Notes under the pieces: generated by a model
What the model saw: the letters and a program-made list of their open reading frames with translations, nothing else
Told to the model about the DNA's origin: nothing
The model's database searches: none
Shown here: positions 1 to 64,000 of the stretch, piece after piece
Layout of the letters: the number at the start of each line of letters is the position of its first letter
How positions within the stretch are numbered: the first letter of the stretch is position 1
DNA from: a virus
Length of the DNA: 64,000 nucleotides
Strand: one strand, 5' to 3'
Virus record (IMG/VR): IMGVR_UViG_3300035034_002581
Made by a program: the position numbers and the translations under genes

Positions 1-1630
1 CACCAATCCTTTGAATAATGTTCTCAATTGGAATAAGTGCTTTGCCCAAGACAGTGCCTCTGTCTTTTTCAAGTGCTTGGTATTGTGACCAAACTTCAGC
101 ATCAGCCTTCTCTAAAAAGTCTTTTTTGCCAACGTCTTTTTTGTTTCCGGTCACAAGTCTATAAGCAGCCTGCTTTAGAATACTGTCAGGAATTCCTCGC
201 TCTGCTAAGATTTTCTCTGCAAGGTGTATTGCTAGATCACCAACAGTATTGCTTTCGTCAAGTCCAGCTTTAGATATAACTTTGTCAAGCCTACCCTTAA
301 GATCGCTCATTACATGATCAGCGTCTAGTGATCTTTTAAGTTTGAGCAATGGCACAGCGCCCATTTTAATCTTGCTTTCAAGCTTGTCAATCGCATCTTC
401 AGCGTCGCTAACAAATGTGCGATAAGCAGCATTATCAACTTCAGCATCTGGTCCAACAGCTTCGGCCTGTATAAACCTAATGTGAGGTTCTTCATAGACA
501 ATAGTATTTGGATTGTTTGGTGCAAGTAAGGCAGACTCAACTAATACCTGGCCGTTTTGGAACAGCTGGTTGGCATTCTGGGGATTCTTCTTAACAACGT
601 AGTTAATGGCATCATATGCCATAAGAAAAGCGTCTCTGACGGTCATTCTGTCATTGTACTTAGATTGAATAGTGGCTCTATTCATGCCTCCACGCTGGAC
701 TCGATTCCAGTTTGCACCCTTGGAGAAGAATTGAAGCTCACCGTCTACGACACTGAATGTAACATTTTGACCATCCATCTTTTCTTGGATGTCTTCGAGC
801 TTCCCGTCGACGACCGCCTCGATCACTTCGTAAAGCTCAGACAGCGGCATATCAAGATCTTCATAGAAGTTAAGGATATGTGCCTCTAAACCCTCAGTAA
901 CAAGCGACTCTCTAATTAGGTTTCTAAGTAGTCTTGAAGACTCTGCCATTGGTAATCCTTGGAGGAGAACTGCAATTATTTTATCTTTATCGTCTTCTGA
1001 CAAGAAATTAGGAAGATACTTTGAGATTCTAGTTCTATCTCTCGTGCCGATAACAGCGCGAACATCTGAGCCTCTTACGTTTATGAGATCTGATAGTTCT
1101 TCGTCAGATGCATCTGGATACATTGTTTTCATCGCGGAGATCATACGATCGATTCCGTCATCTTCGTCATTTAGTCCACTATCAAAAGCTAATCTCTTTG
1201 AAGACACAAGATTGCCAAAGTATCTTTCTTCTTTCTCTGTACCAATGTAACTAGTGAATCTTCTTAGATCATTTGGATCAGAGTAGATAGTAAGCTTTGT
1301 CACACTATCAGGATCTATACCTAAGTTTGCAAGCTCAGTATTCGTGCTTTTTGCGACGTCCTCGATTGCCTTAAAAGTTTTCACGATTGGTGAAGGTGTT
1401 CCAAGCTGAACTGACAGCTTTTCACCGAACTTTTTCTCAAGAGAAGGCTTCACGATCTCAAAGATCTCTTTGCCCATTTCTTTTGTAAAAAGATAGTCTG
1501 ATCCTTTCTTGCGTCCAGAAATAGCATAGTAAAGTACTACAAAGTCATTCTCTCTCATTGCCAAAGCAAGCTTTGAAAAGTGACCTGTTGTAAATGGCTT
1601 AAATCCGCCGCCGAAAATTCCTACTCTCAT
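1..1630 (-). CDS. HxGH-type nucleotidyltransferase domain fused to Rnl2/Rnl3-like RNA ligase (partial; C-terminus beyond window start)
   Basis: Manual translation of the minus strand from ATG at ~1630 gives MRVGIFGGGFKPFTTGHFSKL. This is a G-x-F-x-P-x-T-x-G-H (HxGH) nucleotidyltransferase signature as in NMNAT/NadD-type enzymes. About 290 aa downstream lies EKMDGQNVTF, a KxDG adenylation motif of the Rnl2/Rnl3 type (compare T4 Rnl2 EKIHGTNFS). No stop is seen down to position 1, and the ORF is absent from the table only because it is truncated. The start overlaps the upstream gene's stop in an ATGA coupling. Confidence 0.5.
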   Translation of the reverse strand, partial: MRVGIFGGGFKPFTTGHFSKLALAMRENDFVVLYYAISGRKKGSDYLFTKEMGKEIFEIVKPSLEKKFGEKLSVQLGTPSPIVKTFKAIEDVAKSTNTELANLGIDPDSVTKLTIYSDPNDLRRFTSYIGTEKEERYFGNLVSSKRLAFDSGLNDEDDGIDRMISAMKTMYPDASDEELSDLINVRGSDVRAVIGTRDRTRISKYLPNFLSEDDKDKIIAVLLQGLPMAESSRLLRNLIRESLVTEGLEAHILNFYEDLDMPLSELYEVIEAVVDGKLEDIQEKMDGQNVTFSVVDGELQFFSKGANWNRVQRGGMNRATIQSKYNDRMTVRDAFLMAYDAINYVVKKNPQNANQLFQNGQVLVESALLAPNNPNTIVYEEPHIRFIQAEAVGPDAEVDNAAYRTFVSDAEDAIDKLESKIKMGAVPLLKLKRSLDADHVMSDLKGRLDKVISKAGLDESNTVGDLAIHLAEKILAERGIPDSILKQAAYRLVTGNKKDVGKKDFLEKADAEVWSQYQALEKDRGTVLGKALIPIENIIQRIG

Positions 1631-2931
1631 TTTTCAAATTCCTTTTTGACTATTTCGTATGCTTTGTCATTAAGCTTTAAAAGTTTCTCATATTTGTCAT
1701 CTTCTAAACCGCGACTTTTCTTACTGTCAATTGCACTTTGAAGCCTGTCTTTATACGAAGACAATAGTACACTGAGTTCTGATGACGCACTGTCAATAAT
1801 ACCTGCAGACTCAAGAGTGTTTACAAGGCCTACTATACCATTAGCTGCTGAAGAAATAGTGATATTTTCCGTATTCATTCCGGGATTTTTGATCAAGATG
1901 TCATCTAGCTCTACTTCGCCTTGTGTTAAGTAGTTTGCTATGTCAGCAAAGATTGTAGACAGGCTCTTTCCTACTCTGACCAACTTTACATTTTTGCGCG
2001 TCTTGAATGGAACAGCAGAGCCAGCTTGTGTTTTTGCAAGAATTCCTCTGTCCGATATCGACAAGTTATATCTGTCAGACAAGATCGCGTAGACATTTCC
2101 AAGCGTATAACCTTTAAGCCCTCTTTCTGGAGTCCACCTAGCAGGCATCCATCCACTCTTGCCATCATCAGACACATACTGTGGATGTGTTACAATAGTA
2201 TCTACTTGTACATGTTGGCCATCAGGAAGTTTTACAATAAGAAGTGTTGGGCTACTCTTAACTGTAGCGGGAACGTTTACTAATCTCTGTACCTGTGGAT
2301 CACTACTTAAAAAGTCTACGAGTAACTTCGTATAAACCCTGTTTGCAAGGTTCTCGGCTTTTCTCTCATCTTCAGGTGAAGCATCTTTGTCAACTTCTAC
2401 CGGAAATGCTACGAGATAGTCAACATCACCATACTCTTTGCCAGGGTTTGATTTAAGATCTTTTTTGTAATAAGCCGTCGATCCGACTGGGCCTAATGCT
2501 TTAACGGGTCGAGCACCTTTCTTTGCAAGGTACTTGTTCCAGAGTTCAATTGCTTCTACATAGATAGCAACTGCCTGTGCTACTACTTCTGGGGTCAAGA
2601 CTGTGTCTCTTGTTAGATCAGGTGCCTTGAGACCACCCTCGGCAATCATTCTAATTGCCTTTCTAAGTCGATTTTCTTCGATAAGGTTGTTTTTCAGTCC
2701 ATAACGCTTTGCAACACGAAGTTTCTTTCTCAACTCTTCTACTGCACGTGCGTAGATATACCTTGACTTTGATGTGCGACCTTGTCGATTTCTAATTCTA
2801 ATTAGTTCATCAAGAGAGCCTTGCAAGTCGTCAATGTGCTTCTGTGAGCCATAGTCAACACTTTTACCACGTGAGGTGATAAAAGGTTTCATGACAGCTT
2901 CACGTATAAATTCTCGTAGATTGTCTTTCAT
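1627..2931 (-). CDS. Pol-beta-superfamily nucleotidyltransferase (minimal NTase fold)
   Basis: 434 aa. The segment GPVGSTAYYKKDLKSNPGKEYGDVDYLVAF matches the hG[GS]...DxD pattern of Pol-beta-fold NTases (CCA-adding, CD-NTase or OAS-like). It is translationally coupled to the downstream ligase-fusion gene. Confidence 0.4.
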   Translation of the reverse strand: MKDNLREFIREAVMKPFITSRGKSVDYGSQKHIDDLQGSLDELIRIRNRQGRTSKSRYIYARAVEELRKKLRVAKRYGLKNNLIEENRLRKAIRMIAEGGLKAPDLTRDTVLTPEVVAQAVAIYVEAIELWNKYLAKKGARPVKALGPVGSTAYYKKDLKSNPGKEYGDVDYLVAFPVEVDKDASPEDERKAENLANRVYTKLLVDFLSSDPQVQRLVNVPATVKSSPTLLIVKLPDGQHVQVDTIVTHPQYVSDDGKSGWMPARWTPERGLKGYTLGNVYAILSDRYNLSISDRGILAKTQAGSAVPFKTRKNVKLVRVGKSLSTIFADIANYLTQGEVELDDILIKNPGMNTENITISSAANGIVGLVNTLESAGIIDSASSELSVLLSSYKDRLQSAIDSKKSRGLEDDKYEKLLKLNDKAYEIVKKEFEK

Positions 2932-2959
2932 ATGCGCATTCCTACAGCGTTAAGTATTC

Positions 2960-2990
2960 AAAAGTATACTCAAAAATCAAGCTGTCAAGA
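2960..2990 (-). promoter_or_regulatory. sigma70-like promoter candidate plus AGGAA ribosome-binding site upstream of the NTase gene
   Basis: The minus strand reads TTGACA gcttgatttttgag TATACT ... AGGAAtgcgcatATG. The -35 hexamer is perfect but the spacer is short (14-16 nt), so this is weak. Confidence 0.25.
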
Positions 2991-3002
2991 AATAGCTTAA
3001 TA

Positions 3003-3746
3003 CTACATTAGTTCTTTTAGACGTCTACGCAGTGCTTCAGTCCTTTGCTTTCTTCCTACATCAATAGGAGGTGCAGTGTTTTCTACACCTGAAGAGCTTC
3101 CGGAACTCTGTGGAGACTGGGAGACTTTCTTTTTCTTCTTTTGCGAGGAATCATCGGACTTCTTACTATTTCTTGATTTAGCGTCAGACGACATCTTAAC
3201 ATTGTAAGGTTCATCAGAAGGCTCATCGGCCTCGGAACCGTCGATTCCAGCAGTTAATACTTGCGCAATTCCATCAAGAAATGCATAAAGTGCTGACTGC
3301 TCATCATCACTAAGCTCACCAAAGTACGTCTTCAGTTCCCCTCTGATCTCTTGATCTCTAAGTGATCTACCTGATCGGATTGTGTTGACTCTATCTTTAA
3401 TCATCGTAAACGTAATTTCTTCTGCAGGCCTAGATGACTTCTTGGGATTTTCTTTTTCTTCGGGTTCGACTTCAAGTTTCTCTTTCTTGCGTGCTTTCTT
3501 TTTATCCCCGTCTTCTTCGTCTCCAAGTAGATCATCATCCGCTTCATCGTGGACATCCGTATCTTTCTTGCCAGACTTCTTTAGCTTACCTAAGCTTCCA
3601 GCTAAGTCTGTCTGGAACATTCTTTCGCTTTCTGCAGAAGAAGTAGATTTTTTTCGTGCGCTATGAACGCTTTCTTCGACAATAATCTTCAAGAACTCTT
3701 TTAGATTTGACGACGTTGTAATCTTTGCCATTATTTTTTTCTCCAC
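3003..3746 (-). CDS. K/E/D-rich low-complexity protein with a leader-family-like N-terminus
   Basis: 247 aa. The internal Met gives MAKITTSSNLKEFLKIIVEESV, which resembles the shared M+x+xxL+xLI+EE leader seen in nine other proteins. The rest is a long charged low-complexity region. Confidence 0.35.
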   Translation of the reverse strand: MEKKIMAKITTSSNLKEFLKIIVEESVHSARKKSTSSAESERMFQTDLAGSLGKLKKSGKKDTDVHDEADDDLLGDEEDGDKKKARKKEKLEVEPEEKENPKKSSRPAEEITFTMIKDRVNTIRSGRSLRDQEIRGELKTYFGELSDDEQSALYAFLDGIAQVLTAGIDGSEADEPSDEPYNVKMSSDAKSRNSKKSDDSSQKKKKKVSQSPQSSGSSSGVENTAPPIDVGRKQRTEALRRRLKELM

Positions 3747-3935
3747 ACAGTTTTGTTCTGCGGGCGCTCTCTGTAAAGACGATTGTATTTTCTCTGAGGG
3801 CTCTCTTCCTGCTCCTCGGACAATGTTTTGACTCTCTTCTTTGAAACGTCTTCACGTTTACAAATGTCATCCATGAACTTATCAAATCCGTTAGACATGG
3901 TTGAAACTCCTAAGTGTATAGTAGTACGTATCTTG

Positions 3936-4325
3936 CTAGTAGTGAACGTTGACAGTCATTAAACAACTGCCCTTCTTAAACTCAATGCTATGTGAGATTC
4001 CCTTAAATATCTCTGAAGTAAGCCAGAAGGTTTTTGCGTCTTTATTTGGGCGAAATCCCATAGAAACAACTACATTCCCTTCTAGTACCTTCTGGACATC
4101 TTCCTGTAATACACTTAAAGCTACTTGTACGATTCTACCTGAACGATCCCACATCATAGCCTCCGGCTGACCTATGAACTGTCCAGTCTTCATATTCACA
4201 AGCATGTCGGGTGAATCTGCGGTAGTTTCTAAAGCCTTCTTCTTTTTCTTTGGCTCAAACTGCGAAGGATCAACGATATTCTTAATCGAATCGGACATCA
4301 AAATATCAGTCATTTGTCCTCTCAA
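3936..4325 (-). CDS. hypothetical protein
   Basis: 129-aa ORF in the minus-strand gene series. It contains a KKKKK stretch and has no recognisable motif. Confidence 0.3.
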   Translation of the reverse strand: MRGQMTDILMSDSIKNIVDPSQFEPKKKKKALETTADSPDMLVNMKTGQFIGQPEAMMWDRSGRIVQVALSVLQEDVQKVLEGNVVVSMGFRPNKDAKTFWLTSEIFKGISHSIEFKKGSCLMTVNVHY

Positions 4326-4725
4326 AGTGATAGACTACATCTTCAAATATAGAATCAACTTCTTCTGCATAGTCGAGATCGATCTCTGTAATGTCATCGA
4401 TGTCTCTCGTCCAAACTTCTACTTTGACTCTACTTTCAAACATAGTAATTTTTGCATTATGGTGAATGTTGTCTTCGTAGTCAATTATTTCAAGGAAGAA
4501 TGCGGCTTTCATTCTTGAATCTTGAAAGTCAAAGACACGGGATAACCTTTTAGAGTCACCCGTGTCTTTGACAGACCATTTCTCTTCATTTACACTAATA
4601 GGAAGATCGTCTGTATGAGCCGAACTTTGTGCTTTAGGTAAAATAGAGTCGATGTACGAAAACGAAGGCAGATTTAGGTGCTCGCGCTCGTCAGGTTTTA
4701 TGTTGACCGCTTCTGACAATTTCAC
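4306..4725 (-). CDS. hypothetical protein
   Basis: 139-aa ORF, co-oriented and tightly packed with its neighbours. Confidence 0.3.
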   Translation of the reverse strand: MKLSEAVNIKPDEREHLNLPSFSYIDSILPKAQSSAHTDDLPISVNEEKWSVKDTGDSKRLSRVFDFQDSRMKAAFFLEIIDYEDNIHHNAKITMFESRVKVEVWTRDIDDITEIDLDYAEEVDSIFEDVVYHFERTND

Positions 4726-4742
4726 TTTTCCTGCCTTCGTTT

Positions 4743-5960
4743 TTACTTACTCTTTCGTGCTGCCTTCTTCTTTCTTACGCGCTCGAGGTCTTTCTCTTTT
4801 CTCTTTGCAACGTAGTCCTGAAGTTCTGGATTGCTTCTCATCATCTTCGACCAGACCTTCTTCAATGCAAGCCTGAAGGGCTCGTACTTCATGAGCTCAT
4901 CGAAATTGTTGTCAAAATAGCTTCCTGCATATGACTTAAAGGAATCCAGTTCGGCAACGTACTCTGTTCTGTTCTTGAGTGTAGTAGCATCTTCTGGTTC
5001 GATAATGCCCTCTGCTTCAAGTTCTCCGACATAGTGATCAATGACTGTCCTGATGACTGGGTCGTTGTGATTAAGCGGCGTTTTAAGCTTACCGTCTTCT
5101 AGCTTAGTAATAAAATCTGCGGCTGTACTAATCATGATTTTTTCACGTTGCTTTTCTGGCATGTTTACAAGGAACATAACCTTGTCCATTAAGTTAAGCT
5201 TACGTGGATCTTCTAGGAATTGTCTAACAGCTGATGGTGTATTTAGACCTTCAACTTCGCCTGCGATTGCATCAAGTGTAAGTGGGTTTCCATAATCACC
5301 TGGATCACCGATCGGCTCTGCCTTGTATCCTGGCTTCTCCCACTCTTCGTATGTGTCATCGTCAAGCCAATCAAACTGCTTGCGCTTCTTTTTAAGCTTA
5401 ATATCTGACCAGGACTTTGGAACTGCCGCATTAGACTTAGCACGAAGCGCATCTGATGCACTCTTCTGTCCAGCCTCTTCTTCTGAATATGGACCTTCTT
5501 CTCCGGGCTTGAGTCTTGGTTCATCCTCTTCAAAGTCATCTAGCATGCCAGCGAAAGAATCACCGTTCGCTTCTTTGATTAGGTGCCTAATTTTCGCGCG
5601 CAAACGCTGCTCGTAAACATTCATGTTCATATCCTCTTCTTTTTGCCAGGCGACTGCGTCCTGTGATAGATCTTTAAGTTTTCTAAAAAACTTTTCAACT
5701 TGCTTTGGTGGAACTAACTTGGCAAGTGCAAATGCTGCCCTTGACAATGCAGCAACATTGTGAGGCTCATATTCTGTGTCTTCCACAGGAGGCAACTCAA
5801 ATATACCTTCGGGTTGCATTGTTTCTGACGCTTCGACAGGTGGCTTTGATGCTTTCGGCTCAGAAACAACAGCAGGCGCCGGCTTTTCTTTCGAATCGGC
5901 ACTTGTAATTGTCTCTATGAGCAAATCTACTATTGCATCTTTGCTAACTGTTACAGCCAT
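4743..5960 (-). CDS. hypothetical acidic protein
   Basis: 405-aa ORF. It is D/E-rich with predicted coiled-coil character and no catalytic motif. Confidence 0.35.
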   Translation of the reverse strand: MAVTVSKDAIVDLLIETITSADSKEKPAPAVVSEPKASKPPVEASETMQPEGIFELPPVEDTEYEPHNVAALSRAAFALAKLVPPKQVEKFFRKLKDLSQDAVAWQKEEDMNMNVYEQRLRAKIRHLIKEANGDSFAGMLDDFEEDEPRLKPGEEGPYSEEEAGQKSASDALRAKSNAAVPKSWSDIKLKKKRKQFDWLDDDTYEEWEKPGYKAEPIGDPGDYGNPLTLDAIAGEVEGLNTPSAVRQFLEDPRKLNLMDKVMFLVNMPEKQREKIMISTAADFITKLEDGKLKTPLNHNDPVIRTVIDHYVGELEAEGIIEPEDATTLKNRTEYVAELDSFKSYAGSYFDNNFDELMKYEPFRLALKKVWSKMMRSNPELQDYVAKRKEKDLERVRKKKAARKSK

Positions 5961-6030
5961 ATTAAAACCTCAACTTGTCTTGTTGCTATCCATACATATC
6001 GAGAAGAACTTCAAATAGCAATTTAACTAT

Positions 6031-6474
6031 TCACTGACTAGCTGCCTGGCCGATTGCCCATCCTGAAAGTACTGTTAGACCGATGCCTGCTATTGTTCCG
6101 CCAGCAAACCAAAGTGCTGTATTTGGCTTCTTTTGAGACATCAGTTCCTTTGACAAGAAATCGATCTGTTCATCTCTGATTTCAATTCTCTGCTGACACA
6201 GTGTTTCAGCAGTATCGAGCTTAATTTTTAGCGAATCTATCTCTCCGTCTTTTACTATCTTGATAGATTCTACTGCTCTTGTCATCTCAAGTTTACAGGC
6301 TTCTTCAGAAAAATCTAGTTGGGTCATAATTTTTGCTGCGGCTTCGGTGCTAAGTAGAGTGCCCGTGAAGGGTACTATTTCACCCTCCTCAACGGTAGTT
6401 ATAACTTCAGCACCAAAAGCATTAAATGGCAAAAGTAATGCTACAGCTAAGAGTAAGAGTTTAGTCAATGACAA
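6031..6474 (-). CDS. secreted/membrane-anchored protein (lysis-cassette candidate)
   Basis: The N-terminal signal-like segment is MSLTKLLLLAVALLLPFNAFGAEV. There is a C-terminal hydrophobic segment GGTIAGIGLTVLSGWAIG. No lipobox Cys is present. Confidence 0.3.
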   Translation of the reverse strand: MSLTKLLLLAVALLLPFNAFGAEVITTVEEGEIVPFTGTLLSTEAAAKIMTQLDFSEEACKLEMTRAVESIKIVKDGEIDSLKIKLDTAETLCQQRIEIRDEQIDFLSKELMSQKKPNTALWFAGGTIAGIGLTVLSGWAIGQAASQ

Positions 6475-6874
6475 CAGTTACTCCCGTAAGCTCAGCTATT
6501 CTTCTTGTAATGTAATTTGGATTATTGTTGTTTTCTTTTATTGCTTTTGTAATTTCTTTTTTTGCTGCCCTGTCTAGTGTACGCTTTTCTTTTTTGTACT
6601 TTTCTTCGACTTCTTTGAGTGCTTTAGTGGTTCTAAGTTCAACTTCTCTAATTTCTCTTTGCTCTGTTTCTTCTGATACTTTAATTGCAAGAAGCTCTTT
6701 TTCATGTTTATCTCTTAGTTCGCTAATCCACTTTGAAAAATCAGGTGCTCTTTTCTTTCCCATTAAGAGTATTACTAAGGCTAGAATAACTGCGCCTAAA
6801 ACAAATTCGCTGTACTGCTTCATCCAGACAAATGTTTTATAGATAGTACTTTTAATCGCTAACAATGTAATCAT
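6461..6874 (-). CDS. type-II membrane protein with coiled coil (i-spanin/Rz-like candidate)
   Basis: The N-terminal TM segment is FVLGAVILALVILLMG. It is followed by a highly charged helical region (EETEQREIREVELRTTKALKEVEEKYKKEKR). Confidence 0.3.
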   Translation of the reverse strand: MITLLAIKSTIYKTFVWMKQYSEFVLGAVILALVILLMGKKRAPDFSKWISELRDKHEKELLAIKVSEETEQREIREVELRTTKALKEVEEKYKKEKRTLDRAAKKEITKAIKENNNNPNYITRRIAELTGVTVVID

Positions 6875-7107
6875 TTTTCCGTCTCTCTATATGCTACTAT
6901 TGAATCAATAAAACCTTGTGTACCAACATACGCAACAGCAAGTGTCATCCAGTGATCTGGAGTTAATCCAAGTCCCATGCCAAAAAAGAAAGTCCCTACT
7001 AGAAACACAGTTAGCTTCCGAGAGATGACCTTTCCTACCGTTCTGTCCAGCCAAGATCCATTCTTGTTGTCTACCAGGTTTTTTGCTTTTGGTGAAAGTT
7101 CTGACAT
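6871..7107 (-). CDS. small two-TM protein (holin-like candidate)
   Basis: 78 aa with two hydrophobic segments (LTVFLVGTFFFGMGLGL and WMTLAVAYVGTQGFI). It overlaps the downstream membrane-protein gene. Confidence 0.3.
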   Translation of the reverse strand: MSELSPKAKNLVDNKNGSWLDRTVGKVISRKLTVFLVGTFFFGMGLGLTPDHWMTLAVAYVGTQGFIDSIVAYRETEK

Positions 7108-7121
7108 TGCATTAGTACTCC

Positions 7122-7430
7122 TTAATCTTTAAGCGGCGATTGTGCCTCCAATAGACTAAATAGATCTTCAACTTCGCTTTCTTCCAATTGTTTGACAACT
7201 TTGTTTCTTTTTTCTGTCTTAACCTTAGCTAAAAGACGCATCATGTATGGATCTTCAAGGCCAATCCTCTGAGCAACTTCTTCAAACACAGACTGAATTG
7301 AGAGTTCACCATTTTGAAGCAGTTTAACTCTTAGGCGTGTATGAGTCGTTTTTGTCATCTCGACGTGAACTGTCTTTTTCTTTGTAATTTCCCCAGCAAG
7401 AATCGATGCTCTTGTTCTCTTCTTTCTCAT
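7122..7430 (-). CDS. basic hypothetical protein
   Basis: 102 aa with a K/R-rich N-terminus. Confidence 0.3.
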   Translation of the reverse strand: MRKKRTRASILAGEITKKKTVHVEMTKTTHTRLRVKLLQNGELSIQSVFEEVAQRIGLEDPYMMRLLAKVKTEKRNKVVKQLEESEVEDLFSLLEAQSPLKD

Positions 7431-7963
7431 TAGATACCTCCCGGACCAGCTCCTGCAGCTGCGGGTCTACGAGGCTCATTATCAGAAGGCTCAAGTGATA
7501 GATCGAACTGTGTATCGAGTGTCTCTTCTAGTGCATCTACAAATCCAGGACCATAGTTTTCTTCAACAAAGTTAATTGATCTGTTTAAGATTACTGTCTC
7601 AATGTCCAGGAGGTTTCGATAATTTTGAACAAGTCGAGCAACTCTACGAGCAAACTCATCAATGTCGATAGGTGGTTTGTCTGGCACACCCTCTGCATCC
7701 GCTTCGACATCAGAGCTATTAGGTACATCACCTCCTTCTTCGCTCTCTTCTTCGACATCGTCTTCGGGTGCCTCTATGAGGGTGGCCAGACTGTATAAGT
7801 AACCCTCTTCTTTGAGTTCTTCATCAATTGATTCATTTTCAAATCTAATTAGTAGTGAGTCGATTTGATCATCAACAGAGTCATCTGACAAGCGTGCTTT
7901 TCCACTAATGTTTGCAAGCTCTTCAAAGATGAGAGTTCGTAATGTGTTCTTTGATAGTTTCAT
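7430..7963 (-). CDS. acidic protein, shared-leader family member 1
   Basis: The N-terminus is MKLSKNTLRTLIFEELANISGK. The remainder is strongly acidic (EDDVEEESEEGGDVPNSSDVEADAEG). Confidence 0.45.
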   Translation of the reverse strand: MKLSKNTLRTLIFEELANISGKARLSDDSVDDQIDSLLIRFENESIDEELKEEGYLYSLATLIEAPEDDVEEESEEGGDVPNSSDVEADAEGVPDKPPIDIDEFARRVARLVQNYRNLLDIETVILNRSINFVEENYGPGFVDALEETLDTQFDLSLEPSDNEPRRPAAAGAGPGGI

Positions 7964-8244
7964 TAGTAGGTGTCTTCCTCAATCTCTTGCCCTGACGCTA
8001 GCATTTCGTACGAAAATGCACTTTTTCCACAATCGTAATCATCTTCGTCTGCTAAGATCTCTTCTCCACCACAACTTGGGCAACCACAACCGCAGTCGCT
8101 TCCTGTTTCATCGTCATACTCTTCATATTCGTCATACAAATCAGGAGAATACTCTTGTGGAACTAATGCAAAGCTGTCTCTTCCAATTGAGCGTGACAGC
8201 TCTTCTCTAATAATTCTTTTGAGCGTGCTTTTCTTAATTTTCAT
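7963..8244 (-). CDS. acidic Cys-cluster protein, shared-leader family member 2
   Basis: The N-terminus is MKIKKSTLKRIIREELSRSIG. It carries a CGCGCPSCGG cluster and an acidic tail. Confidence 0.45.
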   Translation of the reverse strand: MKIKKSTLKRIIREELSRSIGRDSFALVPQEYSPDLYDEYEEYDDETGSDCGCGCPSCGGEEILADEDDYDCGKSAFSYEMLASGQEIEEDTY

Positions 8245-8492
8245 TACTTTTCTCCGAATTCTTTTCGAACGTCCGATCTTTCATCATCGTCAAGTTCTTC
8301 ATCCCAGATTTTACCTGCAATTTCTCTTGCGTGATCTTCGTCATCTATGCCTGGAGTTTTTTGAACTGTATCTAGAGTTTCTTTCCACCAATTTTCGGGT
8401 GCACGAGATTCTGCATCTTCGTCAGCTTCTTCAATATAAGAGTTCAACGACTCTCTAATTAGAGCGCGAAGCCTACCTTTGGTAATTTTCAT
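8244..8492 (-). CDS. acidic protein, shared-leader family member 3
   Basis: The N-terminus is MKITKGRLRALIRESLNSYIEE. The body is D/E-rich. Confidence 0.45.
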   Translation of the reverse strand: MKITKGRLRALIRESLNSYIEEADEDAESRAPENWWKETLDTVQKTPGIDDEDHAREIAGKIWDEELDDDERSDVRKEFGEK

Positions 8493-8515
8493 AGTTGATA
8501 CTCCTCTTTTAAGTT

Positions 8516-8839
8516 CTACAACGTCTGTCGAATTAATTCAATTGCGTTTTCTTCTGGCATATTTCTAATTAGGCTTTTGTACAACTGATAGTCTCTAAAT
8601 ACTAAATCCTCCAAAACATCTGCAGGATCAGCATCTCTTGGGATAGCGTCTTGGCTCCGATCTCTACGCGTACTCTGAATGTACTTTTCAAGATCAGTCT
8701 TTAGGCTTAGTGGTGTTTCACCAAATGCACTTGTGTCGCTTCTGCTGAAATTACTACTAAAGTACATTGGATCATCGTCGATCATCTCCTGTAGTACTTC
8801 TTTAATTGATTCTCTGAGAAGCTTTCTTGTCTTGTTCAT
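8516..8839 (-). CDS. shared-leader family member 4
   Basis: The N-terminus is MNKTRKLLRESIKEVLQEMIDD. Confidence 0.4.
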   Translation of the reverse strand: MNKTRKLLRESIKEVLQEMIDDDPMYFSSNFSRSDTSAFGETPLSLKTDLEKYIQSTRRDRSQDAIPRDADPADVLEDLVFRDYQLYKSLIRNMPEENAIELIRQTL

Positions 8840-9585
8840 TTGATTGCCTGCCCGATTCGATCTGCTTTCTTAAATCTTTCTTCGATTACTACCCAGTCAA
8901 GCTCTTTCATCATTGAGTAGATGTAAGATCTTCTGTCATCTAGGTAATCTCTAAAGTATGCATGTTCCCAAACATCGATAACTACGACCGGGTAACAACC
9001 AACTGGAATTGATGTATCGTGAGATTCTACAAAGAAGTTAATGTATCTCTGCAAAAATGTACTATAAGCACACACAGCCCAACCAGAAGCACCAGACATT
9101 GCATTAGCTACAAGATCGTATTGCCAGTTGTCAAAATTACCAAAGTCTCGTTCTAGCCTCATGTAAGATAGTGAGTCCATTGTAACTTCACTGTGCACAT
9201 CACTAATGTTTGCAAAGTACAGTTCGTGCAAGTAGACTGCGTTCATGTAGAAGATCTCATTTTGCTTTAAAGATCTATAGGTTCTGAAGTCGCTCTTTCT
9301 ATCTACAGTGTCGAGCTCTGCACTTATTCTTGTAAGTTGCTCTGTGTAATTCTCATACAGCTTCTTGTGTGCATGCTTAGCTTTTTTTGAAAGAAGCTCT
9401 GTAGGCAAGTTATAAGTTTTTGCAAGTGCCACATACGATTCGTTTAGAGTACTAGATGAAGACTCTCGCTTTATGCCAAGATCTTTCTGTATTCCTTCTA
9501 ATACTTTTCGCTGTGTTTCTTTTAGATCAGTCAAGTTTATATTCCTTTTCGAGTTCTTTTCTCGAGACCGTAAATTCTTCACCAT
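8836..9585 (-). CDS. Fe/Mn superoxide dismutase-like protein with N-terminal extension
   Basis: The C-terminal motif VVVIDVWEHAYFRDY matches the Fe/Mn-SOD signature D-x-W-E-H-[STA]-[FY]-[FY]. An upstream His-rich helix (KHAHKKLYENY, LHELYF) is consistent with the metal ligands. A ~60-aa N-terminal extension is not typical of SOD. Confidence 0.65.
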   Translation of the reverse strand: MVKNLRSREKNSKRNINLTDLKETQRKVLEGIQKDLGIKRESSSSTLNESYVALAKTYNLPTELLSKKAKHAHKKLYENYTEQLTRISAELDTVDRKSDFRTYRSLKQNEIFYMNAVYLHELYFANISDVHSEVTMDSLSYMRLERDFGNFDNWQYDLVANAMSGASGWAVCAYSTFLQRYINFFVESHDTSIPVGCYPVVVIDVWEHAYFRDYLDDRRSYIYSMMKELDWVVIEERFKKADRIGQAIK

Positions 9586-9799
9586 CTGGTGTCATGAGCA
9601 CAATGTCATCTATACCTAGTTGGGATATTGTGTAAAGCAGGTTCGTCTTGTTGTGTCTGATCTTAAGTCCGACATCAAGCACAGTATGCTTGTCATCACC
9701 AAATCCTGATGTATCGAATTCTTGTAGATTCTGAAGATGCTTTTGATATGCTTCACGCATGAGAGTTATTAGCATCTTTTCATCAAGTACATTAGTCAT
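9527..9799 (-). CDS. hypothetical protein
   Basis: 90-aa ORF that overlaps the SOD-like gene start by ~59 nt. One of the two starts is probably mis-set. Confidence 0.25.
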   Translation of the reverse strand: MTNVLDEKMLITLMREAYQKHLQNLQEFDTSGFGDDKHTVLDVGLKIRHNKTNLLYTISQLGIDDIVLMTPDGEEFTVSRKELEKEYKLD

Positions 9800-10754
9800 T
9801 TAGGCCTCCTGTGATGCCCGCCATTCTGCGCCATTGTTCTAAGACAATTTTTTCTTCATCGTTGACCTTCTGTTCGACCTGAATGCCTTTGGTCTTAAGC
9901 ACGTCAAGTACGGCGTTGACAATTCCCATTGGGACTTTGTTTTCACCATACTTTGATTCGAGCGCCGCTTCTATTTCAGATCGTGACAATGTTTTGATTG
10001 ATTCGGGCTGTGTATCACTTGTGCGTGTATCAGATGATGTCGAAACTTCCTCGTCTTCGTCTCCATCTTCATCGCCCATTGCTGTATCAACAACATACTC
10101 AGCATCTTCATCAGATAGTGCTGAAGCAAGAGAGTCAGGTACAACATCCATAAACTGCTCTAATCCTGTTCCTGTTAGGTTCAGAATATCACCTCTAAGC
10201 TTTTTAGGTGTAAGTCCAAACCAATTATTACGCTTTCCAAATAAACGTGATAGGAAGTCATCAGGTGTAAAAGACTTCTTGATTTGGATGTTGAGATCTC
10301 TTAGGCCTTCTTTGTCAAGAATATCACCGATTGATTTTTCTTCTTTAATAAAGGCAGACTCTGATGTCACTCTACTTTGAAGCTGCTGGAGCTCTTGGTT
10401 CTGTTTAATTACTTCAACAGTGTTACCAATAGCGCTTAAAAGACCTGCTACTTTAGAAGTCATGATAGCAAACGAGCGTTTACTAGTTTTACCCCTGATA
10501 AGAGCTCTAAAGACAAATCGCGCATTTTTAACTGCTTTCTGGACAGCGAGCCTCGTATTTTCCATTTCAGGAGGCACTCTATCTGCGAATTGACTTAAAC
10601 TTTGTACTAACTTTGAGAATTCATCTTTTGAGAATTCTTCTTTCAAAAGAAAAGAAGCAACGGAGTTTTCTGATAACACTCTCTTCTCTAGAATCTCATT
10701 TATATACGCGCAACCTTCGTCGAGGGCGTGATTTGTTTTTTGACGATTAGTCAT
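9792..10754 (-). CDS. hypothetical protein with acidic C-terminal tail
   Basis: 320-aa ORF. The C-terminus is D/E-rich (DEDGDEDEEVSTSSDTRTSD). Confidence 0.35.
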   Translation of the reverse strand: MTNRQKTNHALDEGCAYINEILEKRVLSENSVASFLLKEEFSKDEFSKLVQSLSQFADRVPPEMENTRLAVQKAVKNARFVFRALIRGKTSKRSFAIMTSKVAGLLSAIGNTVEVIKQNQELQQLQSRVTSESAFIKEEKSIGDILDKEGLRDLNIQIKKSFTPDDFLSRLFGKRNNWFGLTPKKLRGDILNLTGTGLEQFMDVVPDSLASALSDEDAEYVVDTAMGDEDGDEDEEVSTSSDTRTSDTQPESIKTLSRSEIEAALESKYGENKVPMGIVNAVLDVLKTKGIQVEQKVNDEEKIVLEQWRRMAGITGGLND

Positions 10755-10795
10755 GTGACGTGTCCTTGCAAGGTACGCCTATACTTATCTCACAC

Positions 10796-11200
10796 TCACT
10801 TGATTTGTATAATTTCGATTCCCGCATCTTTTAGTAACTCAATGCCGGACGTATCGACGTATTCTTTCTTGAAGTATACTATGTCTATATTAGCATTGAT
10901 AATTCTCTTTGCACACATTATGCAGGGACTAAGAGTAACATACATCTTCTTCTTCTTCGGGTTGTTGAAGTCGCACTTGATAAGTGCATTCTCTTCTGCA
11001 TGAATAAACCCAGACTTTCCCGTCTCAAAAGAGGCACGTTTGTTACTTCCTCCCTTTTCGTCGCCGTTGTATCCCACAGATAAAACTTGAGTATTATCAA
11101 GTGTTACAATTATAGCGCCCACTTTTGTTTTCTGATCAGATGATCTTCTGCTAATTTGCTCAGCAACTTTCATCCAAACTTCATTCCATTCTGGTCTCAT
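10796..11200 (-). CDS. dCMP deaminase (cytidine/deoxycytidylate deaminase zinc-binding fold)
   Basis: HAEENAL ... SPCIMCAKRI gives the H-[AC]-E ... P-C-x-x-C zinc motifs. The size (134 aa) fits. Confidence 0.75.
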   Translation of the reverse strand: MRPEWNEVWMKVAEQISRRSSDQKTKVGAIIVTLDNTQVLSVGYNGDEKGGSNKRASFETGKSGFIHAEENALIKCDFNNPKKKKMYVTLSPCIMCAKRIINANIDIVYFKKEYVDTSGIELLKDAGIEIIQIK

Positions 11201-11214
11201 GTTTAACTTCTAGT

Positions 11215-11687
11215 TTAGTATAGTGCTTGCTTAAGAGACTTGACAGTATCCTGGACTATCTCTGTTAACAAGAATGGAAGAACTGCATGCACAAAACACT
11301 TCATCGAAGCGAAAAGCAGAATACCTGCAAATCTTGATGCTCTGATGAAGTGTTCGATGTAGGAGAACCCTGTTTCTTCTAAGTGATTGAAATTCATTAG
11401 AAAGGGTTCTCCTTGCAGAACTTTACAATATTCTCAATGCATTCAAATTTCTCATCCGGAAGATCTTTGTACGATGCACCTAGTAGAGAGATTATCACAC
11501 TAGGTACATGTGCATATGCATTTCTGCCATCAGGGTGGCTAGGATGCTCAGGTAGGCGTCCCTTCAAGGTTGTCGACGCTTCCAAGATCATCTGTCTCAT
11601 CTTCTGGTTCTTTTCCGGGCTCATCAAATATCTCCTCAATGCTTTTGTTTCCTGGCCAACGACAGCCTGCTGCCGATCTATGACCAC
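11215..11687 (-). CDS. two adjacent small ORFs (96 aa and 60 aa) in different frames
   Basis: ORFs 11397..11687 and 11215..11397 meet at a shared stop/start. The upstream one overlaps the DHH gene by ~140 nt. These may be real small genes or one frameshifted gene. Confidence 0.2.
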
Positions 11688-12447
11688 CGCCGCCGAAGAC
11701 CTTTGCGATCTCGGAGACGTCAGTGTCAGGTGTAACAGAACGGAAGCTTACGTGGTATGAACTATCCTTGTGATCAAGAAACCAAACCACAGCCACATCA
11801 GTAAACTTTGCTAAATGCATTCCGAATTCTGACATCCAGTGTGAAGAGTTTACTACTAGAGCAGATCTTCCCTGGATCTTTCTTTTTGCTGCTCGACCCA
11901 TAATCTTATTGATAAATGTTCTCTTGTGTGCAAGGATATAACTTCCTCTTTTTACTGCATCATCAAATACAGAGTTGTCTGTATATGCGTCATAGTCTTC
12001 AAACTTCATTTCTACCATGTCGAAAGCAGCACTAAATTCTTTACTGTATGGGAGTTCCCAATTCCATAAGTCTCTGTCTTGAATGTATGACAAGAACTTA
12101 GGCGGCTCTTTACCAGGGTGGAAAAACTCCCAACCTAAGATTGCTCCTGATTTGTTCATATCAAAGTGTGTCTGGCTAATGTCATGCAACTCAATCATTG
12201 CAGACTTATGATGATCTAAAACAAGAAGCTCTTTAGCATCCTCAATCATAGCCTTAGTCGTTGCATTATCGTAAGAGAAGTCAACGATCACAACATTTTT
12301 CCCAGTCACATCAGGTGGCGGTGTTCCAAACTTTCCAGGAACATACTTTGCTCTACTTCCAAGAAGCTTCCACGCAGCAAAAGCAGCACCGAAGCCATCA
12401 GAGCAACCACCGTGATAAATGACAATATCTACATTATTTGGATCCAT
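11548..12447 (-). CDS. DHH-family phosphoesterase (NrnA/RecJ-like)
   Basis: IVIYHGGCSDGFGAAFAAW is DHH motif I. LVLDHHKS is the DHH motif. A TAAGGAG-like RBS (aaggag) sits 8 nt upstream of the ATG. Confidence 0.6.
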   Translation of the reverse strand: MDPNNVDIVIYHGGCSDGFGAAFAAWKLLGSRAKYVPGKFGTPPPDVTGKNVVIVDFSYDNATTKAMIEDAKELLVLDHHKSAMIELHDISQTHFDMNKSGAILGWEFFHPGKEPPKFLSYIQDRDLWNWELPYSKEFSAAFDMVEMKFEDYDAYTDNSVFDDAVKRGSYILAHKRTFINKIMGRAAKRKIQGRSALVVNSSHWMSEFGMHLAKFTDVAVVWFLDHKDSSYHVSFRSVTPDTDVSEIAKVFGGGGHRSAAGCRWPGNKSIEEIFDEPGKEPEDETDDLGSVDNLEGTPT

Positions 12448-12467
12448 CGAAAAATCTCCTTCGAATC

Positions 12468-12498
12468 ATTTTATACTATTTTTGTGACTTTTACAAAT
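12468..12498 (-). promoter_or_regulatory. promoter-like element upstream of the DHH gene
   Basis: The minus strand reads TTGTAA-15 nt-TATAAAAT, followed by AAGGAG and then ATG. The -35 hexamer is weak. Confidence 0.25.
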
Positions 12499-12503
12499 CA
12501 CAG

Positions 12504-13079
12504 TTACCACATGTCTCTTTCATTTGTGTAGCTGTGGCAGTTCCAGCAACGTGGTTCATATAGGTCGGCGCCGCCCACTTGTATCTCTTCTCCTTCTTCT
12601 ACCTTCCTCTGAGTATAAAATGCGTCTGCCTGACACTCTACACAAACAGCTGGACACTTTTCAATTCGTGTTGCCCAGGGCATTATCTTTGCAACTTCAT
12701 CAAATGCTTTACAAGACGCTGACATCTCCAAGGAAGACACAATTATTGTCTTACCAAGTCTAAAAAGACGTATTAGTGTTTCTGCTACATCATCTATCAT
12801 AAATGCTTCGTCAACAGCAATTACATCATAATCAACGTCAGAATCTATCAAGAATCTATAAATATCCTTAGCAGTTTCGACTGTGACTACTTCGACGTCG
12901 TCAAGCGTTAGACCTATGTGCGTCTTTATGTTTGTTTTTGAATAGCGATCATCCATGATAGGCTTAAAAGCTACTGTTCGCTTTTTTTGATACTTGTATC
13001 TATCGATCTGAGCTAAAAGTCGAGTAGTTTTACCACTAAACATCGGACCTGTGAAGAGGATAAATTCTGGATTACGCAT
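12504..13079 (-). CDS. tdk: thymidine kinase
   Basis: FTGPMFSGKTTRLL is the P-loop typical of TK1-type thymidine kinases. A C-terminal CxxC...CxxC zinc ribbon is present (CAVCVEC...CWNCH). Confidence 0.8.
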   Translation of the reverse strand: MRNPEFILFTGPMFSGKTTRLLAQIDRYKYQKKRTVAFKPIMDDRYSKTNIKTHIGLTLDDVEVVTVETAKDIYRFLIDSDVDYDVIAVDEAFMIDDVAETLIRLFRLGKTIIVSSLEMSASCKAFDEVAKIMPWATRIEKCPAVCVECQADAFYTQRKVEEGEEIQVGGADLYEPRCWNCHSYTNERDMW

Positions 13080-14112
13080 AGTCTTCCCACCACTTAATAG
13101 TAAGTTCTAGCCCTTCCCAGAAGTGGACTTTAACTTTATAATCCAATTCCTCTTGTGCTCTTGAGATGTCTGCGAGGGTATGCCTAACATCTCCGATTCT
13201 TCTAGGTGCATGGTTGATTTTTACTTTATCACCGTGCTGATTCTTAAGTGCTTCAAGTATTTGATTGTTGCTTACACTCTTTCCGCAAGCAATATTGTAA
13301 CACCTGCCAGTCTTAAGATCTTTATTACTAGAGCTTAATAATAGTTGTGCAGCCTGAATATTAGCATGCACGACATTGTCGATATAACACATATCTCGTG
13401 TCTGTTCTCCATCTCCATCACTCCTTAGTTCAAGCCCGTGTTTAATTGCGTGACACCAGGCTGATACTGCAGTCGCATATGCACTTCCGGCCAATTGACC
13501 AGGCCCGAAAACGTTAAAATACCTTAGGCCTATGCTTTTGAGCTCGTATAAGTCTGCATACAACTTACTATAATCTTCAAGATGATACTTTTGCATCGCA
13601 TATGGAGATTTAGGTAGAGAGTGGCCCTTTTGGCTTTCGACTGTAGGTAGAATTGAAGCACCACCATACACAGCGCTAGAAGATGCCCAAACAACAGGCG
13701 TCTTGCTATCTGCCGCTGCTTTAAAGAGTAAGAGTGATCGGTGTAGATTGATCATATTGCTCTTTACAGGGCTTTCTACAGAATATGATACGCTTGGAAT
13801 GGCTGCTTGATGAAAAATGACGTCGTATCTAGACTTTTGAATTCTTCTAAGTACACTTTTATCTGCAAAATCATTTTGAAAAAATGGCACAACAGCTTCG
13901 TTCTTTGGGATACCTTCTGCAGCACCTGTTCGATTAGTAAGACTATCAAGCCAGTCATCTGATCCTACATAAATAGTCTTTAAAGGGCTTAACAACTCGT
14001 AAGAGCCTGATGAAAGATCATCGACAACCTCTACATCCCATCCCTCTTTGACAAGTTCTTTTACAAGGCTAGATCCGATAAATCCAGCACCTCCTGTTAC
14101 TAAACAACGCAT
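13072..14112 (-). CDS. NAD-dependent nucleotide-sugar epimerase/dehydratase (extended SDR)
   Basis: MRCLVTGGAGFIGSSLV is a Rossmann GxxGxxG motif. YAMQK is the catalytic YxxxK. The length is 346 aa. Confidence 0.65.
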   Translation of the reverse strand: MRCLVTGGAGFIGSSLVKELVKEGWDVEVVDDLSSGSYELLSPLKTIYVGSDDWLDSLTNRTGAAEGIPKNEAVVPFFQNDFADKSVLRRIQKSRYDVIFHQAAIPSVSYSVESPVKSNMINLHRSLLLFKAAADSKTPVVWASSSAVYGGASILPTVESQKGHSLPKSPYAMQKYHLEDYSKLYADLYELKSIGLRYFNVFGPGQLAGSAYATAVSAWCHAIKHGLELRSDGDGEQTRDMCYIDNVVHANIQAAQLLLSSSNKDLKTGRCYNIACGKSVSNNQILEALKNQHGDKVKINHAPRRIGDVRHTLADISRAQEELDYKVKVHFWEGLELTIKWWEDYA

Positions 14113-14135
14113 TTTTATCTCCTACTAGAAGTATT

Positions 14136-15059
14136 TTACCGCACCAGATGTGCAGAGTTTAAGCTAAAACTAAACTTAGCTTCTACAGGAGAACCTAGAT
14201 TGTATTTCTCATGAACTACACTTGCGAGGTAATAAATGAACTCAAGATCCTTGCGAAATGTCTTTGCAACGTTTGAAGATCGCAAGTTCACGTTTACATC
14301 CATAATGTTGTCTCTAAACAGAATATGAATGAGTGAAATGCATGTGTCGTCAGTGTATATAAAACGTCGAGATGTAGAAGTTTGTTTCTCGTTATACTCA
14401 TTCTTACCATTAAGCTCATTTGTCATCTTTGTAGTCATCTTTTCAAGTATACCCTTGAAGTAGTCCCCTTCTACATCGTCATCAAGAATTTCAGGATCAG
14501 CTTCTGGAAAATCAAGATCTTCAAAGAAGGTGAAACTCAATGGAACTTCGCAGTCTTTTGCTGATGTGCTTGGGATGTTTGACACGTATCTTAGTACTTC
14601 ACTTGCAATGTCATCTAAGTCACACTCTTCTTTTGTCTTGTTCCAAGCTACAATGTCATGTGTTGTTTCTTCGACACTTTTCGTATCATTTTCGACGTGA
14701 ATGACATTAGGTAGATTTGATATCCACTCTTGATCTTCGAACAAAGTGTAGAGTCGAGAAAGCGATTCTTCTGTTTGGAAATCATCGCCGCGTTTTTGGA
14801 ATCTAGCCTTGACTGTCTCCCAGGGCGGAAGGACAAAAACGACACGATTATTCAAACATGATAGCTCTGTCCAAAAATTACGTGCATGTTGAGTTAAGTT
14901 CCTACTATACATTTGACCGTAAACTAACATCGATAGCGTTGAACGATCTTGAATGTTCCATCGGAACGATGACTCTCTGTGTATCTGACTGTACAAAGAA
15001 GATTTACCAGAACAATCTGGTCCTTCTAAGATTAATTGACTTGTATGAAATCTGATCAT
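14136..15059 (-). CDS. thymidylate-kinase-like dNMP kinase with ~110-aa C-terminal extension
   Basis: ILEGPDCSGKSSL is the P-loop (compare Tmk IEGLDGAGKST). The DRSTLSMLVYGQ segment matches Tmk DRYxxSxxAYQ. Confidence 0.5.
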   Translation of the reverse strand: MIRFHTSQLILEGPDCSGKSSLYSQIHRESSFRWNIQDRSTLSMLVYGQMYSRNLTQHARNFWTELSCLNNRVVFVLPPWETVKARFQKRGDDFQTEESLSRLYTLFEDQEWISNLPNVIHVENDTKSVEETTHDIVAWNKTKEECDLDDIASEVLRYVSNIPSTSAKDCEVPLSFTFFEDLDFPEADPEILDDDVEGDYFKGILEKMTTKMTNELNGKNEYNEKQTSTSRRFIYTDDTCISLIHILFRDNIMDVNVNLRSSNVAKTFRKDLEFIYYLASVVHEKYNLGSPVEAKFSFSLNSAHLVR

Positions 15060-15106
15060 TTTACATCCTTATGCTACATCATACACACTTTTGATGGAAT
15101 CTTTAA

Positions 15107-15484
15107 TCAATCGTCACTTTTCATTTCTGTTATAACAGATTCATCAAGAAATGCGTTAGCGAGTGGAAAACCTTTATTTTCAATTTTGCAACGATACTGA
15201 AAATGAACGTTGCCGTCGACCCGCTGATCTTGAATTTCCTCTATCTTGAGAGAAACTTGTGTTGTAACTGTGTCTCCAATCTGGTATTTAAACAAAGATT
15301 TTACGTACATTTCATGAATATTCTTGTGAGATACATTGTGAGTTTCTCCTGCTAGACCGATCAAATCGTAGAATACTCCCTTGCGAGTTATTCTGATTTC
15401 GTCTACTGAGAAGACATGCTTTGTATCTCTGTCTATAAACTTAACGTAGTCACCTATCTTAAACATTTTACTCCTTTGAATCAA
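15107..15484 (-). CDS. small KOW/SH3-like protein, tandem two-repeat member of the GD(L/Y)V family
   Basis: 125 aa with two internal copies (FKIGDYVKFI... and YQIGDTVTTQ...). Confidence 0.35.
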   Translation of the reverse strand: MIQRSKMFKIGDYVKFIDRDTKHVFSVDEIRITRKGVFYDLIGLAGETHNVSHKNIHEMYVKSLFKYQIGDTVTTQVSLKIEEIQDQRVDGNVHFQYRCKIENKGFPLANAFLDESVITEMKSDD

Positions 15485-15683
15485 TTCTGCGAACTATTCT
15501 TAAAATAAGCTCTGCATTTTGTAGAAAAAAGTCCAGGACACGTCCATCTGTAAGCAAACATCTGTACTTTTGATGTTTGTTACCTTTATTCACAGATACC
15601 ACCAGCATAAGGTCATTGCTGACGATGTGTTTCTGATGATCTGGATGTCCCAGAGATACGAGGTCGCCTTTCTTGTACATCAT
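15468..15683 (-). CDS. small KOW/SH3-like protein (GDLV family)
   Basis: MMYKKGDLVSLGHPDHQKHIVSNDLMLVVSV. Confidence 0.35.
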   Translation of the reverse strand: MMYKKGDLVSLGHPDHQKHIVSNDLMLVVSVNKGNKHQKYRCLLTDGRVLDFFLQNAELILRIVRRIDSKE

Positions 15684-15886
15684 TGTGCTTCTTCCTTTAC
15701 GCGACTTAAGAGAGTCACTTTGTACAAATATCTCTTGTATACACTTCCGTCAATCAAGATATCGTAGTAGATCATTCCAGCTTCGTCCTTGTATCGGGCG
15801 GTAATAAGACCGATGACGACTTGGTTCGATGTCACAAAGTAGAACCTTACGATATCGTTTGCTTGAAGGTCAACAGACAATTTCAT
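15680..15886 (-). CDS. small KOW/SH3-like protein (GDLV family)
   Basis: ...NDIVRFYFVTSNQVVIGLITARY. It is a paralog of its neighbours. Confidence 0.3.
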   Translation of the reverse strand: MKLSVDLQANDIVRFYFVTSNQVVIGLITARYKDEAGMIYYDILIDGSVYKRYLYKVTLLSRVKEEAQ

Positions 15887-16707
15887 GACGTTTGGAGTTC
15901 ACTAAATTTGATAAAGTTGATGCCTCTGTCGTTAAATGCCAAGATTTCTTCAACACGCTTAGCTTTCTTCTGTCCATTTGAATAGAGTTTACCAAGTGTA
16001 ACAAAATCAAATCCATGCGCCTTCAGATTTCTTTCGTTAGCGTCTGTCTTGAGACAAGAGATAATGACAGGGTTTTTTCTCTTTCCAAGTGCTTTCACTA
16101 GCTTAATATCATCTGTGATGGTCCACCCAGCTGGAGTATAGCTTGTAAACGTAGATGAGTACGGTGCATCTGCATAAATAACAGCATCTTCGTCTTCAAG
16201 ATCAGGTAGCGAATGTTCCCAGGAAAGGCATGTGGCTGCTTTTATTTTATCAGATGGGGTAATTAACAGCTTATCAAATGGAAACCTCCTAGGGCCTCCA
16301 TAAGGCACGTTACAGCCATTCTTGCTGGCCCGCCATAACCCATTAAATCCTGCGTAAAGAATAGCTAAGAAGGCAACTGGATCTTGCTCGCCAGTGCTCT
16401 TAAAGTTATTGCGAACCTCGTAGAATTTAGCCCGTGGATCAGGATCACCTTGAATGCTATCGAATAGATCACGAACTTCAGTCAAGTAATCGTTCTTACG
16501 AAGTGCAAGCTCTTTGTACATGTTAATCAAAGGCAAACAGGTATCGTTTAAGTATGCCTCCTTTGCATGCGTTAGCGAGACAGATGCACTTCCTGCAAAA
16601 GGCTCGTAGCACACGTCCATACTTCTGAAAACTGGTAGAAGCCACTTTTTAGATCCTGTCCATTTAATTGTCATTCTTTTTCTCACTTGGATTGTACAAC
16701 TGTTCAT
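15883..16707 (-). CDS. DNA N6-adenine methyltransferase (Dam-like, alpha group)
   Basis: Motif I is EPFAGSASVS (compare Dam EPFVGAGSV). Motif IV is IYADAPYSS, a DAPY variant of DPPY. Confidence 0.7.
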   Translation of the reverse strand: MNSCTIQVRKRMTIKWTGSKKWLLPVFRSMDVCYEPFAGSASVSLTHAKEAYLNDTCLPLINMYKELALRKNDYLTEVRDLFDSIQGDPDPRAKFYEVRNNFKSTGEQDPVAFLAILYAGFNGLWRASKNGCNVPYGGPRRFPFDKLLITPSDKIKAATCLSWEHSLPDLEDEDAVIYADAPYSSTFTSYTPAGWTITDDIKLVKALGKRKNPVIISCLKTDANERNLKAHGFDFVTLGKLYSNGQKKAKRVEEILAFNDRGINFIKFSELQTS

Positions 16708-16888
16708 TCAGTAACTGCTGTTGAATTATCTCAGTTTTGAGGTGTTCTCGATAGATCTTCTCATTGTCCATCTGTATTCTTCGATACTTTTGGTACAACA
16801 TTGTAGCAAATCCTGGAATTGAAAACACTAAAATTGCTGAGCTGACAATGCCAGCTACAACGATCAGACCTATCAAGAAATTAGCCAT
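16664..16888 (-). CDS. small membrane protein
   Basis: 74 aa. The N-terminal TM segment is FLIGLIVVAGIVSSAILVF. It overlaps the methyltransferase start. Confidence 0.3.
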   Translation of the reverse strand: MANFLIGLIVVAGIVSSAILVFSIPGFATMLYQKYRRIQMDNEKIYREHLKTEIIQQQLLNEQLYNPSEKKNDN

Positions 16889-16989
16889 CAGTCACCCTTT
16901 GTCACAATGAAAGGCGCCGGCGCCCATAATTGTCTCCTTACTAGACAAGACAATTGTACCACAATTTGATGGTTATTTACAATCGAAGA

Positions 16990-18003
16990 CTACTTTAAAA
17001 TGTGTGTGTGTGATTCTCTAAGTGAATTTCCAGAGACTCTTAATAACACACATTTAGCTTGAAACTCTTCGATACTAATACATCCTGAGTAGCTTAGTGC
17101 ACTTTTAACTCTGGATTCTACTTCTCCCAGGATAGTTTCTACGCTGTCAGTTTTAAATGGGATTCTTGTTGTAATACCTTCAAGAGACGCAGCTTTACCT
17201 CTCCAATCAATTTGCGCATCTTTACTGGCCATACCTCGATAAACCTTCATGAGCTGGCCTTTATACATGTAAGCCTCACCAGGAGTAGATGCTGTCCCAG
17301 CTAACATACTACCCAGCATAACAGCATCAGCACCTGCTGCAAGGGCCTTAGAGATGTCTCCTGCGTTTCTTAGGCCGCCGTCGGCAATCAAAGCTGCCGG
17401 TCTTGTCGAGGTTGCACACTCAAGAATTGAAGACAATGTTGGCATTCCGTGTCCTGTCTGGAGTCGAGTACTACAAATACTTCCACCGCCGATTCCGACT
17501 CGAATACTGTTTGCGCCCCAGTCTGACAAGTCGTCGAAACCTTTCTTCGTGGCTACATTGCCTGCCATTATGTGGATGCCCAATCCGTACTGCTTGCGTA
17601 GTTCATAGAGCGCTTTTTTCATCATTTCTGTGTGTCCATGGGCTACATCAATACAAAACTTGTTAGCACCCTCCTGGATATGTGCATCGACGCGCTCGAT
17701 ATAGTCACCTGATACGCCGATCGCTATGACTTTGTTGTGTGCTTTCTTTGCTATTTCGACCTGATCTTCGATAGAGTTATATCTGTGAATGACGCCGATT
17801 CCGCCGGACCTTGTCATATCATTACACATAACATCTTCAGTTACAGTGTCCATCGGACTTGAAATAATAGGCAGTGAAAGATCAAGACCGCCACAGAATG
17901 AATATAAGCTAATCAAGCTCCTAGATGGGATCTTAGAGTATTGCGGTCGAATGAGAATGTCGTCGAAACAGAGCAACTCCGGTTTTTGTAGGTCAAGTCT
18001 CAT
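16990..18003 (-). CDS. guaC: GMP reductase-like (IMPDH/GuaC family, no CBS domain)
   Basis: 337 aa. FDDILIRPQYS matches the GuaC N-terminus FKDVLIRPKRS. GIGGGSICSTR matches the catalytic-Cys loop GIGPGS(V/I)C(T/I)T. Confidence 0.6.
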   Translation of the reverse strand: MRLDLQKPELLCFDDILIRPQYSKIPSRSLISLYSFCGGLDLSLPIISSPMDTVTEDVMCNDMTRSGGIGVIHRYNSIEDQVEIAKKAHNKVIAIGVSGDYIERVDAHIQEGANKFCIDVAHGHTEMMKKALYELRKQYGLGIHIMAGNVATKKGFDDLSDWGANSIRVGIGGGSICSTRLQTGHGMPTLSSILECATSTRPAALIADGGLRNAGDISKALAAGADAVMLGSMLAGTASTPGEAYMYKGQLMKVYRGMASKDAQIDWRGKAASLEGITTRIPFKTDSVETILGEVESRVKSALSYSGCISIEEFQAKCVLLRVSGNSLRESHTHILK

Positions 18004-19110
18004 TTAAAAAGTACCTCGTTGTGTCCATGACGGACTGTCTAGAAACTCTATGTGATCAATAGGGAACGCTGCATTTTTTCGAATAGCACTTGTGATTGAC
18101 TGCAACATGGCTTCTTCTGAATCATATCGGCGCAACACACCGTTATAAAAGAATGGCCACTCTTCTTTGTGCCCCATAGTGGCGTTTAAATAGCTCAATT
18201 TTACTGCTGTCGAAAATACGTCAAGCTTATTGATGTAGATTTTGTTTGATCCAGTAATATTGATTGCTTTGATAAGTTTGTCAACATTGAGAAAGTTTGT
18301 ATCTCGTGCCCTTCCAGTTGTTACGCCAATCTCTTTACCTGCTACGGCGAGATCTTTTTTAAAACGAGCGTGATTCTCCGGCTCTGGATCGAAACTAGGA
18401 TCGATTCCGACTCTTGTGTCATACATCTTAGCAACACCGTAGACATCACGTATTGAATAGTGTGAGAAGCCTAAAGATAGTGCACCAGCGGGTGTTGTAT
18501 TTGAAGATGTAACATATGGATAGTTTCCGTAGTCTACATCAAGCCAACATCCTTGTGCTCCTTCACATAACACCTTCTTTCCGAGTACTTCATCCCAAAT
18601 CATGTGTGCAGGGAGGTAGTCTTTTGCAAGTTTTCCTGTTCGTCCATATTTGTCCCTATACGCTGGTGCAATACCGTTACCTGTAGTACCCAATCTTTCC
18701 TTGAACTCTCCAGAATCTTCTCTAATGTGATCATTCGTAACGATATGAGCACGAGGAGATACTTTGACAAGTGAACCGTTATGTCCTGCCTTCTCTAATA
18801 GGGAGATCTCTCGCATCAGTTTCTCAACATTAACAACACAACCAGGACCAATCACACTCTTGATGCCGAAGAGTACACCGCAAGGGACAATATGTGTTTT
18901 GTATACCTTTTCTTCTCCATCTTTTCCGGGCACATGAATTGTGTGCCCTGCATTTGAACCTCCGCTCCATCTCGCGACCATGTCATAGTCACCTGTTGAT
19001 GCTAGTCCTGCTGCTATCTTTCCTTTTCCTTCATCGCCCCAAGCTAAACCTGTAACGATGTCAACGATCAAACCCATGTCGTTTTGTCCCTTTGAATTAT
19101 TTCTAAACAA
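18004..19110 (-). CDS. purA: adenylosuccinate synthetase homolog (short, archaeal-type; PurA or PurZ-like)
   Basis: WGDEGKGKI is the P-loop and SGGSNAGHT holds the catalytic His, as in PurA. It is only 368 aa, against ~430 aa for bacterial PurA. The coding sequence directly abuts the guaC-like gene. Confidence 0.7.
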   Translation of the reverse strand: MFRNNSKGQNDMGLIVDIVTGLAWGDEGKGKIAAGLASTGDYDMVARWSGGSNAGHTIHVPGKDGEEKVYKTHIVPCGVLFGIKSVIGPGCVVNVEKLMREISLLEKAGHNGSLVKVSPRAHIVTNDHIREDSGEFKERLGTTGNGIAPAYRDKYGRTGKLAKDYLPAHMIWDEVLGKKVLCEGAQGCWLDVDYGNYPYVTSSNTTPAGALSLGFSHYSIRDVYGVAKMYDTRVGIDPSFDPEPENHARFKKDLAVAGKEIGVTTGRARDTNFLNVDKLIKAINITGSNKIYINKLDVFSTAVKLSYLNATMGHKEEWPFFYNGVLRRYDSEEAMLQSITSAIRKNAAFPIDHIEFLDSPSWTQRGTF

Positions 19111-19292
19111 TCTGAATCACGATATAGTAAACCAAGTGGTGTGTATATCTTGTAGCACAATCCTTCGGAATAAGGTGCTGGAATTTGGGCATCAGTTATG
19201 ATGCCTACTGTTTTGTTCTTGAGCGAACCAAAATGTCCCGTTGCTTTCCAGACACGAATTTCTACCAGGTCACCACGACCTACATTACTCAT
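19068..19292 (-). CDS. small KOW-like protein (GDLV family)
   Basis: GDLVEIRVWKATGHFGSLKNKTVGIITD fits the KOW pattern Gd.V.v...G.f.G..G.V. Confidence 0.35.
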   Translation of the reverse strand: MSNVGRGDLVEIRVWKATGHFGSLKNKTVGIITDAQIPAPYSEGLCYKIYTPLGLLYRDSDCLEIIQRDKTTWV

Positions 19293-19522
19293 ACTACTAC
19301 CTGCTTCATTGATTGTATTAGCTTAGCATTTATGTCTGTTCGCTTTATAATACAACCATCAGGTGCTAACATTGTATAGACAACACAAGATGATCTAGTG
19401 TTAAATGAGATGACTAGACCGACTGTGTCAACTTTAAAGTGTTCACTGTAACCTTTAGCATAGACAGTTATCTTAACTAAGTCACCGGAGTTAAGGCAGT
19501 TTCGTTTCATGCAATCCCTCAA
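19289..19522 (-). CDS. small KOW-like protein (GDLV family)
   Basis: SGDLVKITVYAKGYSEHFKVDTVGLV. Confidence 0.35.
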   Translation of the reverse strand: MRDCMKRNCLNSGDLVKITVYAKGYSEHFKVDTVGLVISFNTRSSCVVYTMLAPDGCIIKRTDINAKLIQSMKQVVV

Positions 19523-19739
19523 CTAATTCATAGTCCTGAAAAAATCTGGTGTGTATCGTGAGTGTTTCTGAATCAATGACTTTTGTTGTTGTGATGTATG
19601 TAATTTCTGAGCATCTCACATTCATCACGATTCCGAGGCTTCGTGTGGCCCTATGTCGGACTAGATCACCTCGCATGTATCTATACATCAGTCTAGATCC
19701 AGTGGACGAATCTTCCATGCTGTGGTCGATGGACCCCAC
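19491..19739 (-). CDS. small KOW-like protein (GDLV family)
   Basis: MRGDLVRHRATRSLGIVMNV. The start is probably an internal Met. Confidence 0.3.
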   Translation of the reverse strand: MGSIDHSMEDSSTGSRLMYRYMRGDLVRHRATRSLGIVMNVRCSEITYITTTKVIDSETLTIHTRFFQDYELVEGLHETKLP

Positions 19740-22700
19740 TTGTCGTCGCCCTTAGCTTGACACATCCAAACACTGAACCTTGGGATCTCTTCTTTGAGAT
19801 TACCCCAAACCTTGAGCCAAACAAGATTGTTGTCGCCATCTTGTGCTCTGATTCTGTGATACGTCTTGCCGTTCTTGGTCTTTTTAACTTGAACTTCTCG
19901 ACATAGGAACCATGCAACTGCTTCGACGCCACCTGGGATTTCTGTCAACGGAGGAATATCCTTCTCTTCAAGCCTTTCCAAAAACCCTTCTGGGAACAAC
20001 TGTTCATTACTAATGGCACTTCTAAGGTCAGCGTTGAATGTGATCTTCTCGGTTCGAGTCCAATCTTCATCGAACTCGACTGACTTGATTAGATCTGGGA
20101 GAATGTCTGGGACTGCCTTACCGTTCTTGATATCACGCTTAATACCCGCAGCAGACTTACCCTTCTTTCCTTTTCGCAATACGTTCCAATTGTCCATCAA
20201 GAGCGCATGTAGTTGTCGGTGATTTTCAAAAGTACCGTCTTTGAATTCAGCAAGTGAGTTGAACGCTTCGATTTTGCAGAGTGAATCAAATGATCCCTTG
20301 TTCATCTTAGAGTGATACCACTTGCCTTGGTCATCAAACAATAGATCTTCAAGACTCTTGAATGGACGAGATTCTAGGATCTCAGCAGCTGCAGTCTTAC
20401 CAACTCTCTTGATAGAAGAAAGCGGAGGTACGAAGGCATTGATTTCGTATGAGTACTCCCATTCAAATCCAGAGTGATTAATGTCGATCGGAGCAATTTC
20501 ATAGCCGAGACGCTTAAGTTCAACAATTGCCTTTGATAGACCTGTCGGACTGTTGTTCTCAGACTGCAAGATTGTTGCAATCCACTGCTCTGGATGATAA
20601 GTGAAGAGCCACGCGCCGAAGTAAGAGTCAATTGCATATGCAATGGCGTGAGACTTGTTAAATCCATAGACGCTGAAGAATTCGATCTTTTTCCAGAGTT
20701 CTTCTGAGATATGCTCTGGAATGTCATGGAGTTTCTTGGCGCCCTTGACAAACTGGTCTCTAGCAGCAGCACGCTCATCGCCCTTCTTACCCATTGTATC
20801 AAGTGACTTCTTAACAAGAGTCTTACGAAGTTTGTCAGATTCCGCAGGTGAGAATCCAGCTAGCTCTTGTGCAAGTAGCATGAACTGCTCTTGGAAGGAG
20901 ATATATCCGAGGGTCGGACTTAGGATTTTCTCAATAATTGGGTGATCATAAGTAATTGCAACACCTTCTAGCAGCTGTTTTTTTGTTGCAACATAGTCGG
21001 TGTGCACGTTAGCCTGGAGTGGACCGGGTCGGTAGATTGCAGTAATTGCGCCTAGCTCGGTTGCATCTGTTGGCTTGACCTGTCGACAGAATTCACGAGC
21101 ACCTTCAGCAGTAAATTGGAAGAGGCCTGGCGCAAAGTCTTGCTGATGATATGCTGTCTTGAAGACATGCAGATCATCGGGATCGTTTGTTCTGCAATTT
21201 AAGTGCTTGTCAAAGTAGGCTTTTACTTCATCAAACGTCGGCTTGGGATTACCTTCCTTGATTAAGATTCGACGAATACAGTTTCTAACGTCTTCCATGA
21301 GCGTCAACCCAAGGAAGTCAAACTTAATGAATCCGTTGTCTTCAAGGTTACGGAAGTTCATACCTTCTGTCCAAGGTGTTTGTAGTTCACCGCGAACAGA
21401 GATGATCGGCATCGTTCTTTCAAGCTGCTCAGGTGGAGCGATAATGACACCACCAGCGTGACGACCCAGACTCTTGTTCTGCATGAAAAGAGCAGCAATG
21501 TGTTGCTTAACCTCTGGGTACTCATCCATGAATGCACGGTACTTCTTAGAATACTTCATACAATCTGCGTGCTTGAGAACGAACACCGACTTCTCAGTGT
21601 TGGAGTCCTTAGCTTGAGGCATGACCTCTTCCTGTAGGCCACGAGTAAGATCAAAGACCTCAGAAGCAGGAATATCGTAGAATGAAGAAATGTCCTTTAG
21701 TAATGACTTGAGTTTCAAAGTATTGAAGTTAGACACAGGAATGACTGCGTCGTTGCCGTAAAGTTCACGTGCAGCGTTAATCAAGACGTCGCGGTCGCCA
21801 ACATCAGAGTCGATGTCAGGCCAAGAAGTACGGTGTCGACCAAGGAATCGCTCCCAAAGTAAACCGTATTTCAGTGGATCCACCTGTGTAACACCGAGAA
21901 GATAGTTGACAAGTGAACCAGCACCTGATCCTCGACCACATCCAAAGAGCGTTGATTTAGCAGCAAGGTTAAAGACCTGATACATGACCAAGAAATAGTT
22001 TTCAAACCCAAGGTGCTTGATGTCAGACAACTCATAGTGAGCGCGCTTGATATACTCTGCGTTTTTAGCAAAACCTTCCTTGATCAACCCTTCCTTAACG
22101 AGTTTTGCAAGCTGATTGAAGGCTGACTCTTCTTTGGTAGAAAAGTTAGGTAGCTTTGCTTCAGTGTCAATCCATGTGTCAGAGCACATATCCCAGCAAA
22201 TGTCGTGTGTTCGCTCAATTGAGTCACGAACAATTGCTTCGGTGCCTTCATAGAATGGGTACTTGTCTTTATGTGCAAGGTACTCATCCCACATCTGTTG
22301 TGCATTTTTAGGATAGAGTTCACACTTTAGATCTTCTTTCTTCGGAAGACCCTCGTCATCTTTTCGCTTCCAACCAAGGCGTCTATAGAGTTCTCGTGCT
22401 TGCCACAATTCAGGTGCTGGATAGTGAGAGTCAGCAGTGGCCACAAGTGGAATACTAGTCTTCTCAGCAAGCTTGATTAGTGCAGCATTTGTTAGATGCT
22501 GGGCTGGGAGGCTGTTGAACTGCATCTCGAGAAAGAAGTTTTCTTGACCAACAGCGTCGACAAATCGGTCTGTCATGTTTTCGAGGCGATTCATGACATT
22601 GACAGCAGCTTGGCCAGTTAGAAGATCAGGGTGAAGCTCATCGAACTTCTTATCAGGAAACTCCTTGTAGATCAAACCAGAAGCTGCGCCACCGACGCAT

Positions 22701-23254
22701 GCTGTACTTACGATAAGACCTTCGCTATGTTCTTTGAGCATGTCATAGTCAATACGAGGGAAGCGATAGAATCCATGCTTGAAAGACTTCTTGACGAGCC
22801 TGTAAATATTGTGAAGACCTTCTTGATTCTTGGCCAAGACAACTAGGTGATAGTATCGCTGCCAATCTGGCTTTCCGGACGATCTTGTCTCTTCCTCAGA
22901 CTCAATGACGTGTCCTTCCTCTTCCTCATTAGAAGTTTTCGCCTTTGCTGCAGCCTTTTGTGCTTTGTGAGCTTCATAATCTAATCGCCACTGTGTCAGA
23001 GAGGGGACAAAGTAAAACTCTACGCCATACAACTGACGGAACTTCTGACCTTTCTTTCTTCTCTTTTCATACTCTTTCCTTGCGTGAGCATGAGAGTTTG
23101 CATTTCCGTGATTTGTAATCGACCAAGCGTCCATTTCGTTGTTAAGAACGAATTCGACGTGATCTGATGGATATCCTAAACCATCGTATGTAGAGAATCC
23201 ATCGTGAGCGTGTAGACCGACGAATCGGTTAGGTGGTCGAATTAACTTTGACAT
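19688..23254 (-). CDS. dnaE: DNA polymerase III alpha subunit (DnaE-type replicative polymerase with N-terminal PHP domain)
   Basis: ~1190 aa. The N-terminal PHP motif RFVGLHAHDGFSTYDG matches E. coli RFVHLRVHSDYS. Downstream Pol III alpha core motifs follow. The start was moved to the second in-frame ATG (MSKLIRPP) because it is preceded by GCTAGGAGTATAATG, a perfect SD. Confidence 0.85.
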   Translation of the reverse strand: MSKLIRPPNRFVGLHAHDGFSTYDGLGYPSDHVEFVLNNEMDAWSITNHGNANSHAHARKEYEKRRKKGQKFRQLYGVEFYFVPSLTQWRLDYEAHKAQKAAAKAKTSNEEEEGHVIESEEETRSSGKPDWQRYYHLVVLAKNQEGLHNIYRLVKKSFKHGFYRFPRIDYDMLKEHSEGLIVSTACVGGAASGLIYKEFPDKKFDELHPDLLTGQAAVNVMNRLENMTDRFVDAVGQENFFLEMQFNSLPAQHLTNAALIKLAEKTSIPLVATADSHYPAPELWQARELYRRLGWKRKDDEGLPKKEDLKCELYPKNAQQMWDEYLAHKDKYPFYEGTEAIVRDSIERTHDICWDMCSDTWIDTEAKLPNFSTKEESAFNQLAKLVKEGLIKEGFAKNAEYIKRAHYELSDIKHLGFENYFLVMYQVFNLAAKSTLFGCGRGSGAGSLVNYLLGVTQVDPLKYGLLWERFLGRHRTSWPDIDSDVGDRDVLINAARELYGNDAVIPVSNFNTLKLKSLLKDISSFYDIPASEVFDLTRGLQEEVMPQAKDSNTEKSVFVLKHADCMKYSKKYRAFMDEYPEVKQHIAALFMQNKSLGRHAGGVIIAPPEQLERTMPIISVRGELQTPWTEGMNFRNLEDNGFIKFDFLGLTLMEDVRNCIRRILIKEGNPKPTFDEVKAYFDKHLNCRTNDPDDLHVFKTAYHQQDFAPGLFQFTAEGAREFCRQVKPTDATELGAITAIYRPGPLQANVHTDYVATKKQLLEGVAITYDHPIIEKILSPTLGYISFQEQFMLLAQELAGFSPAESDKLRKTLVKKSLDTMGKKGDERAAARDQFVKGAKKLHDIPEHISEELWKKIEFFSVYGFNKSHAIAYAIDSYFGAWLFTYHPEQWIATILQSENNSPTGLSKAIVELKRLGYEIAPIDINHSGFEWEYSYEINAFVPPLSSIKRVGKTAAAEILESRPFKSLEDLLFDDQGKWYHSKMNKGSFDSLCKIEAFNSLAEFKDGTFENHRQLHALLMDNWNVLRKGKKGKSAAGIKRDIKNGKAVPDILPDLIKSVEFDEDWTRTEKITFNADLRSAISNEQLFPEGFLERLEEKDIPPLTEIPGGVEAVAWFLCREVQVKKTKNGKTYHRIRAQDGDNNLVWLKVWGNLKEEIPRFSVWMCQAKGDDKWGPSTTAWKIRPLDLD
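23217..23250. repeat. 34-bp direct repeat copy 1 (covers dnaE codons 2-13)
   Basis: ccgacgaatcggttaggtggtcgaattaactttg is identical to the copy at 23799..23832. Confidence 0.8.
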
Positions 23255-23798
23255 TATACTCCTAGCTGTCATTACTCTAGCAGCTTTTAAGGACGGCCGA
23301 CTAGCTTATTTTTGTTCTTGTATATTGTACCATCAACTAGTACACAATTACACATTTTGTTTCCTCTTTGTAATCGAAAAGTATATACAAAGAAGAATGT
23401 TATTGAAGGCAGGCAGAACCTACGGAGAGGGTTACGACCCCTCTACCACTTTAGATCAACTCCCGTGGACGGCTATCCTCCGTCTTTGTATATCGGGCCA
23501 GCATTTAATGGTCTGCACGTTTAAAGTTGTCGCCCCCTTCTTCAGCTTTCATCATCTTACGTTATTAGATTACTTGCTTAGTGAAGCTGCCTGCTATCCT
23601 GATTGGGTGTTTCTCCTCAATAACAAAAATGATAATTTACTCTACTCATGTGACAGATTTGCTTTAGCTTTCTCAGCTCTCACTGCATCATTGAGAACTG
23701 CCAGCCTTCCTTCGCGACTTTTGTATGAATAAATTGCATCGTCTAACATCTTCTGTTCGACATGCGTTTTAAGGCCCTTACCTTCATTTGTTACCCAG

Positions 23799-23832
23799 CC
23801 GACGAATCGGTTAGGTGGTCGAATTAACTTTG
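23799..23832. repeat. 34-bp direct repeat copy 2 (~580 bp upstream of dnaE)
   Basis: Exact duplicate of the dnaE 5'-end sequence. It makes the 68/73-aa ORF 23642..23863 begin ...ITKLIRPPNRFVGW, mimicking the DnaE N-terminus. Confidence 0.8.
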
Positions 23833-24112
23833 TAATGGCGACCATAGTAAGTGTATTCGGCAATCCAAATATCTTCTTAAATTCTCGTCAGTAAAATAAG
23901 CTCTGGTACAGGAACAGACTCAAATATCTTGCTTACTTTTGAATTCGCAAAATAGCGGCAAGACAAAGCTAATGCTGTTAGTATGTATCCGAGCACTGCA
24001 ATGGTGACGGCGACACTATACACAATTGCACTTCAATTTATGTTCCTTTGAATGAGTTCGTTATACTATAACGTACAACAAAACTTTTTACAAGTCAAAG
24101 TTCTACACAGGA

Positions 24113-24340
24113 TTAGGCGTTGTATCCATCAGTAAATTCAGTAACAACATCAGATAGTATGTCAGTAGCATCTCTACCAGAGACACCTTCAGTTTTTTCT
24201 ACATCGACTAGAAATGCTTCAAGTGCTGTGTAAAGGCCAACTTCTTCTGCGATCTCATCGTACAATGGGTAAACGCCGTCTACTTCTGATATGACTTCTG
24301 CGATTAGGCCGCGAATTCTTTTTCTATTTAGTGTCTTCAT
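24113..24340 (-). CDS. shared-leader family member (paralog pair with the next gene)
   Basis: The internal Met start gives MKTLNRKRIRGLIAEVISEVDG, preceded by a cAGGAAAac RBS. YPLYDEIAEEVGLYTALEAFLVDVE is paralogous to the adjacent gene. Confidence 0.45.
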   Translation of the reverse strand: MKTLNRKRIRGLIAEVISEVDGVYPLYDEIAEEVGLYTALEAFLVDVEKTEGVSGRDATDILSDVVTEFTDGYNA

Positions 24341-24353
24341 GTTTTCCTGCTTA

Positions 24354-24605
24354 TTATCGTGCAAACGAAGGTTCAGAAAGGGACGATCTTAGCTTCTTTA
24401 TGTGTTCCATCATGAGATCTTCTAGTGCATCATATGCGTCTTCGTCAGTCGGGAATTTTTCCAATGTAATTGTCTCATCGACAAATCTTTCCATTGCGTC
24501 ATATAGCCCAACTTCTTGTGCAATCTCATCGTGTAGCGGGTAGGTGCTCTCTTTAAGAATGTTAGCTATTTCTTCTCGAATGAGCTTTTGAAACTTGGTT
24601 TTCAT
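24354..24605 (-). CDS. shared-leader family member (paralog)
   Basis: The internal Met start gives MKTKFQKLIREEIANILKES. YPLHDEIAQEVGLYDAMERFVDE matches the neighbour. Confidence 0.45.
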   Translation of the reverse strand: MKTKFQKLIREEIANILKESTYPLHDEIAQEVGLYDAMERFVDETITLEKFPTDEDAYDALEDLMMEHIKKLRSSLSEPSFAR

Positions 24606-24606
24606 C

Positions 24607-25011
24607 TTAGTCTTCCTCTTCATCAAATATGTCAACAAGGCTTGAAACACCAGTGTGAATTCCGTCTTCGTAGTCTTTCATTTTTTTAACTTTTTTCGGA
24701 CCCGCTTCTTCTTCTGCCATCTCTTGAGCTGCTCTAAGCTCTGCAGGTAGGTCTTTTACAGCGCCTTCGCCCATGAACCCTTTTGCAATCCAAGATCCGT
24801 CGGGCTTCAATATTAAGACTTCGTTTCCAAAAGCGCCTAAAGGATAAATTAAGACTTCGCCCTTATTTGATGTACTAACTGCCGTTTCACCTTGCTTGAT
24901 TCCAGCAGATAATTTTCGTGTGATAGACTGTGGTGAGTCTGACTGTCTTGCTACCAAATTGTCAAGTTCTTCTTTGATAAGCTTTCTAATTACTGACGTC
25001 GAGAGTTTCAT
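24607..25011 (-). CDS. shared-leader family member
   Basis: The N-terminus is MKLSTSVIRKLIKEELDNLVAR. The C-terminus is acidic (DIFDEEED). Confidence 0.45.
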   Translation of the reverse strand: MKLSTSVIRKLIKEELDNLVARQSDSPQSITRKLSAGIKQGETAVSTSNKGEVLIYPLGAFGNEVLILKPDGSWIAKGFMGEGAVKDLPAELRAAQEMAEEEAGPKKVKKMKDYEDGIHTGVSSLVDIFDEEED

Positions 25012-25065
25012 TTAAAAATGCTCCATACAATGTAATTATCACACGGAGCAGCTAAGTAACCTAAC

Positions 25066-26148
25066 TCAATAAAACTTGGTCAAGTCGATATTGAGTTCAT
25101 CAGCAGCTTCTAGATACTTAAGCGGATTGTAGTGTGATCCGCCACAAATTTTAGAGAGTATTGTCTCTACAACATCTTCAATACCTGATTCAAGATTAAC
25201 CGTTGGCGACCATCCAGAGGTCTTTCTGAAGCTTTTTGATGACAACCTATGGTTTCCAAGGTAGTCAGTTTTTGGATTCCATCTGACTATTTCTGACGGT
25301 ACTTTAAGCTGATCAATTATTTTGATAAATGGCGGCCAGTCTTTAAATGATACTGTGTGTGATCTCATACTGGCTGCTAATACTTGATCAACTGTGTCAA
25401 TAATCTCACCAGTAACTCTAGGATCTTCAGCGGCGACAATGAAATCTTGACCCCACAGATTTTGTTCAGCTGCCATTAACACAGCAGTACAATAATCCTT
25501 GACATGAAGATAGTCTTTGTACTTGGTTGGATCGAGAAACATATCGATTTCTTCTCTTCCTATCATTGCTCCGTAAATAGACTTGGCAATTAGAGAGTTC
25601 ATGTCGCCTTCGCCGCCATATGCAAAGAGAGGCCTGATGATGTTTGTTTTGCCTTTCGATTCTCTTACGATCATGTCACCTGTTTGTTTTAGCTGACCGT
25701 AGTAAGTTGTAGGCTTTACCGTGCTTTTCTCTGTGATGAGTGTGTGTTGGTAATTTGGAGTGTCATAGATTACTGTCGTTCCCATGTAGCTTACTAAGAT
25801 TCCTTCTGCTTCGCATGCTCTAACAATGTTGTAAGTTCCGTTCACGTTTGTAAGAGTTGCCTCAGCAGCAGACAGTGCAACGACGTCTGTACCTACAACT
25901 GCAGCATTGTGTATAACAAGATCAACCTCGAAATGTGTAAGTGCTTTTCTCCATTCCACGATTGTATTCTTGTGTACGCAAGGCTCCATAAACATAGAGG
26001 GCTGATGTGGTTCGCCTTTGACCCGCCAGATAAGATGTTTAGCAGCTTCTTCAGTACACAAAGAAACGAACTCATGGCCTCGTTTTTTGATTTCTTTAAT
26101 TAGTCCTTGAGCGATGAAACCTTTTTCACCAGTGATTGCAATTTTCAT
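25066..26148 (-). CDS. NAD(P)-dependent epimerase/dehydratase (SDR family)
   Basis: MKIAITGEKGFIAQGL is a Rossmann motif. YGQLK is the YxxxK motif. The length is 360 aa. Confidence 0.6.
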   Translation of the reverse strand: MKIAITGEKGFIAQGLIKEIKKRGHEFVSLCTEEAAKHLIWRVKGEPHQPSMFMEPCVHKNTIVEWRKALTHFEVDLVIHNAAVVGTDVVALSAAEATLTNVNGTYNIVRACEAEGILVSYMGTTVIYDTPNYQHTLITEKSTVKPTTYYGQLKQTGDMIVRESKGKTNIIRPLFAYGGEGDMNSLIAKSIYGAMIGREEIDMFLDPTKYKDYLHVKDYCTAVLMAAEQNLWGQDFIVAAEDPRVTGEIIDTVDQVLAASMRSHTVSFKDWPPFIKIIDQLKVPSEIVRWNPKTDYLGNHRLSSKSFRKTSGWSPTVNLESGIEDVVETILSKICGGSHYNPLKYLEAADELNIDLTKFY

Positions 26149-26156
26149 TTTTCCCT

Positions 26157-26318
26157 CTACTTAATGTTACAAGCTTGACACCAACAACCTGCTGGGTTGA
26201 CCATACATTCCGAAGGGTCCCAGTCTTTTCTTCTTCGCTTCTTCTTGCGTTTTTCCTTCAAAGGGCCCTTAGTAACCATGGGGGCGTTATTCAAAAGCGC
26301 GTCATTTTTGGTGTCCAT
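26157..26318 (-). CDS. small basic zinc-ribbon protein (below 60-aa cut-off)
   Basis: Manual translation gives MDTKNDALLNNAPMVTKGPLKEKRKKKRRRKDWDPSECMVNPAGCWCQACNIK, which has C...C and CxC..C motifs. The listed plus-strand ORF 26136..26333 is its antisense shadow. Confidence 0.3.
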   Translation of the reverse strand: MDTKNDALLNNAPMVTKGPLKEKRKKKRRRKDWDPSECMVNPAGCWCQACNIK

Positions 26319-26393
26319 TTATCTTTCCTCTAAACAAAGCAGGCTATCTCTAACTATTTGTCAAAGATAGCCCTTTTCATGTATGATCAAAGA

Positions 26394-26837
26394 TTACTCA
26401 ATGTTGCCTTCATACATCTCAACAGCAAGTGATCCATCTGCTAAAGAGCGCTTGATATAGGCATCAAGATCTTCAAGTGATGTACAGACTGTGACACCAG
26501 ATGCCGACAACATAAGGTTAAACTTAGCGCCTTCAGGTAAACCTGCACAGAAGTAAACGATTGGTCGATCTAGGCAATGGAAATACCCTGCCTCGAAGAT
26601 TGAACCCATGTCCTTGTTTCGAGTGTTGCAGATCATCCAGTCTGAATCTTGCATGCCCTTGATGTTGCCACTGAAGATCTTGTCTTGCAGCGAAAGGGAT
26701 GCATCAGCAGGTGCAACAGCTTCATCACGTGGCGAGAAGTAATTCAACCCATTGTCGTCAAGAACTTTCTTGATTGCCTCAAGCTCTTCGAGCCACTCTG
26801 GACTAAACCAACCGCTTGCTATGTAACACTTCTTCAT
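26394..26837 (-). CDS. nucleoside 2-deoxyribosyltransferase / dNMP N-glycosidase (Rcl/DNPH1)-family protein
   Basis: MKKCYIASGWFSPE corresponds to the family N-terminus (YxAGPxF). DMGSIFEAGYF matches the catalytic D-x-G-[ST]-x-F-E-x-G-Y motif. Confidence 0.6.
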   Translation of the reverse strand: MKKCYIASGWFSPEWLEELEAIKKVLDDNGLNYFSPRDEAVAPADASLSLQDKIFSGNIKGMQDSDWMICNTRNKDMGSIFEAGYFHCLDRPIVYFCAGLPEGAKFNLMLSASGVTVCTSLEDLDAYIKRSLADGSLAVEMYEGNIE

Positions 26838-26862
26838 TCGTATTCTCCCTTTATTGTATTTG

Positions 26863-27846
26863 TCATTCTACCCACCCAACGTCAGTTTTCCATGCAGAAT
26901 ATTCTTCTCGAATGTCTTTCACTTCCTTGTCATAACCTTCCATTAGTTGGTCGAATCTAAAGTTCTCGGGCTTACCAAGTTCTGGGTCTGTTCCGTTAAC
27001 TTCATTTCTGTAGCAGTTGTAGATGAAGTCTTCTGGGTGCCAGTCAAACTTATCGGAGTCGGCATCGGGCCAGTACAGATTCGTAGCCTTTCCAGTACGA
27101 GCTGTTGCAATGTAGTGGCGAGAAGCTGCATGCGGATTGATGCATGATGTAATCTCTGGGAACAACTTAGCGACAGCAATAAACATCTGGTATGCCATCA
27201 CATTGTCTGTTGTAGGCTGAATCTGCTTATCAAAACGCTGACGAAGGAAGTTGAGCATATCCTTTAGGTTGCATCGGGCGTAGTAGTGTGTCTCAATAGC
27301 TCTAGGAAGGATTGTCCTTGCATCCATGATTGAAATCTTACGAGAATCAATCATATCACAGTACAACTCCTTTGCATCTTCAACGTGCTTCTTCCAACGC
27401 TCGTAGAGTTCTGGACTGTTCTGGACAGGACCTGGAACTAGCGCATTGCTATGTGACTGCCAACGATCTCCAGTACACTGAGCGCTGAATGAGAACGTTC
27501 TGTGTCTGATGAGATGGGTGACTGTCTGTAGATCGATGCCTTCAATGCGGAAGGTAAAGTCCAAAGTCTCCATAACAGTCGGAAGTGCTTTGTAATTGAG
27601 AGCGAGTTCGAGTGCTTCATGTCCCTTCCATGCTGGGACATCGTCCGGGTTGTGCATTCCTGGTGCGTCTTCCCATGTAGCATTGATAAACTGATAGACC
27701 ATTCGCCTGACACGCTCAGGATCAGGATAGTCGAGCAAAACTACATTTAAAGAGTCAAGATCGTTCTTGAACTCAGTTGTTGGCTTTTCGTCAAAGCGAA
27801 TCGCCATGGGAAATTCTACGGGCTTTAATTTTTTGTCTTGTGGCAT
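26863..27846 (-). CDS. divergent ThyX-like (flavin-dependent thymidylate synthase family) paralog
   Basis: FTFRIEGIDLQTVTHLIRHRTFSFSAQCTGDRW matches the ThyX core (FxFxI...sRa...Ql.RHRxxSfsqxSxRY). A Cys replaces the signature Ser and TGDRW replaces SQRY. It is 327 aa against 229 aa for the canonical ThyX at 32317. Confidence 0.5.
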   Translation of the reverse strand: MPQDKKLKPVEFPMAIRFDEKPTTEFKNDLDSLNVVLLDYPDPERVRRMVYQFINATWEDAPGMHNPDDVPAWKGHEALELALNYKALPTVMETLDFTFRIEGIDLQTVTHLIRHRTFSFSAQCTGDRWQSHSNALVPGPVQNSPELYERWKKHVEDAKELYCDMIDSRKISIMDARTILPRAIETHYYARCNLKDMLNFLRQRFDKQIQPTTDNVMAYQMFIAVAKLFPEITSCINPHAASRHYIATARTGKATNLYWPDADSDKFDWHPEDFIYNCYRNEVNGTDPELGKPENFRFDQLMEGYDKEVKDIREEYSAWKTDVGWVE

Positions 27847-27899
27847 CCTTTATTCCTCACTAAATATTACAACTTTTGACGTAAATGTTCAAACTATTT

Positions 27900-28070
27900 C
27901 TAGACATCATTCCAGTAGCTATCTGGCTCAGATGACGCTTGCTTAATTACCCTTAGCACCTTCGACCATTCGAAGAATAAGTAGTGTTCACAATTGTCAG
28001 CACCATGAAGATGCTTCTCGGATTGCCACACATTTATGGATTCTAGAGAGTCAATAATATTTTTGGTCAT
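27900..28070 (-). CDS. small hypothetical ORF (56 aa)
   Basis: Manual translation gives MTKNIIDSLESINVWQSEKHLHGADNCEHYLFFEWSKVLRVIKQASSEPDSYWNDV. It lies in an otherwise ORF-poor ~600-bp region. Confidence 0.2.
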   Translation of the reverse strand: MTKNIIDSLESINVWQSEKHLHGADNCEHYLFFEWSKVLRVIKQASSEPDSYWNDV

Positions 28071-28457
28071 TAATCGCTCAAAGCTTTAAGTTGATATGAG
28101 ATGATCTCTGGCTTGCCCTTTAGTTTAAATCGGAACCCTGTGCTCTTTACAATGACAATATCATAAAAGTCAGCTGAGTCTAGTTGGTCTTGGACGAGAC
28201 TGCTATAATCACTGCTAGTGTCTACAAATGAACCTAGGAGTTCACTGCATCAACGCCATTATCGTCTGTCCATGTTGAAATAGCAAGAAATCTCTGTGAA
28301 TTAGACTCAACGAGCTTGATCATTTCTTTATGACGTCCGCTTAGAATTTTGTCAGTCAAGTAGCCGTTTTTATACAAGGCCCTGACAAGAGGTGATGTAA
28401 ATTCTAAGACGAAGTCAATTGTTTTTTATATCTTTTTCTTTGTCGCTTACACATAGT

Positions 28458-29378
28458 TTAGTCCTTCTTTGTGAGTCTTTTAACAAAATTGTACAACCCA
28501 TCCGCTGTATCGTACATTGTCACATTTTCAACATTTTCTAGATCAGCATTAACTGATGTTCTGGGTGATAGTGTATGTACTCCGTGCTTTGCGTATTCTG
28601 TTGCATGCTTTGGTGAATCATCAATAGCACAAACAACCTTTTCGCTCTTGTAGTAATCAGTTCTTGCTAGCCACAAATATTTCTCAGGTGAGAAACTAAT
28701 TCGATGACATTTGATACCACTCTTTTCAAGCCAGGCGTAAGTGTCGTATTTGCATACAAGGAGATCGGCTGGTCGCGCTGTCAATAGATGGATCCAGTAT
28801 CCTTCGTCGTAGAGTTTGTTTATCGTTTCTACGATGCTAATGTTTGTTCTCATTGATTTGAGTCGTCTAGCCTCAATGAACTTCATGTACATTTCTTCTG
28901 TGATTGAGTAGTAAGCAGTTGAATCTTCATCAGGAACGAAGTCAGTATTTGCCTTAACCCATCGTGTGCATTCGTCTTTAAAGGGCGTCAAAACGTCATC
29001 AACATCAACGATGATAACGGGCTGCCCTTCCCACTTGACCTGCTCTTTATTAAAGCGCGTGTTTAGATGCAGATCACGTACACTGAAGGCGTCTTCAAAG
29101 TCATCGTGAGTAATCCCCCACGTGTTTAAGATAGCTAGAAGATACCTGAAGGCGTCGACAGATTCGTGTAAGATTTTGCTAAGCTCTGGACTTTCATCTT
29201 TTGCACGGTGGTGACGATAATTGACGCCATCTAAGATATCGCCAACTTCCTTTTGTAAAGAAGCAGAGAACTGCAACGTAAGTTTCTCTCTATCTTCTTG
29301 AGTTAGATTCTCGTGATCAATAAAGTTCTCGGAAAATCGCTTTTGCTTTAGTAGCATTTCTTTAAAAGTATCTTTCAT
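28458..29378 (-). CDS. MazG-like NTP pyrophosphohydrolase domain fused to HAD-superfamily phosphatase (5'-nucleotidase-like)
   Basis: The N-terminal ~110 aa parallel the standalone MazG-like ORF at 29422 (EVGDILDGV...ILHESVDAFRYLLAIL versus EEVFEALNHL...FLEEWVDAMNYFFSVL). The C-terminal half has PVIIVDVDDVLTP, HAD motif I (DxDx[TV]). Confidence 0.5.
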   Translation of the reverse strand: MKDTFKEMLLKQKRFSENFIDHENLTQEDREKLTLQFSASLQKEVGDILDGVNYRHHRAKDESPELSKILHESVDAFRYLLAILNTWGITHDDFEDAFSVRDLHLNTRFNKEQVKWEGQPVIIVDVDDVLTPFKDECTRWVKANTDFVPDEDSTAYYSITEEMYMKFIEARRLKSMRTNISIVETINKLYDEGYWIHLLTARPADLLVCKYDTYAWLEKSGIKCHRISFSPEKYLWLARTDYYKSEKVVCAIDDSPKHATEYAKHGVHTLSPRTSVNADLENVENVTMYDTADGLYNFVKRLTKKD

Positions 29379-29421
29379 GTAATCCTCTAGTAATTATTAC
29401 ACATTACTAGAGGATGTTCAA

Positions 29422-29838
29422 TTAATAGTCACTTCTAAGTCGCTCATGGATAACTCGATCCTTTTCTACATAGGACTCATATATTTCATGAGGTGTGAAT
29501 CCTGCAAGAATAAGCACAGAGAAGAAGTAATTCATAGCATCTACCCATTCTTCTAGAAACTTGTCACGATCAAAGTCAGGCATTTCTGTCTTGCGATGAG
29601 GTTTCCAGTTCTTTAGATGATTAAGTGCTTCAAAGACCTCTTCTACGCCACGTAGAGAGACGTCTCTTAAGTTCCTCTGTGACTCTTTTGACCTTAAGTC
29701 CAAAGGCCATTCAGACTGTGCTCCGGGTCGATTCCTACTTAAAGCATGCATAAACTCTTCACGAAGTCTAAACATCTCTTCAAACCTGTCAGGGACAGGA
29801 GGCACCGGCATTGGCGCATCTTCATCAAAGCGATCCAT
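29422..29838 (-). CDS. MazG-like all-alpha NTP pyrophosphohydrolase
   Basis: RGVEEVFEALNHL matches ExxExxEA. DKFLEEWVDAMNYF matches the EExxD(x)L second MazG motif. Confidence 0.5.
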   Translation of the reverse strand: MDRFDEDAPMPVPPVPDRFEEMFRLREEFMHALSRNRPGAQSEWPLDLRSKESQRNLRDVSLRGVEEVFEALNHLKNWKPHRKTEMPDFDRDKFLEEWVDAMNYFFSVLILAGFTPHEIYESYVEKDRVIHERLRSDY

Positions 29839-30080
29839 TATTCACTCTCGTTGTCTTCTGATAGCATCTTTGTCTGGTGGTCTTCGACTTCTTGCATCAT
29901 AGAGTTAATTTGCTTTTCAAAAAGCTCCCTATAATCTGCAGTAAGAGCAAGCTTACCATCTTCTGTCGGTTCAACTTCGATCATTCGAATATGATCAATG
30001 ATGTCTGTTCCCGACAAGATCGCGAGTTGCAATGTGTCTCTAAGTTGCCCAATTAGTTCGTCTGCGAAATGATACTTCAT
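29838..30080 (-). CDS. hypothetical protein
   Basis: 80-aa ORF. Its start overlaps the MazG-like stop in an ATGA coupling. Confidence 0.3.
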   Translation of the reverse strand: MKYHFADELIGQLRDTLQLAILSGTDIIDHIRMIEVEPTEDGKLALTADYRELFEKQINSMMQEVEDHQTKMLSEDNESE

Positions 30081-30123
30081 ACTATCTCCTATTTGACTAT
30101 CTTAATTCTTCTGTCTTATTTGT

Positions 30124-30954
30124 TTAAGTTTGAACTGACGGTACCCAATGGGTAGTTCGCTTATCTTTTGTTGTTTCTTTGATTACCTTGTTACCTTCGG
30201 GGTCTTCTTTCTTACCGTAAACTTTTAGCTTAAATTGGAAAGACCCTTCGTTTCCGTTAGGGCTCCTGTAGTTCTTTATAGTGGTTCCACGGTATTTGTA
30301 GCTTGATGACATTACATCACATATGATTTTGCATAAAAGCTCCCACTCCTTATCTGATACATCATAGACAGGACGATTAGGTGATATCTTTGACATATAC
30401 AGCACTTCTGCCTTTATATAATTTCCTACTCCTGCAAAATAACTCTGATTCATTAGTACTTCTGCAATTGTCTTCTTTGTTTGACGCAACTTAGCTTTTG
30501 TAATGAACTTTTTGCTTTGCAATACGCTTTGTCGCAAAGGATCCCAACCAAGACTGTCAAGTTTCTTTTGAAGAGCTTTGGATTCTGAAACATACTTTAG
30601 TGTTCCGAAATTTCGCATATCACAAAACACAAGCGTTGTATTATTGTCAAGTGTGAATCTAGCATGACCATGTTTTGGAAACTCCTCTCCGTCTTTTACA
30701 ATGGACCAGTTTCCTGTCATCCCAAGCGTATTAAAGATGTAAGGTGCATCTTCGAGGAGAAAGTAAATAAACTTACCCTTGGCACGAACAGCTTCAATCA
30801 TAGCTGGAAGAGAAGACTTAAGATCTTCATCACCAAAAGGCTTCTTTTCTCTTGAGTATCTTCCTGATGCGTATTGCACTTTCGTGATTGATCTTCCTTC
30901 TACAAATCGTGAGATTTGATCTACTACGATCGCAACTTCAGGGCCTTCTGGCAT
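30124..30954 (-). CDS. formamidopyrimidine/endonuclease VIII-family DNA glycosylase (Fpg/Nei)
   Basis: The N-terminus MPEGPEV is the hallmark Fpg/Nei motif, with Pro2 as nucleophile and Glu3. The size (276 aa) fits. Confidence 0.75.
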   Translation of the reverse strand: MPEGPEVAIVVDQISRFVEGRSITKVQYASGRYSREKKPFGDEDLKSSLPAMIEAVRAKGKFIYFLLEDAPYIFNTLGMTGNWSIVKDGEEFPKHGHARFTLDNNTTLVFCDMRNFGTLKYVSESKALQKKLDSLGWDPLRQSVLQSKKFITKAKLRQTKKTIAEVLMNQSYFAGVGNYIKAEVLYMSKISPNRPVYDVSDKEWELLCKIICDVMSSSYKYRGTTIKNYRSPNGNEGSFQFKLKVYGKKEDPEGNKVIKETTKDKRTTHWVPSVQT

Positions 30955-30956
30955 TA

Positions 30957-31223
30957 CTACTCCATCTCGTCGTCAAAGCAGTCCATTGTATTCATTGTAA
31001 AAATCGGACCTAGAGAAATTGAATGAATAGGTCCATCGTACCAATCTTCGTGATAGCCGAATGTCCAGTACTTACGTTTTACAAGCAGATGCAGTGTCAT
31101 GTTTTGCTTGTACTTAAAAAAGGGAACTTTAACATTGAGAAAACTAAAGGCTATAAATCCTGCTGTTTGATCAATTATGTGAATCCCTATTTCTGCTTTT
31201 AGCACTTTAAAGGACAGCAGCAT
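30957..31223 (-). CDS. hypothetical protein
   Basis: 88-aa ORF. Confidence 0.25.
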   Translation of the reverse strand: MLLSFKVLKAEIGIHIIDQTAGFIAFSFLNVKVPFFKYKQNMTLHLLVKRKYWTFGYHEDWYDGPIHSISLGPIFTMNTMDCFDDEME

Positions 31224-31587
31224 CTACAGCGTCTTTTTTGATAAGGTGTGAAACAATATCGACAACTACATCAACTTCAAATATTTCATCGACCCTATCA
31301 GCTAAAGGCTTAACTCTATCAGCTAAAGGCTTAACTCTTTCACGTACATCATTCTTTAGTGTCTCCGCAAAGTACGCACGATTAAATTCCTTTGAGTTGA
31401 TAGGCTCCTTGATATCGTGAACGATTCGGAACAGCTCATTGTGAAACTTATTAGATGGGTATATCTTGATGCTGCTCAACCTTTCTCTTAGTGTGTCTCT
31501 ACTAATATCTCTTGCAACGTACTGGTCGACGAGTTCCATTAGTGCATTAATTACTTCGTTATCTACTTTTTTACTCACTGTCTTCAT
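31207..31587 (-). CDS. hypothetical protein carrying an in-frame perfect 21-bp tandem duplication
   Basis: 126 aa. RVKPLADRVKPLADRV is encoded by 2 x ctatcagctaaaggcttaact at ~31295..31336. Confidence 0.35.
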   Translation of the reverse strand: MKTVSKKVDNEVINALMELVDQYVARDISRDTLRERLSSIKIYPSNKFHNELFRIVHDIKEPINSKEFNRAYFAETLKNDVRERVKPLADRVKPLADRVDEIFEVDVVVDIVSHLIKKDAVDAAVL

Positions 31588-31837
31588 CCATTAGCATTAC
31601 TGCCATTGCAGCGTAGTTGTGTAAGTCTATCAGCGTATCACGAAGGCTTTCGTCTTCAACAAGCGAGACACCATTTTTTGTGATAGCAGACATTCTACGA
31701 ATCTTATCACCCATCCTAACCAAGACACCGACAGGACCAAAGTCGGAAAATGCATCTCCGTAGTCCTTGTTCTTTCTTGAAAAGAGTGCAAATGCCTCGT
31801 CTTGGACAGCTCTTAGCTGCTTCTCTCTATCGTTCAT
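31571..31837 (-). CDS. hypothetical protein (possible small all-alpha NTP-PPase-like)
   Basis: 88 aa. EAFALFSRKNKDYGDAFSDFGPVGVLVRMGDKIRR. The similarity is weak. Confidence 0.3.
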   Translation of the reverse strand: MNDREKQLRAVQDEAFALFSRKNKDYGDAFSDFGPVGVLVRMGDKIRRMSAITKNGVSLVEDESLRDTLIDLHNYAAMAVMLMDEDSE

Positions 31838-31838
31838 G

Positions 31839-32311
31839 TCATTCCTCTTTTTGTATGCGGCGTCGCCAATTGACTACTAACGAACCGCTATTCTTTTTGT
31901 ACTGCGAAACGTGCCACTTACCCCACTTTCCTGGATACACCTTCCAGCCTTTTGGAGACTCAATGTCGATGGGTGCGAGTTTCTTAAAGTTAATGTCTGC
32001 ATCATTTGGCTTTCTTGTCGCACGAGAAGAAATAGTCACAATGCCTTGCCACTTAGTCTTAACTGTCGGTATGAAAAACTCTTCACAGTTAGCAAGCGGG
32101 TTATTAGTTACCAGCTTTTTCATATTTCGCTCGATGTATAAGTTCTTATCACACTGATTTCTTCTTCGTATCTATAGATTATGGTTCTATTGTGTGCATA
32201 ACATTTATAAAGCGCTCCTATAGATTCTGTCTTGACAAGTTGTAAAACTAAACAAAAGCCCAGAACTTCATCACATGAGTTTGCATATACTAACGTTCCA
32301 GGCTTAATCAT
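31839..32311 (-). CDS. two small hypothetical ORFs (94 and 63 aa)
   Basis: ORFs 31839..32123 and 32120..32311, packed between neighbouring genes. Confidence 0.25.
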
Positions 32312-32316
32312 TATTG

Positions 32317-33006
32317 TTATGTCCTATTTGCAAATGCCGCGACGGATACTGGCCACAATGTCAATGCAATTGTGTTTAGTGCCTCAGCAACTTTCTGAAT
32401 TTCCCACTGGGCACCTTCATGGGTTCTCAATCTAATAAAATGCATCAAGTTATGCAAATTTACTGTACCATAATATTCTGTATAAAGATTTTGAGGTAAT
32501 ACTCCTCTCGCTTGTTCGCGACAGACTCCTGCGTCAAGCAATTTTTCAAAAAGTGCAAGACTGTGTATATGATGCACGAGGACTGCTTCTGACGCTTTTG
32601 TTTTTATGTTATCGAGTGAAACAATGTCAGGGTCGATCAATTCATTTTCGTTCGATGCCTGTCTGTTAGATTTATGCTGTGTTCTAAACTCTTGTGGTTC
32701 ATAGAACCTCATGTTAATGTCAGTGTATCTTCTACTAATCTCGTTGTATGCCCATGTCCTATGACGATGATGCTGTGATCTAACGTAAAGTGGCACTGTA
32801 AATCTAAATGTTGCTGTGCAGTGCTCGAATGGTGACGTATGATTGTGCTTGGCAAGATAGTTGATAAGCTTTTCATCTTTACTGTCAACTTCTCCTTTTT
32901 GTCCACCAAAAGAAACTCGAGCAGCGTTAACAACGCTTAAGTCAGTGCCCATGTGACTAATAAGTTCTACTTCACCAATTCCGTCTTCGTATAGTTCAAT
33001 CTTCAT
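32317..33006 (-). CDS. thyX: flavin-dependent thymidylate synthase ThyX
   Basis: Canonical RHRTWAYNEISRRY gives RHR-x7-S. The N-terminus has VVNAARVSFG. The length is 229 aa. Confidence 0.85.
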   Translation of the reverse strand: MKIELYEDGIGEVELISHMGTDLSVVNAARVSFGGQKGEVDSKDEKLINYLAKHNHTSPFEHCTATFRFTVPLYVRSQHHRHRTWAYNEISRRYTDINMRFYEPQEFRTQHKSNRQASNENELIDPDIVSLDNIKTKASEAVLVHHIHSLALFEKLLDAGVCREQARGVLPQNLYTEYYGTVNLHNLMHFIRLRTHEGAQWEIQKVAEALNTIALTLWPVSVAAFANRT

Positions 33007-33791
33007 TAGAAATGTTCCTTGTATTCTGTTGCTGTTTCAATCTTGTAAAGCGTTGTGTAGTCAGCAGTCTTGTCACTTAGTCCCAAAACTTCTAATCCCT
33101 TCTTGGTTTTCTTTCCAAGATAGCCGTCAATCGATCCTACGTTCATTCCGCATCGATGTAACTGCGCTTGTAGTGCACGATTTCTTACTCTTAAGAAATC
33201 TCCGACACCAATATCTAGAGACGCACACATCGCAGCTTCTTTATACCCAAGGACGTCATAGGTTTTTGACCAGATTCCCATATAGTCAAAGTGCCAAGAT
33301 TCTGATTTTCCTTCCCAGGGCCCTTTGATAACTGGTCTCCAACCTAATGGAACAGCTAACTCCCACAATTTATCAAGTTGCTTGTCGGCTGGAACACCTG
33401 GAAACTTTAGCATGTCAACGTGTATATCAATCGCTCGCCCTGAATTGTGGAAAGAGAATCCGGGCTCGGCAACAAATACGTTTTTCATGGTCTTTGAGTC
33501 GTATTTGCTGGATGACCTGTCAGGCTTCCCTGCTTTGACCCATCTTATATAGCGATCACGAAGCTCTGCCTGTGTCTTGAATTCTCTAAGCCCATCCGTA
33601 ATCCTAAGATCTCCGCACTCTTTAAGTACTGCAGAATTTAAATTGACAAGTGCACTTTCAGCTTCAGCTACAAACCATCCTGTTTTAAGCTTAGAAAGCG
33701 ATGTTAACGAATGTCTAAGACTGTTTATTGGGTAAGACGATACCACAGATTTATGAATTCTAACTAATTCTATTCTCGGTGTGATTTTCAT
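33006..33791 (-). CDS. peptidase M15 (L-alanyl-D-glutamate/VanY-like) endolysin with peptidoglycan-binding domain
   Basis: SFHNSGRAIDIHVD matches the M15 SxHxxGxAxD zinc motif. The C-terminal segment IDGYLGKKTKKGLEVLGL is PG_binding_1-like. Confidence 0.7.
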   Translation of the reverse strand: MKITPRIELVRIHKSVVSSYPINSLRHSLTSLSKLKTGWFVAEAESALVNLNSAVLKECGDLRITDGLREFKTQAELRDRYIRWVKAGKPDRSSSKYDSKTMKNVFVAEPGFSFHNSGRAIDIHVDMLKFPGVPADKQLDKLWELAVPLGWRPVIKGPWEGKSESWHFDYMGIWSKTYDVLGYKEAAMCASLDIGVGDFLRVRNRALQAQLHRCGMNVGSIDGYLGKKTKKGLEVLGLSDKTADYTTLYKIETATEYKEHF

Positions 33792-34396
33792 TATTCAAAC
33801 CTTGTTTCTACTGTTACTGTTCGCGTCATCTTAGGTACTCTAATGAAGTTCGCGATACCTAGATTTTTTGTTTCTGTAGGTGACAAATACCAGTCTGCGT
33901 TTCCACGCTTGAACATTTCCTTGATAAAGAAGTCTTCAGGCTTCCCACAGTTTCTTGCCATGATCTTGAAGAGTCGTTCATTCAATCTTTTCATTTCTTC
34001 TGTAGAAGCTACAATGTCTGTGTGCTTTCCTCTAGAACCACCTGATATTTCGTGTATCATGACACGAGCATTCTTGTCAATGAATCGATAGCCATCTGTT
34101 CCCATTGATAGCAGAAATGATCCACATGACATAGCTTTACCCACAGCAATAGTGGCAACAGGCTTCTCAGCGTTTTGAATATCAGATATCATAGAGATCA
34201 AGCTATCAACATATCCACCATAAGAATCGATGACGATGGGAATAACAGGCTGACCTGATTCATGAGCCTTCGACATGAATTCACTAAATTTCTTTGCCGA
34301 CTCTTCGTCGAACTTTGAAACTCTCATGAGTAGGGGCACGCTTCTAAATTTACACTCTGTTATTTCGTTGCCGATAATCTGTGTTGTAACTCTCAT
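33791..34396 (-). CDS. clpP: ClpP-family serine protease
   Basis: ATIAVGKAMSCGSFLLSMGTDGYRFIDKNARVMIHEISGG covers the ClpP catalytic Ser region (G-x-A-x-S-M-G) and His region. Confidence 0.75.
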   Translation of the reverse strand: MRVTTQIIGNEITECKFRSVPLLMRVSKFDEESAKKFSEFMSKAHESGQPVIPIVIDSYGGYVDSLISMISDIQNAEKPVATIAVGKAMSCGSFLLSMGTDGYRFIDKNARVMIHEISGGSRGKHTDIVASTEEMKRLNERLFKIMARNCGKPEDFFIKEMFKRGNADWYLSPTETKNLGIANFIRVPKMTRTVTVETRFE

Positions 34397-34725
34397 TTTC
34401 CCTCCAAGAAATCTGATAAAACATTATACGGCAAGGCACCTACTTTTCTTCTTTTTTCTTCGCCTTTTTCAAAAACAATGATTGTAGGGAGGCCTGATAC
34501 CCTTGATGCCTGTGCAAGAGCGGGCTCATCCTCAGCGTTTATCTTAACGAATTTGTACTTTCCAGGTGGTAGTGCACTCTCAAGCTTTTCAATAGTTTTT
34601 GCAAGCGTCTTGCAAGGTCCACACCAGCTAGCCCAGAAGTCGACAATGACTGTCTCTTCCGCCTCTAAAACCTCTTTCTTAAAGTTATCATCATTAACTT
34701 CTATCACTTTTCTGTCTCCATTCAA
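34393..34725 (-). CDS. trxA: thioredoxin
   Basis: WASWCGPCK is the active site. The length is 110 aa. Confidence 0.85.
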   Translation of the reverse strand: MNGDRKVIEVNDDNFKKEVLEAEETVIVDFWASWCGPCKTLAKTIEKLESALPPGKYKFVKINAEDEPALAQASRVSGLPTIIVFEKGEEKRRKVGALPYNVLSDFLEGK

Positions 34726-34975
34726 ATGCTGTAACTGTTAGACCATTATCATCATCCGGACAGGACTTTACAAACAGTTTGCTCTTTTTAAATCTCTTTT
34801 TGACTTCAGCCTCAGTTTTGAATTGAAATGTTCTCAAAGAACCAATTGACCAAGGTATGTCGTAGTTTTCATTCAATGCAAATGTTCCATTACAATATCT
34901 GAAAACTACTTTATCGAGTTTGATTATCTCACAATTGGTCTCTTTGAGGATTCTTTTGAGTTTTCTAAGCTGCAT
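34694..34975 (-). CDS. hypothetical protein
   Basis: 93-aa ORF between thioredoxin and RNR. Confidence 0.3.
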   Translation of the reverse strand: MQLRKLKRILKETNCEIIKLDKVVFRYCNGTFALNENYDIPWSIGSLRTFQFKTEAEVKKRFKKSKLFVKSCPDDDNGLTVTAFEWRQKSDRS

Positions 34976-34988
34976 GTTTCACTCCATT

Positions 34989-37472
34989 TTAGCATTTTCC
35001 GTGTCCACAAGCAGAACACATCACACAGCCTTCTGTATAGTGGAGTGCGTCAGGTGCACCGCATTCAGGGCAATCCTTAGTTCCGCCGGGTCTTGTTCCA
35101 TCTTGGATGTATGTCTTCAAGACTCTTCCGATAACCTTAGAGAAAGAGAAGAGATCCATATCTCTATCTCCCTTTTCAAGCTGTTCAACCATATAGTTGA
35201 TTGGCGCGCCGTGTCTAAGTGACAGAGACAAGATCCTTGTGAATGAAGAGTGATTCGGATTCTCAAATGCAGATACAACATCCTTAATTCTCAATTCGTC
35301 TTCATCACTATCCATAATTAGGTCATAGATTGATGCACGTGATTTACGTGGATGCTTTTCGATAATTCCATGCTTATACTTCTTAGGAATCTCTACAAAT
35401 TTAGAGAGGCCACCTAGAAGCTCGTATGGTCTTCCATCGAGAAGCCCAACTAGAATTGTCCACTTTTCTCCCTTGATTGTCTTTTGATGAATATCACAGC
35501 TTAAGGTTAGCGGCCTCTTAGGTGCATTGTTCTCTGAGAACTTTGTTTCTGCTTCGGGCTTTGCATCATCACTGATAAGTACGCCAGTTCTTGAGCCATC
35601 TCTATAGACGGTAAACCCCTTACATCCAAGTTCCCATGCCTTCAAGTAAACCTCACTGATCAATTCGGGCTTTGCCTCCTTTGGAAGATTGCATGTCTTA
35701 GAGATTCCATGACAGACCCAACGCTGTGCTGCAGCTTGGACCTCAACAGACTTTGACCAATCGACATCATTTGAAGTTGCTCCTACATATGGGCAAGTAT
35801 CATCAATCTCTGTTTTGTTATTGATCTCCATCCATTTCTTTGCTCCGTGATGGTAAACCTTAAACTCTTCCCACTTGTCACCCATGTCATCTATAAAATC
35901 AGGAACGACGTCAGAGTTGGAATCGACAATCTTCTTTCTTCTGACATGCGAGATGAGATAAGCTGGCTCAATTCCAGAAGTTGTCTGAGATAGACACGAA
36001 ACAGAACCAACGGGTGCTGTAGTTAGTAGGGCGATGTTGCGTCGACCATACTTCTTTCTCATTTCGTTTATATCGTCAGGGAGTGAACTCCAGATTCTAT
36101 TCAGAAACTTATGTCCCTCTTCAAGCTTGCTATCATAGACTGGGAATGAACCGCGCTCTTTTGCAAGAACTATTGAAGAAGAGTATGCACCAATAGCAAG
36201 CGTCTTGTAGATCTCTTCAGTAACTTCAATCGATGTATCAGTCCCATATCTTATTCCTAATGCAGCGAGTGTATCACCAAGAGCAGTAATTCCTAGGCCT
36301 GTTCTTCGACCTCCGAGAGTTGCTGCTTTGATCTTCTTCCAGAGGTTGAGCTCGATCTCTTTGACATCGTCTGGTTCGTTATCTGATCTGATCTTAGCAA
36401 TGATCTTATCAACTGCCTCTGTTTCAAGAAAGATTAGATCGTCCATAAGACGTTGTGCCTGTCCTGCAACCTTTCGGAACTTTAGGAAATCAAACGTAGC
36501 TTTCGGTGTGTATGGATTTTCAACGAACTTAATCAAGTTTACAACCATTAAGCGACAGCTATCATACTTGCTTAGTGGAATTTCAGCACATGGGTTGGTT
36601 GAGATTGTCTCATATCCAAGATCTTTGTAGCAATCAGCTGGACTCATTTCCGTAATTCTATCCCAGAACAAAGCACCAGGTTCAGCACAGTCCCAAGCAG
36701 CCTCTACAAAGGCATCCCATACTTCTTTTGCCTTAACAACCTTGACACATTCTGCGTCTTCAATAGATGCTGTTACAGGCCACCTTAGAGTAAACTCTTC
36801 GTCTGCTATTACAGCTTCCATGAATTCGTCTGTAAACTTTACAGAGATATTGGCGCCTGTCACTCTAGTTCTGTCGCGTTTAATCCCAATGAACGTCATG
36901 ATCTCTGGGTGCATGCAGTTGATGGTAATCATCAACGCACCTCTTCGGCCGCCTTGTGCAACTTCGCGGCACGAGTTAGAGAATCGGTCCATGAAAATTG
37001 CAATGCCGTCTGTTGTCCTTGCAGCATTAGACGTAGGAAGGTTCTTCGGTCTGATTGGTGAGATGTCAAAGCCTACGCCACCACGCCTCTTCATAATCTG
37101 GACTTGTTCCTGATCAGTGTAGAGGATGCCTCCATAAGAATCTTTCGGTGTGTCAATGACAAAGCAGTTTGACAAACTCTGAATCTGGTCTTTGTTCCCG
37201 ATTCCTGAGAGGGGTGATCCTTGTGGTATAACTGTCCATGAAGAGAGAAGCTCTTCAATAACGGACTCTGGCATAGGGTTGTCGAAGCTTGACTCTGCTC
37301 TAGAAAATTCTCCAGTAAGACGTTTATGCATGTCTTTTGGAGTTAGTTCAAGCAGCATTCCTGGCTGATCAAGTTTAGGTAATGAATACTTCGATGGAAA
37401 AACAGATGCTGCCAACTTGTCGCCGTCAAAATATTCCAGTGAAGCCTTAGTAACTTCTTCTAATGTGTACAT
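34989..37472 (-). CDS. ribonucleotide reductase large (catalytic) subunit
   Basis: 827 aa with RNR-type ten-stranded barrel motifs (e.g. ...TNPCAEIPL... finger loop with Cys). The C-terminal Cys-rich tail is CPECGAPD...CVMCSACGHGKC. No small subunit is seen nearby, so it may be class II. The adjacent thioredoxin is a plausible reductant. Confidence 0.75.
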   Translation of the reverse strand: MYTLEEVTKASLEYFDGDKLAASVFPSKYSLPKLDQPGMLLELTPKDMHKRLTGEFSRAESSFDNPMPESVIEELLSSWTVIPQGSPLSGIGNKDQIQSLSNCFVIDTPKDSYGGILYTDQEQVQIMKRRGGVGFDISPIRPKNLPTSNAARTTDGIAIFMDRFSNSCREVAQGGRRGALMITINCMHPEIMTFIGIKRDRTRVTGANISVKFTDEFMEAVIADEEFTLRWPVTASIEDAECVKVVKAKEVWDAFVEAAWDCAEPGALFWDRITEMSPADCYKDLGYETISTNPCAEIPLSKYDSCRLMVVNLIKFVENPYTPKATFDFLKFRKVAGQAQRLMDDLIFLETEAVDKIIAKIRSDNEPDDVKEIELNLWKKIKAATLGGRRTGLGITALGDTLAALGIRYGTDTSIEVTEEIYKTLAIGAYSSSIVLAKERGSFPVYDSKLEEGHKFLNRIWSSLPDDINEMRKKYGRRNIALLTTAPVGSVSCLSQTTSGIEPAYLISHVRRKKIVDSNSDVVPDFIDDMGDKWEEFKVYHHGAKKWMEINNKTEIDDTCPYVGATSNDVDWSKSVEVQAAAQRWVCHGISKTCNLPKEAKPELISEVYLKAWELGCKGFTVYRDGSRTGVLISDDAKPEAETKFSENNAPKRPLTLSCDIHQKTIKGEKWTILVGLLDGRPYELLGGLSKFVEIPKKYKHGIIEKHPRKSRASIYDLIMDSDEDELRIKDVVSAFENPNHSSFTRILSLSLRHGAPINYMVEQLEKGDRDMDLFSFSKVIGRVLKTYIQDGTRPGGTKDCPECGAPDALHYTEGCVMCSACGHGKC

Positions 37473-37480
37473 TCAAATCC

Positions 37481-38878
37481 TCAATTCTTTTGATTTCTAA
37501 CTTCATTCCACTTCTTCTTCAGCGTGGATTTCATATCTGCTTCATTTTGTTCACTAGCACCGCCGAGGGTTTTCATGTCATTTGGATTTACCACAGTTAT
37601 TCTCGATTGAGCTGTGTCCATTATAACATCAAATAGCAACCCGTCTCGTCCAGCTCTATTTTTAGCAACAAACATTCTACCATGTCCCGTAGATTTTTCA
37701 GACGCCTTTCTCGACAGCGTGATAACAACATCTGCTACCATTGCCTTACCATAAGCTTCAGCCATGTTTTCAAGGCCTACAACATCAGCATTAGCAGCTT
37801 CTCTGTTAGCTTGCGATGCAGTCCAAATTGGTACATTGAGATCTTGTGCAAGGTTTCGTAGCTCTTCATAAATGAGCTTGAGCTCATGTCGCATTGAATC
37901 GTAACGTCGTGTTGATCTCATAATGTCAGCGTAGTCAATCAAGATCAGACTAGGTTTAAAACCCTTCATCATTAGCTTTTCAATGTGTGATCTAAGAGTA
38001 ACAACTGAGGCGTATCCTGTTGGATACTCTTTGATGATCAGGCGTCCGATTTCAAGATTGTCGTACTTTCCTCTAATTTCTTCTTTGTTGTCCTGAACGT
38101 CGTTGCTATCGATTTCGCAAAGGTTAGAATCGTATCTGATTCCTACTGCTGTTTCGGTAAGCTCAAACGTATAGTGTAGAACGTTTTTTCCAGCTCTTAG
38201 TGCTTGTGCACCCATATTTACCAAGAAATGCGACTTACCAACACCTGTAGGCGCTGTAACAACTCCGATTTCACCTCTGCCTAGTCCACCATTTAGCACG
38301 TCTTGTCTGTCAAGTTGTGGAATACCAGTAGGACATGCTTTTCTATCCATCTTAACAAATCGTGCCTCGAAGTCTTCTTTGAAGTCGTGCCCAACTGATG
38401 CTGGGATGCCGACTGCAACAGCTTCTTTCATGATCTTTACAACCTGCTCATGATTTCCTGTCTCAATAAGGTCGACCGCAGATTCTAGCGCCTCTTTCAT
38501 TGCCTGCTTTCTACAGAAAGCAAGTGCCATCTCTTTGACCTTGGGAAGATCTCCATATTCAGGATTAAACTTGATCCTTGTGAGATAATCAATGACTTGA
38601 CCTTGCAAAGCTTTGCTTGTGCCTCTTAGATCTTCCTTGACGACGGATGCAAGTAGTGAAAGTGTTGGGAAGGTTCTGAAGTTTCTGAAGTGCTCAAAGT
38701 ACTTCTCACTTAGATACTGGAGGTACTTGAGTTCAAAGTATTCTGGCTTAGATACTTCTAACATTTGTGCTGCCCAGTCTTTGTCCATTAACAGGGCCTG
38801 GAAGATCTTCTCTTGAAATGGCTTGTCGTAGCGACTGAAATGTGTATTGACTGCTGACACTTGTTGTGTCTCGGACAT
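37481..38878 (-). CDS. DnaB-like replicative helicase (T4 gp41-like)
   Basis: GIPQLDRQDVLNGGLGRGEIGVVTAPTGVGKSHF is the DnaB Walker A and arginine-finger region. The length is 465 aa. Confidence 0.8.
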   Translation of the reverse strand: MSETQQVSAVNTHFSRYDKPFQEKIFQALLMDKDWAAQMLEVSKPEYFELKYLQYLSEKYFEHFRNFRTFPTLSLLASVVKEDLRGTSKALQGQVIDYLTRIKFNPEYGDLPKVKEMALAFCRKQAMKEALESAVDLIETGNHEQVVKIMKEAVAVGIPASVGHDFKEDFEARFVKMDRKACPTGIPQLDRQDVLNGGLGRGEIGVVTAPTGVGKSHFLVNMGAQALRAGKNVLHYTFELTETAVGIRYDSNLCEIDSNDVQDNKEEIRGKYDNLEIGRLIIKEYPTGYASVVTLRSHIEKLMMKGFKPSLILIDYADIMRSTRRYDSMRHELKLIYEELRNLAQDLNVPIWTASQANREAANADVVGLENMAEAYGKAMVADVVITLSRKASEKSTGHGRMFVAKNRAGRDGLLFDVIMDTAQSRITVVNPNDMKTLGGASEQNEADMKSTLKKKWNEVRNQKN

Positions 38879-38887
38879 ATTGACCTC

Positions 38888-39850
38888 TTAGTTAGATTTG
38901 AGTACGAAAGAAAAAGTGAAAAAGAAACGTTCTCCGTCAAAAGTTGTCAATCCACTTTTAACTAATTTTCGTAACAATCCTATTTTATCCCATTTAGGCT
39001 CAAAAGTATTGCAAGTGTGTTCAATCTTTTTAACCTGTCTTCCAGATAGTGATCCAATGTCGAGGTACATAAGTTTCCAATTTCTCCGTGCAACTTCTTC
39101 GCCCTCAGCTATTCGTGTCAATATCTTGGGACTCTTTTCTGTGCATTTTTCTTTAGCTTCTTTAACTATATCGCTAACTGACACATCTTCCAAATTACTT
39201 AGTTGAGGAAATCTTTTGACTAGTGATTTGAAGCCTACACTTTTAATACCAGGCACGTTGTCTGAGGGATCTCCACAAAATGCTTTTGCAGTGCAAAAAT
39301 TGTTAGGATGTATATTGAAACGCTCTAAGACATCTTCAGTCTGAATGTACTTCTTGCTTGTAGGTGAATATATTTTTGTCTTTTTGTCGATGAGTTGATA
39401 AAAATCTTTATCTGATGACAAGATTACTTTTTCCACGTCGTTAAAAGTGTTTTTACACAGATAACCGATCACATCATCAGCTTCACAGTTGTCAACGTAA
39501 ATCTGCTGGACTGGTACATGACGTAGTGTACTGATGATTGTTTCAATCTGCCAGTTTCTGTTGCCTACTGTATTTGGTATATCTTCGTCGTAGAATCTAT
39601 TGAGTTTTTGAGGCCTCCTTTTAGACTTGTAGTCCGGAAATATCTTTCTCTTTCTTTGAGATCCGCCACCCTCCCAGATGACAATGACTCTAGACGGAGT
39701 TGTTGCACTAACTACATTCTGTAGGTTCCTTAAGAATCCAACAAGGCCGCCCGCAGGCTCACCTTTTGAACTCATTGATGGATTTGCAACAAAGTGTCTA
39801 ACAAACAAGTTCATCGCGTCAACTAGGAGGATGGGTCTCTCTTTTTTCAT
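38888..39850 (-). CDS. 5'-3' exonuclease / flap endonuclease (T4 RNase H-like)
   Basis: ILLVDAMNLFVRHF ... EADDVIGYL are the FEN/PIN-domain acidic-cluster motifs. The length is 320 aa. Confidence 0.75.
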   Translation of the reverse strand: MKKERPILLVDAMNLFVRHFVANPSMSSKGEPAGGLVGFLRNLQNVVSATTPSRVIVIWEGGGSQRKRKIFPDYKSKRRPQKLNRFYDEDIPNTVGNRNWQIETIISTLRHVPVQQIYVDNCEADDVIGYLCKNTFNDVEKVILSSDKDFYQLIDKKTKIYSPTSKKYIQTEDVLERFNIHPNNFCTAKAFCGDPSDNVPGIKSVGFKSLVKRFPQLSNLEDVSVSDIVKEAKEKCTEKSPKILTRIAEGEEVARRNWKLMYLDIGSLSGRQVKKIEHTCNTFEPKWDKIGLLRKLVKSGLTTFDGERFFFTFSFVLKSN

Positions 39851-39851
39851 G

Positions 39852-41153
39852 TCAGTCCTCTGGGTTTATATCGTCAACAAGTGCCGTTCCAATTTCATCT
39901 GCAAGTGAAGACATTTCGATGTAAGATTCAGCGTTTATGTCGGGATTACCCTGCATGACTCTTAGCATGACCTTCTGAAGCAGCTTATCAACCCAGGGTG
40001 CTGTTTCTGGATCCCTGATGATCTGGTCGAAGTCTTTCGAATAGAACGGCTTCGAGATGATTGCATTTTCATCTAGCTGTAGCTTCTTAAACTCTTCCTT
40101 TGTCGGCCATTTGTACTTATTTGACTTTTTGTCAAACTTGAAGTCTTCAATGTCAACTTTAGATTTAGGAATGACAATCATCTTCTTCCAAGCACCGGAC
40201 CCACCAAATCCTATAATGTGGTCACCGATTAGATCTGGCCCATGTCCCTTAAGCATCTCATAGATTTGCTCGTGCTCTTTGATGCCGTATCCAAAGTGAA
40301 TCTCAAATTCGACTTTTCTAAAGGGTGGTGCAACCTTGTTCTTAATTGTCTTTGCAAGGACTCTAATGCCTACGATCTCATCGTAATCATTCTTTAGCTT
40401 CTGACCTCCGAGTAATTGAATTCGAACTGAAGAGTGGAAAGGAATAGCTTTTCCTCCCGATGTAGTCGTAGGATCACCATACATTACGCCAATCTTTGTT
40501 CGTGTCTGATTTAAGATTACGAACAGGACGTTGTTGTCGCCAATTGCTCCCGTGATCTTTCTCATACCCTTTGAGATTGTTCTTGCCTGAAGACCGATGG
40601 AGTTGTCGTCATATTCACCATCGAGTTCAGCCTTTGGTGAAGACGCTGCGACAGAGTCCCAGACAATAATAATAGGAACATCCTTCTTCATACTACGTGC
40701 TTTGAGCATTGTTTGTTCAGCAATGCTCATAACATTTTCTGTACAGTGTTCTGACACGTAGACAAACTTGTCAGCTATGTTGACACCTAGCAAGCCGAGG
40801 TTTTCAGGACTTGTAGCATTTTCAGTGTCAATGTATACAGCAAGACCTCCCATCTGTTGGGCACCTCTGCAGATCTGTGCAGCAACGTGTGACTTACCAA
40901 TACTCGGATCACCAAAAATCTCAACAATTCTACCTTCTGGCAGGCCGCCGTTTGGAATGTTTGAAACGATATAGTCAAGAAGCTTACTACCAGTTGAGAT
41001 CCATCGCTTAACATGTGTCGGTGACTGATCAAGTGAAAGGTTGTAGGCAACCATGTCACCGCTTTCTCTGTTTAGATCCTTGATTAGCGAAGACGTAAAG
41101 TCCTTAATGTCGACATCTTCTTGCTCTAGTGCCTTCTTTTTCTTTCTAGCCAT
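39852..41153 (-). CDS. RecA/UvsX-family recombinase
   Basis: [25 protein letters not shown] matches RecA [53 protein letters not shown] matches the RecA L2 region. Confidence 0.8.
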   Translation of the reverse strand: [433 protein letters not shown]

Positions 41154-41189
41154 TGAGATTCTCCTCTTGTTATATTATTCTCTATCTGT

Positions 41190-41231
41190 TTAAAAAGTAC
41201 AAGGGGACATGGCATTTTGTGCCATGTCCCC
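41190..41231 (-). terminator. rho-independent terminator downstream of the SSB gene
   Basis: 12-bp perfect stem ggggacatggca/tgccatgtcccc with a 5-nt loop. On the minus strand it is followed by TTGTACTTTTT. Confidence 0.5.
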
Positions 41232-41265
41232 TGATTTCATTTATAGCCTGTCAGTAGAACTGCGA

Positions 41266-42075
41266 TTAGTCTTTCATGAGGGTCTTGAATGCGTCGTCGA
41301 TGTTGGCATGTGCCTCACCTGTGGACTCACTCGAATCGTCATCATCGTCAGAACTGTCGCTGGCGTCAGTCTTTCCAGATCTCTCGGTTCCAGTGTCATC
41401 TTCAGAGTCTTCGTCATCACTGAGCCAATCATTGATAATCTTGGCAAGCACGTCGTAGGACTTAAGCTGATAGATGTCGTCTAGTGATGGAATTTCTTCA
41501 ACCCACTTTTCAACCTGCTCAGCATCACCAGACAACTTAGTCTGCTTTCCTCGAGGAAGGACCTCAGTCTTAGCCCATTGCTGGCCCTCTGGTTTTGTCA
41601 CCTTGATCTTGATATCTCGGCCACTAAGTGGATCTGTAATATCTCCATAATCTTCATCAATCATGATGTTTAGAAGTTGCTGATACACAGTCTTTCCAAA
41701 AGACCATAGACGCGGACCTTCTGACTCTTCGCCTCTGACAATTACTGCAGCATATGCTCTCATCTTAGGGTAGAGCTTCTTTGCAAGTTCGTAAGATTCC
41801 TTAGATCCTGCAGCACCTTCATCGCGAAGCTTCGTAATCAACTCCTGGAAAGGATCAGGCTTGTCGAACTGGTAAGGAGCGAGCAAGCCGCGGTTCTTAC
41901 CAATGTTGTAGTAGAAGTGACGCTCCTTAAAAGGCTGGCCATCATTATCACTGAACGGTAGAATTCGCACAGTGTAGTCAGTGTCAGTATCAGGACGCCA
42001 GAAAGAGTTCTTGCGTCTATTGTTGCCAGAAAGTTGTCCTAGCTTCTTGCGGATTGCTTCAAAATCAACTGCCAT
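41266..42075 (-). CDS. single-stranded DNA-binding protein (T4 gp32-like) with acidic C-terminal tail
   Basis: FWRPDTDTDYTVRILPF resembles the gp32 N-terminal region. The C-terminus is DDEDSEDDTGTERSGKTDASDSSDDDDDSSE. It sits between recombinase and helicase as in T4-like replication modules. Confidence 0.55.
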   Translation of the reverse strand: MAVDFEAIRKKLGQLSGNNRRKNSFWRPDTDTDYTVRILPFSDNDGQPFKERHFYYNIGKNRGLLAPYQFDKPDPFQELITKLRDEGAAGSKESYELAKKLYPKMRAYAAVIVRGEESEGPRLWSFGKTVYQQLLNIMIDEDYGDITDPLSGRDIKIKVTKPEGQQWAKTEVLPRGKQTKLSGDAEQVEKWVEEIPSLDDIYQLKSYDVLAKIINDWLSDDEDSEDDTGTERSGKTDASDSSDDDDDSSESTGEAHANIDDAFKTLMKD

Positions 42076-42211
42076 TTTTTGTCTCCAAATTCCAAATTTC
42101 TATTGGATGTCTTATTATCTTATTTTTTTTGTAATTGTTCAAGTTTTTAATTTTGTATGCTCGTTTTTGTCTATAGGTGTCGACTCCTTTTCTTAATTAT
42201 ATTCTATATGC

Positions 42212-43225
42212 TCATCCATGTGTATATTTAAAGCCCTTAGTTTCGCTACCTTTTTTCTTCCTCTTTCTTCCAAAAGATGGGGTAGCAGCACCGAGAGGTA
42301 AGGTTGCTCCGGCTACTGCACCGGCGCCAGAAAATTCATCGAGATCATCATCGGTTTCTTCTTCTTCATCTTCATCTATTACAGTTTCACGAATAAGAGC
42401 CTGAAGTCTTCTTGACGTGGCTTCTTGTTGTTTGTTTGACTGACTCATAGCGCTCTTTTCTTCGAAGGATTCGCCTATGAATGCGTTAAGTGCACTCTGC
42501 ATTTTTGGAACGAATGGGTGCAACTTTTCGAGCTTTGGATCCTCTTGAATCTCGTCAAAAAGTTTATTGATCATGGATTCATTTCTACGCAGTGTTTCTT
42601 TAGCCATCTTAATTTTTTGAATGACTTTAGGACCGTGTTTAGTTGCTTGCTTAGATGCCTTTGGAAACGTCTTCAGCAACCAGTTGGCGATCTTTCCACC
42701 TTTTCCTAGTACATCACCAATAGCTGGTATCGTAGACACAAGAGAAAATGCTGCTAGAAGATTTTCGCCTTCAACTGCATATGCTATAGCATTTGTAGCG
42801 TCACATGCTGCTCCAACTCCAGCGCCGACACCAGTTAAGTCTGCTGCAATTCCGCAAACATCAAGTGCAAAGTGTGAAATACCTTTCGTAGCATCACTAA
42901 CACTAAGTTCGTGTACAAAAGCTTCACGTATATAGACTCTTAAAAGTGCTTCATCCAAAACAATACTCTTTTTTGGACACCTACAACGCATCATGCTATT
43001 ACAGCCGCATTCTGCCTCTTCGGAGTCTTCTCCCTCACCTGTATAAGTAGGCTCTTGACCGACATTTTGTTGAGAAATTTGACTCATTGTTGTATCAACA
43101 GAAGCAGAGGGTGAGCCTCCAGCTCCTGATAACCAAGCTGATCTCGGTGGATCAAAATTCTTGACTATTGGTTTGCCTAAGGCTTTACCTGGCGAAGCAC
43201 TTCTTGACTCTTTCTTTATACGCAT
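42212..43225 (-). CDS. hypothetical protein with Cys cluster
   Basis: 337 aa with EAECGCNSMMRCRCPKK. Confidence 0.3.
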   Translation of the reverse strand: MRIKKESRSASPGKALGKPIVKNFDPPRSAWLSGAGGSPSASVDTTMSQISQQNVGQEPTYTGEGEDSEEAECGCNSMMRCRCPKKSIVLDEALLRVYIREAFVHELSVSDATKGISHFALDVCGIAADLTGVGAGVGAACDATNAIAYAVEGENLLAAFSLVSTIPAIGDVLGKGGKIANWLLKTFPKASKQATKHGPKVIQKIKMAKETLRRNESMINKLFDEIQEDPKLEKLHPFVPKMQSALNAFIGESFEEKSAMSQSNKQQEATSRRLQALIRETVIDEDEEEETDDDLDEFSGAGAVAGATLPLGAATPSFGRKRKKKGSETKGFKYTHG

Positions 43226-43234
43226 AGTTAGTAA

Positions 43235-43867
43235 CTATCTCATAGCTTTCTCTTCTTGACAAGCATGTCGATCAGCTGTCTGAACTATAAGTGCTAGTGT
43301 CGGTTCATGCATCATGTAGTACCTGTTTTCTTCTGCGATTGGTCCATCATTTGTTCTGATTGCAATCCACTCGTCAAGTGTTAGGTAGACACCAAAATGC
43401 TGCAGCAGCCAAAGTCCTCTTTCTGCATTAGGCATCTTCTGCATGTCGTAGTTAATCTTGTAGAACTCTCCAAGGTTATCTCTTCGCCATTCATTGTCCT
43501 GATATTCGTAGTAGTCATCGGTCAAATCGCCGATCTTTCCGAAATCATGGAAAAGGCATGCCATAATCAAGGATTCAGAGTCTATTTTGTAACCAAATGA
43601 TTTACAGATCTTTTGTGCATTAGCTAAAACTCTAAGTGAGTGATCAACTAGTCCGCCAGGATAAGCAGCATGAAATCTTTCTTTTGATGATGCAGGGCAA
43701 AGCACAAGCCTATCACCAAAATGCTCTAAGAGGTGAAGTAGCTTTTCTGCTCTGTCTGGTTGCTGCTTAATGTTTGTACTTTTACACAGTTTAAGAAATG
43801 TGTTGTAGTTACTTTCAATCTTGTCTTCTTTAAGCATCTTTGACTTCCATGGGAAAGTTGTTGTCAA
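43235..43867 (-). CDS. HD-domain phosphohydrolase
   Basis: MACLFHDFGKIGDL is the HD motif. An upstream His and downstream Asp are consistent with an HD metal site. The length is 210 aa. Confidence 0.6.
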   Translation of the reverse strand: MTTTFPWKSKMLKEDKIESNYNTFLKLCKSTNIKQQPDRAEKLLHLLEHFGDRLVLCPASSKERFHAAYPGGLVDHSLRVLANAQKICKSFGYKIDSESLIMACLFHDFGKIGDLTDDYYEYQDNEWRRDNLGEFYKINYDMQKMPNAERGLWLLQHFGVYLTLDEWIAIRTNDGPIAEENRYYMMHEPTLALIVQTADRHACQEEKAMR

Positions 43868-45056
43868 AACCCTCTATCTGAGTGCCTTGTTGAATTATCT
43901 CATTTAAAGTATATTCATCTACTTCTGGATGTACATCAAGCAGAATTGCATCGTGAATAATCATAATAGGAGCAACTTTGATGCTGTACTTCTGGATGTG
44001 CTTGATTAGCTTATTGAACCCTTGCAATGCTAGATCGACTCCAGTTGACTGAACATGGTAGCTGATGAGTCCCGGGCCGTCACTTCTAGATGGATTCAGG
44101 ATTCTTCCATAATGATTTCTAACAAATCCACACTCGTCATATTCTTTTTTTAGCTTGTATTCCAGGGCACTTACGTTAAAGTGCTCCTTGACTTTTGACA
44201 TTACAACTGATGCGTTAATGGTTGAGCCCAGCATGCTCTGTAGTTTGGTATCACCGATACCATACAAGACGCCCATTACAATGATCTTTGCTTCTTTTCG
44301 TGTTATGTCGACATCTTTCAATGCTGTATTCATGACATGTGTGTATACATCGTCATCAGGTGTTTTTCCAACAAGAGATAGCAGAATTCTGGGCTCAAGT
44401 GAAACATAGTCTGCCTGAAGTATTCTGCCTCCTTCCCATCTGCTTTTGATCATATTTCTGTATTCTTTCTTTAGATGCAAGATTTTTGGTCCCGATTCTA
44501 TTGAAAGCCTTCCTGTTGCGTCACCCTTTTTGTAGACGATGGGTTGTGCAAAACCATCAGCGTCCGGTCTGAAAGATTCTACAGTACTTTTCTGACCGTT
44601 ATCTGATCCATTCTTATTAGCAGACCATAAAGATACGTCAATTGATGCTCTTTTAAGATTCAGAAGGCTGTTTCTAGTGTTTTTAAGCGTTTCAGAATAT
44701 GTTTTAGCATTTTCATCTTCAAAAACTTCCTGTGCTTTCTGGATGACACTCTTGACGTAACCTTTAAAAACATCAGGTGGTAAGATTTTTGACCACGGAA
44801 CATTAATCGGAACTTGATCCATGGTATCAACATCGTATATCTCAAAAAACTGTCTATCCCATTTTCCACCAGGTGAAAGTGAGATCTTTTTTCTCATAGC
44901 TTCACTTAGTGCTGATATTGAGAGAAGACACGACTTATCACCGATAGTCCAGAGATCAGTTTCTGATCTGTTTGACCACGTAAATGTGTTCTCTTGCTGA
45001 TCAACAATGAGATGCTGATCAGTTCCTAGCAATTTTTTATGTATGCAAATTTTCAC
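43830..45056 (-). CDS. family-A DNA polymerase polymerase-domain-only protein (no 3'-5' or 5'-3' exonuclease domain)
   Basis: Motif A is ILQADYVSLEPRIL (compare DYSQIELR). Motif B/O-helix is RKEAKIIVMGVLYGIG (compare RRxAKxxNFGxxYG). Motif C is IMIIHDAILL (compare HDE). It is only 408 aa and its start overlaps the HD gene by 38 nt. Confidence 0.6.
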   Translation of the reverse strand: MKICIHKKLLGTDQHLIVDQQENTFTWSNRSETDLWTIGDKSCLLSISALSEAMRKKISLSPGGKWDRQFFEIYDVDTMDQVPINVPWSKILPPDVFKGYVKSVIQKAQEVFEDENAKTYSETLKNTRNSLLNLKRASIDVSLWSANKNGSDNGQKSTVESFRPDADGFAQPIVYKKGDATGRLSIESGPKILHLKKEYRNMIKSRWEGGRILQADYVSLEPRILLSLVGKTPDDDVYTHVMNTALKDVDITRKEAKIIVMGVLYGIGDTKLQSMLGSTINASVVMSKVKEHFNVSALEYKLKKEYDECGFVRNHYGRILNPSRSDGPGLISYHVQSTGVDLALQGFNKLIKHIQKYSIKVAPIMIIHDAILLDVHPEVDEYTLNEIIQQGTQIEGFDNNFPMEVKDA

Positions 45057-45087
45057 ATATCAAAATTACAGTTCAAATAATTTTTGT

Positions 45088-47898
45088 TCATTCTCCATCT
45101 GCAATATCTTTATTAAGTATAGAGATTGCTGACTGAATAGAATTTATTGAAGATCGGAATTTTCCGTATGCGTCAATATTGATCATTTTAAAAGAAGATT
45201 CAAAATTCCCGGACTCGAGCTTATGCGTGAGGCCTACTATGCCGTATATGTTATCTACAGTCGTACCTGTGTCAAGATCTATGAATAATTGTTGCCCGAA
45301 GTTCATAAGCGGGCAACCCATAGTGTCCATTGACAGCTCTGTAGGCAGCATTTGCATAGGTACAATCTCACCATCCACTCCTGGAGCCTGTGACGTGTCA
45401 ATTAATCCAGCTCTCTGCATATGAACAGTGTTCAAAGCTGGATCTTGTAAACTTTGTACTGATATTTGTTTGATATTTGATGTAGAATTACCATATCTGA
45501 TTGTTGGAGCACTTTTTGCTATGAACTTTTTGATTCCTGATGGTGTTGCGGTGTCTGTAAGCTTATATGTGTGACTTCCACGAGTGATTTCTTCAATCAG
45601 GCCTGGTCCACCATCTTCTGTCGGAGTCGATGCAGCTTGCAAGACAGATTTCGCCAACTCAGTTTGCTTAGTCAAGTCTTCAACGTTGCTTCCGGCACTT
45701 GGCTCACCAAAAGTGCCGAGGTTTTTGTCTAACATCGCGTCTAAAAGTTTCTTAAACCCTAAATGTGGAGAAGATTGCTTGTCTGTTATATGAATCTTAA
45801 GAAGAGAAGGTCCGCTGTCACCTACAAATCGCTCTGCAGACTCACTTGATCCCAAAGGAACAGTCTCAATGTACATTGAGATCTCAGGCATCAAAAATTC
45901 ACCATCTGGGATACCAAGAGCCTTCATTCTCTTAGAAATTGATGAGTTTAGAATTGTAATGTCGTCATCTGCGTCTTGTGGGGGCTGCCTTTCACCATTT
46001 TTGAACTTTGTAGTCAAATCGAACTCAATGTTATTAGAAATTCCATAAGCATCGTTAGAAATGTCATCAATAAAGTTATTTGCAACATATTCGACAAATT
46101 CTGACAAGGTAATGTTAAATCTTCCGCGTGATTCGATGTTTTTCTGGAAATTTGTCGAAAAGTCCGATATATCGATTGGGAAAGACCCGATATTTGACGT
46201 TCTCATTGCTCCGGCTCCAGAATTGAAAGAGTAGAACAAGATCTGGACTTCGTCAAACTTTGCAGTTGATGCAAGAGGCTCTCCAACAAACAAAAGCAAC
46301 AATTTAGCAAATGAAACATACCCAGACTCGAGAGGGTTCCCAATTTGATCAAAAAATTGATTCAAATAAAACAATGGAGGATCTATTGTGTCTTTTCCCT
46401 TAATTGCAGCTAGTTTTCTTCTAAAAGAATCATCTAAAGTCGAATTTAACTGTCCAACAGCACCATCTTCACCATCAGTCCCGTCTGTACCGTATAAACC
46501 TACTAAGCTGTCCCTTAAGAGCTTTCCGTCAGACTCTATGTCACCATTTCTTGAGTCAGAAAGGTATTTGTCAATAGCTTTTTTGGCATCTTTACTAAGA
46601 TTCAAGGCTGATGTTGTGTCAGAAGTCGAATCTAAGAGTGTTGTTCCTCTTATTTCTTTAACACTTGCACTTCTCATCGTGTTATTCTTTATGTTTGAAA
46701 TAGCACGTGTTAGATTTTCAATCTGGTTAACGAGATCAGCGGTTTCTTTAGTTTCTGCAATCTTTGAAGTCGAAAAGTCCGTCACACCTTTCATAAAGAG
46801 CTCAACTGTGACGTTTACTTGTCCGCTATCATCGAATGTAAATGAAGAGTTCATTACACCGTACTTTTCACGCGTTCTCATACTGTTAATGAGCAGACCG
46901 TATGCATTATTTCCAGTGTTATCAGGGTGACTCCATCCATATTCAATTAAGAGTTCAACAGCGCTATATAGATCGGGCCTAACTAAGTCAGCAATCTCTC
47001 CAAGTCTTGATCTATCGTGTAAAACTAGTTGAAGCTTAGCTGTTTTGTACGATAACATGCCAAATGTAGGTACAACTTCTAATTCAAAGCTTTTAATTGA
47101 CAAAAATGGGCGAAACTTATCAATAATGGGAGATGATCGATTGCCGATGTTTGTTTCAAATGAGTCATTTCCTGGCACTAGAGTTTGTGGAGAAGTAAAA
47201 ATCTCCATTCCTGCACTCGTAAAGTCACGCTCTCCATCAAGAGTATTTTGTGTGACTGATGAAGCATTAATTATTGCTGCCGACTTCTCAGAAGTTATCG
47301 GATTGTTTCCAACAAGAAACTTATTGATTGACAATCCCTGAAGTTTGCCAGATGAGTCTAGTGGTTTATTCGGTGAAAGCATTTTAATGTCTAAATGAGG
47401 CATCGCACGCGACATTTCAACGGTCGGGATCGCTGTTAAAAAGAGCGCACACGCATCAGAAAATCTAGATGCAGGCGTAATGTTTGCCGGAAGTACCTGA
47501 ATGATAGATACAGATGTTGTGCTTTTGTTTGCGCTTGATCTATGTGTATTGACAACATCACCTGCCATTTCATTGATCGTGCCTTCTTTCCCGGTCTCTT
47601 GTTGGTAGTTAACAACAAGGGGAAGATTACTCCTATCTGCTTCGTACCAAATTAGCAAACTGTTTCCAAGTTCTTTTACATCATTATCGTCAAGCTGCTT
47701 AATGTCTTTGATGATCTCGTCAATTCTCTTTCCGCCTTCAATTACGTTCAAAAAGAAATCAATAGCTTTGTTTGATGCACTGTTATCCCTAGTTGTAGAG
47801 TTTACAGCTTGACGTATAACATCGTCTCGACCTTCGATCTCGTAGTATTTTTTAAGTTGTAAAACAGCTTCAGATAGCTGCTGGAAGTCAAATGCCAT
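45088..47898 (-). CDS. large tail/baseplate structural protein
   Basis: 936 aa. It is placed between the LysM tail protein and the replication module, with no catalytic motif. Confidence 0.35.
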   Translation of the reverse strand: MAFDFQQLSEAVLQLKKYYEIEGRDDVIRQAVNSTTRDNSASNKAIDFFLNVIEGGKRIDEIIKDIKQLDDNDVKELGNSLLIWYEADRSNLPLVVNYQQETGKEGTINEMAGDVVNTHRSSANKSTTSVSIIQVLPANITPASRFSDACALFLTAIPTVEMSRAMPHLDIKMLSPNKPLDSSGKLQGLSINKFLVGNNPITSEKSAAIINASSVTQNTLDGERDFTSAGMEIFTSPQTLVPGNDSFETNIGNRSSPIIDKFRPFLSIKSFELEVVPTFGMLSYKTAKLQLVLHDRSRLGEIADLVRPDLYSAVELLIEYGWSHPDNTGNNAYGLLINSMRTREKYGVMNSSFTFDDSGQVNVTVELFMKGVTDFSTSKIAETKETADLVNQIENLTRAISNIKNNTMRSASVKEIRGTTLLDSTSDTTSALNLSKDAKKAIDKYLSDSRNGDIESDGKLLRDSLVGLYGTDGTDGEDGAVGQLNSTLDDSFRRKLAAIKGKDTIDPPLFYLNQFFDQIGNPLESGYVSFAKLLLLFVGEPLASTAKFDEVQILFYSFNSGAGAMRTSNIGSFPIDISDFSTNFQKNIESRGRFNITLSEFVEYVANNFIDDISNDAYGISNNIEFDLTTKFKNGERQPPQDADDDITILNSSISKRMKALGIPDGEFLMPEISMYIETVPLGSSESAERFVGDSGPSLLKIHITDKQSSPHLGFKKLLDAMLDKNLGTFGEPSAGSNVEDLTKQTELAKSVLQAASTPTEDGGPGLIEEITRGSHTYKLTDTATPSGIKKFIAKSAPTIRYGNSTSNIKQISVQSLQDPALNTVHMQRAGLIDTSQAPGVDGEIVPMQMLPTELSMDTMGCPLMNFGQQLFIDLDTGTTVDNIYGIVGLTHKLESGNFESSFKMINIDAYGKFRSSINSIQSAISILNKDIADGE

Positions 47899-48194
47899 TA
47901 TCCAACAACCTCTGCAACTTCTTCTAGAAGTCTTGGAATCCTAAGTCTAGTCCCAGGAGGTGTTTGAGGTGCCCATCCAATTCCTGACGCGGCTGCGATG
48001 ATCCACCACAAACGAGAATCATTGTATCTCATTCCAGCTATAGTGTCTAGTCTTTCACCCTCTTGCATTATGTAAGTATCAAATGTAATCTGACCTCTCT
48101 CCACAGCTTTGTAAATAGCAGACGTAGCACGTGAAGTACCATACTGCAGTCCACCTTTTATTATTGGTGCTCTATTGTATCTTCTAAATGCCAT
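47898..48194 (-). CDS. LysM-domain tail protein X (P2 gpX-like)
   Basis: QITFDTYIMQEGERLDTIAGMRYNDSRLWWIIAAASGI...PPGTRLRIP is a LysM fold signature. It lies in the baseplate region. Confidence 0.55.
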   Translation of the reverse strand: MAFRRYNRAPIIKGGLQYGTSRATSAIYKAVERGQITFDTYIMQEGERLDTIAGMRYNDSRLWWIIAAASGIGWAPQTPPGTRLRIPRLLEEVAEVVG

Positions 48195-51100
48195 TACTGA
48201 GTTTCCTTAATCCTGCTAACATACTGTGTAAGCTCTAAGAGTGAGTTCTTAACTAAATCATTAAGTGTGTCTTGATCTTTAGAGTCATAGACATCACCAA
48301 AGATGCGACCCATAATAGAACCTACGTTGTAGACAGGTGCTCTGTTAAACCCATCAGCGTCCAGGCCGGGAGCAATATCGTGAATTACGTCAAAGTTCAT
48401 TGTAACGAGGCACCATTGCGGTGCTCTTCTGTTAGCTCCATTTGTCTCCCACGTAGGTTTATACCAATCAAAATTCATACTGGTGATAAATCCAGCAAGG
48501 CCGCGGCCCATAGTAGACTCAAAAGATTTAATAACAACATTATTTTCAGCAGCGAAGAAGCTCTGTGTTTCTTGAACGCTATCTGAGTTCGCATTCCCTA
48601 GTTGATTAAGAATCTCGCCTCTAAGCTCTGAAGCTCCTATCACATACTCAGGATCAATTCTCAAATCGCCGTGTGTAACTTCAAGTTGATTAACTCCATT
48701 TAGCCCATCGACACCACCGTCAGCAAATTGAACTGTATACACTGTTCTAGAAACACTTGAAGTGTTAAGTCGAGAAGAGTTTAGGCTCTTAGTTTCTTTC
48801 TTAATGACCACCACCGGCAAATCAGCGGGTAACTTTACTCTTCTACGAGATTGCTTTTTCTTAAAAAATCCCGCTACATCTGGTATGTCAGCTTCAAAGT
48901 AGCCATGACCTCTTGATGCTTTTAGAATTGCTTGTTCACTGACTTCAAACCCACCGTTAGTTGTATCGGGATCTTGTGACATCCTCTTAATTAGATTACG
49001 TGCTCTATTTACATAGATTTCAATATCAGAAGATAGTTCAAAATCGTTTTGATTCTGTCCAGAACTAAATCCGCGCCTTCCAAGACCAAACAAACGAGCA
49101 ATGTTAAACTTACTGTAGTTTGATTTGATTAAGTCACCGATTCTCATCCTAATCATTGGAGACGCTGTCGGAATCTGTGAGAAAGGCTGAGTAAAGGACT
49201 CTCCGGTAGCATCATTTGTAAGCCTTCTACCTGGACTCCACTGTGGATATAAGAGTGTGATAAGCTTGTTAACACGCCACCATAGTGCATCAAAGTCTTC
49301 TTCTGATGTAGATGCTACGTGGAATGATAGCGAGATTGTTCGCTTCGTCTTCTTGTACGTTTTAACTGAATCAATCCTACCGTAACTGTCTGTGTCAACA
49401 TATTCAGGTGCATAATCTTCAGTGAGCGATCCTAAAAATGCGTGAAACGATGTAATCTCATTTGTTCTCAAGTCATGAAAGTAAAAAGGAACGTACTCAG
49501 ACTCAAGAGCATCTTCCATCGCTCTGACATCATCACCTGAAATCCTGTTGACTTCAGAAAGTTTAAACTTTCCGGATTGATAATCTCCGACAGTACCTTC
49601 AAGAAGTCTCGTATTACCACCCAGTAAAGTATCAGCTGCTATGACGCTCGCAGGCAAGATATACATTGCAGGCGCCGATGAGGCTCTCCAGGCAAGTGAA
49701 AGCTTAGACGTGCCGTCTTTACTTCTATTTTTCATTACTCTGGTGACAGGTCGATCAGGTAGTGCATCAACATACGATGCGATATTCTTTTGACCAACAC
49801 TCACATTAAATCCGAGCTGCTCATGCTTTATTACAAGGTCACCGATTCCTGCCATTACATTGTAAAATGATATGATCTTTGAGCTTCGAATAATGTCGAT
49901 AAGACCGATTACAGACTGCACACCTTCGGATACAGAGTCAAAGCCAACATCCCTTGAACCATTAGTGATTGTGTTAAGGCTTCTTAGAACGTTCCTTCCA
50001 AGTACAGCATAGTATCCTGGTGACTGCGCAATATTGATTAGAGTGCTTTTTGATGCTCCAGTGATATTATCCCCGTCAAACCCAAAAAAAACGTTTGTGC
50101 CACGCCTTGCAGCTTCAAAGAAGTCGTTCTCTGTATTTATGAGGCCGAGACCTGCAGGTCCGACTAATGCACCGAGAATACCGTCTGCTCCAGGGCGCCC
50201 ATACTCGCCAAGCACATATGGTCCAGGTTCTAGTCGAACGCCGCTGTTGTTATTGCTTGCAATGAGATCTAGCATTCTAAGCACTGTCTCTGATCCCGTG
50301 ATTAGCGCTACAACTTGTGCTGCTGCGAGAGATACCATTGAGACTGGTGCAAAGCCACTGAATGGTTCCAAGTGGTTGTTTAACTGACCGTATGAATAGA
50401 AGTCAGGATCTTGGTCGCCGCCATTGAGTTCTGATGGTAGACTCGTTCTTTCGACGTCATTTGATGCAAATGCTTCACGAACGTTCATTTCTGTCCGAGA
50501 AAGTCGGTTGACGCCGAGCTGAACTCCTGTTGGTCTTAGGCCAGTAACGTTACTTGGATCTTTTGATCCGTCTGAGTCGCCTGTTGCCATTAGCATTAAG
50601 CTTAGGGCTTGTTTTGAAAGCTTATCAAATGAAATTTCTACGCCGCCTTCCGAGACACCCACAGTGTCTCTAATGATTGCTGCAACAGACGGCACCTCTC
50701 CTTCATCCACATATGGTGTTGCGCCAGGTGTTGGGTTAAATCTATTACTTCTTAGCACTTGTGAAATCTGTTTCTCAATTACTGTGTCACCATCCACAGA
50801 TGTACGAAGAATTGAGCCGTCAAGTGTGTCTTCTCCGGTAATACTTGACAACAAAGAGTTCCCAGTTTCTTTATTACTACTATCTGGCGTCTTTCCTTTT
50901 GCAAGATAGTCTGATGTCTTAAAGTCTGGAGAATTCCGATCTAGAAAGTTATGAACCCAACCTGCAAGATCATTTGTAAAGAGTGCATCATTTGTGTCAC
51001 CGGTTCTAATTGCTGATGGGTATCCTCCCTCATCTGTCATCTTAATCTCTGATGAGCCTGCATCAATAACGTATGCATTTTTAGCCTCAGCAGTCACACA

Positions 51101-51262
51101 GTTTAAGTAGTCACCCATTGTCTTTTTAATAACTTGTTTTAAGTCATCAACACCTGGATTAAACCCATCACCTTCTTGGTCGTCTACAATATAGGCAACT
51201 TCTTCGTCTTGCTTAGGTTCTTGTGCCAACCTTGCATTTATGACGTCTTCTCTGTTACCCAT
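48194..51262 (-). CDS. large baseplate/tail hub-like structural protein
   Basis: 1022 aa, immediately downstream of the tape measure and upstream of tail protein X. It contains a T8 homopolymer in frame (~50084..50091). Confidence 0.35.
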   Translation of the reverse strand: MGNREDVINARLAQEPKQDEEVAYIVDDQEGDGFNPGVDDLKQVIKKTMGDYLNCVTAEAKNAYVIDAGSSEIKMTDEGGYPSAIRTGDTNDALFTNDLAGWVHNFLDRNSPDFKTSDYLAKGKTPDSSNKETGNSLLSSITGEDTLDGSILRTSVDGDTVIEKQISQVLRSNRFNPTPGATPYVDEGEVPSVAAIIRDTVGVSEGGVEISFDKLSKQALSLMLMATGDSDGSKDPSNVTGLRPTGVQLGVNRLSRTEMNVREAFASNDVERTSLPSELNGGDQDPDFYSYGQLNNHLEPFSGFAPVSMVSLAAAQVVALITGSETVLRMLDLIASNNNSGVRLEPGPYVLGEYGRPGADGILGALVGPAGLGLINTENDFFEAARRGTNVFFGFDGDNITGASKSTLINIAQSPGYYAVLGRNVLRSLNTITNGSRDVGFDSVSEGVQSVIGLIDIIRSSKIISFYNVMAGIGDLVIKHEQLGFNVSVGQKNIASYVDALPDRPVTRVMKNRSKDGTSKLSLAWRASSAPAMYILPASVIAADTLLGGNTRLLEGTVGDYQSGKFKLSEVNRISGDDVRAMEDALESEYVPFYFHDLRTNEITSFHAFLGSLTEDYAPEYVDTDSYGRIDSVKTYKKTKRTISLSFHVASTSEEDFDALWWRVNKLITLLYPQWSPGRRLTNDATGESFTQPFSQIPTASPMIRMRIGDLIKSNYSKFNIARLFGLGRRGFSSGQNQNDFELSSDIEIYVNRARNLIKRMSQDPDTTNGGFEVSEQAILKASRGHGYFEADIPDVAGFFKKKQSRRRVKLPADLPVVVIKKETKSLNSSRLNTSSVSRTVYTVQFADGGVDGLNGVNQLEVTHGDLRIDPEYVIGASELRGEILNQLGNANSDSVQETQSFFAAENNVVIKSFESTMGRGLAGFITSMNFDWYKPTWETNGANRRAPQWCLVTMNFDVIHDIAPGLDADGFNRAPVYNVGSIMGRIFGDVYDSKDQDTLNDLVKNSLLELTQYVSRIKETQ

Positions 51263-51264
51263 AT

Positions 51265-51507
51265 TTACTGTCCTTTCTTAGTAGAATCATCACCGTTAAT
51301 AGTATCTATGATACCAGTCCGAAACTCAGCTGCTTTGTCTGGATCCTGCATGATCATAAATAGACCATTTGCGAACTCCTCGAAGAAATCAGTAATCTTT
51401 GCAACTGACGCTTCGATTTCATGACAATCCTTTTCGTCAGCGTTTTCTAAAGCTGACTTGTATGCTTTGCTATTCTTTACTTTTTCGAGTAGTACTTTTT
51501 TGCTCAT
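51265..51507 (-). CDS. hypothetical protein
   Basis: 80-aa ORF between the tape measure and the baseplate protein. Confidence 0.3.
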   Translation of the reverse strand: MSKKVLLEKVKNSKAYKSALENADEKDCHEIEASVAKITDFFEEFANGLFMIMQDPDKAAEFRTGIIDTINGDDSTKKGQ

Positions 51508-51510
51508 GTA

Positions 51511-54500
51511 TCACTTCGGCATTATTTTATTAGTTTCTAGAAGCACAGACGCTAGTTTATCAGACTCAAGTGTAACAGTCAAGTTAAGAGTCAAGTTAAC
51601 TCCTGGTGTCTCTATCTTAAGCTTATTATCTTTGATGCCTAAAACTTTTCCAATCTTTTCAAGGTTAATAGGCACATCGAGATCTGGGATGTCACCTAGA
51701 GATTTGTTGATAGAGCTAACGTCTGCTAGTACATTTGATATTGCTGACGCTGATGATCCTAGCACAGAGTTCATAATACTTTCGCTGTCTATTGCTCCGC
51801 TTATTATACTCGGTGCATCCATCAAAGTGCTTGACAGACCCTTTGTTACACCCAATCCGATGTTTTGGCCGATGTCTCTTTCAAACATCTTCGATGGCGA
51901 CGCAATACCCAAAAATGATTTAATTCCGTCTACGCTCGTTGAAAATGTTGCCATGAAGCCCTTCTTCATACCTGACATTCCCTTAAGCAAACCCGCCACT
52001 AAGTCTGTTCCAAATTCAGTAAACTTTAGTATAACCGGAGAGAAAACCTTATCATACAGATTGTTAAACAACGCGTCTTTCATACCATCCATTAGAGACA
52101 AAGCTAATGTGCCTGCGACAGCAATCAAACCTACAGATGTTTCAAGGAGTGTAAGCGTTTGGAGAAGCGCAGCTTCAAGATAAGTCATAAACAAGTTATC
52201 ACCGCTTTCATTTTCTGCAGTGAATGCATTGAATAGACCGGTAATTATCTTTGAACCAACTTCTGACGCCTTCTTAGACATAAAGACTATCATTTCGTCA
52301 GAGAAGAGATAGCTGTTGAGTTCACCTAACATCTTAGTTACACTTTTACCTGATGAGATAATGCTTTTAAATAGTGAATCTACAATTGCGTATCCCGTGT
52401 CACGTAAAGATTGCTGTAACTCAGAGTTGTTTTGGAATCCTTCAATAGACTTCTTTAAAGAGTTCCACATAGAAGACGTAAACTTACTCATTGATGCCAT
52501 CATTGAAGAGCTTTTCTTTGAGTTGTTGCTAATTATGTCGGGTATGCTCTGTACGAACCTAACAACTTCGGGTTTTGCTTTTTCGTACAAACTATTAAAA
52601 GCGAACTTTAAGGCTTTGAACATTATGTTCGCCGAGCTTTTAATAAATCCAACAACCTTATCACCAGACTCAATCAGTGCGTTATACATTGTAGTGTAAG
52701 GACCAGCTTCACCTTCAGCAAAATCTACAAGCTCACCCTTCTTGTTTACTTTCTTGTCTAATATACCAAACGATGTTTTAAGTCCCGTCCAGAAGCCATT
52801 AGCAACTTCATCAAAGTTGGCACCGCTGCCGAGACCAAAAAACAGAGTAGTGAAAACTGCTTCAATAGACGCCTTAAACTTTTCATATTTCGCCGGATCA
52901 AACAATTGATTGAATCCTTCTGCAAACTTTTCAACTCCAGGGAAAGCTCGCATGAATGTTTTTCCAATTGTCATTCCAGCAAAGTGAACAAGATCAAGCG
53001 ATTTGTGTAGATTGCTTAGCATTGTCATGAATGGACCTGATACTTTGATTCCATTCTGAAACCCTGAGATAAACGTGTCAAAGAAGCTCTCGTGTTCAAA
53101 TACACGCACAATCCTCTGAATGTTATCTGCCATCATTGCCAATGTCTCGTTCATTCTCTCTTGAGGATCAGCTTTCTTAGCTTGCTTTCGAATATCTTCC
53201 ATGGACTTTCCACGGTTCTTCATTGAAAACGCAAGACGTGCCTCTTCTTCTGAGAGACCTGACGTTGATGCTAGAAGTCTTAGCTCTGCTGTTGACATCT
53301 TTGAGGCGTCACGACCAGCTGAAAACATCGAGTTTCTGAGTTGATCCAAGACTTTGCCGCCGCCTTTGGCAGCACCGTTCATGAGTTGCAAAGTGTCAAG
53401 GTTGACACCAAAAGACTGTGACAGCATTGACGCACTTTTAGCAGCATCTTCAAAGTTCAAGAATTTATCTGACAGCTTTCCAAGCACTTCGACTTCTAAG
53501 CCAAGTGATCTAGCTCGCATAGCAGCGGTCGTAAGTGTTTCAATGGTGTTATTACCAAAGTCCTTGACATTAGACACCATTTTTGTTAGGTCTTGAGCTA
53601 TCTGTTTACTTGACACATTGAATGCTTTTTCCATCTGTGTTGCATATGCAGATACTTCATTCAATGTGTCACCAAGTGTGTTCCCCATTGACTTTGACAA
53701 CATTGCTAGGGATTTTGTCTGTTCACCCGAAAGACCCATACCTTTTGTCAGTGTAACAAATTCGGCACCTAATGCCTGAATCTCAGGACCGAAAGTATCA
53801 ATCAGAGATCCCATACCGCTAAACTGCTTAGAAAAGTAATTAATTGCGTCAGCTGAGTCTGTAAAGACGCTGTGGAAGTTAAGGCCCGAGATGATACCCA
53901 TGCCGTTTCTGGCACCTTCTAAGGCACCTCCGAGCGCTTTTCCTGCAACGTTTTCTAGGTTACCAAGCTCTCCTCTAAAAGACTCGTAAGCCTCGGTTAC
54001 GTGCTTCCATGCTTTCGCCTGTTCATTAGACAGTTTAATCATATTGCTGAATATACTGAATGGGATTGATATAATCGCAGCACTCATTCTGTAAATTGAG
54101 CTTCCTGCTTGTTTCATGATCCCGACAAACGAAGAACCTAACTCTTTAATCAAGGTAAACCCCTTAGACGCTACAGCAAAGAATCCTGTAAAAAGCCTCG
54201 TCGGGACAAACTTTCCCATACCCTTAAGCAATGTAGAAGCCGCGCCGATTAGATCACCTTGATTGAGGAGTTGATCGCCCGCAGATCTCAGCGTATCTGT
54301 AATCGTATTATATGTGTCGTCTACCTCTTTACCCATTTCACGAAAGCTATTAGCAAGATCTAATGCATTTTTAGCAGAATCAGTCGCAGAAGAACCACCA
54401 GAGACAGCTTTTTTAATACCCTCTGCAGTTGCAAGTTGTCCTTGTAGAACAGTCTGTTGCTGCTGCAAAGTATCCAGAATTTCTTTTTGGAGCTTAGCAA

Positions 54501-54543
54501 ACTGTGCAGCAAACTGCTGAAATTGGGAAATACTGTCTGCCAT
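51511..54543 (-). CDS. tail tape measure protein
   Basis: 1010 aa. It is Ala/Gly/Ser/Leu-rich and helical with repeated GxxxG-like segments. Its position, downstream of the tube/chaperone genes and upstream of the baseplate, fits. Confidence 0.55.
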   Translation of the reverse strand: MADSISQFQQFAAQFAKLQKEILDTLQQQQTVLQGQLATAEGIKKAVSGGSSATDSAKNALDLANSFREMGKEVDDTYNTITDTLRSAGDQLLNQGDLIGAASTLLKGMGKFVPTRLFTGFFAVASKGFTLIKELGSSFVGIMKQAGSSIYRMSAAIISIPFSIFSNMIKLSNEQAKAWKHVTEAYESFRGELGNLENVAGKALGGALEGARNGMGIISGLNFHSVFTDSADAINYFSKQFSGMGSLIDTFGPEIQALGAEFVTLTKGMGLSGEQTKSLAMLSKSMGNTLGDTLNEVSAYATQMEKAFNVSSKQIAQDLTKMVSNVKDFGNNTIETLTTAAMRARSLGLEVEVLGKLSDKFLNFEDAAKSASMLSQSFGVNLDTLQLMNGAAKGGGKVLDQLRNSMFSAGRDASKMSTAELRLLASTSGLSEEEARLAFSMKNRGKSMEDIRKQAKKADPQERMNETLAMMADNIQRIVRVFEHESFFDTFISGFQNGIKVSGPFMTMLSNLHKSLDLVHFAGMTIGKTFMRAFPGVEKFAEGFNQLFDPAKYEKFKASIEAVFTTLFFGLGSGANFDEVANGFWTGLKTSFGILDKKVNKKGELVDFAEGEAGPYTTMYNALIESGDKVVGFIKSSANIMFKALKFAFNSLYEKAKPEVVRFVQSIPDIISNNSKKSSSMMASMSKFTSSMWNSLKKSIEGFQNNSELQQSLRDTGYAIVDSLFKSIISSGKSVTKMLGELNSYLFSDEMIVFMSKKASEVGSKIITGLFNAFTAENESGDNLFMTYLEAALLQTLTLLETSVGLIAVAGTLALSLMDGMKDALFNNLYDKVFSPVILKFTEFGTDLVAGLLKGMSGMKKGFMATFSTSVDGIKSFLGIASPSKMFERDIGQNIGLGVTKGLSSTLMDAPSIISGAIDSESIMNSVLGSSASAISNVLADVSSINKSLGDIPDLDVPINLEKIGKVLGIKDNKLKIETPGVNLTLNLTVTLESDKLASVLLETNKIMPK

Positions 54544-54607
54544 TTTTCGTCAAATCCTCAAATCAAATCTTACGTCTATACTTATGTACCTCTTCAAAAG
54601 GCAAAAC

Positions 54608-54859
54608 TTAAAGCGGCCAAGGATACCCTAGCGTAGATTCAAATTTTCTTGCAGCCGATTTCTTTTCTTCAAGGCACTCCAAGACTTCGTCTAGCTTAAC
54701 GCCTTCTTTAATCAATGTATCTCTAAAGCGTCGAGAAGCTCTTAGTGCTTCACCGATTACTGCAATTTCCTTCTCTGTTCCTTTGACTTTTACATTAGTC
54801 GACTTTCTAGAAACCCATGCAGCAAATCCTGCATTCAAAAGTTGCAACTTATCAGACAT
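54608..54859 (-). CDS. hypothetical protein
   Basis: 83-aa ORF just upstream of the tape measure. Confidence 0.3.
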   Translation of the reverse strand: MSDKLQLLNAGFAAWVSRKSTNVKVKGTEKEIAVIGEALRASRRFRDTLIKEGVKLDEVLECLEEKKSAARKFESTLGYPWPL

Positions 54860-54929
54860 AACTTGACCTCCATACTAAAAAACAGGGACAGAATGCCCCT
54901 GTTATATCTAGGAAAGTTTTTAGCTTTTA

Positions 54930-55250
54930 TTATGTGAATCTGGTCATTTTAGATGGAACAAACTGTCTGTCCCTTCCCTGCAAATTCCTGAGTTGAGGCG
55001 AATTGTGATGAGCACCTCTCGACTCTCCATTCCCTTCGTCATTTGATTTTGCAAATTCCTTGTTGATTCTACGTATAAACCAAAGACGATAAGAAATCGG
55101 AAGTTTTCGCGCTTCACTGTATGAGAATCCGCCATAGTACATCAATACAAAGCAGTGCTCAAGTGTGTTCTCTCTATACGCGCTGCTATTTTCAGGAGTC
55201 AGGCCAAAAAAACTTGGCCCCAAGGGGCATGTTAACCTCCTGTTGTTCAC
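54930..55250 (-). CDS. +1-frame ORF overlapping the 3' end of the upstream 280-aa ORF (candidate frameshift extension, tail assembly chaperone-like arrangement)
   Basis: It overlaps 55192..56034 by 59 nt. It is in the +1 frame relative to that ORF, and the overlap contains an A/T7 tract at ~55206..55212. Confidence 0.3.
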   Translation of the reverse strand: MNNRRLTCPLGPSFFGLTPENSSAYRENTLEHCFVLMYYGGFSYSEARKLPISYRLWFIRRINKEFAKSNDEGNGESRGAHHNSPQLRNLQGRDRQFVPSKMTRFT

Positions 55251-56034
55251 CGCATGCTGGGCACTCCGTCCATCCCTTCATGTCAATTCCAGGCTCGTTT
55301 TCTTCCATGAACTTTCTCAAAGCACGACTGTCACTAGCAGGCATGTTTCGAATGAATATGTTGATCTTGTTAGGATCTGAAATACCACCAACAGAGATTA
55401 TTGCTCTTCTAAGTCGCCCTGTTACTAATGTGTCTTTTGCAAAGCGCATCGTTTTTCTTCTACGATCTGCCTCTTGTAGAAGATCGTTTTCATCAGCACC
55501 TGTCAAGAACTTAAATAGGACGTTGTGTCCTGAACGTGGTAGCTTGAACTCAAATTCATTCTTGCCTTCTTCTGTAGGGTCAATTTTGAGTTTCTTAATA
55601 GGAAGCGCTGACAAATCGAACTCTGCTTCTACACCTTCACCACAACTACCACATGTAATTGATGCTTCGTATTCGCTCCCGTACCCTGTGATTCTATGTG
55701 CAACCATTATTGCGTTTCGATCTCCAGACAAGAGCGCGTCTGGAGAGACACCTGGCGATAAAATGCAAGATCTAAGAAGTTCTGTAATAACAGTGCCCTT
55801 CTTGATTAGCGCTCTTGATGTCAGGATGTCTTCTTGAACAGCAGTCATTGCAGATATTTCTACAGAATGCTTACCATAAAGTGGGCTATCTACTCCGTAA
55901 ACCCTTCCTTCTGATGGTAGTGGTGCTAGATCAACTGGAACGTCAATTCCGAAGTCGTCTTTCATTACATCACGCCTTGTAATACCATCGGATCGATCTC
56001 TACCGAAAACTTCGTTCTTTCTATCTTCTGACAA
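55192..56034 (-). CDS. tail assembly chaperone-like protein (zero-frame product)
   Basis: 280 aa with CGSCGEG...CPACGEQ zinc-ribbon-like Cys pairs. It is located between tube and tape measure. Confidence 0.35.
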   Translation of the reverse strand: MSEDRKNEVFGRDRSDGITRRDVMKDDFGIDVPVDLAPLPSEGRVYGVDSPLYGKHSVEISAMTAVQEDILTSRALIKKGTVITELLRSCILSPGVSPDALLSGDRNAIMVAHRITGYGSEYEASITCGSCGEGVEAEFDLSALPIKKLKIDPTEEGKNEFEFKLPRSGHNVLFKFLTGADENDLLQEADRRRKTMRFAKDTLVTGRLRRAIISVGGISDPNKINIFIRNMPASDSRALRKFMEENEPGIDMKGWTECPACGEQQEVNMPLGAKFFWPDS

Positions 56035-56148
56035 TTGTGACCTCTCAATACTTACACAAATTCTATTCTATGTCTACTAGAAGTAAATATCACAAATAGA
56101 AAAAGGCAGACACATTGTGTCTGCCTTTTCACCAAATAAGCTTTTAGT

Positions 56149-56862
56149 TTAGAGTTTAGCTAACATGTCGTCTAATGTCTGGAGTGATAGTGCAAGTCTG
56201 TCACCAGCTTTTCCGAGGCACATAGAGCGTCTAATTCTTGGAGTAAAGCTGTTGTGTAGGTAAAGCCAATCAGAAATAAGCTTCTTAGCTTTTGTCATTA
56301 CAATTGAGTCGTTGCTTTCGTATCCAATCGTGTTTCGTTCTCTTTCTCTTCTGTCACCAAATCCTTTAGGTCCTCTTTGCTTAGGACCTGCAGATGTGAC
56401 ACCACCAAAAGGAGCTTCTGCCAAACCAATCTTCTTCGCTTCTTTCATAATTGTCTCACGAAGTTCATCAGCAGTAAACTTTGTACCTTCGTGAAGCTCT
56501 CCGACAAGAGACTTAAGCGTGCTTTCAAGTTCTATGACAATGTCTGACATTTCTTGTCCTGCTTTACTTCTGCAAATAAAGCTATGCCATTTAGGGTTAA
56601 ACGCAGACAGATCTCTCAATGCTTGCTTAAGAGCATTTGTTGCATCTCTAGATGCTTGTGGTGAAAGCGTAGTAGGTGTAAAGTTTGAAGGCTCTGGAAC
56701 ATCCATAGGATCGTCAAACTGATTGTCAAATCGACGCGCGCCTCTTTGAGAAGGGCCTGCAGATGTGACACTACCAAAAGGAGCTTCACTTAGACTAGAC
56801 TCTTCTAGTTTTTTTATCTCCTCTCTTACGATTTGCTTAAACTCTTTAAGTTTAATTCTCAT
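56149..56862 (-). CDS. shared-leader family member with internal ~135-aa duplication
   Basis: The N-terminus is MRIKLKEFKQIVREEIKKLEES. EAPFGSVTSAGPSQRG and EAPFGGVTSAGPKQRG are repeated, with a ~33-nt near-identical DNA repeat. Confidence 0.4.
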   Translation of the reverse strand: MRIKLKEFKQIVREEIKKLEESSLSEAPFGSVTSAGPSQRGARRFDNQFDDPMDVPEPSNFTPTTLSPQASRDATNALKQALRDLSAFNPKWHSFICRSKAGQEMSDIVIELESTLKSLVGELHEGTKFTADELRETIMKEAKKIGLAEAPFGGVTSAGPKQRGPKGFGDRRERERNTIGYESNDSIVMTKAKKLISDWLYLHNSFTPRIRRSMCLGKAGDRLALSLQTLDDMLAKL

Positions 56863-56880
56863 CTTTTTATCTCCGTTAAT

Positions 56881-57369
56881 TTAGTACTGTAGGACTGCGT
56901 TATCAAATCGAAGTGTCAAAGTTATGTCTGAAATGTCGTTGCTTTCGTAATCTAAATCACCAAAGTTAATTGATGTTGGGAAAGCACCCTTAATGTCCCA
57001 GAGTTCAACAACAGTACCAACGGGATCTAGCATTTTAAGCTGGACATCGCGCTTGTAGAAATCTGCATATCCACCACGTGCGGATACAGATTCATAGATT
57101 AATCTTAGCCATTCCATAACCTGCTGAGCACCTGATGGTGCGATTGGGTCATGAAGTGTAATGTCAATTGTTTCGAACTTCGTTTTGCCTGCAAGGTAAC
57201 GCGTCGCATTAATGTATCCAATCTCAACTTCATCAGTTGAAATCGATGGTCTTGCAGCAATTTTCATCATGTAAGAATCGACTCCTTCAATTTGAAAAAC
57301 CCATCTAAACTTGCGCTTTGCTTCAAACTTGTTGGGTAACATGTCTGTTACGGAAAGTGTCTCTGCCAT
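56881..57369 (-). CDS. tail tube protein (T4 gp19-like)
   Basis: 162 aa. FEAKRKFRWVFQIEG is the typical gp19-family N-terminal motif. It is immediately downstream of the sheath genes. Confidence 0.65.
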   Translation of the reverse strand: MAETLSVTDMLPNKFEAKRKFRWVFQIEGVDSYMMKIAARPSISTDEVEIGYINATRYLAGKTKFETIDITLHDPIAPSGAQQVMEWLRLIYESVSARGGYADFYKRDVQLKMLDPVGTVVELWDIKGAFPTSINFGDLDYESNDISDITLTLRFDNAVLQY

Positions 57370-57417
57370 TTTAGAAAACTCCTATTACATTACTACATAT
57401 CATTAAGAACAAACTTA

Positions 57418-58143
57418 TTACCTCTTTGAGTCGAAAAGTACATTATAAAGAGACACTTTCGACTCCTTGACACCTTTGCGCCTATCAAGTATTTCGCGTG
57501 CGACCGATACTACACTCTTGTATATTTCTTGAGGTTCTTTGTCCGGAAAATCACCTGATTTGTATAGCTTTTGTGTGATTCTTCCTGCGAGCGAACTGTG
57601 ACCTTTAAGACCAGCAATATCACCGAGTTCTGTTGGGTTCATGGGCAGAACCTTTGCAATCTTGCGTCTTAGATCCTGATCATGTTCTCCTGTCCCTGAC
57701 TTTTTGGCAACTTCTACTGCCTTCATCGCATCTTCAATGTTAAGTTGTGGGTATTTTTTAATTATGTTCTGTGCAAGTGTCTTGATCATTCTGCCTGATA
57801 TTTCACTTGCATCGTACTGCCCAAAGACTTTTGACGCGTATCTAATTGCGACACCAATCTGAGCTGATTCAATCAATACTGACTCATTAACTACGCCCTG
57901 AAATACAAGCTCGTCCATGACGTCATCTAGAAGGTCGAAGTCAAAATTGGAAGGATCTGCATAGCCAGAACTTATAAGCTCATCGTGAACGAACGATTCA
58001 AGTTCGGACTCAATGTAATACTCGTCCCTGATCATGTCACCGTACTGTTGAGCAATATCACTGGCAATTTGGCTAGCAGACGGTGCTATAGCATTCATCT
58101 CTGTCAAAATCAAATTGCGCAGTGTAGCTTTGTTCAACCTCAT
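57418..58143 (-). CDS. shared-leader family member located between sheath and tube genes
   Basis: The N-terminus is MRLNKATLRNLILTEMNAIAPS. Confidence 0.4.
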   Translation of the reverse strand: MRLNKATLRNLILTEMNAIAPSASQIASDIAQQYGDMIRDEYYIESELESFVHDELISSGYADPSNFDFDLLDDVMDELVFQGVVNESVLIESAQIGVAIRYASKVFGQYDASEISGRMIKTLAQNIIKKYPQLNIEDAMKAVEVAKKSGTGEHDQDLRRKIAKVLPMNPTELGDIAGLKGHSSLAGRITQKLYKSGDFPDKEPQEIYKSVVSVAREILDRRKGVKESKVSLYNVLFDSKR

Positions 58144-58145
58144 GA

Positions 58146-61136
58146 TTATACCTCAGCACCTGCGTTTGTAACAACGAAGTCGATTCCGACGAACTCTGCT
58201 GTCTTAGTAGGCTGTACAAAGATTTGTCCTCGAATCGTCTTGTTTTCGATGTCTGCAGCCGACGTTGTTGTTGTATCAATTCTAACCCTGAATCTTTCAA
58301 CACCCTGAAGCTCTTGAATTCTTTGCAGTCTTGGACGAACTAGTGTTTCAAACTTAGATAGAGTTGTTGCTCTAGCTGGCTCAAAGATTAGTCGATCTGC
58401 AATCTGCTTGACTTGGCGTCTAACTTCAATTAGCAAGCGTCTTACGTTAACTCTGTCAAGTGAGCTTGCTGTTGAAAGAAGTGTCTTCTGACCCCATACT
58501 ATTGGACCCGATGATCCTGGGAACTTAGTAATTGGGTTAATGTCCACGTCGTAAAGCTCATCAAGGTTTGAGCGGTTAAGGTTGACCGATGATTCTACTG
58601 AAGAGTTTAGTGCACCTCTTGCGAAACCTGCTGGAGCTGTCCATGGGTGACCAAGAGAGTCGTTAAGTGCAAAAGCACCTAGTACTACAACAGAAGGAGG
58701 AACCTTAACATTTGTAAATGTTGTTGGATCTTCCACAATCTGATCAGGGAAGTAAGCTGCAGCGAAAGAAGTATCAAGATTTCTGTTACTAAATGATGCC
58801 ACAGTGTTTGCAACAGAGACTTCTTGTTCTGATCCTGTCACGACAGTATTTAGAGTATCACGTTCTTCGACGTCCATGATGAACATTGCGTCGAATCGGT
58901 CTTCTGTCGTAATAATGGCTTGATCTGTGACGATTGAGTGTCTAATACCAGGAATAGCAAGCAGCTTAATATCAACTTCTGATTTCTCACCAATAACATC
59001 CAGAGCCTTTGTATAAGCGCTAACTGTAGCTGCTTCATCTTGTCCTCTAGAAGCGTCTGACATCTCTTCTACAATGGCGGCATTGGTAAGTTTTGCAGCC
59101 TTCTCATTGAAGATCCTAACTCCGTCGAATCCACCCTGTGTAAAGAAGGTAAACTTAGCATAACGTCTAGCAGTTAGGTCAGCAAGGTCTGTCTCAATAT
59201 TGAAACCACGTGTCTTGTTAGTTTCATTTGCAACAATACCACCAGTCCTTGAGTATGAAGCTGATGCCCATAGCTTAGGATCTGCTAAGCCGTTGGCACC
59301 TGTAACTACCTGAACTCTTTCTAGTGAGAACAAGTTATTGTTAAATCTGTCTGCATCATATACCGTACCGTCAGAATCTGCTGTACCCTCGTTGTCACCA
59401 ACCCAAGACTTCTGCCATACTGTGTGGTAGTGTGGGTAGTACTGTGTGTAACTGTCAAGGCTCTTATCTGAGACGAGTGTCTTGTTAGTTTCTGCAAGGT
59501 CAGTCTTCTTCTCAAACTGAACTCCCCAATGCAAGTTAGCGTTGACTGATTTCTTCGGACCTGTCCCAACAGCGACGTTGTCTCTGAATGGAACTGGAAG
59601 CTCTACGGCTCTTTCAATCGAAGTGCCCTGACCCGTAACGTGTACTCCCACATCTTCAGTGCCTGGGTTTAAAATACTACTACCTGATGTTACAAGGTGC
59701 TTAGGTCCTCTAAATCCTACAGGAAGCGAAACATCAGGGACTTCAGCATTGTTAACTGATGGTGCCATCTCGACCCTAATGTACTTTGATACGTTAGGGA
59801 AACTGCCATCAAGAACCAGCTTTTGTCCGTCTTCGCTCTTGTCGAAGTCAAAGTAGAAGTGCTGATCGCCGATTACCTTTGCAATGTATCTATCGTTAGA
59901 TGGATCCAAGCTAAGTTTAAAGAAGCTTTCAAGGACAAATTGATCTTCATCTGTATCAGACCAACGTCTAACAACTAGATCAAATGTTCCGTACTGATCA
60001 CGTTCTGATGTAGATGGCGCAATGTTTCTGATAGAAATCTTGAACTTGCCGTTTGCATACTCGCCGTCATCTAGTGAGTGAATCTTGAAGAGGTTCTTCG
60101 GAGACCCACCAAAGTTCTGCGAAACAACGAAAGGGGATTCCGGAGTTCTAAAGCGATCTTCGTAACTCTCGAAGTTTGGAACCGCAGATGAACCAGAGTT
60201 TCTTGTAAGTGTTGTCGTTGTCAAGAAACCAACAGGCTCTAGAGACGCGCCGCCGAATGTTGCTGCAGCGTCAATGATACCAGTGCCTGTAACAACTGCG
60301 AATGATGGGTGAATATCATAGTGTGTGTAAAGGTAGTGTCCAGTCTCTTCTATAAGGAGTGGATCTGTGTTTAAGACATTAGGGAAGTAATTGCTAGAGT
60401 CAACATCAAAAGATGCAGTAACAACACCAGGATACTGGCTAGTTGGCTTGTGTCCGTTAAGTATGACAACAAACTCTTGCTTACTACTCGATAGATCAAT
60501 AGTACCAGTGATTGCACCAGCAGGCCCCGCGGACGTCGCAGGTGTAGAACCATCAGGTGCTGTGTTGTTGTCTGTTAGAGAACCCGACATTGTTGGAACG
60601 ACACCAGAAGCTGCGAAGATGACGCCTCGAACAATAGGATGAGCCTTTGAGCTATCTTGAATACCAGCAGCACTGAAGACTGTGCTTCCTGCAGATTCTG
60701 ACATGTAGCAGCCCAAAAAGTGTGCTCGACCCGGAACACCATCAGATACAGCGAATCTGTTCGCGCCTAGCAGACCTGATGGCTGAGGCTGTTCGTCACC
60801 TACGACGAAGCCCGCACGAGTAACCTTACCGGCATTGTCACCAGTAGAAGTTCTCTTTTTACCATCACCGACGCCGAGGACTTTTAGATATGTAGCAGCT
60901 TGAGAGTTCTGAAGCCACTCATTGACAGCGAGCGGTCCGAACTTCTCTCCGTCGGTATCTCCAAAGACAACTTTGAAGTCGCTAAATTTTGCAAAAACAA
61001 TAGGCACGAAAGCAGGACCCTTTACTGATGTCCCGATGACACCTGCAGGAACACCCACAGGCTCAACATTTGAAGGACCGGATAGGCCTATTTCTCTTGC
61101 GCTAACGCCCGCACTTCTATAAGTGAGTTCAGACAT
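58146..61136 (-). CDS. contractile tail sheath protein (paralog 2)
   Basis: 996 aa. The C-terminal region IVWGQKTLLS...RVNVRRLLIEVRRQV...LIFEPA...RVRIDTTTTSAADIENKTIRGQIFVQPTKTAEFVGIDFVVTN matches conserved sheath C-domain features (WG.RT, VNVRR, FEPN-like, PAEFV-like). Confidence 0.75.
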   Translation of the reverse strand: MSELTYRSAGVSAREIGLSGPSNVEPVGVPAGVIGTSVKGPAFVPIVFAKFSDFKVVFGDTDGEKFGPLAVNEWLQNSQAATYLKVLGVGDGKKRTSTGDNAGKVTRAGFVVGDEQPQPSGLLGANRFAVSDGVPGRAHFLGCYMSESAGSTVFSAAGIQDSSKAHPIVRGVIFAASGVVPTMSGSLTDNNTAPDGSTPATSAGPAGAITGTIDLSSSKQEFVVILNGHKPTSQYPGVVTASFDVDSSNYFPNVLNTDPLLIEETGHYLYTHYDIHPSFAVVTGTGIIDAAATFGGASLEPVGFLTTTTLTRNSGSSAVPNFESYEDRFRTPESPFVVSQNFGGSPKNLFKIHSLDDGEYANGKFKISIRNIAPSTSERDQYGTFDLVVRRWSDTDEDQFVLESFFKLSLDPSNDRYIAKVIGDQHFYFDFDKSEDGQKLVLDGSFPNVSKYIRVEMAPSVNNAEVPDVSLPVGFRGPKHLVTSGSSILNPGTEDVGVHVTGQGTSIERAVELPVPFRDNVAVGTGPKKSVNANLHWGVQFEKKTDLAETNKTLVSDKSLDSYTQYYPHYHTVWQKSWVGDNEGTADSDGTVYDADRFNNNLFSLERVQVVTGANGLADPKLWASASYSRTGGIVANETNKTRGFNIETDLADLTARRYAKFTFFTQGGFDGVRIFNEKAAKLTNAAIVEEMSDASRGQDEAATVSAYTKALDVIGEKSEVDIKLLAIPGIRHSIVTDQAIITTEDRFDAMFIMDVEERDTLNTVVTGSEQEVSVANTVASFSNRNLDTSFAAAYFPDQIVEDPTTFTNVKVPPSVVVLGAFALNDSLGHPWTAPAGFARGALNSSVESSVNLNRSNLDELYDVDINPITKFPGSSGPIVWGQKTLLSTASSLDRVNVRRLLIEVRRQVKQIADRLIFEPARATTLSKFETLVRPRLQRIQELQGVERFRVRIDTTTTSAADIENKTIRGQIFVQPTKTAEFVGIDFVVTNAGAEV

Positions 61137-61172
61137 TTAAAAATCTCCCAGTGTACATGTAGTAACTATCTG

Positions 61173-64000
61173 TTAGTTGAACGATACACCCGAATTCGTG
61201 ATAATGAAGTCAACTGCAACAAACTCGAACGTTCTCGTAGGTGTAACTATGATACGACCGTTTAGTCTATTTGACTCAATATCCTCTGATGTATTGTTTG
61301 ATTCATCCATCACAATATCGAATCTTTCGATTCCAGACTGAGTTTGAATGAGTCCTAATGGTGGCTTGACTAGCTTGATAAATCTTTGTCTAGTCGATGC
61401 TGTATTTTGTTCGAAAACAAATCTTTGAGCAATATCAATGACCTGCTTCTTAATCTCAAGCATGAGCCTTCTTACGTTAACTCTGTCAAGAGCAGATTGT
61501 GCCTGCTGCAGAGTTTTCTGTCCCCAAACAACGTATCCCTGTCTTGGGAATGTAGCAATAGGGTTGATTCGTGCATCATGCAGACTATCTCTATCTGCCT
61601 TATTGAGCCTAACTTCAACATTTGTGACAAAGTCAAGTGAAGCTCTGTTAAAACCGGCAGGAGCGTACCAAGGGTAAGATGATTTATCGTTGAAGGCAAG
61701 TGCTCCGAGTGCAGGAATTGAAGACGGAACCTTGACGCGACGCTTATTGACCGGGTCATCAATGAAGACGTCTGGGAAGTATGTTGCTACGTAACTGTTG
61801 TCAATAGCTCTTCCATTAAACTGTTCCTTCGTCTTTCTCACATCAGGTTTAGCCGTCGATGAATCGAACAGTCGAACTCCATCTTCGTCGTAAGAAACTG
61901 GGTCGAGAATGTACATAGCCAATGCGTACTCTCTTACCTTAGTAGATGCGTAGTCCGTTACAAAACTATCTCTCATGCCCGGTATTGTCAATATGTTTGT
62001 ATTGACTGTGAACGGATCAGTCATGATGTCTGTCGCAGCGCGATATGACTTAACAGCGTTGTTGTTTTGACCTACTCCGCCAACGTTAGAGGAAAGACCT
62101 GGTGAAACAAAGCTTGAAGCGGCGCCGCCACCTGTATCACTTGATGCTGCTTGATCATTCATTCTTGATGCATTAGGGTCAAGGACGTTAAATCCATCGA
62201 ATCCGCCGCCGAGAACTGTTGTGTACTTAGTAAACTCTGAGAACCTGTTAAACTCTGCAGAGGAAGTAAGTGCTACAAGTGTCGCAAGAGTAATTCTATC
62301 TAGACTTGAATCTGTAATTCTAAATCCAGTTACGTCAGGTACGCCATTTCTGATGTACGCCATTTCTTTTGCGTGTTCTCTAACAGAAGCTGTCAAATCT
62401 GCAACTGCACCGTTGCTAAATGCAACCTTTGCAAGTGTAAACTTGTTGTTGTTAAATTTGTCTGCGCCCGATCCTGTCACTAGCGCGTCTAGCTTCTTAA
62501 TGCCCAAGAATCTTGTGTATGACTCAATAAGTGGGTTTGCTCTTGATCCAGCATTTGAGTTGTAAATTGCGTTTGATACAGTTCCTGACTTAGGAAGTCT
62601 TTCAAACTTTACACCCCAATGAAGTCTATTGTCGACTAGTTCACCAATTCCTGGCTTGCCTGTGAATCCACCTGATGTAGATACAGCGCCCTTCGTAACC
62701 TTAAATCTAAATGGTAGTGGTGGCACGATTGATCCGGAAAGTACTCCGCCCGCAGCATCTTCTGCCGCAAACGCAAGACGTCGAGACAATACATCGCCTT
62801 CTCCAGGAAGTGCAACTACTGGATTGTCAGTCAGTGTATCAGAAGTTTTTAGTGCTTCAATACCACGGAAGCCGAATGGAAGTGCTCCGTCTGGGACAGA
62901 TCGCTTTTCAACTCCGGGTTCCATGATGACACGAATGTAGTTAGAGCGATTCGGGTACTTGCCACTGATCACAATTCGTCTATCATCAGCGCTATCAGCG
63001 TCGAAGTTATAGAATGCCTTCTTGTCACCAATTGCTCTTGCAATGTAGTTCTGTGATCTTGGGTCTAGAGAAACATTAGGATATCTCTCAAGAACTTGCT
63101 GATCAGTGTCATTATCATCCCACTTACGAACAGATACAGAGAACGTTCCATATGGGTTTGCAGGGTTAGATGACTTCTTAAGATCAGTAATTGCAATCTT
63201 GTACTTGGAGTTTGAGTATGCTCCATCATCTAGCGCTTCGAATCTAAACAGGTCATATTCTGTAGAACCATAAGGCTGTGAAATAAACCTTGTAGTTGTT
63301 GGTGTAGTATATCTGGTATCGAATCTACCGAATAGGTTGCGGAATATAACAGCGGTATCACCAGAAACCTCAGAGGTTAACAGGGAACCCGAAGTGATTG
63401 CAATTGAATCTGATTCTGTTGACACAGTTGCAAGTTCATTCTCAACCGTAAAGTCCGCATACAGCAAGTGCTCTTCTTCCACAAATCTATCAGGATCGGT
63501 GTTGAGAATCTTGCCGATGTAATTAGAGTTGTCAGGGTCGAGTGATGCTGTCAGTATTCTAAGCCCTGACAAACCATCGCCCGTTGAGAAAGCAGGCGTC
63601 GAACTTGAAATAACAAGCTTGAATAGCCCTGCGCTCGTTACAGTTGCTTGGTCATTAGCAGTATGACTAAAAGTTTCACCAGTTCCGTTGAGAACCATCA
63701 TTCTCGTGCCCGATGGCATCAAAACCATTGCTCTAACAAGTGAAGCAAAGTTATCTGTTGACGTTCCAACACTGTCATTCTGTGTTAAAGATGGGTAACC
63801 GACTGCTTCTGATGCTGACACAAAGTGTTTTGCAACCAAGAATTGTACAGCTCCGTTGTGACGGCCCAAGCTATCGTCAACGACTTCTGATGAAGTAAGA
63901 CTAAAGCCTGCATTTTTGACAGTACCTTTTGCCCTTGTTGCTTCAATATCAGATGAAGTATCGTTTGCACCTGCTCCAAGAACTCTAAGATACGTAACCG
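61173..64000 (-). CDS. contractile tail sheath protein (paralog 1; N-terminus beyond window end)
   Basis: It is paralogous to 58146..61136 (NRLHWGVKFE/NLHWGVQFE, PYGTFSVSVRKWDDNDTDQQVLE/QYGTFDLVVRRWSDTDEDQFVLE, and VNVRRLMLEIKKQVIDIAQRFVFEQN...FEFVAVDFIITN). The table start (TTG at 63869) is not the real start, because the frame stays open through 64000. Confidence 0.75.
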   Translation of the reverse strand, partial: VTYLRVLGAGANDTSSDIEATRAKGTVKNAGFSLTSSEVVDDSLGRHNGAVQFLVAKHFVSASEAVGYPSLTQNDSVGTSTDNFASLVRAMVLMPSGTRMMVLNGTGETFSHTANDQATVTSAGLFKLVISSSTPAFSTGDGLSGLRILTASLDPDNSNYIGKILNTDPDRFVEEEHLLYADFTVENELATVSTESDSIAITSGSLLTSEVSGDTAVIFRNLFGRFDTRYTTPTTTRFISQPYGSTEYDLFRFEALDDGAYSNSKYKIAITDLKKSSNPANPYGTFSVSVRKWDDNDTDQQVLERYPNVSLDPRSQNYIARAIGDKKAFYNFDADSADDRRIVISGKYPNRSNYIRVIMEPGVEKRSVPDGALPFGFRGIEALKTSDTLTDNPVVALPGEGDVLSRRLAFAAEDAAGGVLSGSIVPPLPFRFKVTKGAVSTSGGFTGKPGIGELVDNRLHWGVKFERLPKSGTVSNAIYNSNAGSRANPLIESYTRFLGIKKLDALVTGSGADKFNNNKFTLAKVAFSNGAVADLTASVREHAKEMAYIRNGVPDVTGFRITDSSLDRITLATLVALTSSAEFNRFSEFTKYTTVLGGGFDGFNVLDPNASRMNDQAASSDTGGGAASSFVSPGLSSNVGGVGQNNNAVKSYRAATDIMTDPFTVNTNILTIPGMRDSFVTDYASTKVREYALAMYILDPVSYDEDGVRLFDSSTAKPDVRKTKEQFNGRAIDNSYVATYFPDVFIDDPVNKRRVKVPSSIPALGALAFNDKSSYPWYAPAGFNRASLDFVTNVEVRLNKADRDSLHDARINPIATFPRQGYVVWGQKTLQQAQSALDRVNVRRLMLEIKKQVIDIAQRFVFEQNTASTRQRFIKLVKPPLGLIQTQSGIERFDIVMDESNNTSEDIESNRLNGRIIVTPTRTFEFVAVDFIITNSGVSFN

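Follow-up and report, generated by a model that had tools for sequence, protein, structure and literature searches.

A stand-alone family-A DNA polymerase without exonuclease domains in the replication module of DnaE-encoding phages

Introduction

Bacterial DnaE-based replication relies on DNA polymerase I (Pol I), through its polymerase and 5'-nuclease activities, for the maturation of Okazaki fragments. What does a phage that encodes a DnaE-type polymerase do with a family-A polymerase that has no exonuclease domain? The question is raised by a 64-kb stretch of viral DNA (IMG/VR record IMGVR_UViG_3300035034_002581; hereafter the window), in which a preliminary description had recognized a minimal Pol A, a separate flap endonuclease (FEN) and a DnaE-type replicase and had suggested that the first two are a split Pol I.

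Results

A family-A polymerase domain

The polymerase, which we call PolA-min, and the two parts of its product are encoded as follows.

43830..45056, minus strand: PolA-min, a stand-alone, exonuclease-less family-A DNA polymerase of 408 aa with a GTG start
44709..45056, minus strand: family-specific N-terminal region of PolA-min (aa 1-116), in which helices connect a small beta-rich module to the thumb
43887..44708, minus strand: polymerase core of PolA-min (aa 117-390), with the second half of the thumb, the palm and trimmed fingers

The product is identical to, and as long as, database protein P0001 (408 aa), and the motifs that the preliminary description had listed for this ORF, DYVSLEPR (A), RKEAKIIVMGVLYGIG (B) and IIHDA (C), were all found in its translation. 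PF00476 (DNA_pol_A) matched residues 177-390 over profile positions 114-355 of 381 with 45.4 bits (cut-off 34.3), and PHROG 17 matched with an E-value of 2.6e-24. Profile alignment to the PDB paired residues 117-381 with positions 260-554 of the Bst chain, the matches including Pol theta and Pol nu, and hhalign against E. coli Pol I aligned only residues 172-385, to 656-897 (Prob 98.5). The AF2 model (pLDDT 94.2) predicts a right-hand fold of thumb, palm and fingers. Foldseek matched it to Klenow, Bst and Taq at E-values of about 1e-13 (TMq 0.6-0.7), and all top matches were Pol I-type structures with a probability of 1.00. Judged by profile, motifs and modelled fold, PolA-min is a member of the family-A DNA polymerases.

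PolA-min is not a canonical bacterial Pol I. The NCBIfam model TIGR00593 scored 19.2 bits (cut-off 600) and PRK05755 19.8 bits (cut-off 720), and the NCBIfam Pol I models overall gave 19-26 bits against cut-offs of 389-720; we rejected this identity on these equivalog scores and on the nuclease and exonuclease domains missing from the same polypeptide. We also rejected the 'RTasPolA' of DRT defence (PADLOC PDLC03816), a model that matched at 51.7 bits, no better than a generic PolA match. The window contains no RT gene, nor do 88 syntenic loci, in which structural and replication genes surround the polymerase.

An N-terminus too short for an exonuclease domain

Searches with Pfam, PHROGs, NCBIfam and PDB profiles found neither a 3'-5' nor a 5'-3' exonuclease domain in PolA-min, in agreement with the preliminary description. 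The latter had considered that a degenerate exonuclease fold might lie at the N-terminus and make the protein an ordinary Pol I, a possibility for which the N-terminus proved too short. About 60-116 residues stand before the alignable thumb, and no Asp or Glu is conserved among residues 1-47 (conservation is seen at G11, W36 and W88), so that no room is left for such a domain. Residues 1-116 gave no Pfam, PDB or hhalign match and contain no exonuclease motifs; the AF2 model places strands at 2-5, 15-19, 24-28 and 36-38. This region keeps its length and sequence throughout the family. Residues 1-45 might be what is left of the exonuclease domain's first beta-strands, an idea prompted by the Foldseek alignment of the model, which spans the whole Bst large fragment. 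Pfam or PHROG scans of approximately 55 ORFs of the window detected no separate DnaQ or PolA-exonuclease gene.

Conservation of the active site

The active-site residues of PolA-min correspond to those of E. coli Pol I as follows.

T181-G182-R183: TGR motif; R183 is R668 of E. coli Pol I
D216/E221: motif A; D705/E710
R253/K257/M261/Y265: motif B; R754/K758/F762/Y766
Q336: Q849
H368-D369-A370: motif C; H881-D882-E883

Counted over 206 family members, the equivalents of R668, D705, E710 (the steric gate), K758 and Q849 were present in 206/206 and that of D882 (D369) in 205/206. All template and primer contacts that we tested in PolA-min were canonical, and so was the steric-gate Glu. These counts indicate that the active site of the family is under purifying selection; they speak against a catalytically dead protein, an outcome that the preliminary description had envisaged, and we infer that PolA-min is an active polymerase.

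Other positions have changed. The equivalent of E883 is Ala in 186/206 members, position B3 of motif B (F762) is Leu in 97, Ile in 88 and Met in 19 of the 206 and Tyr in none, and the equivalent of R841 is not conserved. The lost E883 carboxylate is what would favour a dead enzyme or structural relic. To judge from the structures of T7 RNAP and Pol I, two Asp residues should suffice for catalysis. We found no kinetic data on E883A in the literature, and a search of relatives that lack the HD gene (see below) for a regained Glu in motif C found none. Pol I-type enzymes conserve this Glu, and its replacement by Ala could make PolA-min less active or change its activity.

A large phage-only subfamily

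A word-indexed protein search returned 71 homologs of PolA-min; at E<=1e-30 we found 654 representative clusters (50% identity), and relatives occur at no fewer than 463 IMG/VR loci, numbers that place the gene far beyond chance. Among the best 150 of the 654 clusters nearly all matches were full-length (approximately 385-430 aa), with a few shorter fragments. The 46 family members that we aligned were all picked from matches already listed with a PF00476 annotation. A search of 185,579 species genomes gave 2 matches only, both on short MAG contigs. PolA-min defines a large, phage-only subfamily of which we found no description in the literature, and it is confined to one lineage of uncultured, contractile-tailed phages of aquatic environments, whose contigs measure about 90-360 kb. 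For isolated phages, blastn gave no match and tblastn gave no more than a 24-26% identical match with mycobacteriophage Pol I, over the C-terminal 62%; the DnaE of the window was at most 29% identical to those of isolates, and the 936-aa protein encoded just upstream of PolA-min had no match among them. The 'moraphage' lineage (PMC12619734) was rejected as the PolA-min group, those being PolB phages.

A syntenic replication module

The neighbours of PolA-min, and the DnaE gene, are as follows.

43235..43837, minus strand: 200-aa YhaM-like HD-domain protein with an ATG start that overlaps the PolA-min stop codon by 8 nt, ATGCTTAA
42212..43225, minus strand: unannotated 337-aa ORF between the HD and SSB genes, with no Pfam, PHROG or PADLOC match
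41266..42075, minus strand: gp32-like single-stranded DNA-binding protein (PF08804, E 1e-10; PHROG 1192)
39852..41153, minus strand: RecA/UvsX-like recombinase (PF00154, E 5.6e-62; PHROG 97)
38888..39850, minus strand: Pol I-type 5'-3' exonuclease/flap endonuclease (FEN), a separate polypeptide (PF02739 and PF01367)
37481..38878, minus strand: DnaB-type replicative helicase (PF03796, E 3.7e-23)
19688..23272, minus strand: DnaE-type Pol III alpha, the presumed replicase (PHP, DNA_pol3_alpha, finger and HHH_6 domains)

As far as each of them extends, 88/88 loci have the order structural genes, PolA, HD, gp32, RecA, FEN, DnaB and RNR, in some cases followed by ClpP. The 936-aa protein has no Pfam or PHROG match and is conserved beside tail and baseplate genes, and homologs of the 337-aa ORF occur in many related loci with partial conservation. 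The overlap of the PolA and HD genes noted previously is real; its length of 38 nt applies only to the longest, TTG-start ORF and becomes 8 nt with the ATG at 43837, from which the HD product is 200 aa and identical to database protein P0072. The preliminary description had proposed looking for the same gene pair in related phages, and there the PolA–HD order is kept. HD directly follows in 47 of 83 loci, small ORFs intervene in the other 36, and HD is lost in 3 loci, in which PolA-min is unchanged.

A proposed accessory polymerase for a DnaE replisome

The DnaE assignment at 19688..23254 stood as to its PHP, Pol3 alpha, finger and HHH domains, with the start corrected to 23272, and PF02739 and PF01367 confirmed the separate FEN, whose best PDB match is the 5'-nuclease of Taq Pol I (E 3e-17). 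Relatives of this DnaE lie on the same contigs as PolA-min and are 55-62% identical to it; on 8 contigs that carry both polymerase genes, DnaE is 55-60% identical to the window's copy and PolA-min only 30-38%. Because it diverges faster than DnaE, we consider PolA-min accessory rather than replicative. We see about an even chance that PolA-min is an active, DNA-specific, non-proofreading enzyme serving as the accessory Pol I-like polymerase of a DnaE replisome. Pol I of Taq and Bst has its role in Okazaki-fragment maturation without proofreading.

According to this model, the strongly conserved DnaE presumably replicates the phage genome and the removal of primers and flaps would fall to the separate FEN of Pol I type. 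PolA-min would fill the short gaps at Okazaki-fragment junctions and also those at recombination or repair intermediates, and the YhaM-like HD protein, translationally coupled to PolA-min, may act on 3' ends. Since the PolA-min and FEN genes are not adjacent, it is only their common module that suggests a partnership. The proposal of a minimal Pol A working with FEN and DnaE held as to a stand-alone protein, intact catalytic residues and a combination conserved across the lineage. Its 'split' origin found no support: FEN lies four genes away, on the side opposite to that of the 5'-nuclease in Pol I, and no exonuclease gene adjoins PolA-min. We saw no ligase, primase or clamp gene in the 64-kb window, and the replisome composition given here is incomplete to that extent.

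The missing primase is one of the points in favour of a different role, that of a primase-polymerase which, like CCPol of staphylococcal SCCmec, primes with a small partner protein. Among published enzymes it is CCPol that comes closest, as a PolA whose exonuclease region is truncated (PMC10201439), and an ORF of 82-83 aa lies between PolA and HD in some relatives. However, this small ORF is missing from the window and from the 47 loci in which HD directly follows PolA-min, and a primase may be encoded elsewhere, the window being part of a genome. The MP gene and Cch2 helicase that mark a CCPol–MP system were not found beside the polymerase, which HD directly follows. We regard a priming role as very unlikely.

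An HD neighbour that resembles YhaM

The preliminary description had called the neighbour an HD dNTP hydrolase. The HD domain was borne out (PF01966, E 7.7e-10), the hydrolase label was not: the nearest counterpart of the protein in structure and sequence is the HD domain of YhaM, a 3'-5' exonuclease, and not DatZ, SAMHD1, dGTPases or YfbR. It has the YhaM-type HD-domain fold with H...HD metal ligands. In YhaM/Cbf1 of B. subtilis and S. aureus (PDB 9h3f and 9o7t; PMC12107432) an OB fold is joined to the HD domain, whereas all 200 aa of the phage protein are HD domain and the N-terminal OB-fold is missing; the YhaM equivalog model NF010007 scored 21.2 bits against a cut-off of 460. Comparison of sequence and structure suggests that the protein resembles a DNA-trimming nuclease rather than a nucleotide hydrolase, and a DatZ-type (YfbR-like) HD dATPase was rejected as its identity.

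The resemblance to YhaM raises the possibility that PolA-min and the HD protein form a polymerase/3'-exonuclease pair in which the nuclease edits or trims in trans for the lost DnaQ-like domain. We consider such a pair doubtful. Together with FEN, such a pair would spread the three activities of Pol I over three polypeptides, one of them by non-orthologous replacement, which seems to us similarly improbable, as does the fuller version in which a coupled, OB-less HD nuclease has replaced the DnaQ-type domain and docks on the beta-rich N-terminus of PolA-min. Because the whole region is syntenic, the adjacency of the two genes is weak evidence of specific coupling. Further points against the pair are the small ORFs in 36/83 loci, the 3 loci with PolA-min and no HD, and the HD homologs without an adjacent PolA in phages immuto, Dp-1 and Saumur. 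In addition, the protein lacks the OB domain by which YhaM binds its substrate, and similarity of the HD fold does not fix the substrate.

Nucleotide-metabolism genes and a possible specialised polymerase

PolA-min could instead be a specialised polymerase for lesion bypass, D-loop extension during recombination-dependent replication or a modified nucleotide poorly handled by the host Pol I, a reading that we hold to be unlikely. Consistent with it are the lack of proofreading, as in Pol theta and Pol nu, the fast divergence relative to DnaE, the family-specific changes at E883 and B3 and the location just upstream of the SSB–recombinase (gp32/UvsX) pair. The window also contains many genes of nucleotide-modification type: a divergent second ThyX-like gene, DUF1599/Nmad1, NDT, two MazG-like genes, dCMP deaminase, TK and Fpg. 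Owing to this unusually rich set, we keep a 'modified-DNA' role in consideration. Against specialisation, Pol theta-like insertions are absent, the steric gate and all tested template and primer contacts are canonical, and any genome-wide modification would have to be handled by DnaE anyway.

One version of this idea, a 2-aminoadenine (Z) genome, failed its test. It arose from the co-occurrence of an adenylosuccinate-synthetase (AdSS) homolog, NDT, the MazG-like genes, HD and PolA in the window, a superficial resemblance to the DpoZ–DatZ–PurZ cluster, which likewise has a phage PolA near an HD protein in a genome with an AdSS homolog, NDT and MazG-like genes. In PurZ a Ser replaces the Asp of the PurA catalytic loop (bioRxiv 10.1101/2025.10.22.683976). 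The loop of the window's homolog reads AWGDEGKGK, with Asp; NCBIfam scored it at 105.7 bits for PurZ (cut-off 300) and higher, at 232.9, for PurA, and its PDB matches were better for PurA (E 8e-49) than for PurZ (E 8e-18). With a PurA-type AdSS homolog and an HD protein that is not DatZ-like, we rejected the DpoZ/DatZ/PurZ system, and with it the modified-nucleotide polymerase of the preliminary description in its Z-genome form only; a base modification other than Z is still compatible with these data. That PolA-min is a dead or structural relic, or else one half of a DpoZ/DatZ-type system, we regard as extremely improbable. The reading that we prefer is still that of an accessory gap-filling polymerase.

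Discussion

Published surveys of family-A polymerases, which distinguish 19 clusters, contain only two exonuclease-less forms, a T7-like gene fission and the rare CCPol (PMC10201439). The PolA-min family would be a third, far larger and older: proteins of about 400 aa, with HDA as motif C and an aliphatic residue at B3, that abound in aquatic viromes and are in every case found with a DnaE-based replisome. It offers a natural test of how small a family-A polymerase can be, and it bears on whether the third carboxylate is dispensable and on how phage DnaE replisomes complete lagging-strand synthesis. If the YhaM-like HD protein does edit 3' ends for PolA-min, this would be a new solution to proofreading. 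A polymerase this compact may also be of biotechnological interest.

PolA-min shares its fold with Klenow, the Bst large fragment and Klentaq, and its TGR motif can be aligned with theirs position by position, as can motifs A, B, 6 and C. Like Pol I it keeps the steric-gate Glu, and like the Taq and Bst enzymes it has no proofreading; a Pol I-type 5'-nuclease is encoded alongside it. Unlike Pol I, it has no 5'-nuclease and no exonuclease domain, not even a vestigial one, with a mere 60 or so additional residues left at the N-terminus, its fingers are about 30 residues shorter, E883 has become Ala in most members (186/206), F762 has become Leu, Ile or Met, R841 is unconserved, and the family is phage-only.

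In the split T7-like PolA of phage S-SBP1 the polymerase domain is likewise a phage gene of its own. There, a recent fission by frameshift has left the exonuclease gene directly upstream; the polymerase serves as the replicase and has Tyr at B3 (PMC10201439). PolA-min has no adjoining exonuclease gene, an aliphatic B3 and a DnaE in the same phage, and its architecture is common to all members seen over hundreds of divergent clusters. We rejected an S-SBP1-type split, given that the upstream 936-aa protein is not exonuclease-like by Pfam or PHROG and that B3 is never Tyr.

CCPol, too, is a family-A enzyme that has lost most of its exonuclease domain and is left with a short N-terminal stretch. 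It is carried on a bacterial mobile element, retains three exonuclease helices, works with a separately encoded partner, the small beta-barrel protein MP, and also binds the Cch2 helicase (PMC10201439). Compared by description only, PolA-min differs in its predicted beta-rich N-terminus, its HD neighbour and its place in a phage DnaE replication module, and the homology established between PolA-min and CCPol is that of the common PolA fold.

An exonuclease-less family-A polymerase

The open reading frame claimed for the minimal polymerase (PolA-min) exists, and its product contains the motifs quoted for it:

43830..45056, minus strand: PolA-min, 408 aa, GTG start

A metagenomic protein on a 92-kb contig (P0001) has the same sequence and length. 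Residues 177-390 match Pfam DNA_pol_A at 45.4 bits (cut-off 34.3), and the protein matches PHROG 17 'DNA polymerase' (E 2.6e-24). Profile searches of Pfam, PHROGs, NCBIfam and the PDB found no exonuclease domain, bearing out the preliminary description. Residues 130-390 also match the PADLOC profile 'RTasPolA' of DRT defence systems (475 positions) at 51.7 bits, which suggests another short PolA-like class in reverse-transcriptase defence systems.

An AlphaFold2 model of PolA-min, built from a 46-sequence family alignment (A1), had a mean pLDDT of 94.2. Its top Foldseek matches in the PDB were exclusively Pol I-type enzymes: Klenow, Bst, Taq, Aquifex, mycobacterial Pol1 and the apicoplast polymerase (E ~1e-13, TMq 0.6-0.7). 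By family profile, residues 117-381 align to chain positions 260-554 of the Bst large fragment, from the second half of the thumb through the end of the palm. Alignment by hhalign of residues 172-385 with E. coli Pol I 656-897 (locus L170; probability 98.5%) fixed the residue equivalences.

Residues of PolA-min and their E. coli Pol I equivalents (hhalign)
R183: R668
D216: D705
E221: E710, steric gate
R253: R754
K257: K758
M261: F762, motif B position B3
Y265: Y766
R318: R821, not R841
Q336: Q849
H368-D369-A370 (HDA, motif C): H881-D882-E883

The R841 position is Pro in the window's PolA-min and mostly His across the family. Residue counts from one aligned landmark to the next put the fingers ~30 residues short of those of Klenow.

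A DnaQ-type exonuclease domain requires roughly 170-200 residues and three acidic motifs. Only about 60-116 residues lie ahead of the alignable thumb of PolA-min, and in the model four short beta-strands make up the first ~45. Residues 1-47 contain no conserved Asp or Glu column in the family alignment; conservation in the N-terminus falls on G11, W36 and W88. Because the N-terminus is too short and lacks conserved acidic residues, PolA-min has no DnaQ-type exonuclease, not even of the vestigial Taq or Bst kind, and the degenerate N-terminal fold considered in the preliminary description is absent. Foldseek alignments to Bst cover the whole 577-residue target, hinting that the N-terminal strands may overlie the beginning of that enzyme's vestigial exonuclease domain.

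Active-site conservation in a phage-only family

A word-indexed search returned 71 PolA-min relatives, nearly all of 396-411 aa. When 1.84 billion cluster representatives were searched by profile, 654 clusters reached E<=1e-30; the top 150 were nearly all full-length matches of ~385-430 aa, with a few shorter fragments. IMG/VR holds at least 463 relatives. By comparison, 185,579 species-representative genomes yielded only two matches, both on MAG contigs of 4-6 kb, and no full-length relative was found among deposited phage genomes. On these counts, the family is large, phage-only and uncultured.

Across 206 family members, R183, D216, E221, K257 and Q336 are each invariant (206/206), and D369 (205/206) and H368 (198/206) are nearly so. 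Two positions are family-specific: B3, which is Leu in 97, Ile in 88 and Met in 19, and the E883 equivalent, where 186 members have Ala and just 2 have Glu. Judged from sequence, this pattern fits an active enzyme under purifying selection. The essential invariance of catalytic and substrate-contact residues argues against a dead relic, the catalytic loss that had been raised as a possibility. Loss of the third carboxylate (E883) appears compatible with catalysis, since the metals in Pol I-type structures are bound by D705 and D882 and 'HDS' suffices for T7 RNA polymerase to work, but it may alter catalysis.

The replication module and its relatives

Two further enzymes attributed to the window were confirmed:

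19688..23272: DnaE-type Pol III alpha
38888..39850: separate 5'-3' exonuclease (FEN)

The window further encodes DnaB, class I RNR, ClpP, ThyX, RecA/UvsX and a gp32-like SSB. We collected 88 loci, 8 through exact-protein look-ups and 80 through IMG/VR, and searched them locally with HMMs and phmmer. As far as each locus reaches, all 88 share one gene order: three tail/baseplate-side genes (~1000, ~98 and ~950 aa), PolA-min, HD, a variable ORF, gp32-like SSB, RecA, FEN, DnaB, RNR and ClpP. This order is kept on contigs of up to 359 kb and with polymerases only 27-30% identical to that of the window.

The gene pair noted in the window recurs in related phages, with HD downstream of PolA-min in 83 of 86 informative loci; in 47 of these 83 the two genes overlap or are directly adjacent, and in the others small ORFs spanning 0.3-1.8 kb lie between them. 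Three loci (L049, L070 and L086) have no HD gene between PolA-min and gp32 and still encode a 399-aa polymerase with HDA unchanged, so at least one sub-lineage can dispense with the HD partner.

Scanning with the window's DnaE turned up relatives at 55-62% identity. Eight of their contigs also carry PolA-min, and on these DnaE is 55-60% identical whereas PolA-min is 30-38% identical, a contrast that marks DnaE as slow to evolve and presumably the replicative enzyme, and PolA-min as an accessory one that evolves faster.

Several other features of these regions were observed. A bidirectional terminator-like site, the sole strong one in the replication module, separates the RecA gene from that of gp32 (41202..41232); it is a perfect, GC-rich hairpin of 13-14 bp that has T-runs on both strands. 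Directly downstream of HD, a 337-aa ORF without a family match (42212..43225, minus strand) combines a Cys-rich stretch (CGCNSMMRCRCPKK) with a hydrophobic, Gly/Ala-rich middle and a C-terminus that is acidic; in many relatives a partial homolog sits at this position. In nine relatives (L140, L144, L145, L157, L160, L161, L166, L167 and L169) the match to DnaE covers ~4.8-5.3 kb rather than 3.5 kb, one RNR carries Hint/intein domains (L005/L006, 18102..20594), and RecA is in two pieces with inserted DNA in L005, L035, L050, L052 and L059. The replication genes of this lineage seem to have been repeatedly invaded by inteins or homing elements.

Elsewhere in the window, two adjacent, very long tail-sheath paralogs (58146..61136 and 61173..63869, minus strand; 996 and 898 aa) have sheath domains confined to the C-terminal third of each; further along the same strand are a gp19-like tail tube gene (56881..57369) and a T4-type baseplate protein (55192..56034). 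Auxiliary metabolic genes (4306..4725 and 8836..9585, minus strand; 13072..14112 and 25066..26148, minus strand) encode pterin-4a-carbinolamine dehydratase, Fe/Mn superoxide dismutase (C-terminal domain match) and two NAD-dependent sugar epimerase/dehydratases.

The HD neighbour resembles YhaM

The overlap described between HD and PolA-min stands at a reduced size: it reaches 38 nt only from a TTG start, whereas a start at the ATG at 43837 leaves an overlap of 8 nt (ATGCTTAA) with the polymerase stop codon and gives a 200-aa product identical to the database protein P0072. The HD family is large, with at least 459 matches, and tightly conserved (35 invariant positions). The sole significant Foldseek PDB match of its AF2 model (pLDDT 96.1) was the YhaM cryo-EM structure 9h3f (E 1.8e-4, TM 0.65/0.62), as against TM <=0.43 for SAMHD1, YfbR-like 1xx7 and HDDC2. 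YhaM/Cbf1 was also the best PDB sequence match of the family profile (E 2.3e-4), aligning over the 'PAxS..H...GGL..H' segment and the HD dyad. Weak NCBIfam/PADLOC matches were to YhaM, Cas3 HD and MobH relaxase HD domains, all nucleic-acid-acting. By fold and sequence the protein is not a dNTPase-type HD, and its earlier label of dNTP hydrolase is not supported.

YhaM is a hexameric, Mn-dependent, ssDNA-specific 3'-deoxyribonuclease whose N-terminal OB domain binds the substrate (PMC12107432); the phage protein, by contrast, is an HD domain alone. Its co-occurrence and coupling with PolA-min, together with the specific match of its predicted fold to a 3'-exonuclease, are suggestive of 3'-end trimming or editing supplied in trans for the polymerase, a case weakened by the missing OB domain, the HD-less relatives and the syntenic background. 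More distant homologs in other phages lie in replication/recombination modules and have no PolA neighbour, as in Dp-1 (beside clamp loader, UvsX and resolvase genes) and Saumur (beside a resolvase); Immuto carries one amid mostly unannotated genes. The HD protein therefore has its own setting in DNA metabolism.

Nucleotide metabolism

The preliminary description also offered a modified-nucleotide polymerase. The window's nucleotide genes resemble the sets reported for 2-aminoadenine phages (PMC12884076; bioRxiv 10.1101/2025.10.22.683976) and include an adenylosuccinate-synthetase (AdSS) homolog:

18004..19110: AdSS homolog, next to a GMP-reductase/IMPDH-like gene

We tested ALTERNATIVES and rejected the Z-genome reading, because the homolog has a PurA-type loop (AWGDEGKGK), with Asp at the PurZ Ser14 position, and matches PurA better than PurZ, both in the PDB (E 8e-49 versus 8e-18 and 2.6e-8) and by model score (233 versus 106 bits; PurZ cut-off 300). 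A base modification other than Z is possible.

The AdSS homolog is shortened (368 aa, lacking ~55 residues of bacterial PurA), retains a PurA-type P-loop and scores below both model cut-offs. With the adjoining 337-aa GMP-reductase/IMPDH-like gene it spans 16990..19110 (minus strand), just downstream of DnaE, and the two look like a phage GMP -> IMP -> adenylosuccinate shunt from G to A nucleotides. A dense nucleotide-metabolism block (26394..33006, minus strand, plus 10796..11200, 12504..13079 and 14136..15059) hints at DNA base modification. It includes DUF1599/Nmad1 ('nucleotide modification associated domain 1'), a nucleoside 2-deoxyribosyltransferase, dCMP deaminase, thymidine kinase and a thymidylate-kinase-like protein. 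Also part of the block are two MazG-like pyrophosphohydrolases, of which one is fused to a polynucleotide-kinase/HAD-like domain, and, besides a normal ThyX, a divergent 327-aa ThyX-like protein below the thyX cut-off. A complete Fpg/Nei-type DNA glycosylase (30124..30954, minus strand) with N-terminal, H2TH and zinc-finger domains, to our knowledge uncommon among phage genes, may be relevant to repair or modified bases.

A proposed role for PolA-min and comparison with known enzymes

Collectively, the observation of an exonuclease-less PolA was confirmed and its interpretation supported in part. We infer, as the best-supported reading, that PolA-min is an accessory gap-filling polymerase beside FEN. 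In the phage's DnaE replisome PolA-min, as a non-proofreading, DNA-specific enzyme, would close gaps left at Okazaki junctions and in recombination or repair intermediates. Removal of primers and flaps would fall to the Pol I-type FEN, a separate polypeptide that matches the Taq 5'-nuclease best in the PDB (E 3e-17). The proposed split Pol I is best read as a functional division of tasks and not as a demonstrated gene fission: FEN is four genes away from PolA-min, on the side opposite to the one where Pol I carries its 5'-nuclease.

The PolA subfamily represented by PolA-min is large, lacks an exonuclease and has HDA as its motif C; we did not find it described in the literature. Two forms without an exonuclease appear in a survey of family-A polymerases: the split T7-like enzymes, which have Tyr at B3 and an exonuclease gene directly upstream, and CCPol–MP of SCCmec, which retains three exonuclease helices, works with a small partner and can prime (PMC10201439). 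The PolA-min family differs from both, matching the features of neither.

What the first reader, a model, noticed from the sequence alone, without database searches (positions are those of the whole stretch)
56149..58143. Leader-family proteins embedded in the sheath/tube tail module
Two members of the shared-leader family flank the tail tube gene, at 57418..58143 between sheath and tube and 56149..56862 just after the tube. This is the zone where T4 encodes prohead core proteins with capsid-targeting sequences. Either the leader is not capsid-specific and could be a general virion or tail-lumen targeting peptide, or morphogenesis genes are interleaved with the tail genes here.
Basis: inference. 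Interest (0 to 1): 0.55.

Follow-up and report, generated by a model that had tools for sequence, protein, structure and literature searches.

The report
Head-targeting-like leaders on genes beside tail tube
Two unknown genes flanking the tail tube gene of an uncultured T4-related phage start with the short peptide that its prohead-module proteins also carry, so they are probably head-packaged cargo genes inserted into the tail operon, not tail parts.

Summary
ORFs 57418..58143 and 56149..56862 (minus strand) flank the tail tube gene. Both begin with a roughly 15-residue leader, MK(L/I)(T/S)(R/K)xxL(K/R)x(I/L)(I/V)xE(E/C)L. A leader profile built without them scores 14.2 and 7.6 bits (p about 3e-5 and 9e-4). 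Across 1.03 Mb of related contigs the leader appears only at start codons of coding-strand ORFs (80 hits against 0 in shuffles).

The phage belongs to an uncultured far-T4 clade with an S77 (gp21-type) prohead protease and a gp23-type capsid protein. That capsid protein has an invariant LLRE near where T4 gp23 is cut. Two conserved genes next to the protease carry the same leader; no recognisable tail protein does.

In 27 of 28 relatives sheath and tube abut, and in 19 of 22 tube and hub abut, so these are lineage-specific insertions. The leader resembles the T4 propeptides (IPIII MKTYQEFIAE|A, gp24 MAKINELLRE|S) in form but not in sequence.

Best reading: a clade-specific capsid-targeting propeptide on variable cargo genes slotted between tail genes. 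ORF237 is a tandem two-module fusion with two conserved (L/I)xE|A-PFGG sites. Cleavage, packaging and the function of the mature proteins are untested.

The parts
57418..58143 (-). ORF241: 241-aa acidic (pI 5.3), predicted all-helical protein of unknown function with an N-terminal leader. Sits between sheath paralog 2 and the tube gene.
   Evidence: ORF; no Pfam, PHROG or cultured-phage match; only two homologs (P0006, P0007; 33-37% identity), both directly after sheath2 in their contigs. AF2 pLDDT 68.6; no fold match.
58099..58143 (-). Leader of ORF241 (residues 1-15, MRLNKATLRNLILTE).
   Evidence: 7.6 bits with an HMM built without this family; p about 9e-4. M1 L8 R9 I12 L13 E15 invariant in the three family members. 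The Glu is one residue later than in the consensus.
56881..57369 (-). Tail tube gene (gp19-like), with no leader.
   Evidence: PF06841 and phrog_4542; 45% identity to the tube of Microcystis phage Mel-JY01.
56149..56862 (-). ORF237: 237-aa basic (pI 9.2) protein made of two tandem copies of a module (leader helix, (L/I)xE|A-PFGG, disordered basic linker, helical hairpin with a conserved C..KAG). Sits between the tube and the gp26-like gene.
   Evidence: halves align with score 110 against 26.5 +/- 4.8 for shuffles (z = 17); about 11 related clusters in 1.84e9 representatives, and all seven full-length ones that were read start with the leader; homologs lie downstream of the tube in L004/5 and directly upstream of the gp26-like gene in L006-9. 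AF2 pLDDT 59.7.
56785..56862 (-). ORF237 leader 1 through the first candidate cleavage site (residues 1-26, MRIKLKEFKQIVREEIKKLEESSLSE|A).
   Evidence: 14.2 bits; p about 3e-5; a following PFG/PFK/PFS motif (PFGG in most members) is conserved in family members.
56416..56481 (-). ORF237 internal second leader-like helix with its candidate site (residues 128-149, KFTADELRETIMKEAKKIGLAE|A).
   Evidence: R135, E136, E141, G146, L147 and E149 are invariant in the family. The site GLAE|APFGG is better conserved than the first one.
58146..61136 (-). Tail sheath paralog 2 (996 aa), with no leader.
   Evidence: PF04984, PF17482, phrog_23 3e-49.
61173..64000 (-). Tail sheath paralog 1, cut off by the window end (1020 aa in full).
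55192..56034 (-). gp26-like 'T4_baseplate' gene (probable hub or tail assembly chaperone), with no leader. In most relatives it directly follows the tube.
   Evidence: PF12322 1.9e-15, phrog_150..
7430..8839 (-). Tandem cluster of four small acidic leader-bearing genes (7430..7963, 7963..8244, 8244..8492, 8516..8839). These are other members of the leader set.
   Evidence: 24-26 bits; pI 4.0-4.8; no family match.
24113..25011 (-). Tandem cluster of three small acidic leader-bearing genes (starts at 24340, 24605 and 25011).
   Evidence: 13.6, 17.0 and 23.2 bits; the first two are paralogs.
1627..2931 (-). 434-aa basic protein whose N-terminus, MKDNLREFIREA, is a variant leader close in form to T4 IPII/IPIII MKTYQEFIAEA. 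Weak by the clade HMM.
   Evidence: 2.6 bits only, so this rests on visual resemblance.

Best explanation
ORF241 and ORF237 are accessory late genes whose products carry a clade-specific N-terminal capsid-targeting propeptide, analogous to the T4 CTS.

The proposed mechanism, in order:
1. The amphipathic leader helix (about 15-25 residues) docks the protein onto the scaffolding core while the prohead assembles.
2. The S77 (gp21-type) prohead protease then cuts after a Glu that follows two aliphatic residues. Candidate sites are ...IVRE|E or ...LSE|A in ORF237 and ...ILTE|M in ORF241.
3. The mature protein stays inside the head and is probably ejected with the DNA.

ORF237 is a fusion of two such leader-plus-body modules and would be cut twice, after E26 and after E149, giving two paralogous small proteins that each begin APFG.

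The genes lie between tail genes because junctions of the late structural operon serve as insertion slots for such cargo cassettes, not because the products are tail parts.

Shown here: the leader, its strict N-terminal position, its presence on genes beside the protease, the protease and capsid homologs, the insertion pattern, and the internal duplication.
Inferred: targeting, cleavage, packaging, ejection.
Unknown: what the mature proteins do.
For: 1. The leader is real and strictly N-terminal. With a window-seed HMM, 38 hits of at least 12 bits occur in 1.03 Mb of related loci against 0 in shuffles, all on the coding strand and all starting at a start codon. With the iterated HMM, 80 hits of at least 10 bits against 0.

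2. The phage has the T4 head-maturation set: Peptidase_S77 at 2e-25 and Gp23 at 1e-76. The capsid protein has an invariant (L/V)L(R/K)E at residues 58-61, LLRE in most of the 28 distinct relative N-termini. This lies within a few residues of where the mature T4 gp23* N-terminus aligns.

3. Two genes always placed after the protease (about 140 and 84 aa) carry the leader in at least 17 loci.

4. The leader ends in (I/L)(I/V)xE, the same form as T4 IPII/IPIII ...FIAE|A, IPI ...ITE|A and gp24 MAKINELLRE|S (sequences read). In T4, 10-20-residue propeptides are the CTS, cleavage is after Glu, and IPIII residues 8 and 10 govern processing (PMC5694885, PMC9026906).

5. The bodies of leader-bearing proteins are unrelated to each other, as for the T4 internal proteins, which share only a CTS (PMC3012670).

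6. An ART-PolyVal ADP-ribosyltransferase with a leader-like N-terminus (MMLLRETIRRMITE) sits between gp13 and gp14. This parallels T4 Alt, a packaged and processed ADP-ribosyltransferase (PMC9026906).

7. The sheath, tube, gp26-like, tape measure, gp13, gp14 and gp15 proteins have no leader.

8. Sheath2 and tube abut in 27 of 28 relatives, and tube and hub in 19 of 22. Leader genes follow sheath2 only in L005, L007, L013, L015, L069, L070 and L087. Many more lie just upstream of gp13.

9. Leader codons differ freely between paralogs, so selection acts on the peptide and not on the DNA.
Against: - No experimental data exist for this clade and no cultured member is available. Cleavage and packaging are inferred from motif form alone.
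- The clade HMM does not hit the T4 propeptides, so the relation to the T4 CTS is analogy, not demonstrated homology.
- ORF241 fits the consensus only moderately (7.6 bits, Glu displaced by one residue).
- P1' after the leader core is often E, C or L rather than the small residue usual in T4, so the exact cut site is uncertain.
- ORF237 keeps its place next to the tail genes in three lineages at 48-53% identity, which would also fit a tail-related role.
- Most leader-bearing proteins are acidic, whereas the T4 internal proteins are basic.
- Leader-like helices also occur internally and at one C-terminus.
Confidence: 0.58

Rival explanations
1. The leader is an uncleaved, general-purpose N-terminal amphipathic helix (an oligomerisation or partner-binding handle) shared by many accessory proteins of this clade. 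ORF237 and ORF241 are non-virion accessory proteins, for example host-takeover or anti-defence factors made late, that happen to be inserted in the tail operon.
For: - The mature parts have no recognisable structural-protein fold.
- Many leader genes also lie among replication and nucleotide-metabolism genes (window 7430..8839 and 24113..25011).
- The proteins are mostly acidic.
- Leader-like helices occur internally and C-terminally.
Against: - The leader is strictly at start codons in 80 of 80 strong hits.
- It sits on two conserved genes inside the protease-scaffold-capsid module.
- It ends in the same aliphatic-aliphatic-x-Glu form as the invariant capsid-protein site.
- T4 internal-protein genes are likewise scattered outside the head module.
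Confidence: 0.2
2. The leader is a general virion tag or a tail-lumen tag. ORF241 and ORF237 are loaded into the tail (tube lumen or sheath-tube interface), or act as tail assembly factors, which would explain their position around the tube gene.
For: - They are immediately adjacent to and co-oriented with sheath, tube and the gp26-like gene, with intergenic gaps of 2-48 nt and 18-114 nt.
- The ORF237 family keeps this position in three lineages.
- Leader genes recur specifically after sheath2 in at least 7 lineages.
Against: - No identifiable tail, neck or baseplate protein carries the leader.
- Both slots are empty in about 80-95% of relatives that have the same sheath, tube and hub, so the products cannot be required tail parts.
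- The inserted genes differ between lineages.
- The leader's conserved carriers are next to the prohead protease.
- No tail-lumen targeting peptide is known (my own knowledge, not a tool result).
Confidence: 0.07
3. The shared N-terminus is a by-product of how these genes arise. Cassettes would be duplicated or recombined at a common 5' segment (ribosome-binding site plus first codons), so the leader would be inherited baggage or a translation-initiation optimum without a targeting role.
For: - Leader genes occur in tandem arrays (window 7430..8839; L069, four in a row).
- They sit at hot-spot junctions that are also used by homing-endonuclease-like genes.
- ORF237 itself is a tandem duplication.
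Against: - Leader codons are not conserved at the DNA level between paralogs.
- Amino-acid conservation runs to residue 16 or beyond, with specific invariant positions (L8, K/R9, I/L11, I/V12, E14).
- That conservation is kept in orthologs at only 33-50% overall identity.
- It is retained in the internal copy in ORF237, where translation initiation is irrelevant.
Confidence: 0.1

Closest known systems
Capsid targeting sequence (CTS) propeptides of phage T4 internal proteins IPI, IPII, IPIII, Alt and gp24, cleaved by the gp21 prohead protease
   Same: - A short N-terminal peptide shared by otherwise unrelated proteins.
- It begins MK and ends aliphatic-x-Glu.
- The genome encodes an S77 gp21-type protease and a gp23-type capsid protein with a propeptide.
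- Cargo genes are variable between relatives and scattered in the genome.
- One candidate cargo is an ADP-ribosyltransferase, like Alt.
   Different: - No detectable sequence homology to the T4 CTS.
- The leader is longer (15-25 aa against 10-19).
- The cargo is mostly acidic rather than basic.
- The repertoire is larger: 11 or more in 64 kb, plus 3 in the head and neck region.
- Some cargo genes are wedged between sheath, tube and the gp26-like gene.
- ORF237 carries two leader-plus-site modules in one polypeptide.
- Nothing has been tested experimentally.
Propeptide-bearing ejection proteins of giant phages phiKZ, 201phi2-1 and SPN3US
   Same: - Many head-internal proteins are processed after Glu by a gp21-related protease.
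- Conserved N-termini are shared between diverged paralogs (SPN3US gp53/gp54; PMC5694885).
   Different: - Those propeptides are mostly longer than 100 residues.
- Their motif is A/S/G-x-E, not aliphatic-x-E.
- This phage's head module is T4-like, not phiKZ-like.
Tail assembly chaperones and small accessory genes between tube and tape measure in contractile-tail phages
   Same: They occupy the same genomic position, between the tube gene and the tape measure gene.
   Different: - That role here is filled by the gp26-like gene, which has a conserved T7 slippery run and an overlapping +1 ORF.
- ORF237 is absent from most relatives and matches no chaperone family.

Membership tests
T4-type CTS-bearing prohead core / internal proteins | A short (10-20 aa) N-terminal sequence shared by proteins whose mature parts are unrelated. 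| tested here: met
   (leader statistics). (bodies unrelated).
T4-type CTS-bearing prohead core / internal proteins | The leader ends in the prohead-protease motif: an aliphatic residue at P3 and Glu at P1. | tested here: met
   (I/L)11, (I/V)12, x, E14 (55 of 69). ORF237 has IVRE, LSE|A and LAE|A. ORF241 has ILTE. This is the same form as T4 IAE|A, ITE|A and LRE|S.
T4-type CTS-bearing prohead core / internal proteins | The genome encodes a gp21-type (S77) prohead protease and a gp23-type capsid protein with an N-terminal propeptide. | tested here: met
   PF03420 2e-25 and PF07068 1e-76; invariant (L/V)L(R/K)E, LLRE in most members, about 10 residues before the conserved mature core. These genes lie just outside the window, on near-identical contigs L010 and L011.
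T4-type CTS-bearing prohead core / internal proteins | Sequence homology of the leader to the T4 CTS. | tested here: not met
   the clade leader HMM gives no N-terminal hit on the T4 ipI/ipII/ipIII or gene 18-24 regions. The resemblance is in pattern only.
T4-type CTS-bearing prohead core / internal proteins | The propeptide is removed by the protease, and the mature protein is inside the head and ejected. | not testable with these tools
   This needs virion mass spectrometry or in vitro cleavage. No cultured member of the clade was found.
Structural tail proteins / tail assembly factors | Conserved in the tail module of relatives that share the same sheath, tube and hub. | tested here: not met
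   sheath2 and tube are adjacent in 27 of 28 loci, and tube and hub in 19 of 22; both slots are empty in Mel-JY01 and immuto.
Structural tail proteins / tail assembly factors | Sequence or fold similarity to a known tail protein family. | tested here: not met
   (no Pfam or PHROG match). (no fold match, but the models are of low confidence).

The most novel reading that the evidence does not exclude
The leader is not head-specific. It would be a general virion-loading tag that also places proteins in or on the tail (tube lumen or sheath-tube interface). ORF241 and ORF237 would then be tail-borne cargo delivered ahead of the DNA. That would be a targeting route not known for contractile-tail phages.
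Probability: 0.07. Interest if true: 0.8.

Novelty: new member of a known kind. Interest (0 to 1): 0.45.

Why it matters
If the leader works like the T4 CTS, a simple sequence rule identifies the whole set of proteins that an abundant, uncultured clade of T4-related phages packs into its head and probably injects into the host. That set is at least 14 per genome in the sequence examined, and it varies strongly between relatives. All of these proteins are currently 'hypothetical', and they are prime candidates for host-takeover and anti-defence effectors.

The result also shows that such cargo genes can sit between sheath, tube and chaperone genes. Position in a tail module is therefore not evidence of a tail function when annotating metagenomic phages.

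ORF237 would be an example of two cargo proteins made from a single precursor by the prohead protease.

Tried and rejected
- Pfam and PHROG scans of both ORFs and of ten other leader-bearing proteins found nothing.
- tblastn of both ORFs against 50,697 phage records found nothing.
- Word-indexed protein searches found only 3 homologs of ORF237 and, even with a family profile, only 2 of ORF241.
- The exhaustive profile search for the ORF237 family found about 11 clusters. It also returned one 2604-aa repetitive protein (P0008, 29 weak stretches), which I regard as a repeat-inflated false positive.
- The AlphaFold models are of low confidence (pLDDT 59.7 and 68.6). Foldseek against BFVD and PDB gave no match with E below 0.08, so the mature proteins have no inferred function.
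- A first leader HMM built from seven window sequences was too small. It gave ORF237 only 1.6 bits and shuffles reached 13.5 bits. It was replaced by a clade-wide HMM.
- I considered a DNA-level repeat or recombination signal and rejected it, because leader codons differ between paralogs.
- I considered a secretion signal peptide and rejected it on inspection: the leader is charged and amphipathic, with no hydrophobic core.
- Literature searches found no prior description of this leader in metagenomic or marine phages.
- I could not walk further along the contig to find the portal gene, because look-ups are restricted to window proteins.
Full report
**What is in the window**

Nearly all long ORFs are on the minus strand. 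The flagged interval holds, in transcription order:
- tail sheath paralog 1 (61173..>64000, cut by the window end; 1020 aa in full)
- tail sheath paralog 2 (58146..61136)
- ORF241 (57418..58143)
- the tail tube gene (56881..57369; PF06841, phrog_4542)
- ORF237 (56149..56862)
- a gp26-like 'T4_baseplate' gene (55192..56034; PF12322 1.9e-15)
- small ORFs, then a 1010-aa probable tape measure (51511..54543)

Both ORFs have good Shine-Dalgarno sequences and start 2 and 18 nt after the preceding stop, so they are co-transcribed with the tail genes.

**Which phage this is**

A near-identical contig extends upstream (L010, L011). Its gene order is: S77 prohead protease (PF03420, 2e-25), a 141-aa gene, a 140-aa gene, an 84-aa gene, 156-aa and 201-aa genes, an S21-like gene, a 507-aa probable scaffold, a gp23-type capsid protein (PF07068, 1e-76), a 689-aa homing-endonuclease-like gene, gp13, a 157-aa ART-PolyVal ADP-ribosyltransferase, gp14-like, gp15, then the two sheath genes.

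The nearest cultured phages are only 45-46% identical in tube or capsid protein: Flavobacterium phage immuto and Microcystis phage Mel-JY01. IMG/VR holds 231 stretches that encode a relative of the gp13-like protein, and the 80 kept were 62-81% identical apart from the same-phage locus. This is therefore an abundant, uncultured, distant member of the T4 superfamily.

**Is the leader real?**

- A profile built from nine window N-termini finds 38 hits of at least 12 bits in 1.03 Mb of related loci translated in six frames, against none in shuffled sequence. All 38 are on the coding strand and begin at a start codon.
- After iteration, with the ORF237 and ORF241 families deliberately left out, there are 80 hits of at least 10 bits against 0 in shuffles.
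- The consensus of 69 non-redundant leaders is M1, K2, (L/I)3, (T/S)4, (R/K)5, x, x, L8, (K/R)9, x, (I/L)11, (I/V)12, x, E14, (E/C)15, L16.
- With this independent model ORF237 scores 14.2 bits and ORF241 7.6 bits. Among 29,380 shuffled N-termini of the same composition, 1 and 25 reach those scores.
- ORF241's leader is also invariant at six positions in its only two homologs. This supports the upstream ATG over the Met16 start used in one gene call.
- Leader codons differ freely between paralogs, so the conservation is at the peptide level.
- Beyond the leader, the proteins are unrelated to each other.

**What the leader is associated with**

- The 140-aa and 84-aa genes that always follow the protease carry the leader in at least 17 related loci: MKLxRxxLKxIVKECLVEILAEG and MKLTPxLLRxIVLEEK.
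- The capsid protein has an invariant (L/V)L(R/K)E at residues 58-61, LLRE in most members, followed by a variable Gly-rich stretch and then the conserved mature core.
- In the alignment to mature T4 gp23*, the T4 N-terminus falls within a few residues of this site.
- The leader's (I/L)(I/V)xE end has the same form as that site.
- It also has the same form as the T4 propeptides that I read from the T4 genome: IPII/IPIII MKTYQEFIAE|A, IPI ...ITE|A, gp24 MAKINELLRE|S.
- According to the T4 literature, these 10-20-residue propeptides are capsid targeting sequences. They are cleaved after Glu by gp21, with IPIII residues 4 and 7 needed for targeting and 8 and 10 for processing. The T4 internal proteins share nothing but the CTS (PMC5694885, PMC9026906, PMC3012670).
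- None of the recognisable tail, neck or baseplate proteins here begins with the leader.
- An ADP-ribosyltransferase with a leader-like N-terminus between gp13 and gp14 recalls T4 Alt.
- The cultured relative immuto has comparable N-termini in its head module (MKKSQIVKAVQEVLEE......EHFIAE|A) and IVSE|A in its capsid protein.

**Why the genes sit in the tail module**

Across the clade the order is protease, p141, core140(leader), core84(leader), p156, p201, scaffold, MCP, [variable], gp13, gp14, gp15, sheath1, sheath2, tube, hub, tape measure.

- Sheath2 and tube abut in 27 of 28 other loci, and tube and hub in 19 of 22. The same is true in Mel-JY01 and immuto.
- Leader-bearing genes follow sheath2 only in a minority of lineages: L005, L007, L013, L015, L069 (four in tandem), L070 and L087. 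They are different genes in different lineages.
- Another hot spot lies just upstream of gp13, in about 12 loci.
- Homing-endonuclease-like genes use the same junctions.

The two ORFs are therefore lineage-specific insertions into junctions of the late operon. T4's own order (18, 19, 20, 67, 68, 21) is not the explanation.

**The two proteins themselves**

ORF241:
- It is acidic and predicted all-helical (pLDDT 68.6).
- It has two homologs, both placed right after sheath2.
- It has no family or fold match.

ORF237:
- It is basic and belongs to a small family: about 11 clusters among 1.84 billion representatives. All seven full-length members that were read start with the leader.
- Its homologs lie downstream of the tube in L004/5 and directly upstream of the gp26-like gene in L006-9.
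- It is a tandem duplication (z = 17). Each half consists of a leader-like helix, a conserved (L/I)xE|A-PFGG, about 40 disordered basic residues, and a helical hairpin with a C..KAG motif.
- The internal GLAE|APFGG is the best-conserved part. I infer a precursor cut twice into two paralogous small proteins.

Both genes diverge faster than sheath and tube (40-53% against 70-82% identity), but not faster than the tape measure.

**Verdict**

'Tail-lumen tag' has no support but is not excluded.

The mechanism (docking to the prohead core, cleavage by the S77 protease, packaging and ejection) is inferred by analogy with T4 and rests on motif form and gene context only. The leader has no detectable homology to the T4 CTS. 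No member of the clade is cultured. The mature proteins have no predicted function.

I rate this a new member of a known kind (CTS-type propeptides on variable head cargo), of moderate interest.

Noticed in passing
window 55192..55250 (minus strand); also L006, L010, L040, L041, L043, L044, L051, L067, L068, L084: The gp26-like 'T4_baseplate' gene ends ...AAG TTT TTT TGG CCT GAC TCC TGA. The run of seven T is conserved in all ten relatives examined. The +1 frame continues into the overlapping ORF 54930..55250 (conserved FFGL..YRE...LMYY.G.SY.E...P..YR.WFI.RI.KE), as also in seven of those ten relatives. This looks like a conserved programmed frameshift or slippage site of the tail-assembly-chaperone (G/GT) type, just upstream of the tape measure gene.
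   Followed up: partly
L011:11215-11688 (same as L010:4452-4925), just beyond the window end, between gp13 and gp14-like: A 157-aa ART-PolyVal ADP-ribosyltransferase (PF18760, 3e-6, just below Pfam's cut-off) with a leader-like N-terminus, MMLLRETIRRMITE. It is a possible analogue of the packaged T4 Alt enzyme.
   Followed up: partly
window 58146..61136 and 61173..>64000; all related loci: Two tandem tail-sheath paralogs of about 1000 aa each are conserved throughout the clade, whereas the cultured relatives Mel-JY01 and immuto have one sheath gene.
   Followed up: no
L011:3113-3334: A 73-aa ribosomal protein S21-like gene (PF01165, 9e-6, just below the cut-off) sits inside the head module, between the core genes and the scaffold gene. 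It is present in several relatives.
   Followed up: no
L011:7005-9074; L005:7702-9495; L017-L019: Large zinc-finger, homing-endonuclease-like genes related to each other are inserted at different late-operon junctions in different relatives: after the MCP, between gp13 and gp14, and after the tube. These are the same junctions used by leader-bearing genes.
   Followed up: partly
window ~931 (-), ~42409 (-); L013:9885-10622 C-terminus: Leader-like helices occur away from N-termini: SSRLLRNLIRESLVTEGLE inside the truncated ORF ending at 1630, TSRRLQALIRETVIDEDEEE near the C-terminus of 42212..43225, and ESKLTRGSLRSMILSELKKRK at the C-terminus of an ORF241 homolog (16 bits). These may be internal or C-terminal processing sites, or remnants of gene fusions.
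   Followed up: no
window 7430..8839 and 24113..25011 (-): Two tandem arrays of small, very acidic (pI 4.0-4.9) leader-bearing ORFs with no known family lie among what look like non-structural genes, although their neighbours were not annotated. The arrangement resembles the polymorphic internal-protein loci of T-even phages.
   Followed up: partly
P0008: A 2604-aa protein made of about 29 near-identical 90-aa repeats scored 5e-66 against the ORF237 profile through many weak stretches. It is probably a repeat-inflated false positive.
   Followed up: no

What the first reader, a model, noticed from the sequence alone, without database searches (positions are those of the whole stretch)
58146..64000. 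Two tandem, paralogous, unusually large contractile sheath genes
Consecutive ~900-1000-aa proteins share conserved blocks (NRLHWGVKFE/NLHWGVQFE, PYGTFSVSVRKWDDNDTDQQVLE/QYGTFDLVVRRWSDTDEDQFVLE, RVNVRRLMLEIKKQV/RVNVRRLLIEVRRQV, FEFVAVDFIITN/AEFVGIDFVVTN). Both have the sheath C-terminal domain signature. Most myoviruses have one sheath gene, so two divergent copies in tandem suggest a heteromeric sheath or specialised insertion domains. The upstream copy's annotated TTG start is an artefact, since the ORF continues past the window end.
Basis: seen in the sequence. Interest (0 to 1): 0.5.

Follow-up and report, generated by a model that had tools for sequence, protein, structure and literature searches.

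The report
Two tandem paralogous phage tail-sheath genes
An uncultivated aquatic T4-like phage has two adjacent, anciently duplicated tail-sheath genes of about 1000 residues, both intact and equally conserved in every relative examined, so its contractile sheath is probably built from two proteins; this is rare in phages but has a known precedent in phage PaBG.

Summary
Window 58146-61136(-) encodes a complete 996-aa sheath protein ("B"). Window 61173 to beyond 64000(-) encodes its paralog ("A"), which is cut by the window end and is 1020 aa on the source contig. A and B are colinear (35% identity, E 3e-138). Both match sheath profiles, and both give confident AF2 models whose best fold match is T4 gp18.

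The pair is not a curiosity of this genome. In 68 of 68 related loci with enough flank, A is followed by B between a gp15-like gene and the single gp19 tube gene. A and B form reciprocally monophyletic clades (bootstrap 100/100). This points to one ancient duplication, independent of the one in Pseudomonas phage PaBG/Lu11.

Both copies are under equal, strong purifying selection (dN 0.177 each against the nearest relative). They sit 36 nt apart with no terminator-like site between them. Both have Shine-Dalgarno sites and among the strongest codon bias in the window.

Best reading: a two-component sheath around one tube. Whether both fill the trunk or one forms specialised end rings is unresolved. 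Two-protein sheaths are already known (PaBG; Afp2/3/4 in eCIS), and so are 1000-aa or larger sheath proteins. I rate this a new member of a known kind, of moderate interest.

The parts
61173..64000 (-). Sheath paralog A, C-terminal 941 of 1020 residues (residues 80-1020). The ORF runs off the window end.
   Evidence: P0121, 100% identical, 1020 aa. Pfam and PHROG sheath matches. AF2 pLDDT 87.7, pTM 0.87. Best fold match T4 gp18, 9mkb, E 5.7e-18.
58146..61136 (-). Sheath paralog B, complete, 996 aa.
   Evidence: P0001. Pfam and PHROG matches. AF2 pLDDT 85.4, pTM 0.83. Best fold match T4 gp18, 9mkb, E 6.3e-19.
61137..61172 (-). 36-nt A-B spacer carrying the Shine-Dalgarno site of B (GGGAGA). No terminator-like site.
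   Evidence: Sequence. The terminator scan finds nothing in the spacer.
61071..61136 (-). N-terminal arm of B (residues 1-22, 'MSELTYRSAGVSAREIGLSGPS'), unstructured in the monomer model. The equivalent arm of A lies outside the window.
   Evidence: pLDDT below 50 for residues 1-22 of B and 1-21 of A. 27 of the first 50 aligned positions are identical between A and B. It resembles the 'SPG...E.DLS' start of the Mel-JY01, immuto and JSE gp18 sheaths.
58173..59033 (-). Conserved C-terminal sheath core of B (residues 702-988; Pfam Phage_sheath_1 + Phage_sheath_1C).
   Evidence: This is the densest block of columns conserved in both families.
61200..61835 (-). Conserved C-terminal sheath core of A (full-length residues 801-1012).
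   Evidence: fragment residues 722-933.
60552..60746 (-). Insertion hot spot in B (residues ~131-195), where larger orthologs carry 110-375-aa Ala/Gly/Thr-rich modules.
   Evidence: B_L066, B_L095, B_L096, B_L054, B_L008.
63561..63878 (-). Equivalent insertion hot spot in A (full-length residues ~120-225).
   Evidence: A_L066, A_L024.
59928..59996 (-). Conserved block QYGTFDLVVRRWSDTDEDQFVLE in a middle domain of B. It contains residues invariant across both families (F385, R390, D394, D396, E403).
63087..63155 (-). Matching block PYGTFSVSVRKWDDNDTDQQVLE in A.
56881..57369 (-). The only gp19-type tail tube gene found in the module (162 aa).
   Evidence: Pfam Phage_T4_gp19 7.7e-10 and PHROG 4542 5e-32.
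56100..56130 (-). Strong terminator-like hairpin (14-bp stem plus T run). It is the first convincing one downstream of A, so it is the likely end of the sheath-tube transcription unit.

Best explanation
Both genes encode functional gp18-type contractile-sheath subunits that arose from one ancient tandem duplication. They are expressed together as part of the late tail operon (gp15-like, A, B, a 241-aa ORF, the gp19 tube, a 237-aa ORF, then a terminator). Both are built into the sheath around a single kind of tube protein, giving a two-component sheath. Each paralog keeps the parts needed to be a lattice member. These are the disordered N-terminal arm and the C-terminal core, which in solved sheaths interlock neighbouring subunits and face the tube. 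Their outer middle domains have diverged and serve as a platform for lineage-specific insertions. Shown here: sheath identity, paralogy, age and universality of the pair, equal purifying selection, and the operon-like layout. Inferred: co-assembly in one tail and roughly equal abundance, for example alternating layers or positions.
For: Sheath identity: profile matches, and confident AF2 models with T4 gp18 and phage KP1 sheath as top fold matches for both proteins. The context is gp13, gp15-like, A, B, gp19 tube, hub, and a 1010-aa ORF at the tape-measure position by synteny with the immuto phage. Conservation of the pair: A then B on the same strand in L006, L007, L008 and L155 and in 68 of 84 loci checked (80 from IMG/VR). 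All 16 single-copy loci are cut by a contig end. Single old duplication: A clade 100%, B clade 100%, A+B 97% bootstrap. Equal constraint: mean column conservation 0.696 (A) and 0.699 (B), with 162 columns conserved in both and 26 fixed differently in each. Against the nearest relative, dN is 0.177 for both, amino-acid identity is 76.5% for both, and synonymous sites are saturated. Expression hints: a 36-nt spacer without a terminator, SD sites on both genes, and the lowest ENC of all ORFs of 800 aa or more in the window (43.7 and 45.5 against 48.5-50.9), with similar codon usage (r = 0.88). The N-terminal ~50 and C-terminal ~250 residues are the most similar parts of A and B. Precedent: PaBG has two sheath paralogs, both identified as SDS-PAGE bands of the virion (PMC7412058). 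The AFP sheath is polymerised from Afp2, Afp3 and Afp4 (PMC12961389; PMC6899500).
Against: There is no proteomic, stoichiometric or structural datum for any member of this clade, and none is cultivated. Equal conservation and codon bias are also compatible with an essential minor component. The arm and core conservation between A and B is the general conservation seen in all sheaths, so it does not prove cross-compatibility. In PVC-type eCIS the extra sheath paralogs are confined to the baseplate-proximal layers (from my own knowledge, not checked here). Only one tube gene is present, whereas PaBG and Lu11 each carry two tube paralogs next to one of their sheath genes.
Confidence: 0.58

Rival explanations
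1. Major/minor division of labour. One paralog forms the whole trunk. The other forms only one or a few specialised rings, either at the baseplate (initiating polymerisation and relaying the contraction trigger) or at the neck under the gp15-like terminator. This would resemble Afp4 or Pvc3/Pvc4 in eCIS.
For: Multi-paralog sheaths in eCIS include position-specific members. PDB entries for the AFP and PlPVC1 baseplates contain several distinct sheath chains that match both models (6rao_C/D/E, 9qgl_2A/3A/4A). Each paralog has its own fixed residues (26 type-II columns). A is always the copy next to the gp15-like gene.
Against: A and B have the same length and domain order, the same degree of conservation and the same dN. 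Both show among the strongest codon bias in the window. Both independently acquire large surface insertions at the same hot spot, which is easier to understand if both are widely exposed along the tail.
Confidence: 0.27
2. Alternative use. Individual virions use either A or B, giving two tail types, or the phage switches between them with conditions.
For: None directly. Both look self-sufficient as sheath subunits.
Against: The genes are 36 nt apart in one orientation with no terminator-like site or strong promoter-like site between them. No invertible or regulatory element was seen. Strict co-retention of both genes in 68 of 68 loci over deep divergence argues that both are needed at once.
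Confidence: 0.06
3. One copy is a decaying or non-structural duplicate, or the duplication is an assembly artefact.
For: None beyond the bare fact of duplication.
Against: Both are intact ~1000-aa ORFs in more than 100 orthologs each, down to 44-57% identity. dN/dS is about 0.06 where it can be computed. The copies are only 35% identical, so no assembler could have created them. The same arrangement occurs in independent assemblies from JGI, ENA, Logan and NCBI.
Confidence: 0.03

Closest known systems
Two-component tail sheath of Pseudomonas phage PaBG and its Lu11 relatives (gp76 + gp213; Kurochkina et al. 2018 Virology 515:46; PMC7412058)
   Same: There are two paralogous sheath proteins produced by gene duplication, with similar divergence (38% identity in PaBG, 35% here). 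In PaBG both proteins were found in the virion.
   Different: The duplications are independent: PaBG/Lu11 form their own clade at 99% bootstrap, outside A+B. The PaBG genes are ~118 kb apart, whereas these are adjacent. PaBG proteins are 528-547 aa against ~1000 aa here. PaBG and Lu11 also have two tube paralogs, whereas here there is one tube gene. The clade here is uncultivated and has no proteomics.
Afp2/Afp3/Afp4 and Pvc2/Pvc3/Pvc4 sheath paralogs of extracellular contractile injection systems
   Same: Several tandem sheath paralogs polymerise around one tube protein (PMC12961389, PMC6899500). Their core folds match both models at E 1e-9 to 1e-11.
   Different: Those are ~350-420-aa minimal sheaths in bacterial eCIS loci. 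This is a phage: gp23 capsid, gp13 and gp15 neck genes lie upstream and replication genes lie in the window. The proteins here have about 570 extra residues of outer domains.
T4 gp18 tail sheath
   Same: It is the best structural match for both paralogs (9mkb, E ~6e-19 and ~6e-18, TM normalised to gp18 0.51-0.53). The neighbours are the same (a gp15-like gene upstream, gp19 tube downstream).
   Different: T4 has a single 659-aa sheath gene. Sequence identity is only 12-14%.
Single-copy sheaths of Microcystis phage Mel-JY01 (812 aa) and Flavobacterium immuto phages (709 aa)
   Same: These are the closest sequence relatives among deposited phages (34-37% identity over the matched segments, which cover 42-61% of the query). 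They share the sheath, tube, hub, TMP order.
   Different: They have one sheath gene, which is shorter, and they fall outside the A+B clade.
Very large multi-domain ('type 3') sheath proteins, e.g. cyanophage S-TIM5 (1137 aa), S-CBWM1 (1492 aa), and metagenomic huge phages (up to 1283 aa; PMC9230969)
   Same: The size class is the same, and so is the principle of outer-domain insertions on a conserved core.
   Different: I did not check their copy number here. They are only distant structural matches.

Membership tests
gp18-type contractile tail sheath (Pfam Phage_sheath_1 / Phage_sheath_1C; PHROG 23) | Sequence signature of the conserved C-terminal core | tested here: met
   Both proteins match PF04984 (E 1.4e-7 and 1.6e-6) and PF17482 (E 2.3e-5 and 5.6e-6), at or just under the gathering scores. 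Both match PHROG 23 at 3e-49 and 1e-50.
gp18-type contractile tail sheath (Pfam Phage_sheath_1 / Phage_sheath_1C; PHROG 23) | Sheath fold | tested here: met
   AF2 pLDDT 85-88. The top Foldseek PDB matches are the T4 gp18 and phage KP1 sheaths, followed by eCIS, pyocin and phiKZ sheaths, all at probability 1.00.
gp18-type contractile tail sheath (Pfam Phage_sheath_1 / Phage_sheath_1C; PHROG 23) | Flexible N-terminal arm and C-terminal strand used for inter-subunit interlocking | tested here: inconclusive
   Residues 1-22 are disordered in both monomer models. The N-terminal motif and the C-terminal 'EF..DF..TN.G' are conserved in both families. No multimer model could be run.
gp18-type contractile tail sheath (Pfam Phage_sheath_1 / Phage_sheath_1C; PHROG 23) | Gene context next to the tail tube and tail terminator | tested here: met
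   The order is gp15-like, A, B, (241-aa ORF), gp19 tube, 237-aa ORF, hub, 83-aa ORF, then a 1010-aa ORF at the tape-measure position.
gp18-type contractile tail sheath (Pfam Phage_sheath_1 / Phage_sheath_1C; PHROG 23) | Polymerises around the tube and contracts | not testable with these tools
   This needs virions or recombinant polysheaths.
Two-component phage tail sheath (PaBG type) | Two paralogous full-length sheath genes in one phage genome | tested here: met
Two-component phage tail sheath (PaBG type) | Common descent with the PaBG/Lu11 duplication | tested here: not met
   PaBG gp76, gp213 and Lu11 gp61 form a separate clade (99%), and A+B is monophyletic (97%). The resemblance is therefore convergent. 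This is not a member of the 'Lupandier' lineage.
Two-component phage tail sheath (PaBG type) | Both proteins present in the virion | not testable with these tools
   No cultured member exists and no proteome was available.
Two-component phage tail sheath (PaBG type) | Accompanying pair of tube paralogs | tested here: not met
   There is one gp19 homolog in the module. The 241-aa and 237-aa neighbours have no tube match. PaBG and Lu11 have two tube genes.
Extracellular contractile injection system (Afp/PVC-like) | Bacterial locus lacking capsid and replication genes | tested here: not met
   A gp23 capsid gene lies upstream on the source contig. DNA polymerase, helicase, UvsX and SSB genes lie in the window.

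The most novel reading that the evidence does not exclude
The tail trunk is an obligate A/B heteropolymer, for example alternating A6 and B6 layers that double the helical repeat. It would have been fixed once and kept for a very long time in a globally distributed clade of uncultivated aquatic phages, on contigs of up to ~375 kb. This would be a third independent origin of a paralog-built contractile sheath, beside PaBG and the eCIS, and the two outer surfaces would evolve separately as platforms for new domains.
Probability: 0.4. Interest if true: 0.6.

Novelty: new member of a known kind. Interest (0 to 1): 0.36.

Why it matters
Contractile sheaths are usually treated as homopolymers of one protein. 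A clade in which two paralogs are co-retained without exception would show that heteromeric sheaths evolve repeatedly: here, in PaBG/Lu11, probably in LR756508.1 and in a MAG contig, and in eCIS. Such a clade offers a natural system for asking what a second subunit type adds, for example lattice stability, control of contraction, or two independent surfaces for adhesion domains. It also matters for annotation, because pipelines that expect one sheath gene may treat the second as redundant. The value is limited by the existing PaBG precedent and by the lack of any cultivated member.

Tried and rejected
- **Nucleotide search against deposited phages.** Megablast of 56000-64000 against 50,697 records found no match. 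tblastn gave at best 35% identity and 70% coverage. The clade therefore has no deposited phage genome.
- **Host inference from MAG labels.** Close relatives sit in bins labelled Patescibacteria, Halobacteriovorax, Methylococcaceae, Flavobacteriales and 'archaeon'. I read these as mis-binned phage contigs that say nothing about the host.
- **Other clues to identity.** No tRNA genes are present in the window. UvsX gave no close cultured relative.
- **dN/dS.** Synonymous sites are saturated even against the nearest relative (pS 0.73-0.74), so only dN and one rough ratio could be used.
- **Promoter scan.** It is not above chance (23 sites against 16.4 +/- 3.7) and I did not use it.
- **Pfam on the inserted modules of larger orthologs.** No domain was recognised.
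- **Literature.** Searches for other descriptions of duplicated sheath genes found only the PaBG papers and one sentence in PMC9230969. The original PaBG sheath paper is not held.
- **Not possible here.** Multimer structure prediction of A-A, A-B and B-B contacts could not be run. Model coordinates could not be accessed, so domain boundaries rest on secondary structure and alignment only.
- **Older-duplication idea.** LR756508.1's pair might represent the same duplication. I did not adopt this: its copy s2 groups with single-copy Mel-JY01 (98%) and s1 lies outside A+B (87%). A distance tree cannot exclude long-branch effects.
Full report
**1. What is in the window**

The minus strand carries two consecutive long ORFs. 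B spans 58146-61136 (996 aa, ATG start). A begins at 61173 and runs upward. The ORF listing gives A a TTG start at 63869. However, translating 63600-63998(-) shows an open frame right to the window end, with sheath-like sequence upstream of that TTG.

An identical protein (P0121, 1020 aa) and the identical B (P0001) occur together on public contigs of 56.7 and 179.6 kb. There A starts with ATG behind an AAGGAG site. The window thus lacks A's first 79 residues.

**2. Paralogy and sheath identity**

A and B align at 35% identity over 826 residues, E 3e-138. They are colinear from end to end. About half of the positions are identical in the first 100 and in the last ~250 residues, and most gaps fall in between.

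- Both proteins match Pfam Phage_sheath_1 and Phage_sheath_1C at about the gathering score, and PHROG 23 'tail sheath' at about 1e-50.
- AlphaFold2 with an 89-sequence alignment gave confident models: B pLDDT 85.4, pTM 0.83; A pLDDT 87.7, pTM 0.87.
- The best PDB matches for both are T4 gp18 in the new portal-neck-tail structure (9mkb, E ~6e-19 and ~6e-18) and the T4-like phage KP1 sheath. eCIS, pyocin, phiKZ and P1 sheaths follow.
- In both models the first ~22 residues are unstructured. This is the expected behaviour of the N-terminal arm, which becomes ordered only when it joins a neighbouring subunit in an assembled sheath. That property of solved sheath structures is established knowledge and was not tested here.

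**3. Surroundings**

On the source contig the order is gp23 capsid ... gp13-like, gp15-like, A, B, a 241-aa ORF, the gp19-type tube (162 aa), a 237-aa ORF, a T4_baseplate/hub protein, an 83-aa ORF, a 1010-aa ORF at the tape-measure position, and a 1022-aa ORF. The tape-measure assignment rests on synteny with the immuto phage.

Further into the window lie replication genes: DNA polymerase fragment, SSB, UvsX, exonuclease and DnaB-type helicase. This is a phage with a T4-like morphogenetic module, not a tailocin or eCIS.

Between A and B there are 36 nt containing B's GGGAGA ribosome-binding site and no terminator-like structure. The first strong terminator-like hairpin downstream is at 56130-56100, after the 237-aa ORF. 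I infer a single sheath-tube transcription unit.

A and B have the lowest effective number of codons among all ORFs of 800 aa or more in the window (45.5 and 43.7, against 48.5-50.9). Their codon usage is similar (r = 0.88). This is weak but consistent evidence that both are highly expressed.

**4. Do relatives have one copy or two?**

Each paralog has its own large set of orthologs in public metagenomes. More than 100 proteins of ~1000 aa were listed for each, at 52-77% identity to the query.

- Three distant relatives have gp15-like, A, B, tube: contigs of 355 kb from an NCBI assembly, 375 kb, and 31.5 kb. So does the nearest relative.
- A scan of IMG/VR returned at least 600 matching stretches.
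- I classified every sheath ORF in 84 loci (the 80 loci kept from that scan plus L005-L008). In 68 loci, A is followed by B on the same strand.
- The remaining 16 loci are all cases where the contig ends before the neighbour could appear.
- No informative locus has a single copy.

**5. Age and independence of the duplication**

A bootstrapped neighbour-joining tree (827 columns, 100 replicates) gave the following support:

| Grouping | Bootstrap |
|---|---|
| A clade | 100% |
| B clade | 100% |
| A+B together | 97% |
| PaBG gp76, PaBG gp213 and Lu11 gp61 (a separate clade) | 99% |

The single-copy sheaths of Microcystis phage Mel-JY01 and the Flavobacterium immuto phage lie outside A+B. The pair therefore arose once at the base of this clade and is convergent with the PaBG case.

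Other pairs exist elsewhere:
- The 484-kb uncultured phage LR756508.1 has two 824-aa copies 1 kb apart, 31% identical to each other.
- A MAG contig (L100) has two tandem copies of ~580 aa, 53% identical.

Sheath duplication therefore seems to recur.

**6. Selection**

- Mean column conservation is 0.696 in the A family and 0.699 in the B family.
- 162 alignment columns are conserved in both families.
- 26 columns are fixed to different residues in each family, and they are spread along the whole length.
- Against the nearest relative, both proteins are 76.5% identical and both have dN = 0.177. This lies between the tube (0.141) and the gp15-like protein (0.288). Synonymous sites are saturated, and the ratio is about 0.06 where it can be computed.

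Neither copy is decaying, and neither evolves faster than the other.

**7. The extra length**

The conserved core is the first ~90 residues plus the last ~330. About 570 mostly beta-strand residues in between form the outer domains.

Orthologs range from ~970 to ~1500 aa. In all cases examined except A_L021, where no insertion of at least 25 aa was detected, the excess is one or more Ala/Gly/Thr-rich modules inserted at the same place: B residues ~131-195 and A residues ~120-225. These insertions occur independently in A and in B. Pfam recognises no domain in them.

Sheaths of this size are not unprecedented. BFVD matches include S-WAM1 (932 aa), S-TIM5 (1137 aa) and S-CBWM1 (1492 aa). A survey of sheath evolution lists metagenomic huge-phage sheaths of up to 1283 aa (PMC9230969).

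**8. How it most likely works**

Both proteins keep every element that a lattice member needs. Both are retained without exception, constrained equally, and apparently expressed together and strongly. The most economical reading is a sheath built from both proteins around one tube protein.

The precedent is direct. [quoted passage not shown] In eCIS the sheath is polymerised from Afp2, Afp3 and Afp4 (PMC12961389; PMC6899500).

I cannot decide whether A and B share the trunk, or whether one is confined to a few rings at the baseplate or neck, as some eCIS paralogs are. I put the shared-trunk reading at about 0.58 and the major/minor reading at about 0.27. The shared-trunk reading is favoured by the equal rates, equal architecture, equal codon bias, and parallel acquisition of surface insertions. 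Alternative use and pseudogene/artefact explanations are unlikely or excluded (section 6).

**9. Comparison and novelty**

It works like a two-component sheath of the PaBG type, but it is not a member of that lineage. The duplication is independent, the genes are adjacent, the proteins are twice as long, and there is one tube gene rather than two.

[quoted passage not shown] The clade has no deposited phage genome.

I class this as a new member of a known kind. It is a solid and widely conserved example, but it is neither a new principle nor a surprise to a tail specialist. Interest: 0.36.

Noticed in passing
L074 6252-6998; L075 1210-1902; L039 ~4411-5156: In some relatives a free-standing homing-endonuclease gene sits exactly between sheath A and sheath B. 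In L074 it matches GIY-YIG + NUMOD3 + I-HmuI NUMOD-like domains, Pfam E 7.8e-10. In L075 there is only a weak NUMOD3 hint, below the Pfam cut-off. L039 has a gap of the same size that I did not inspect.
   Followed up: partly
L001 (LR756508.1) 4464-6938 and 7953-10427; L100 3587-5335 and 5371-7104: There are other tandem sheath pairs outside the A/B clade. A 484-kb uncultured phage has two 824-aa copies (31% identical), and a MAG contig has two copies of ~580 aa (53% identical). LR756508 copy s1 is sister to A+B (87%) while s2 groups with single-copy Mel-JY01 (98%). This hints at either an older duplication or long-branch attraction.
   Followed up: partly
window 56149-56862 (-): This is a 237-aa ORF between the tube and hub genes. 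It has an internal repeat (EAPFG[S/G]VTSAGP[S/K]QRG...), the strongest codon bias in the window (ENC 38.7), and no Pfam or PHROG match. It could be a tail assembly chaperone or a minor tail protein.
   Followed up: no
window 57418-58143 (-): This is a 241-aa ORF wedged between sheath B (2-nt gap) and the tube gene. It has no family match. In relatives this position is empty (L006, L008) or holds ORFs of other sizes (L007, L155), so the slot is variable.
   Followed up: no
L066 3046-6972 and 6998-11434; L095 2132-6655; L096 3992-8194: These are much larger sheath orthologs (A 1309 aa; B 1401-1508 aa). They carry repeated Ala/Gly/Thr-rich modules of ~110-375 aa at one hot spot, and Pfam recognises no domain in them.
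   Followed up: partly
L093-L097 (GTDB genome contigs): Close relatives of this phage are binned into MAGs labelled Patescibacteria, Halobacteriovorax, Methylococcaceae, Flavobacteriales and 'archaeon'. They are almost certainly phage contigs contaminating the bins.
   Followed up: no
window 43830-45056 (-) and 45088-47898 (-): A 408-aa ORF matches only the C-terminal part of DNA polymerase profiles (PHROG 17, profile positions 969-1210). It follows a 936-aa ORF with no match. The polymerase may be split or highly diverged.
   Followed up: no
L002 (Lu11) 9068-10145; L009 (PaBG) 662-1732: PaBG and Lu11 each have two tandem tail-tube paralogs next to one of their sheath genes. Their two-component sheath therefore comes with a duplicated tube gene, unlike the clade studied here.
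   Followed up: no
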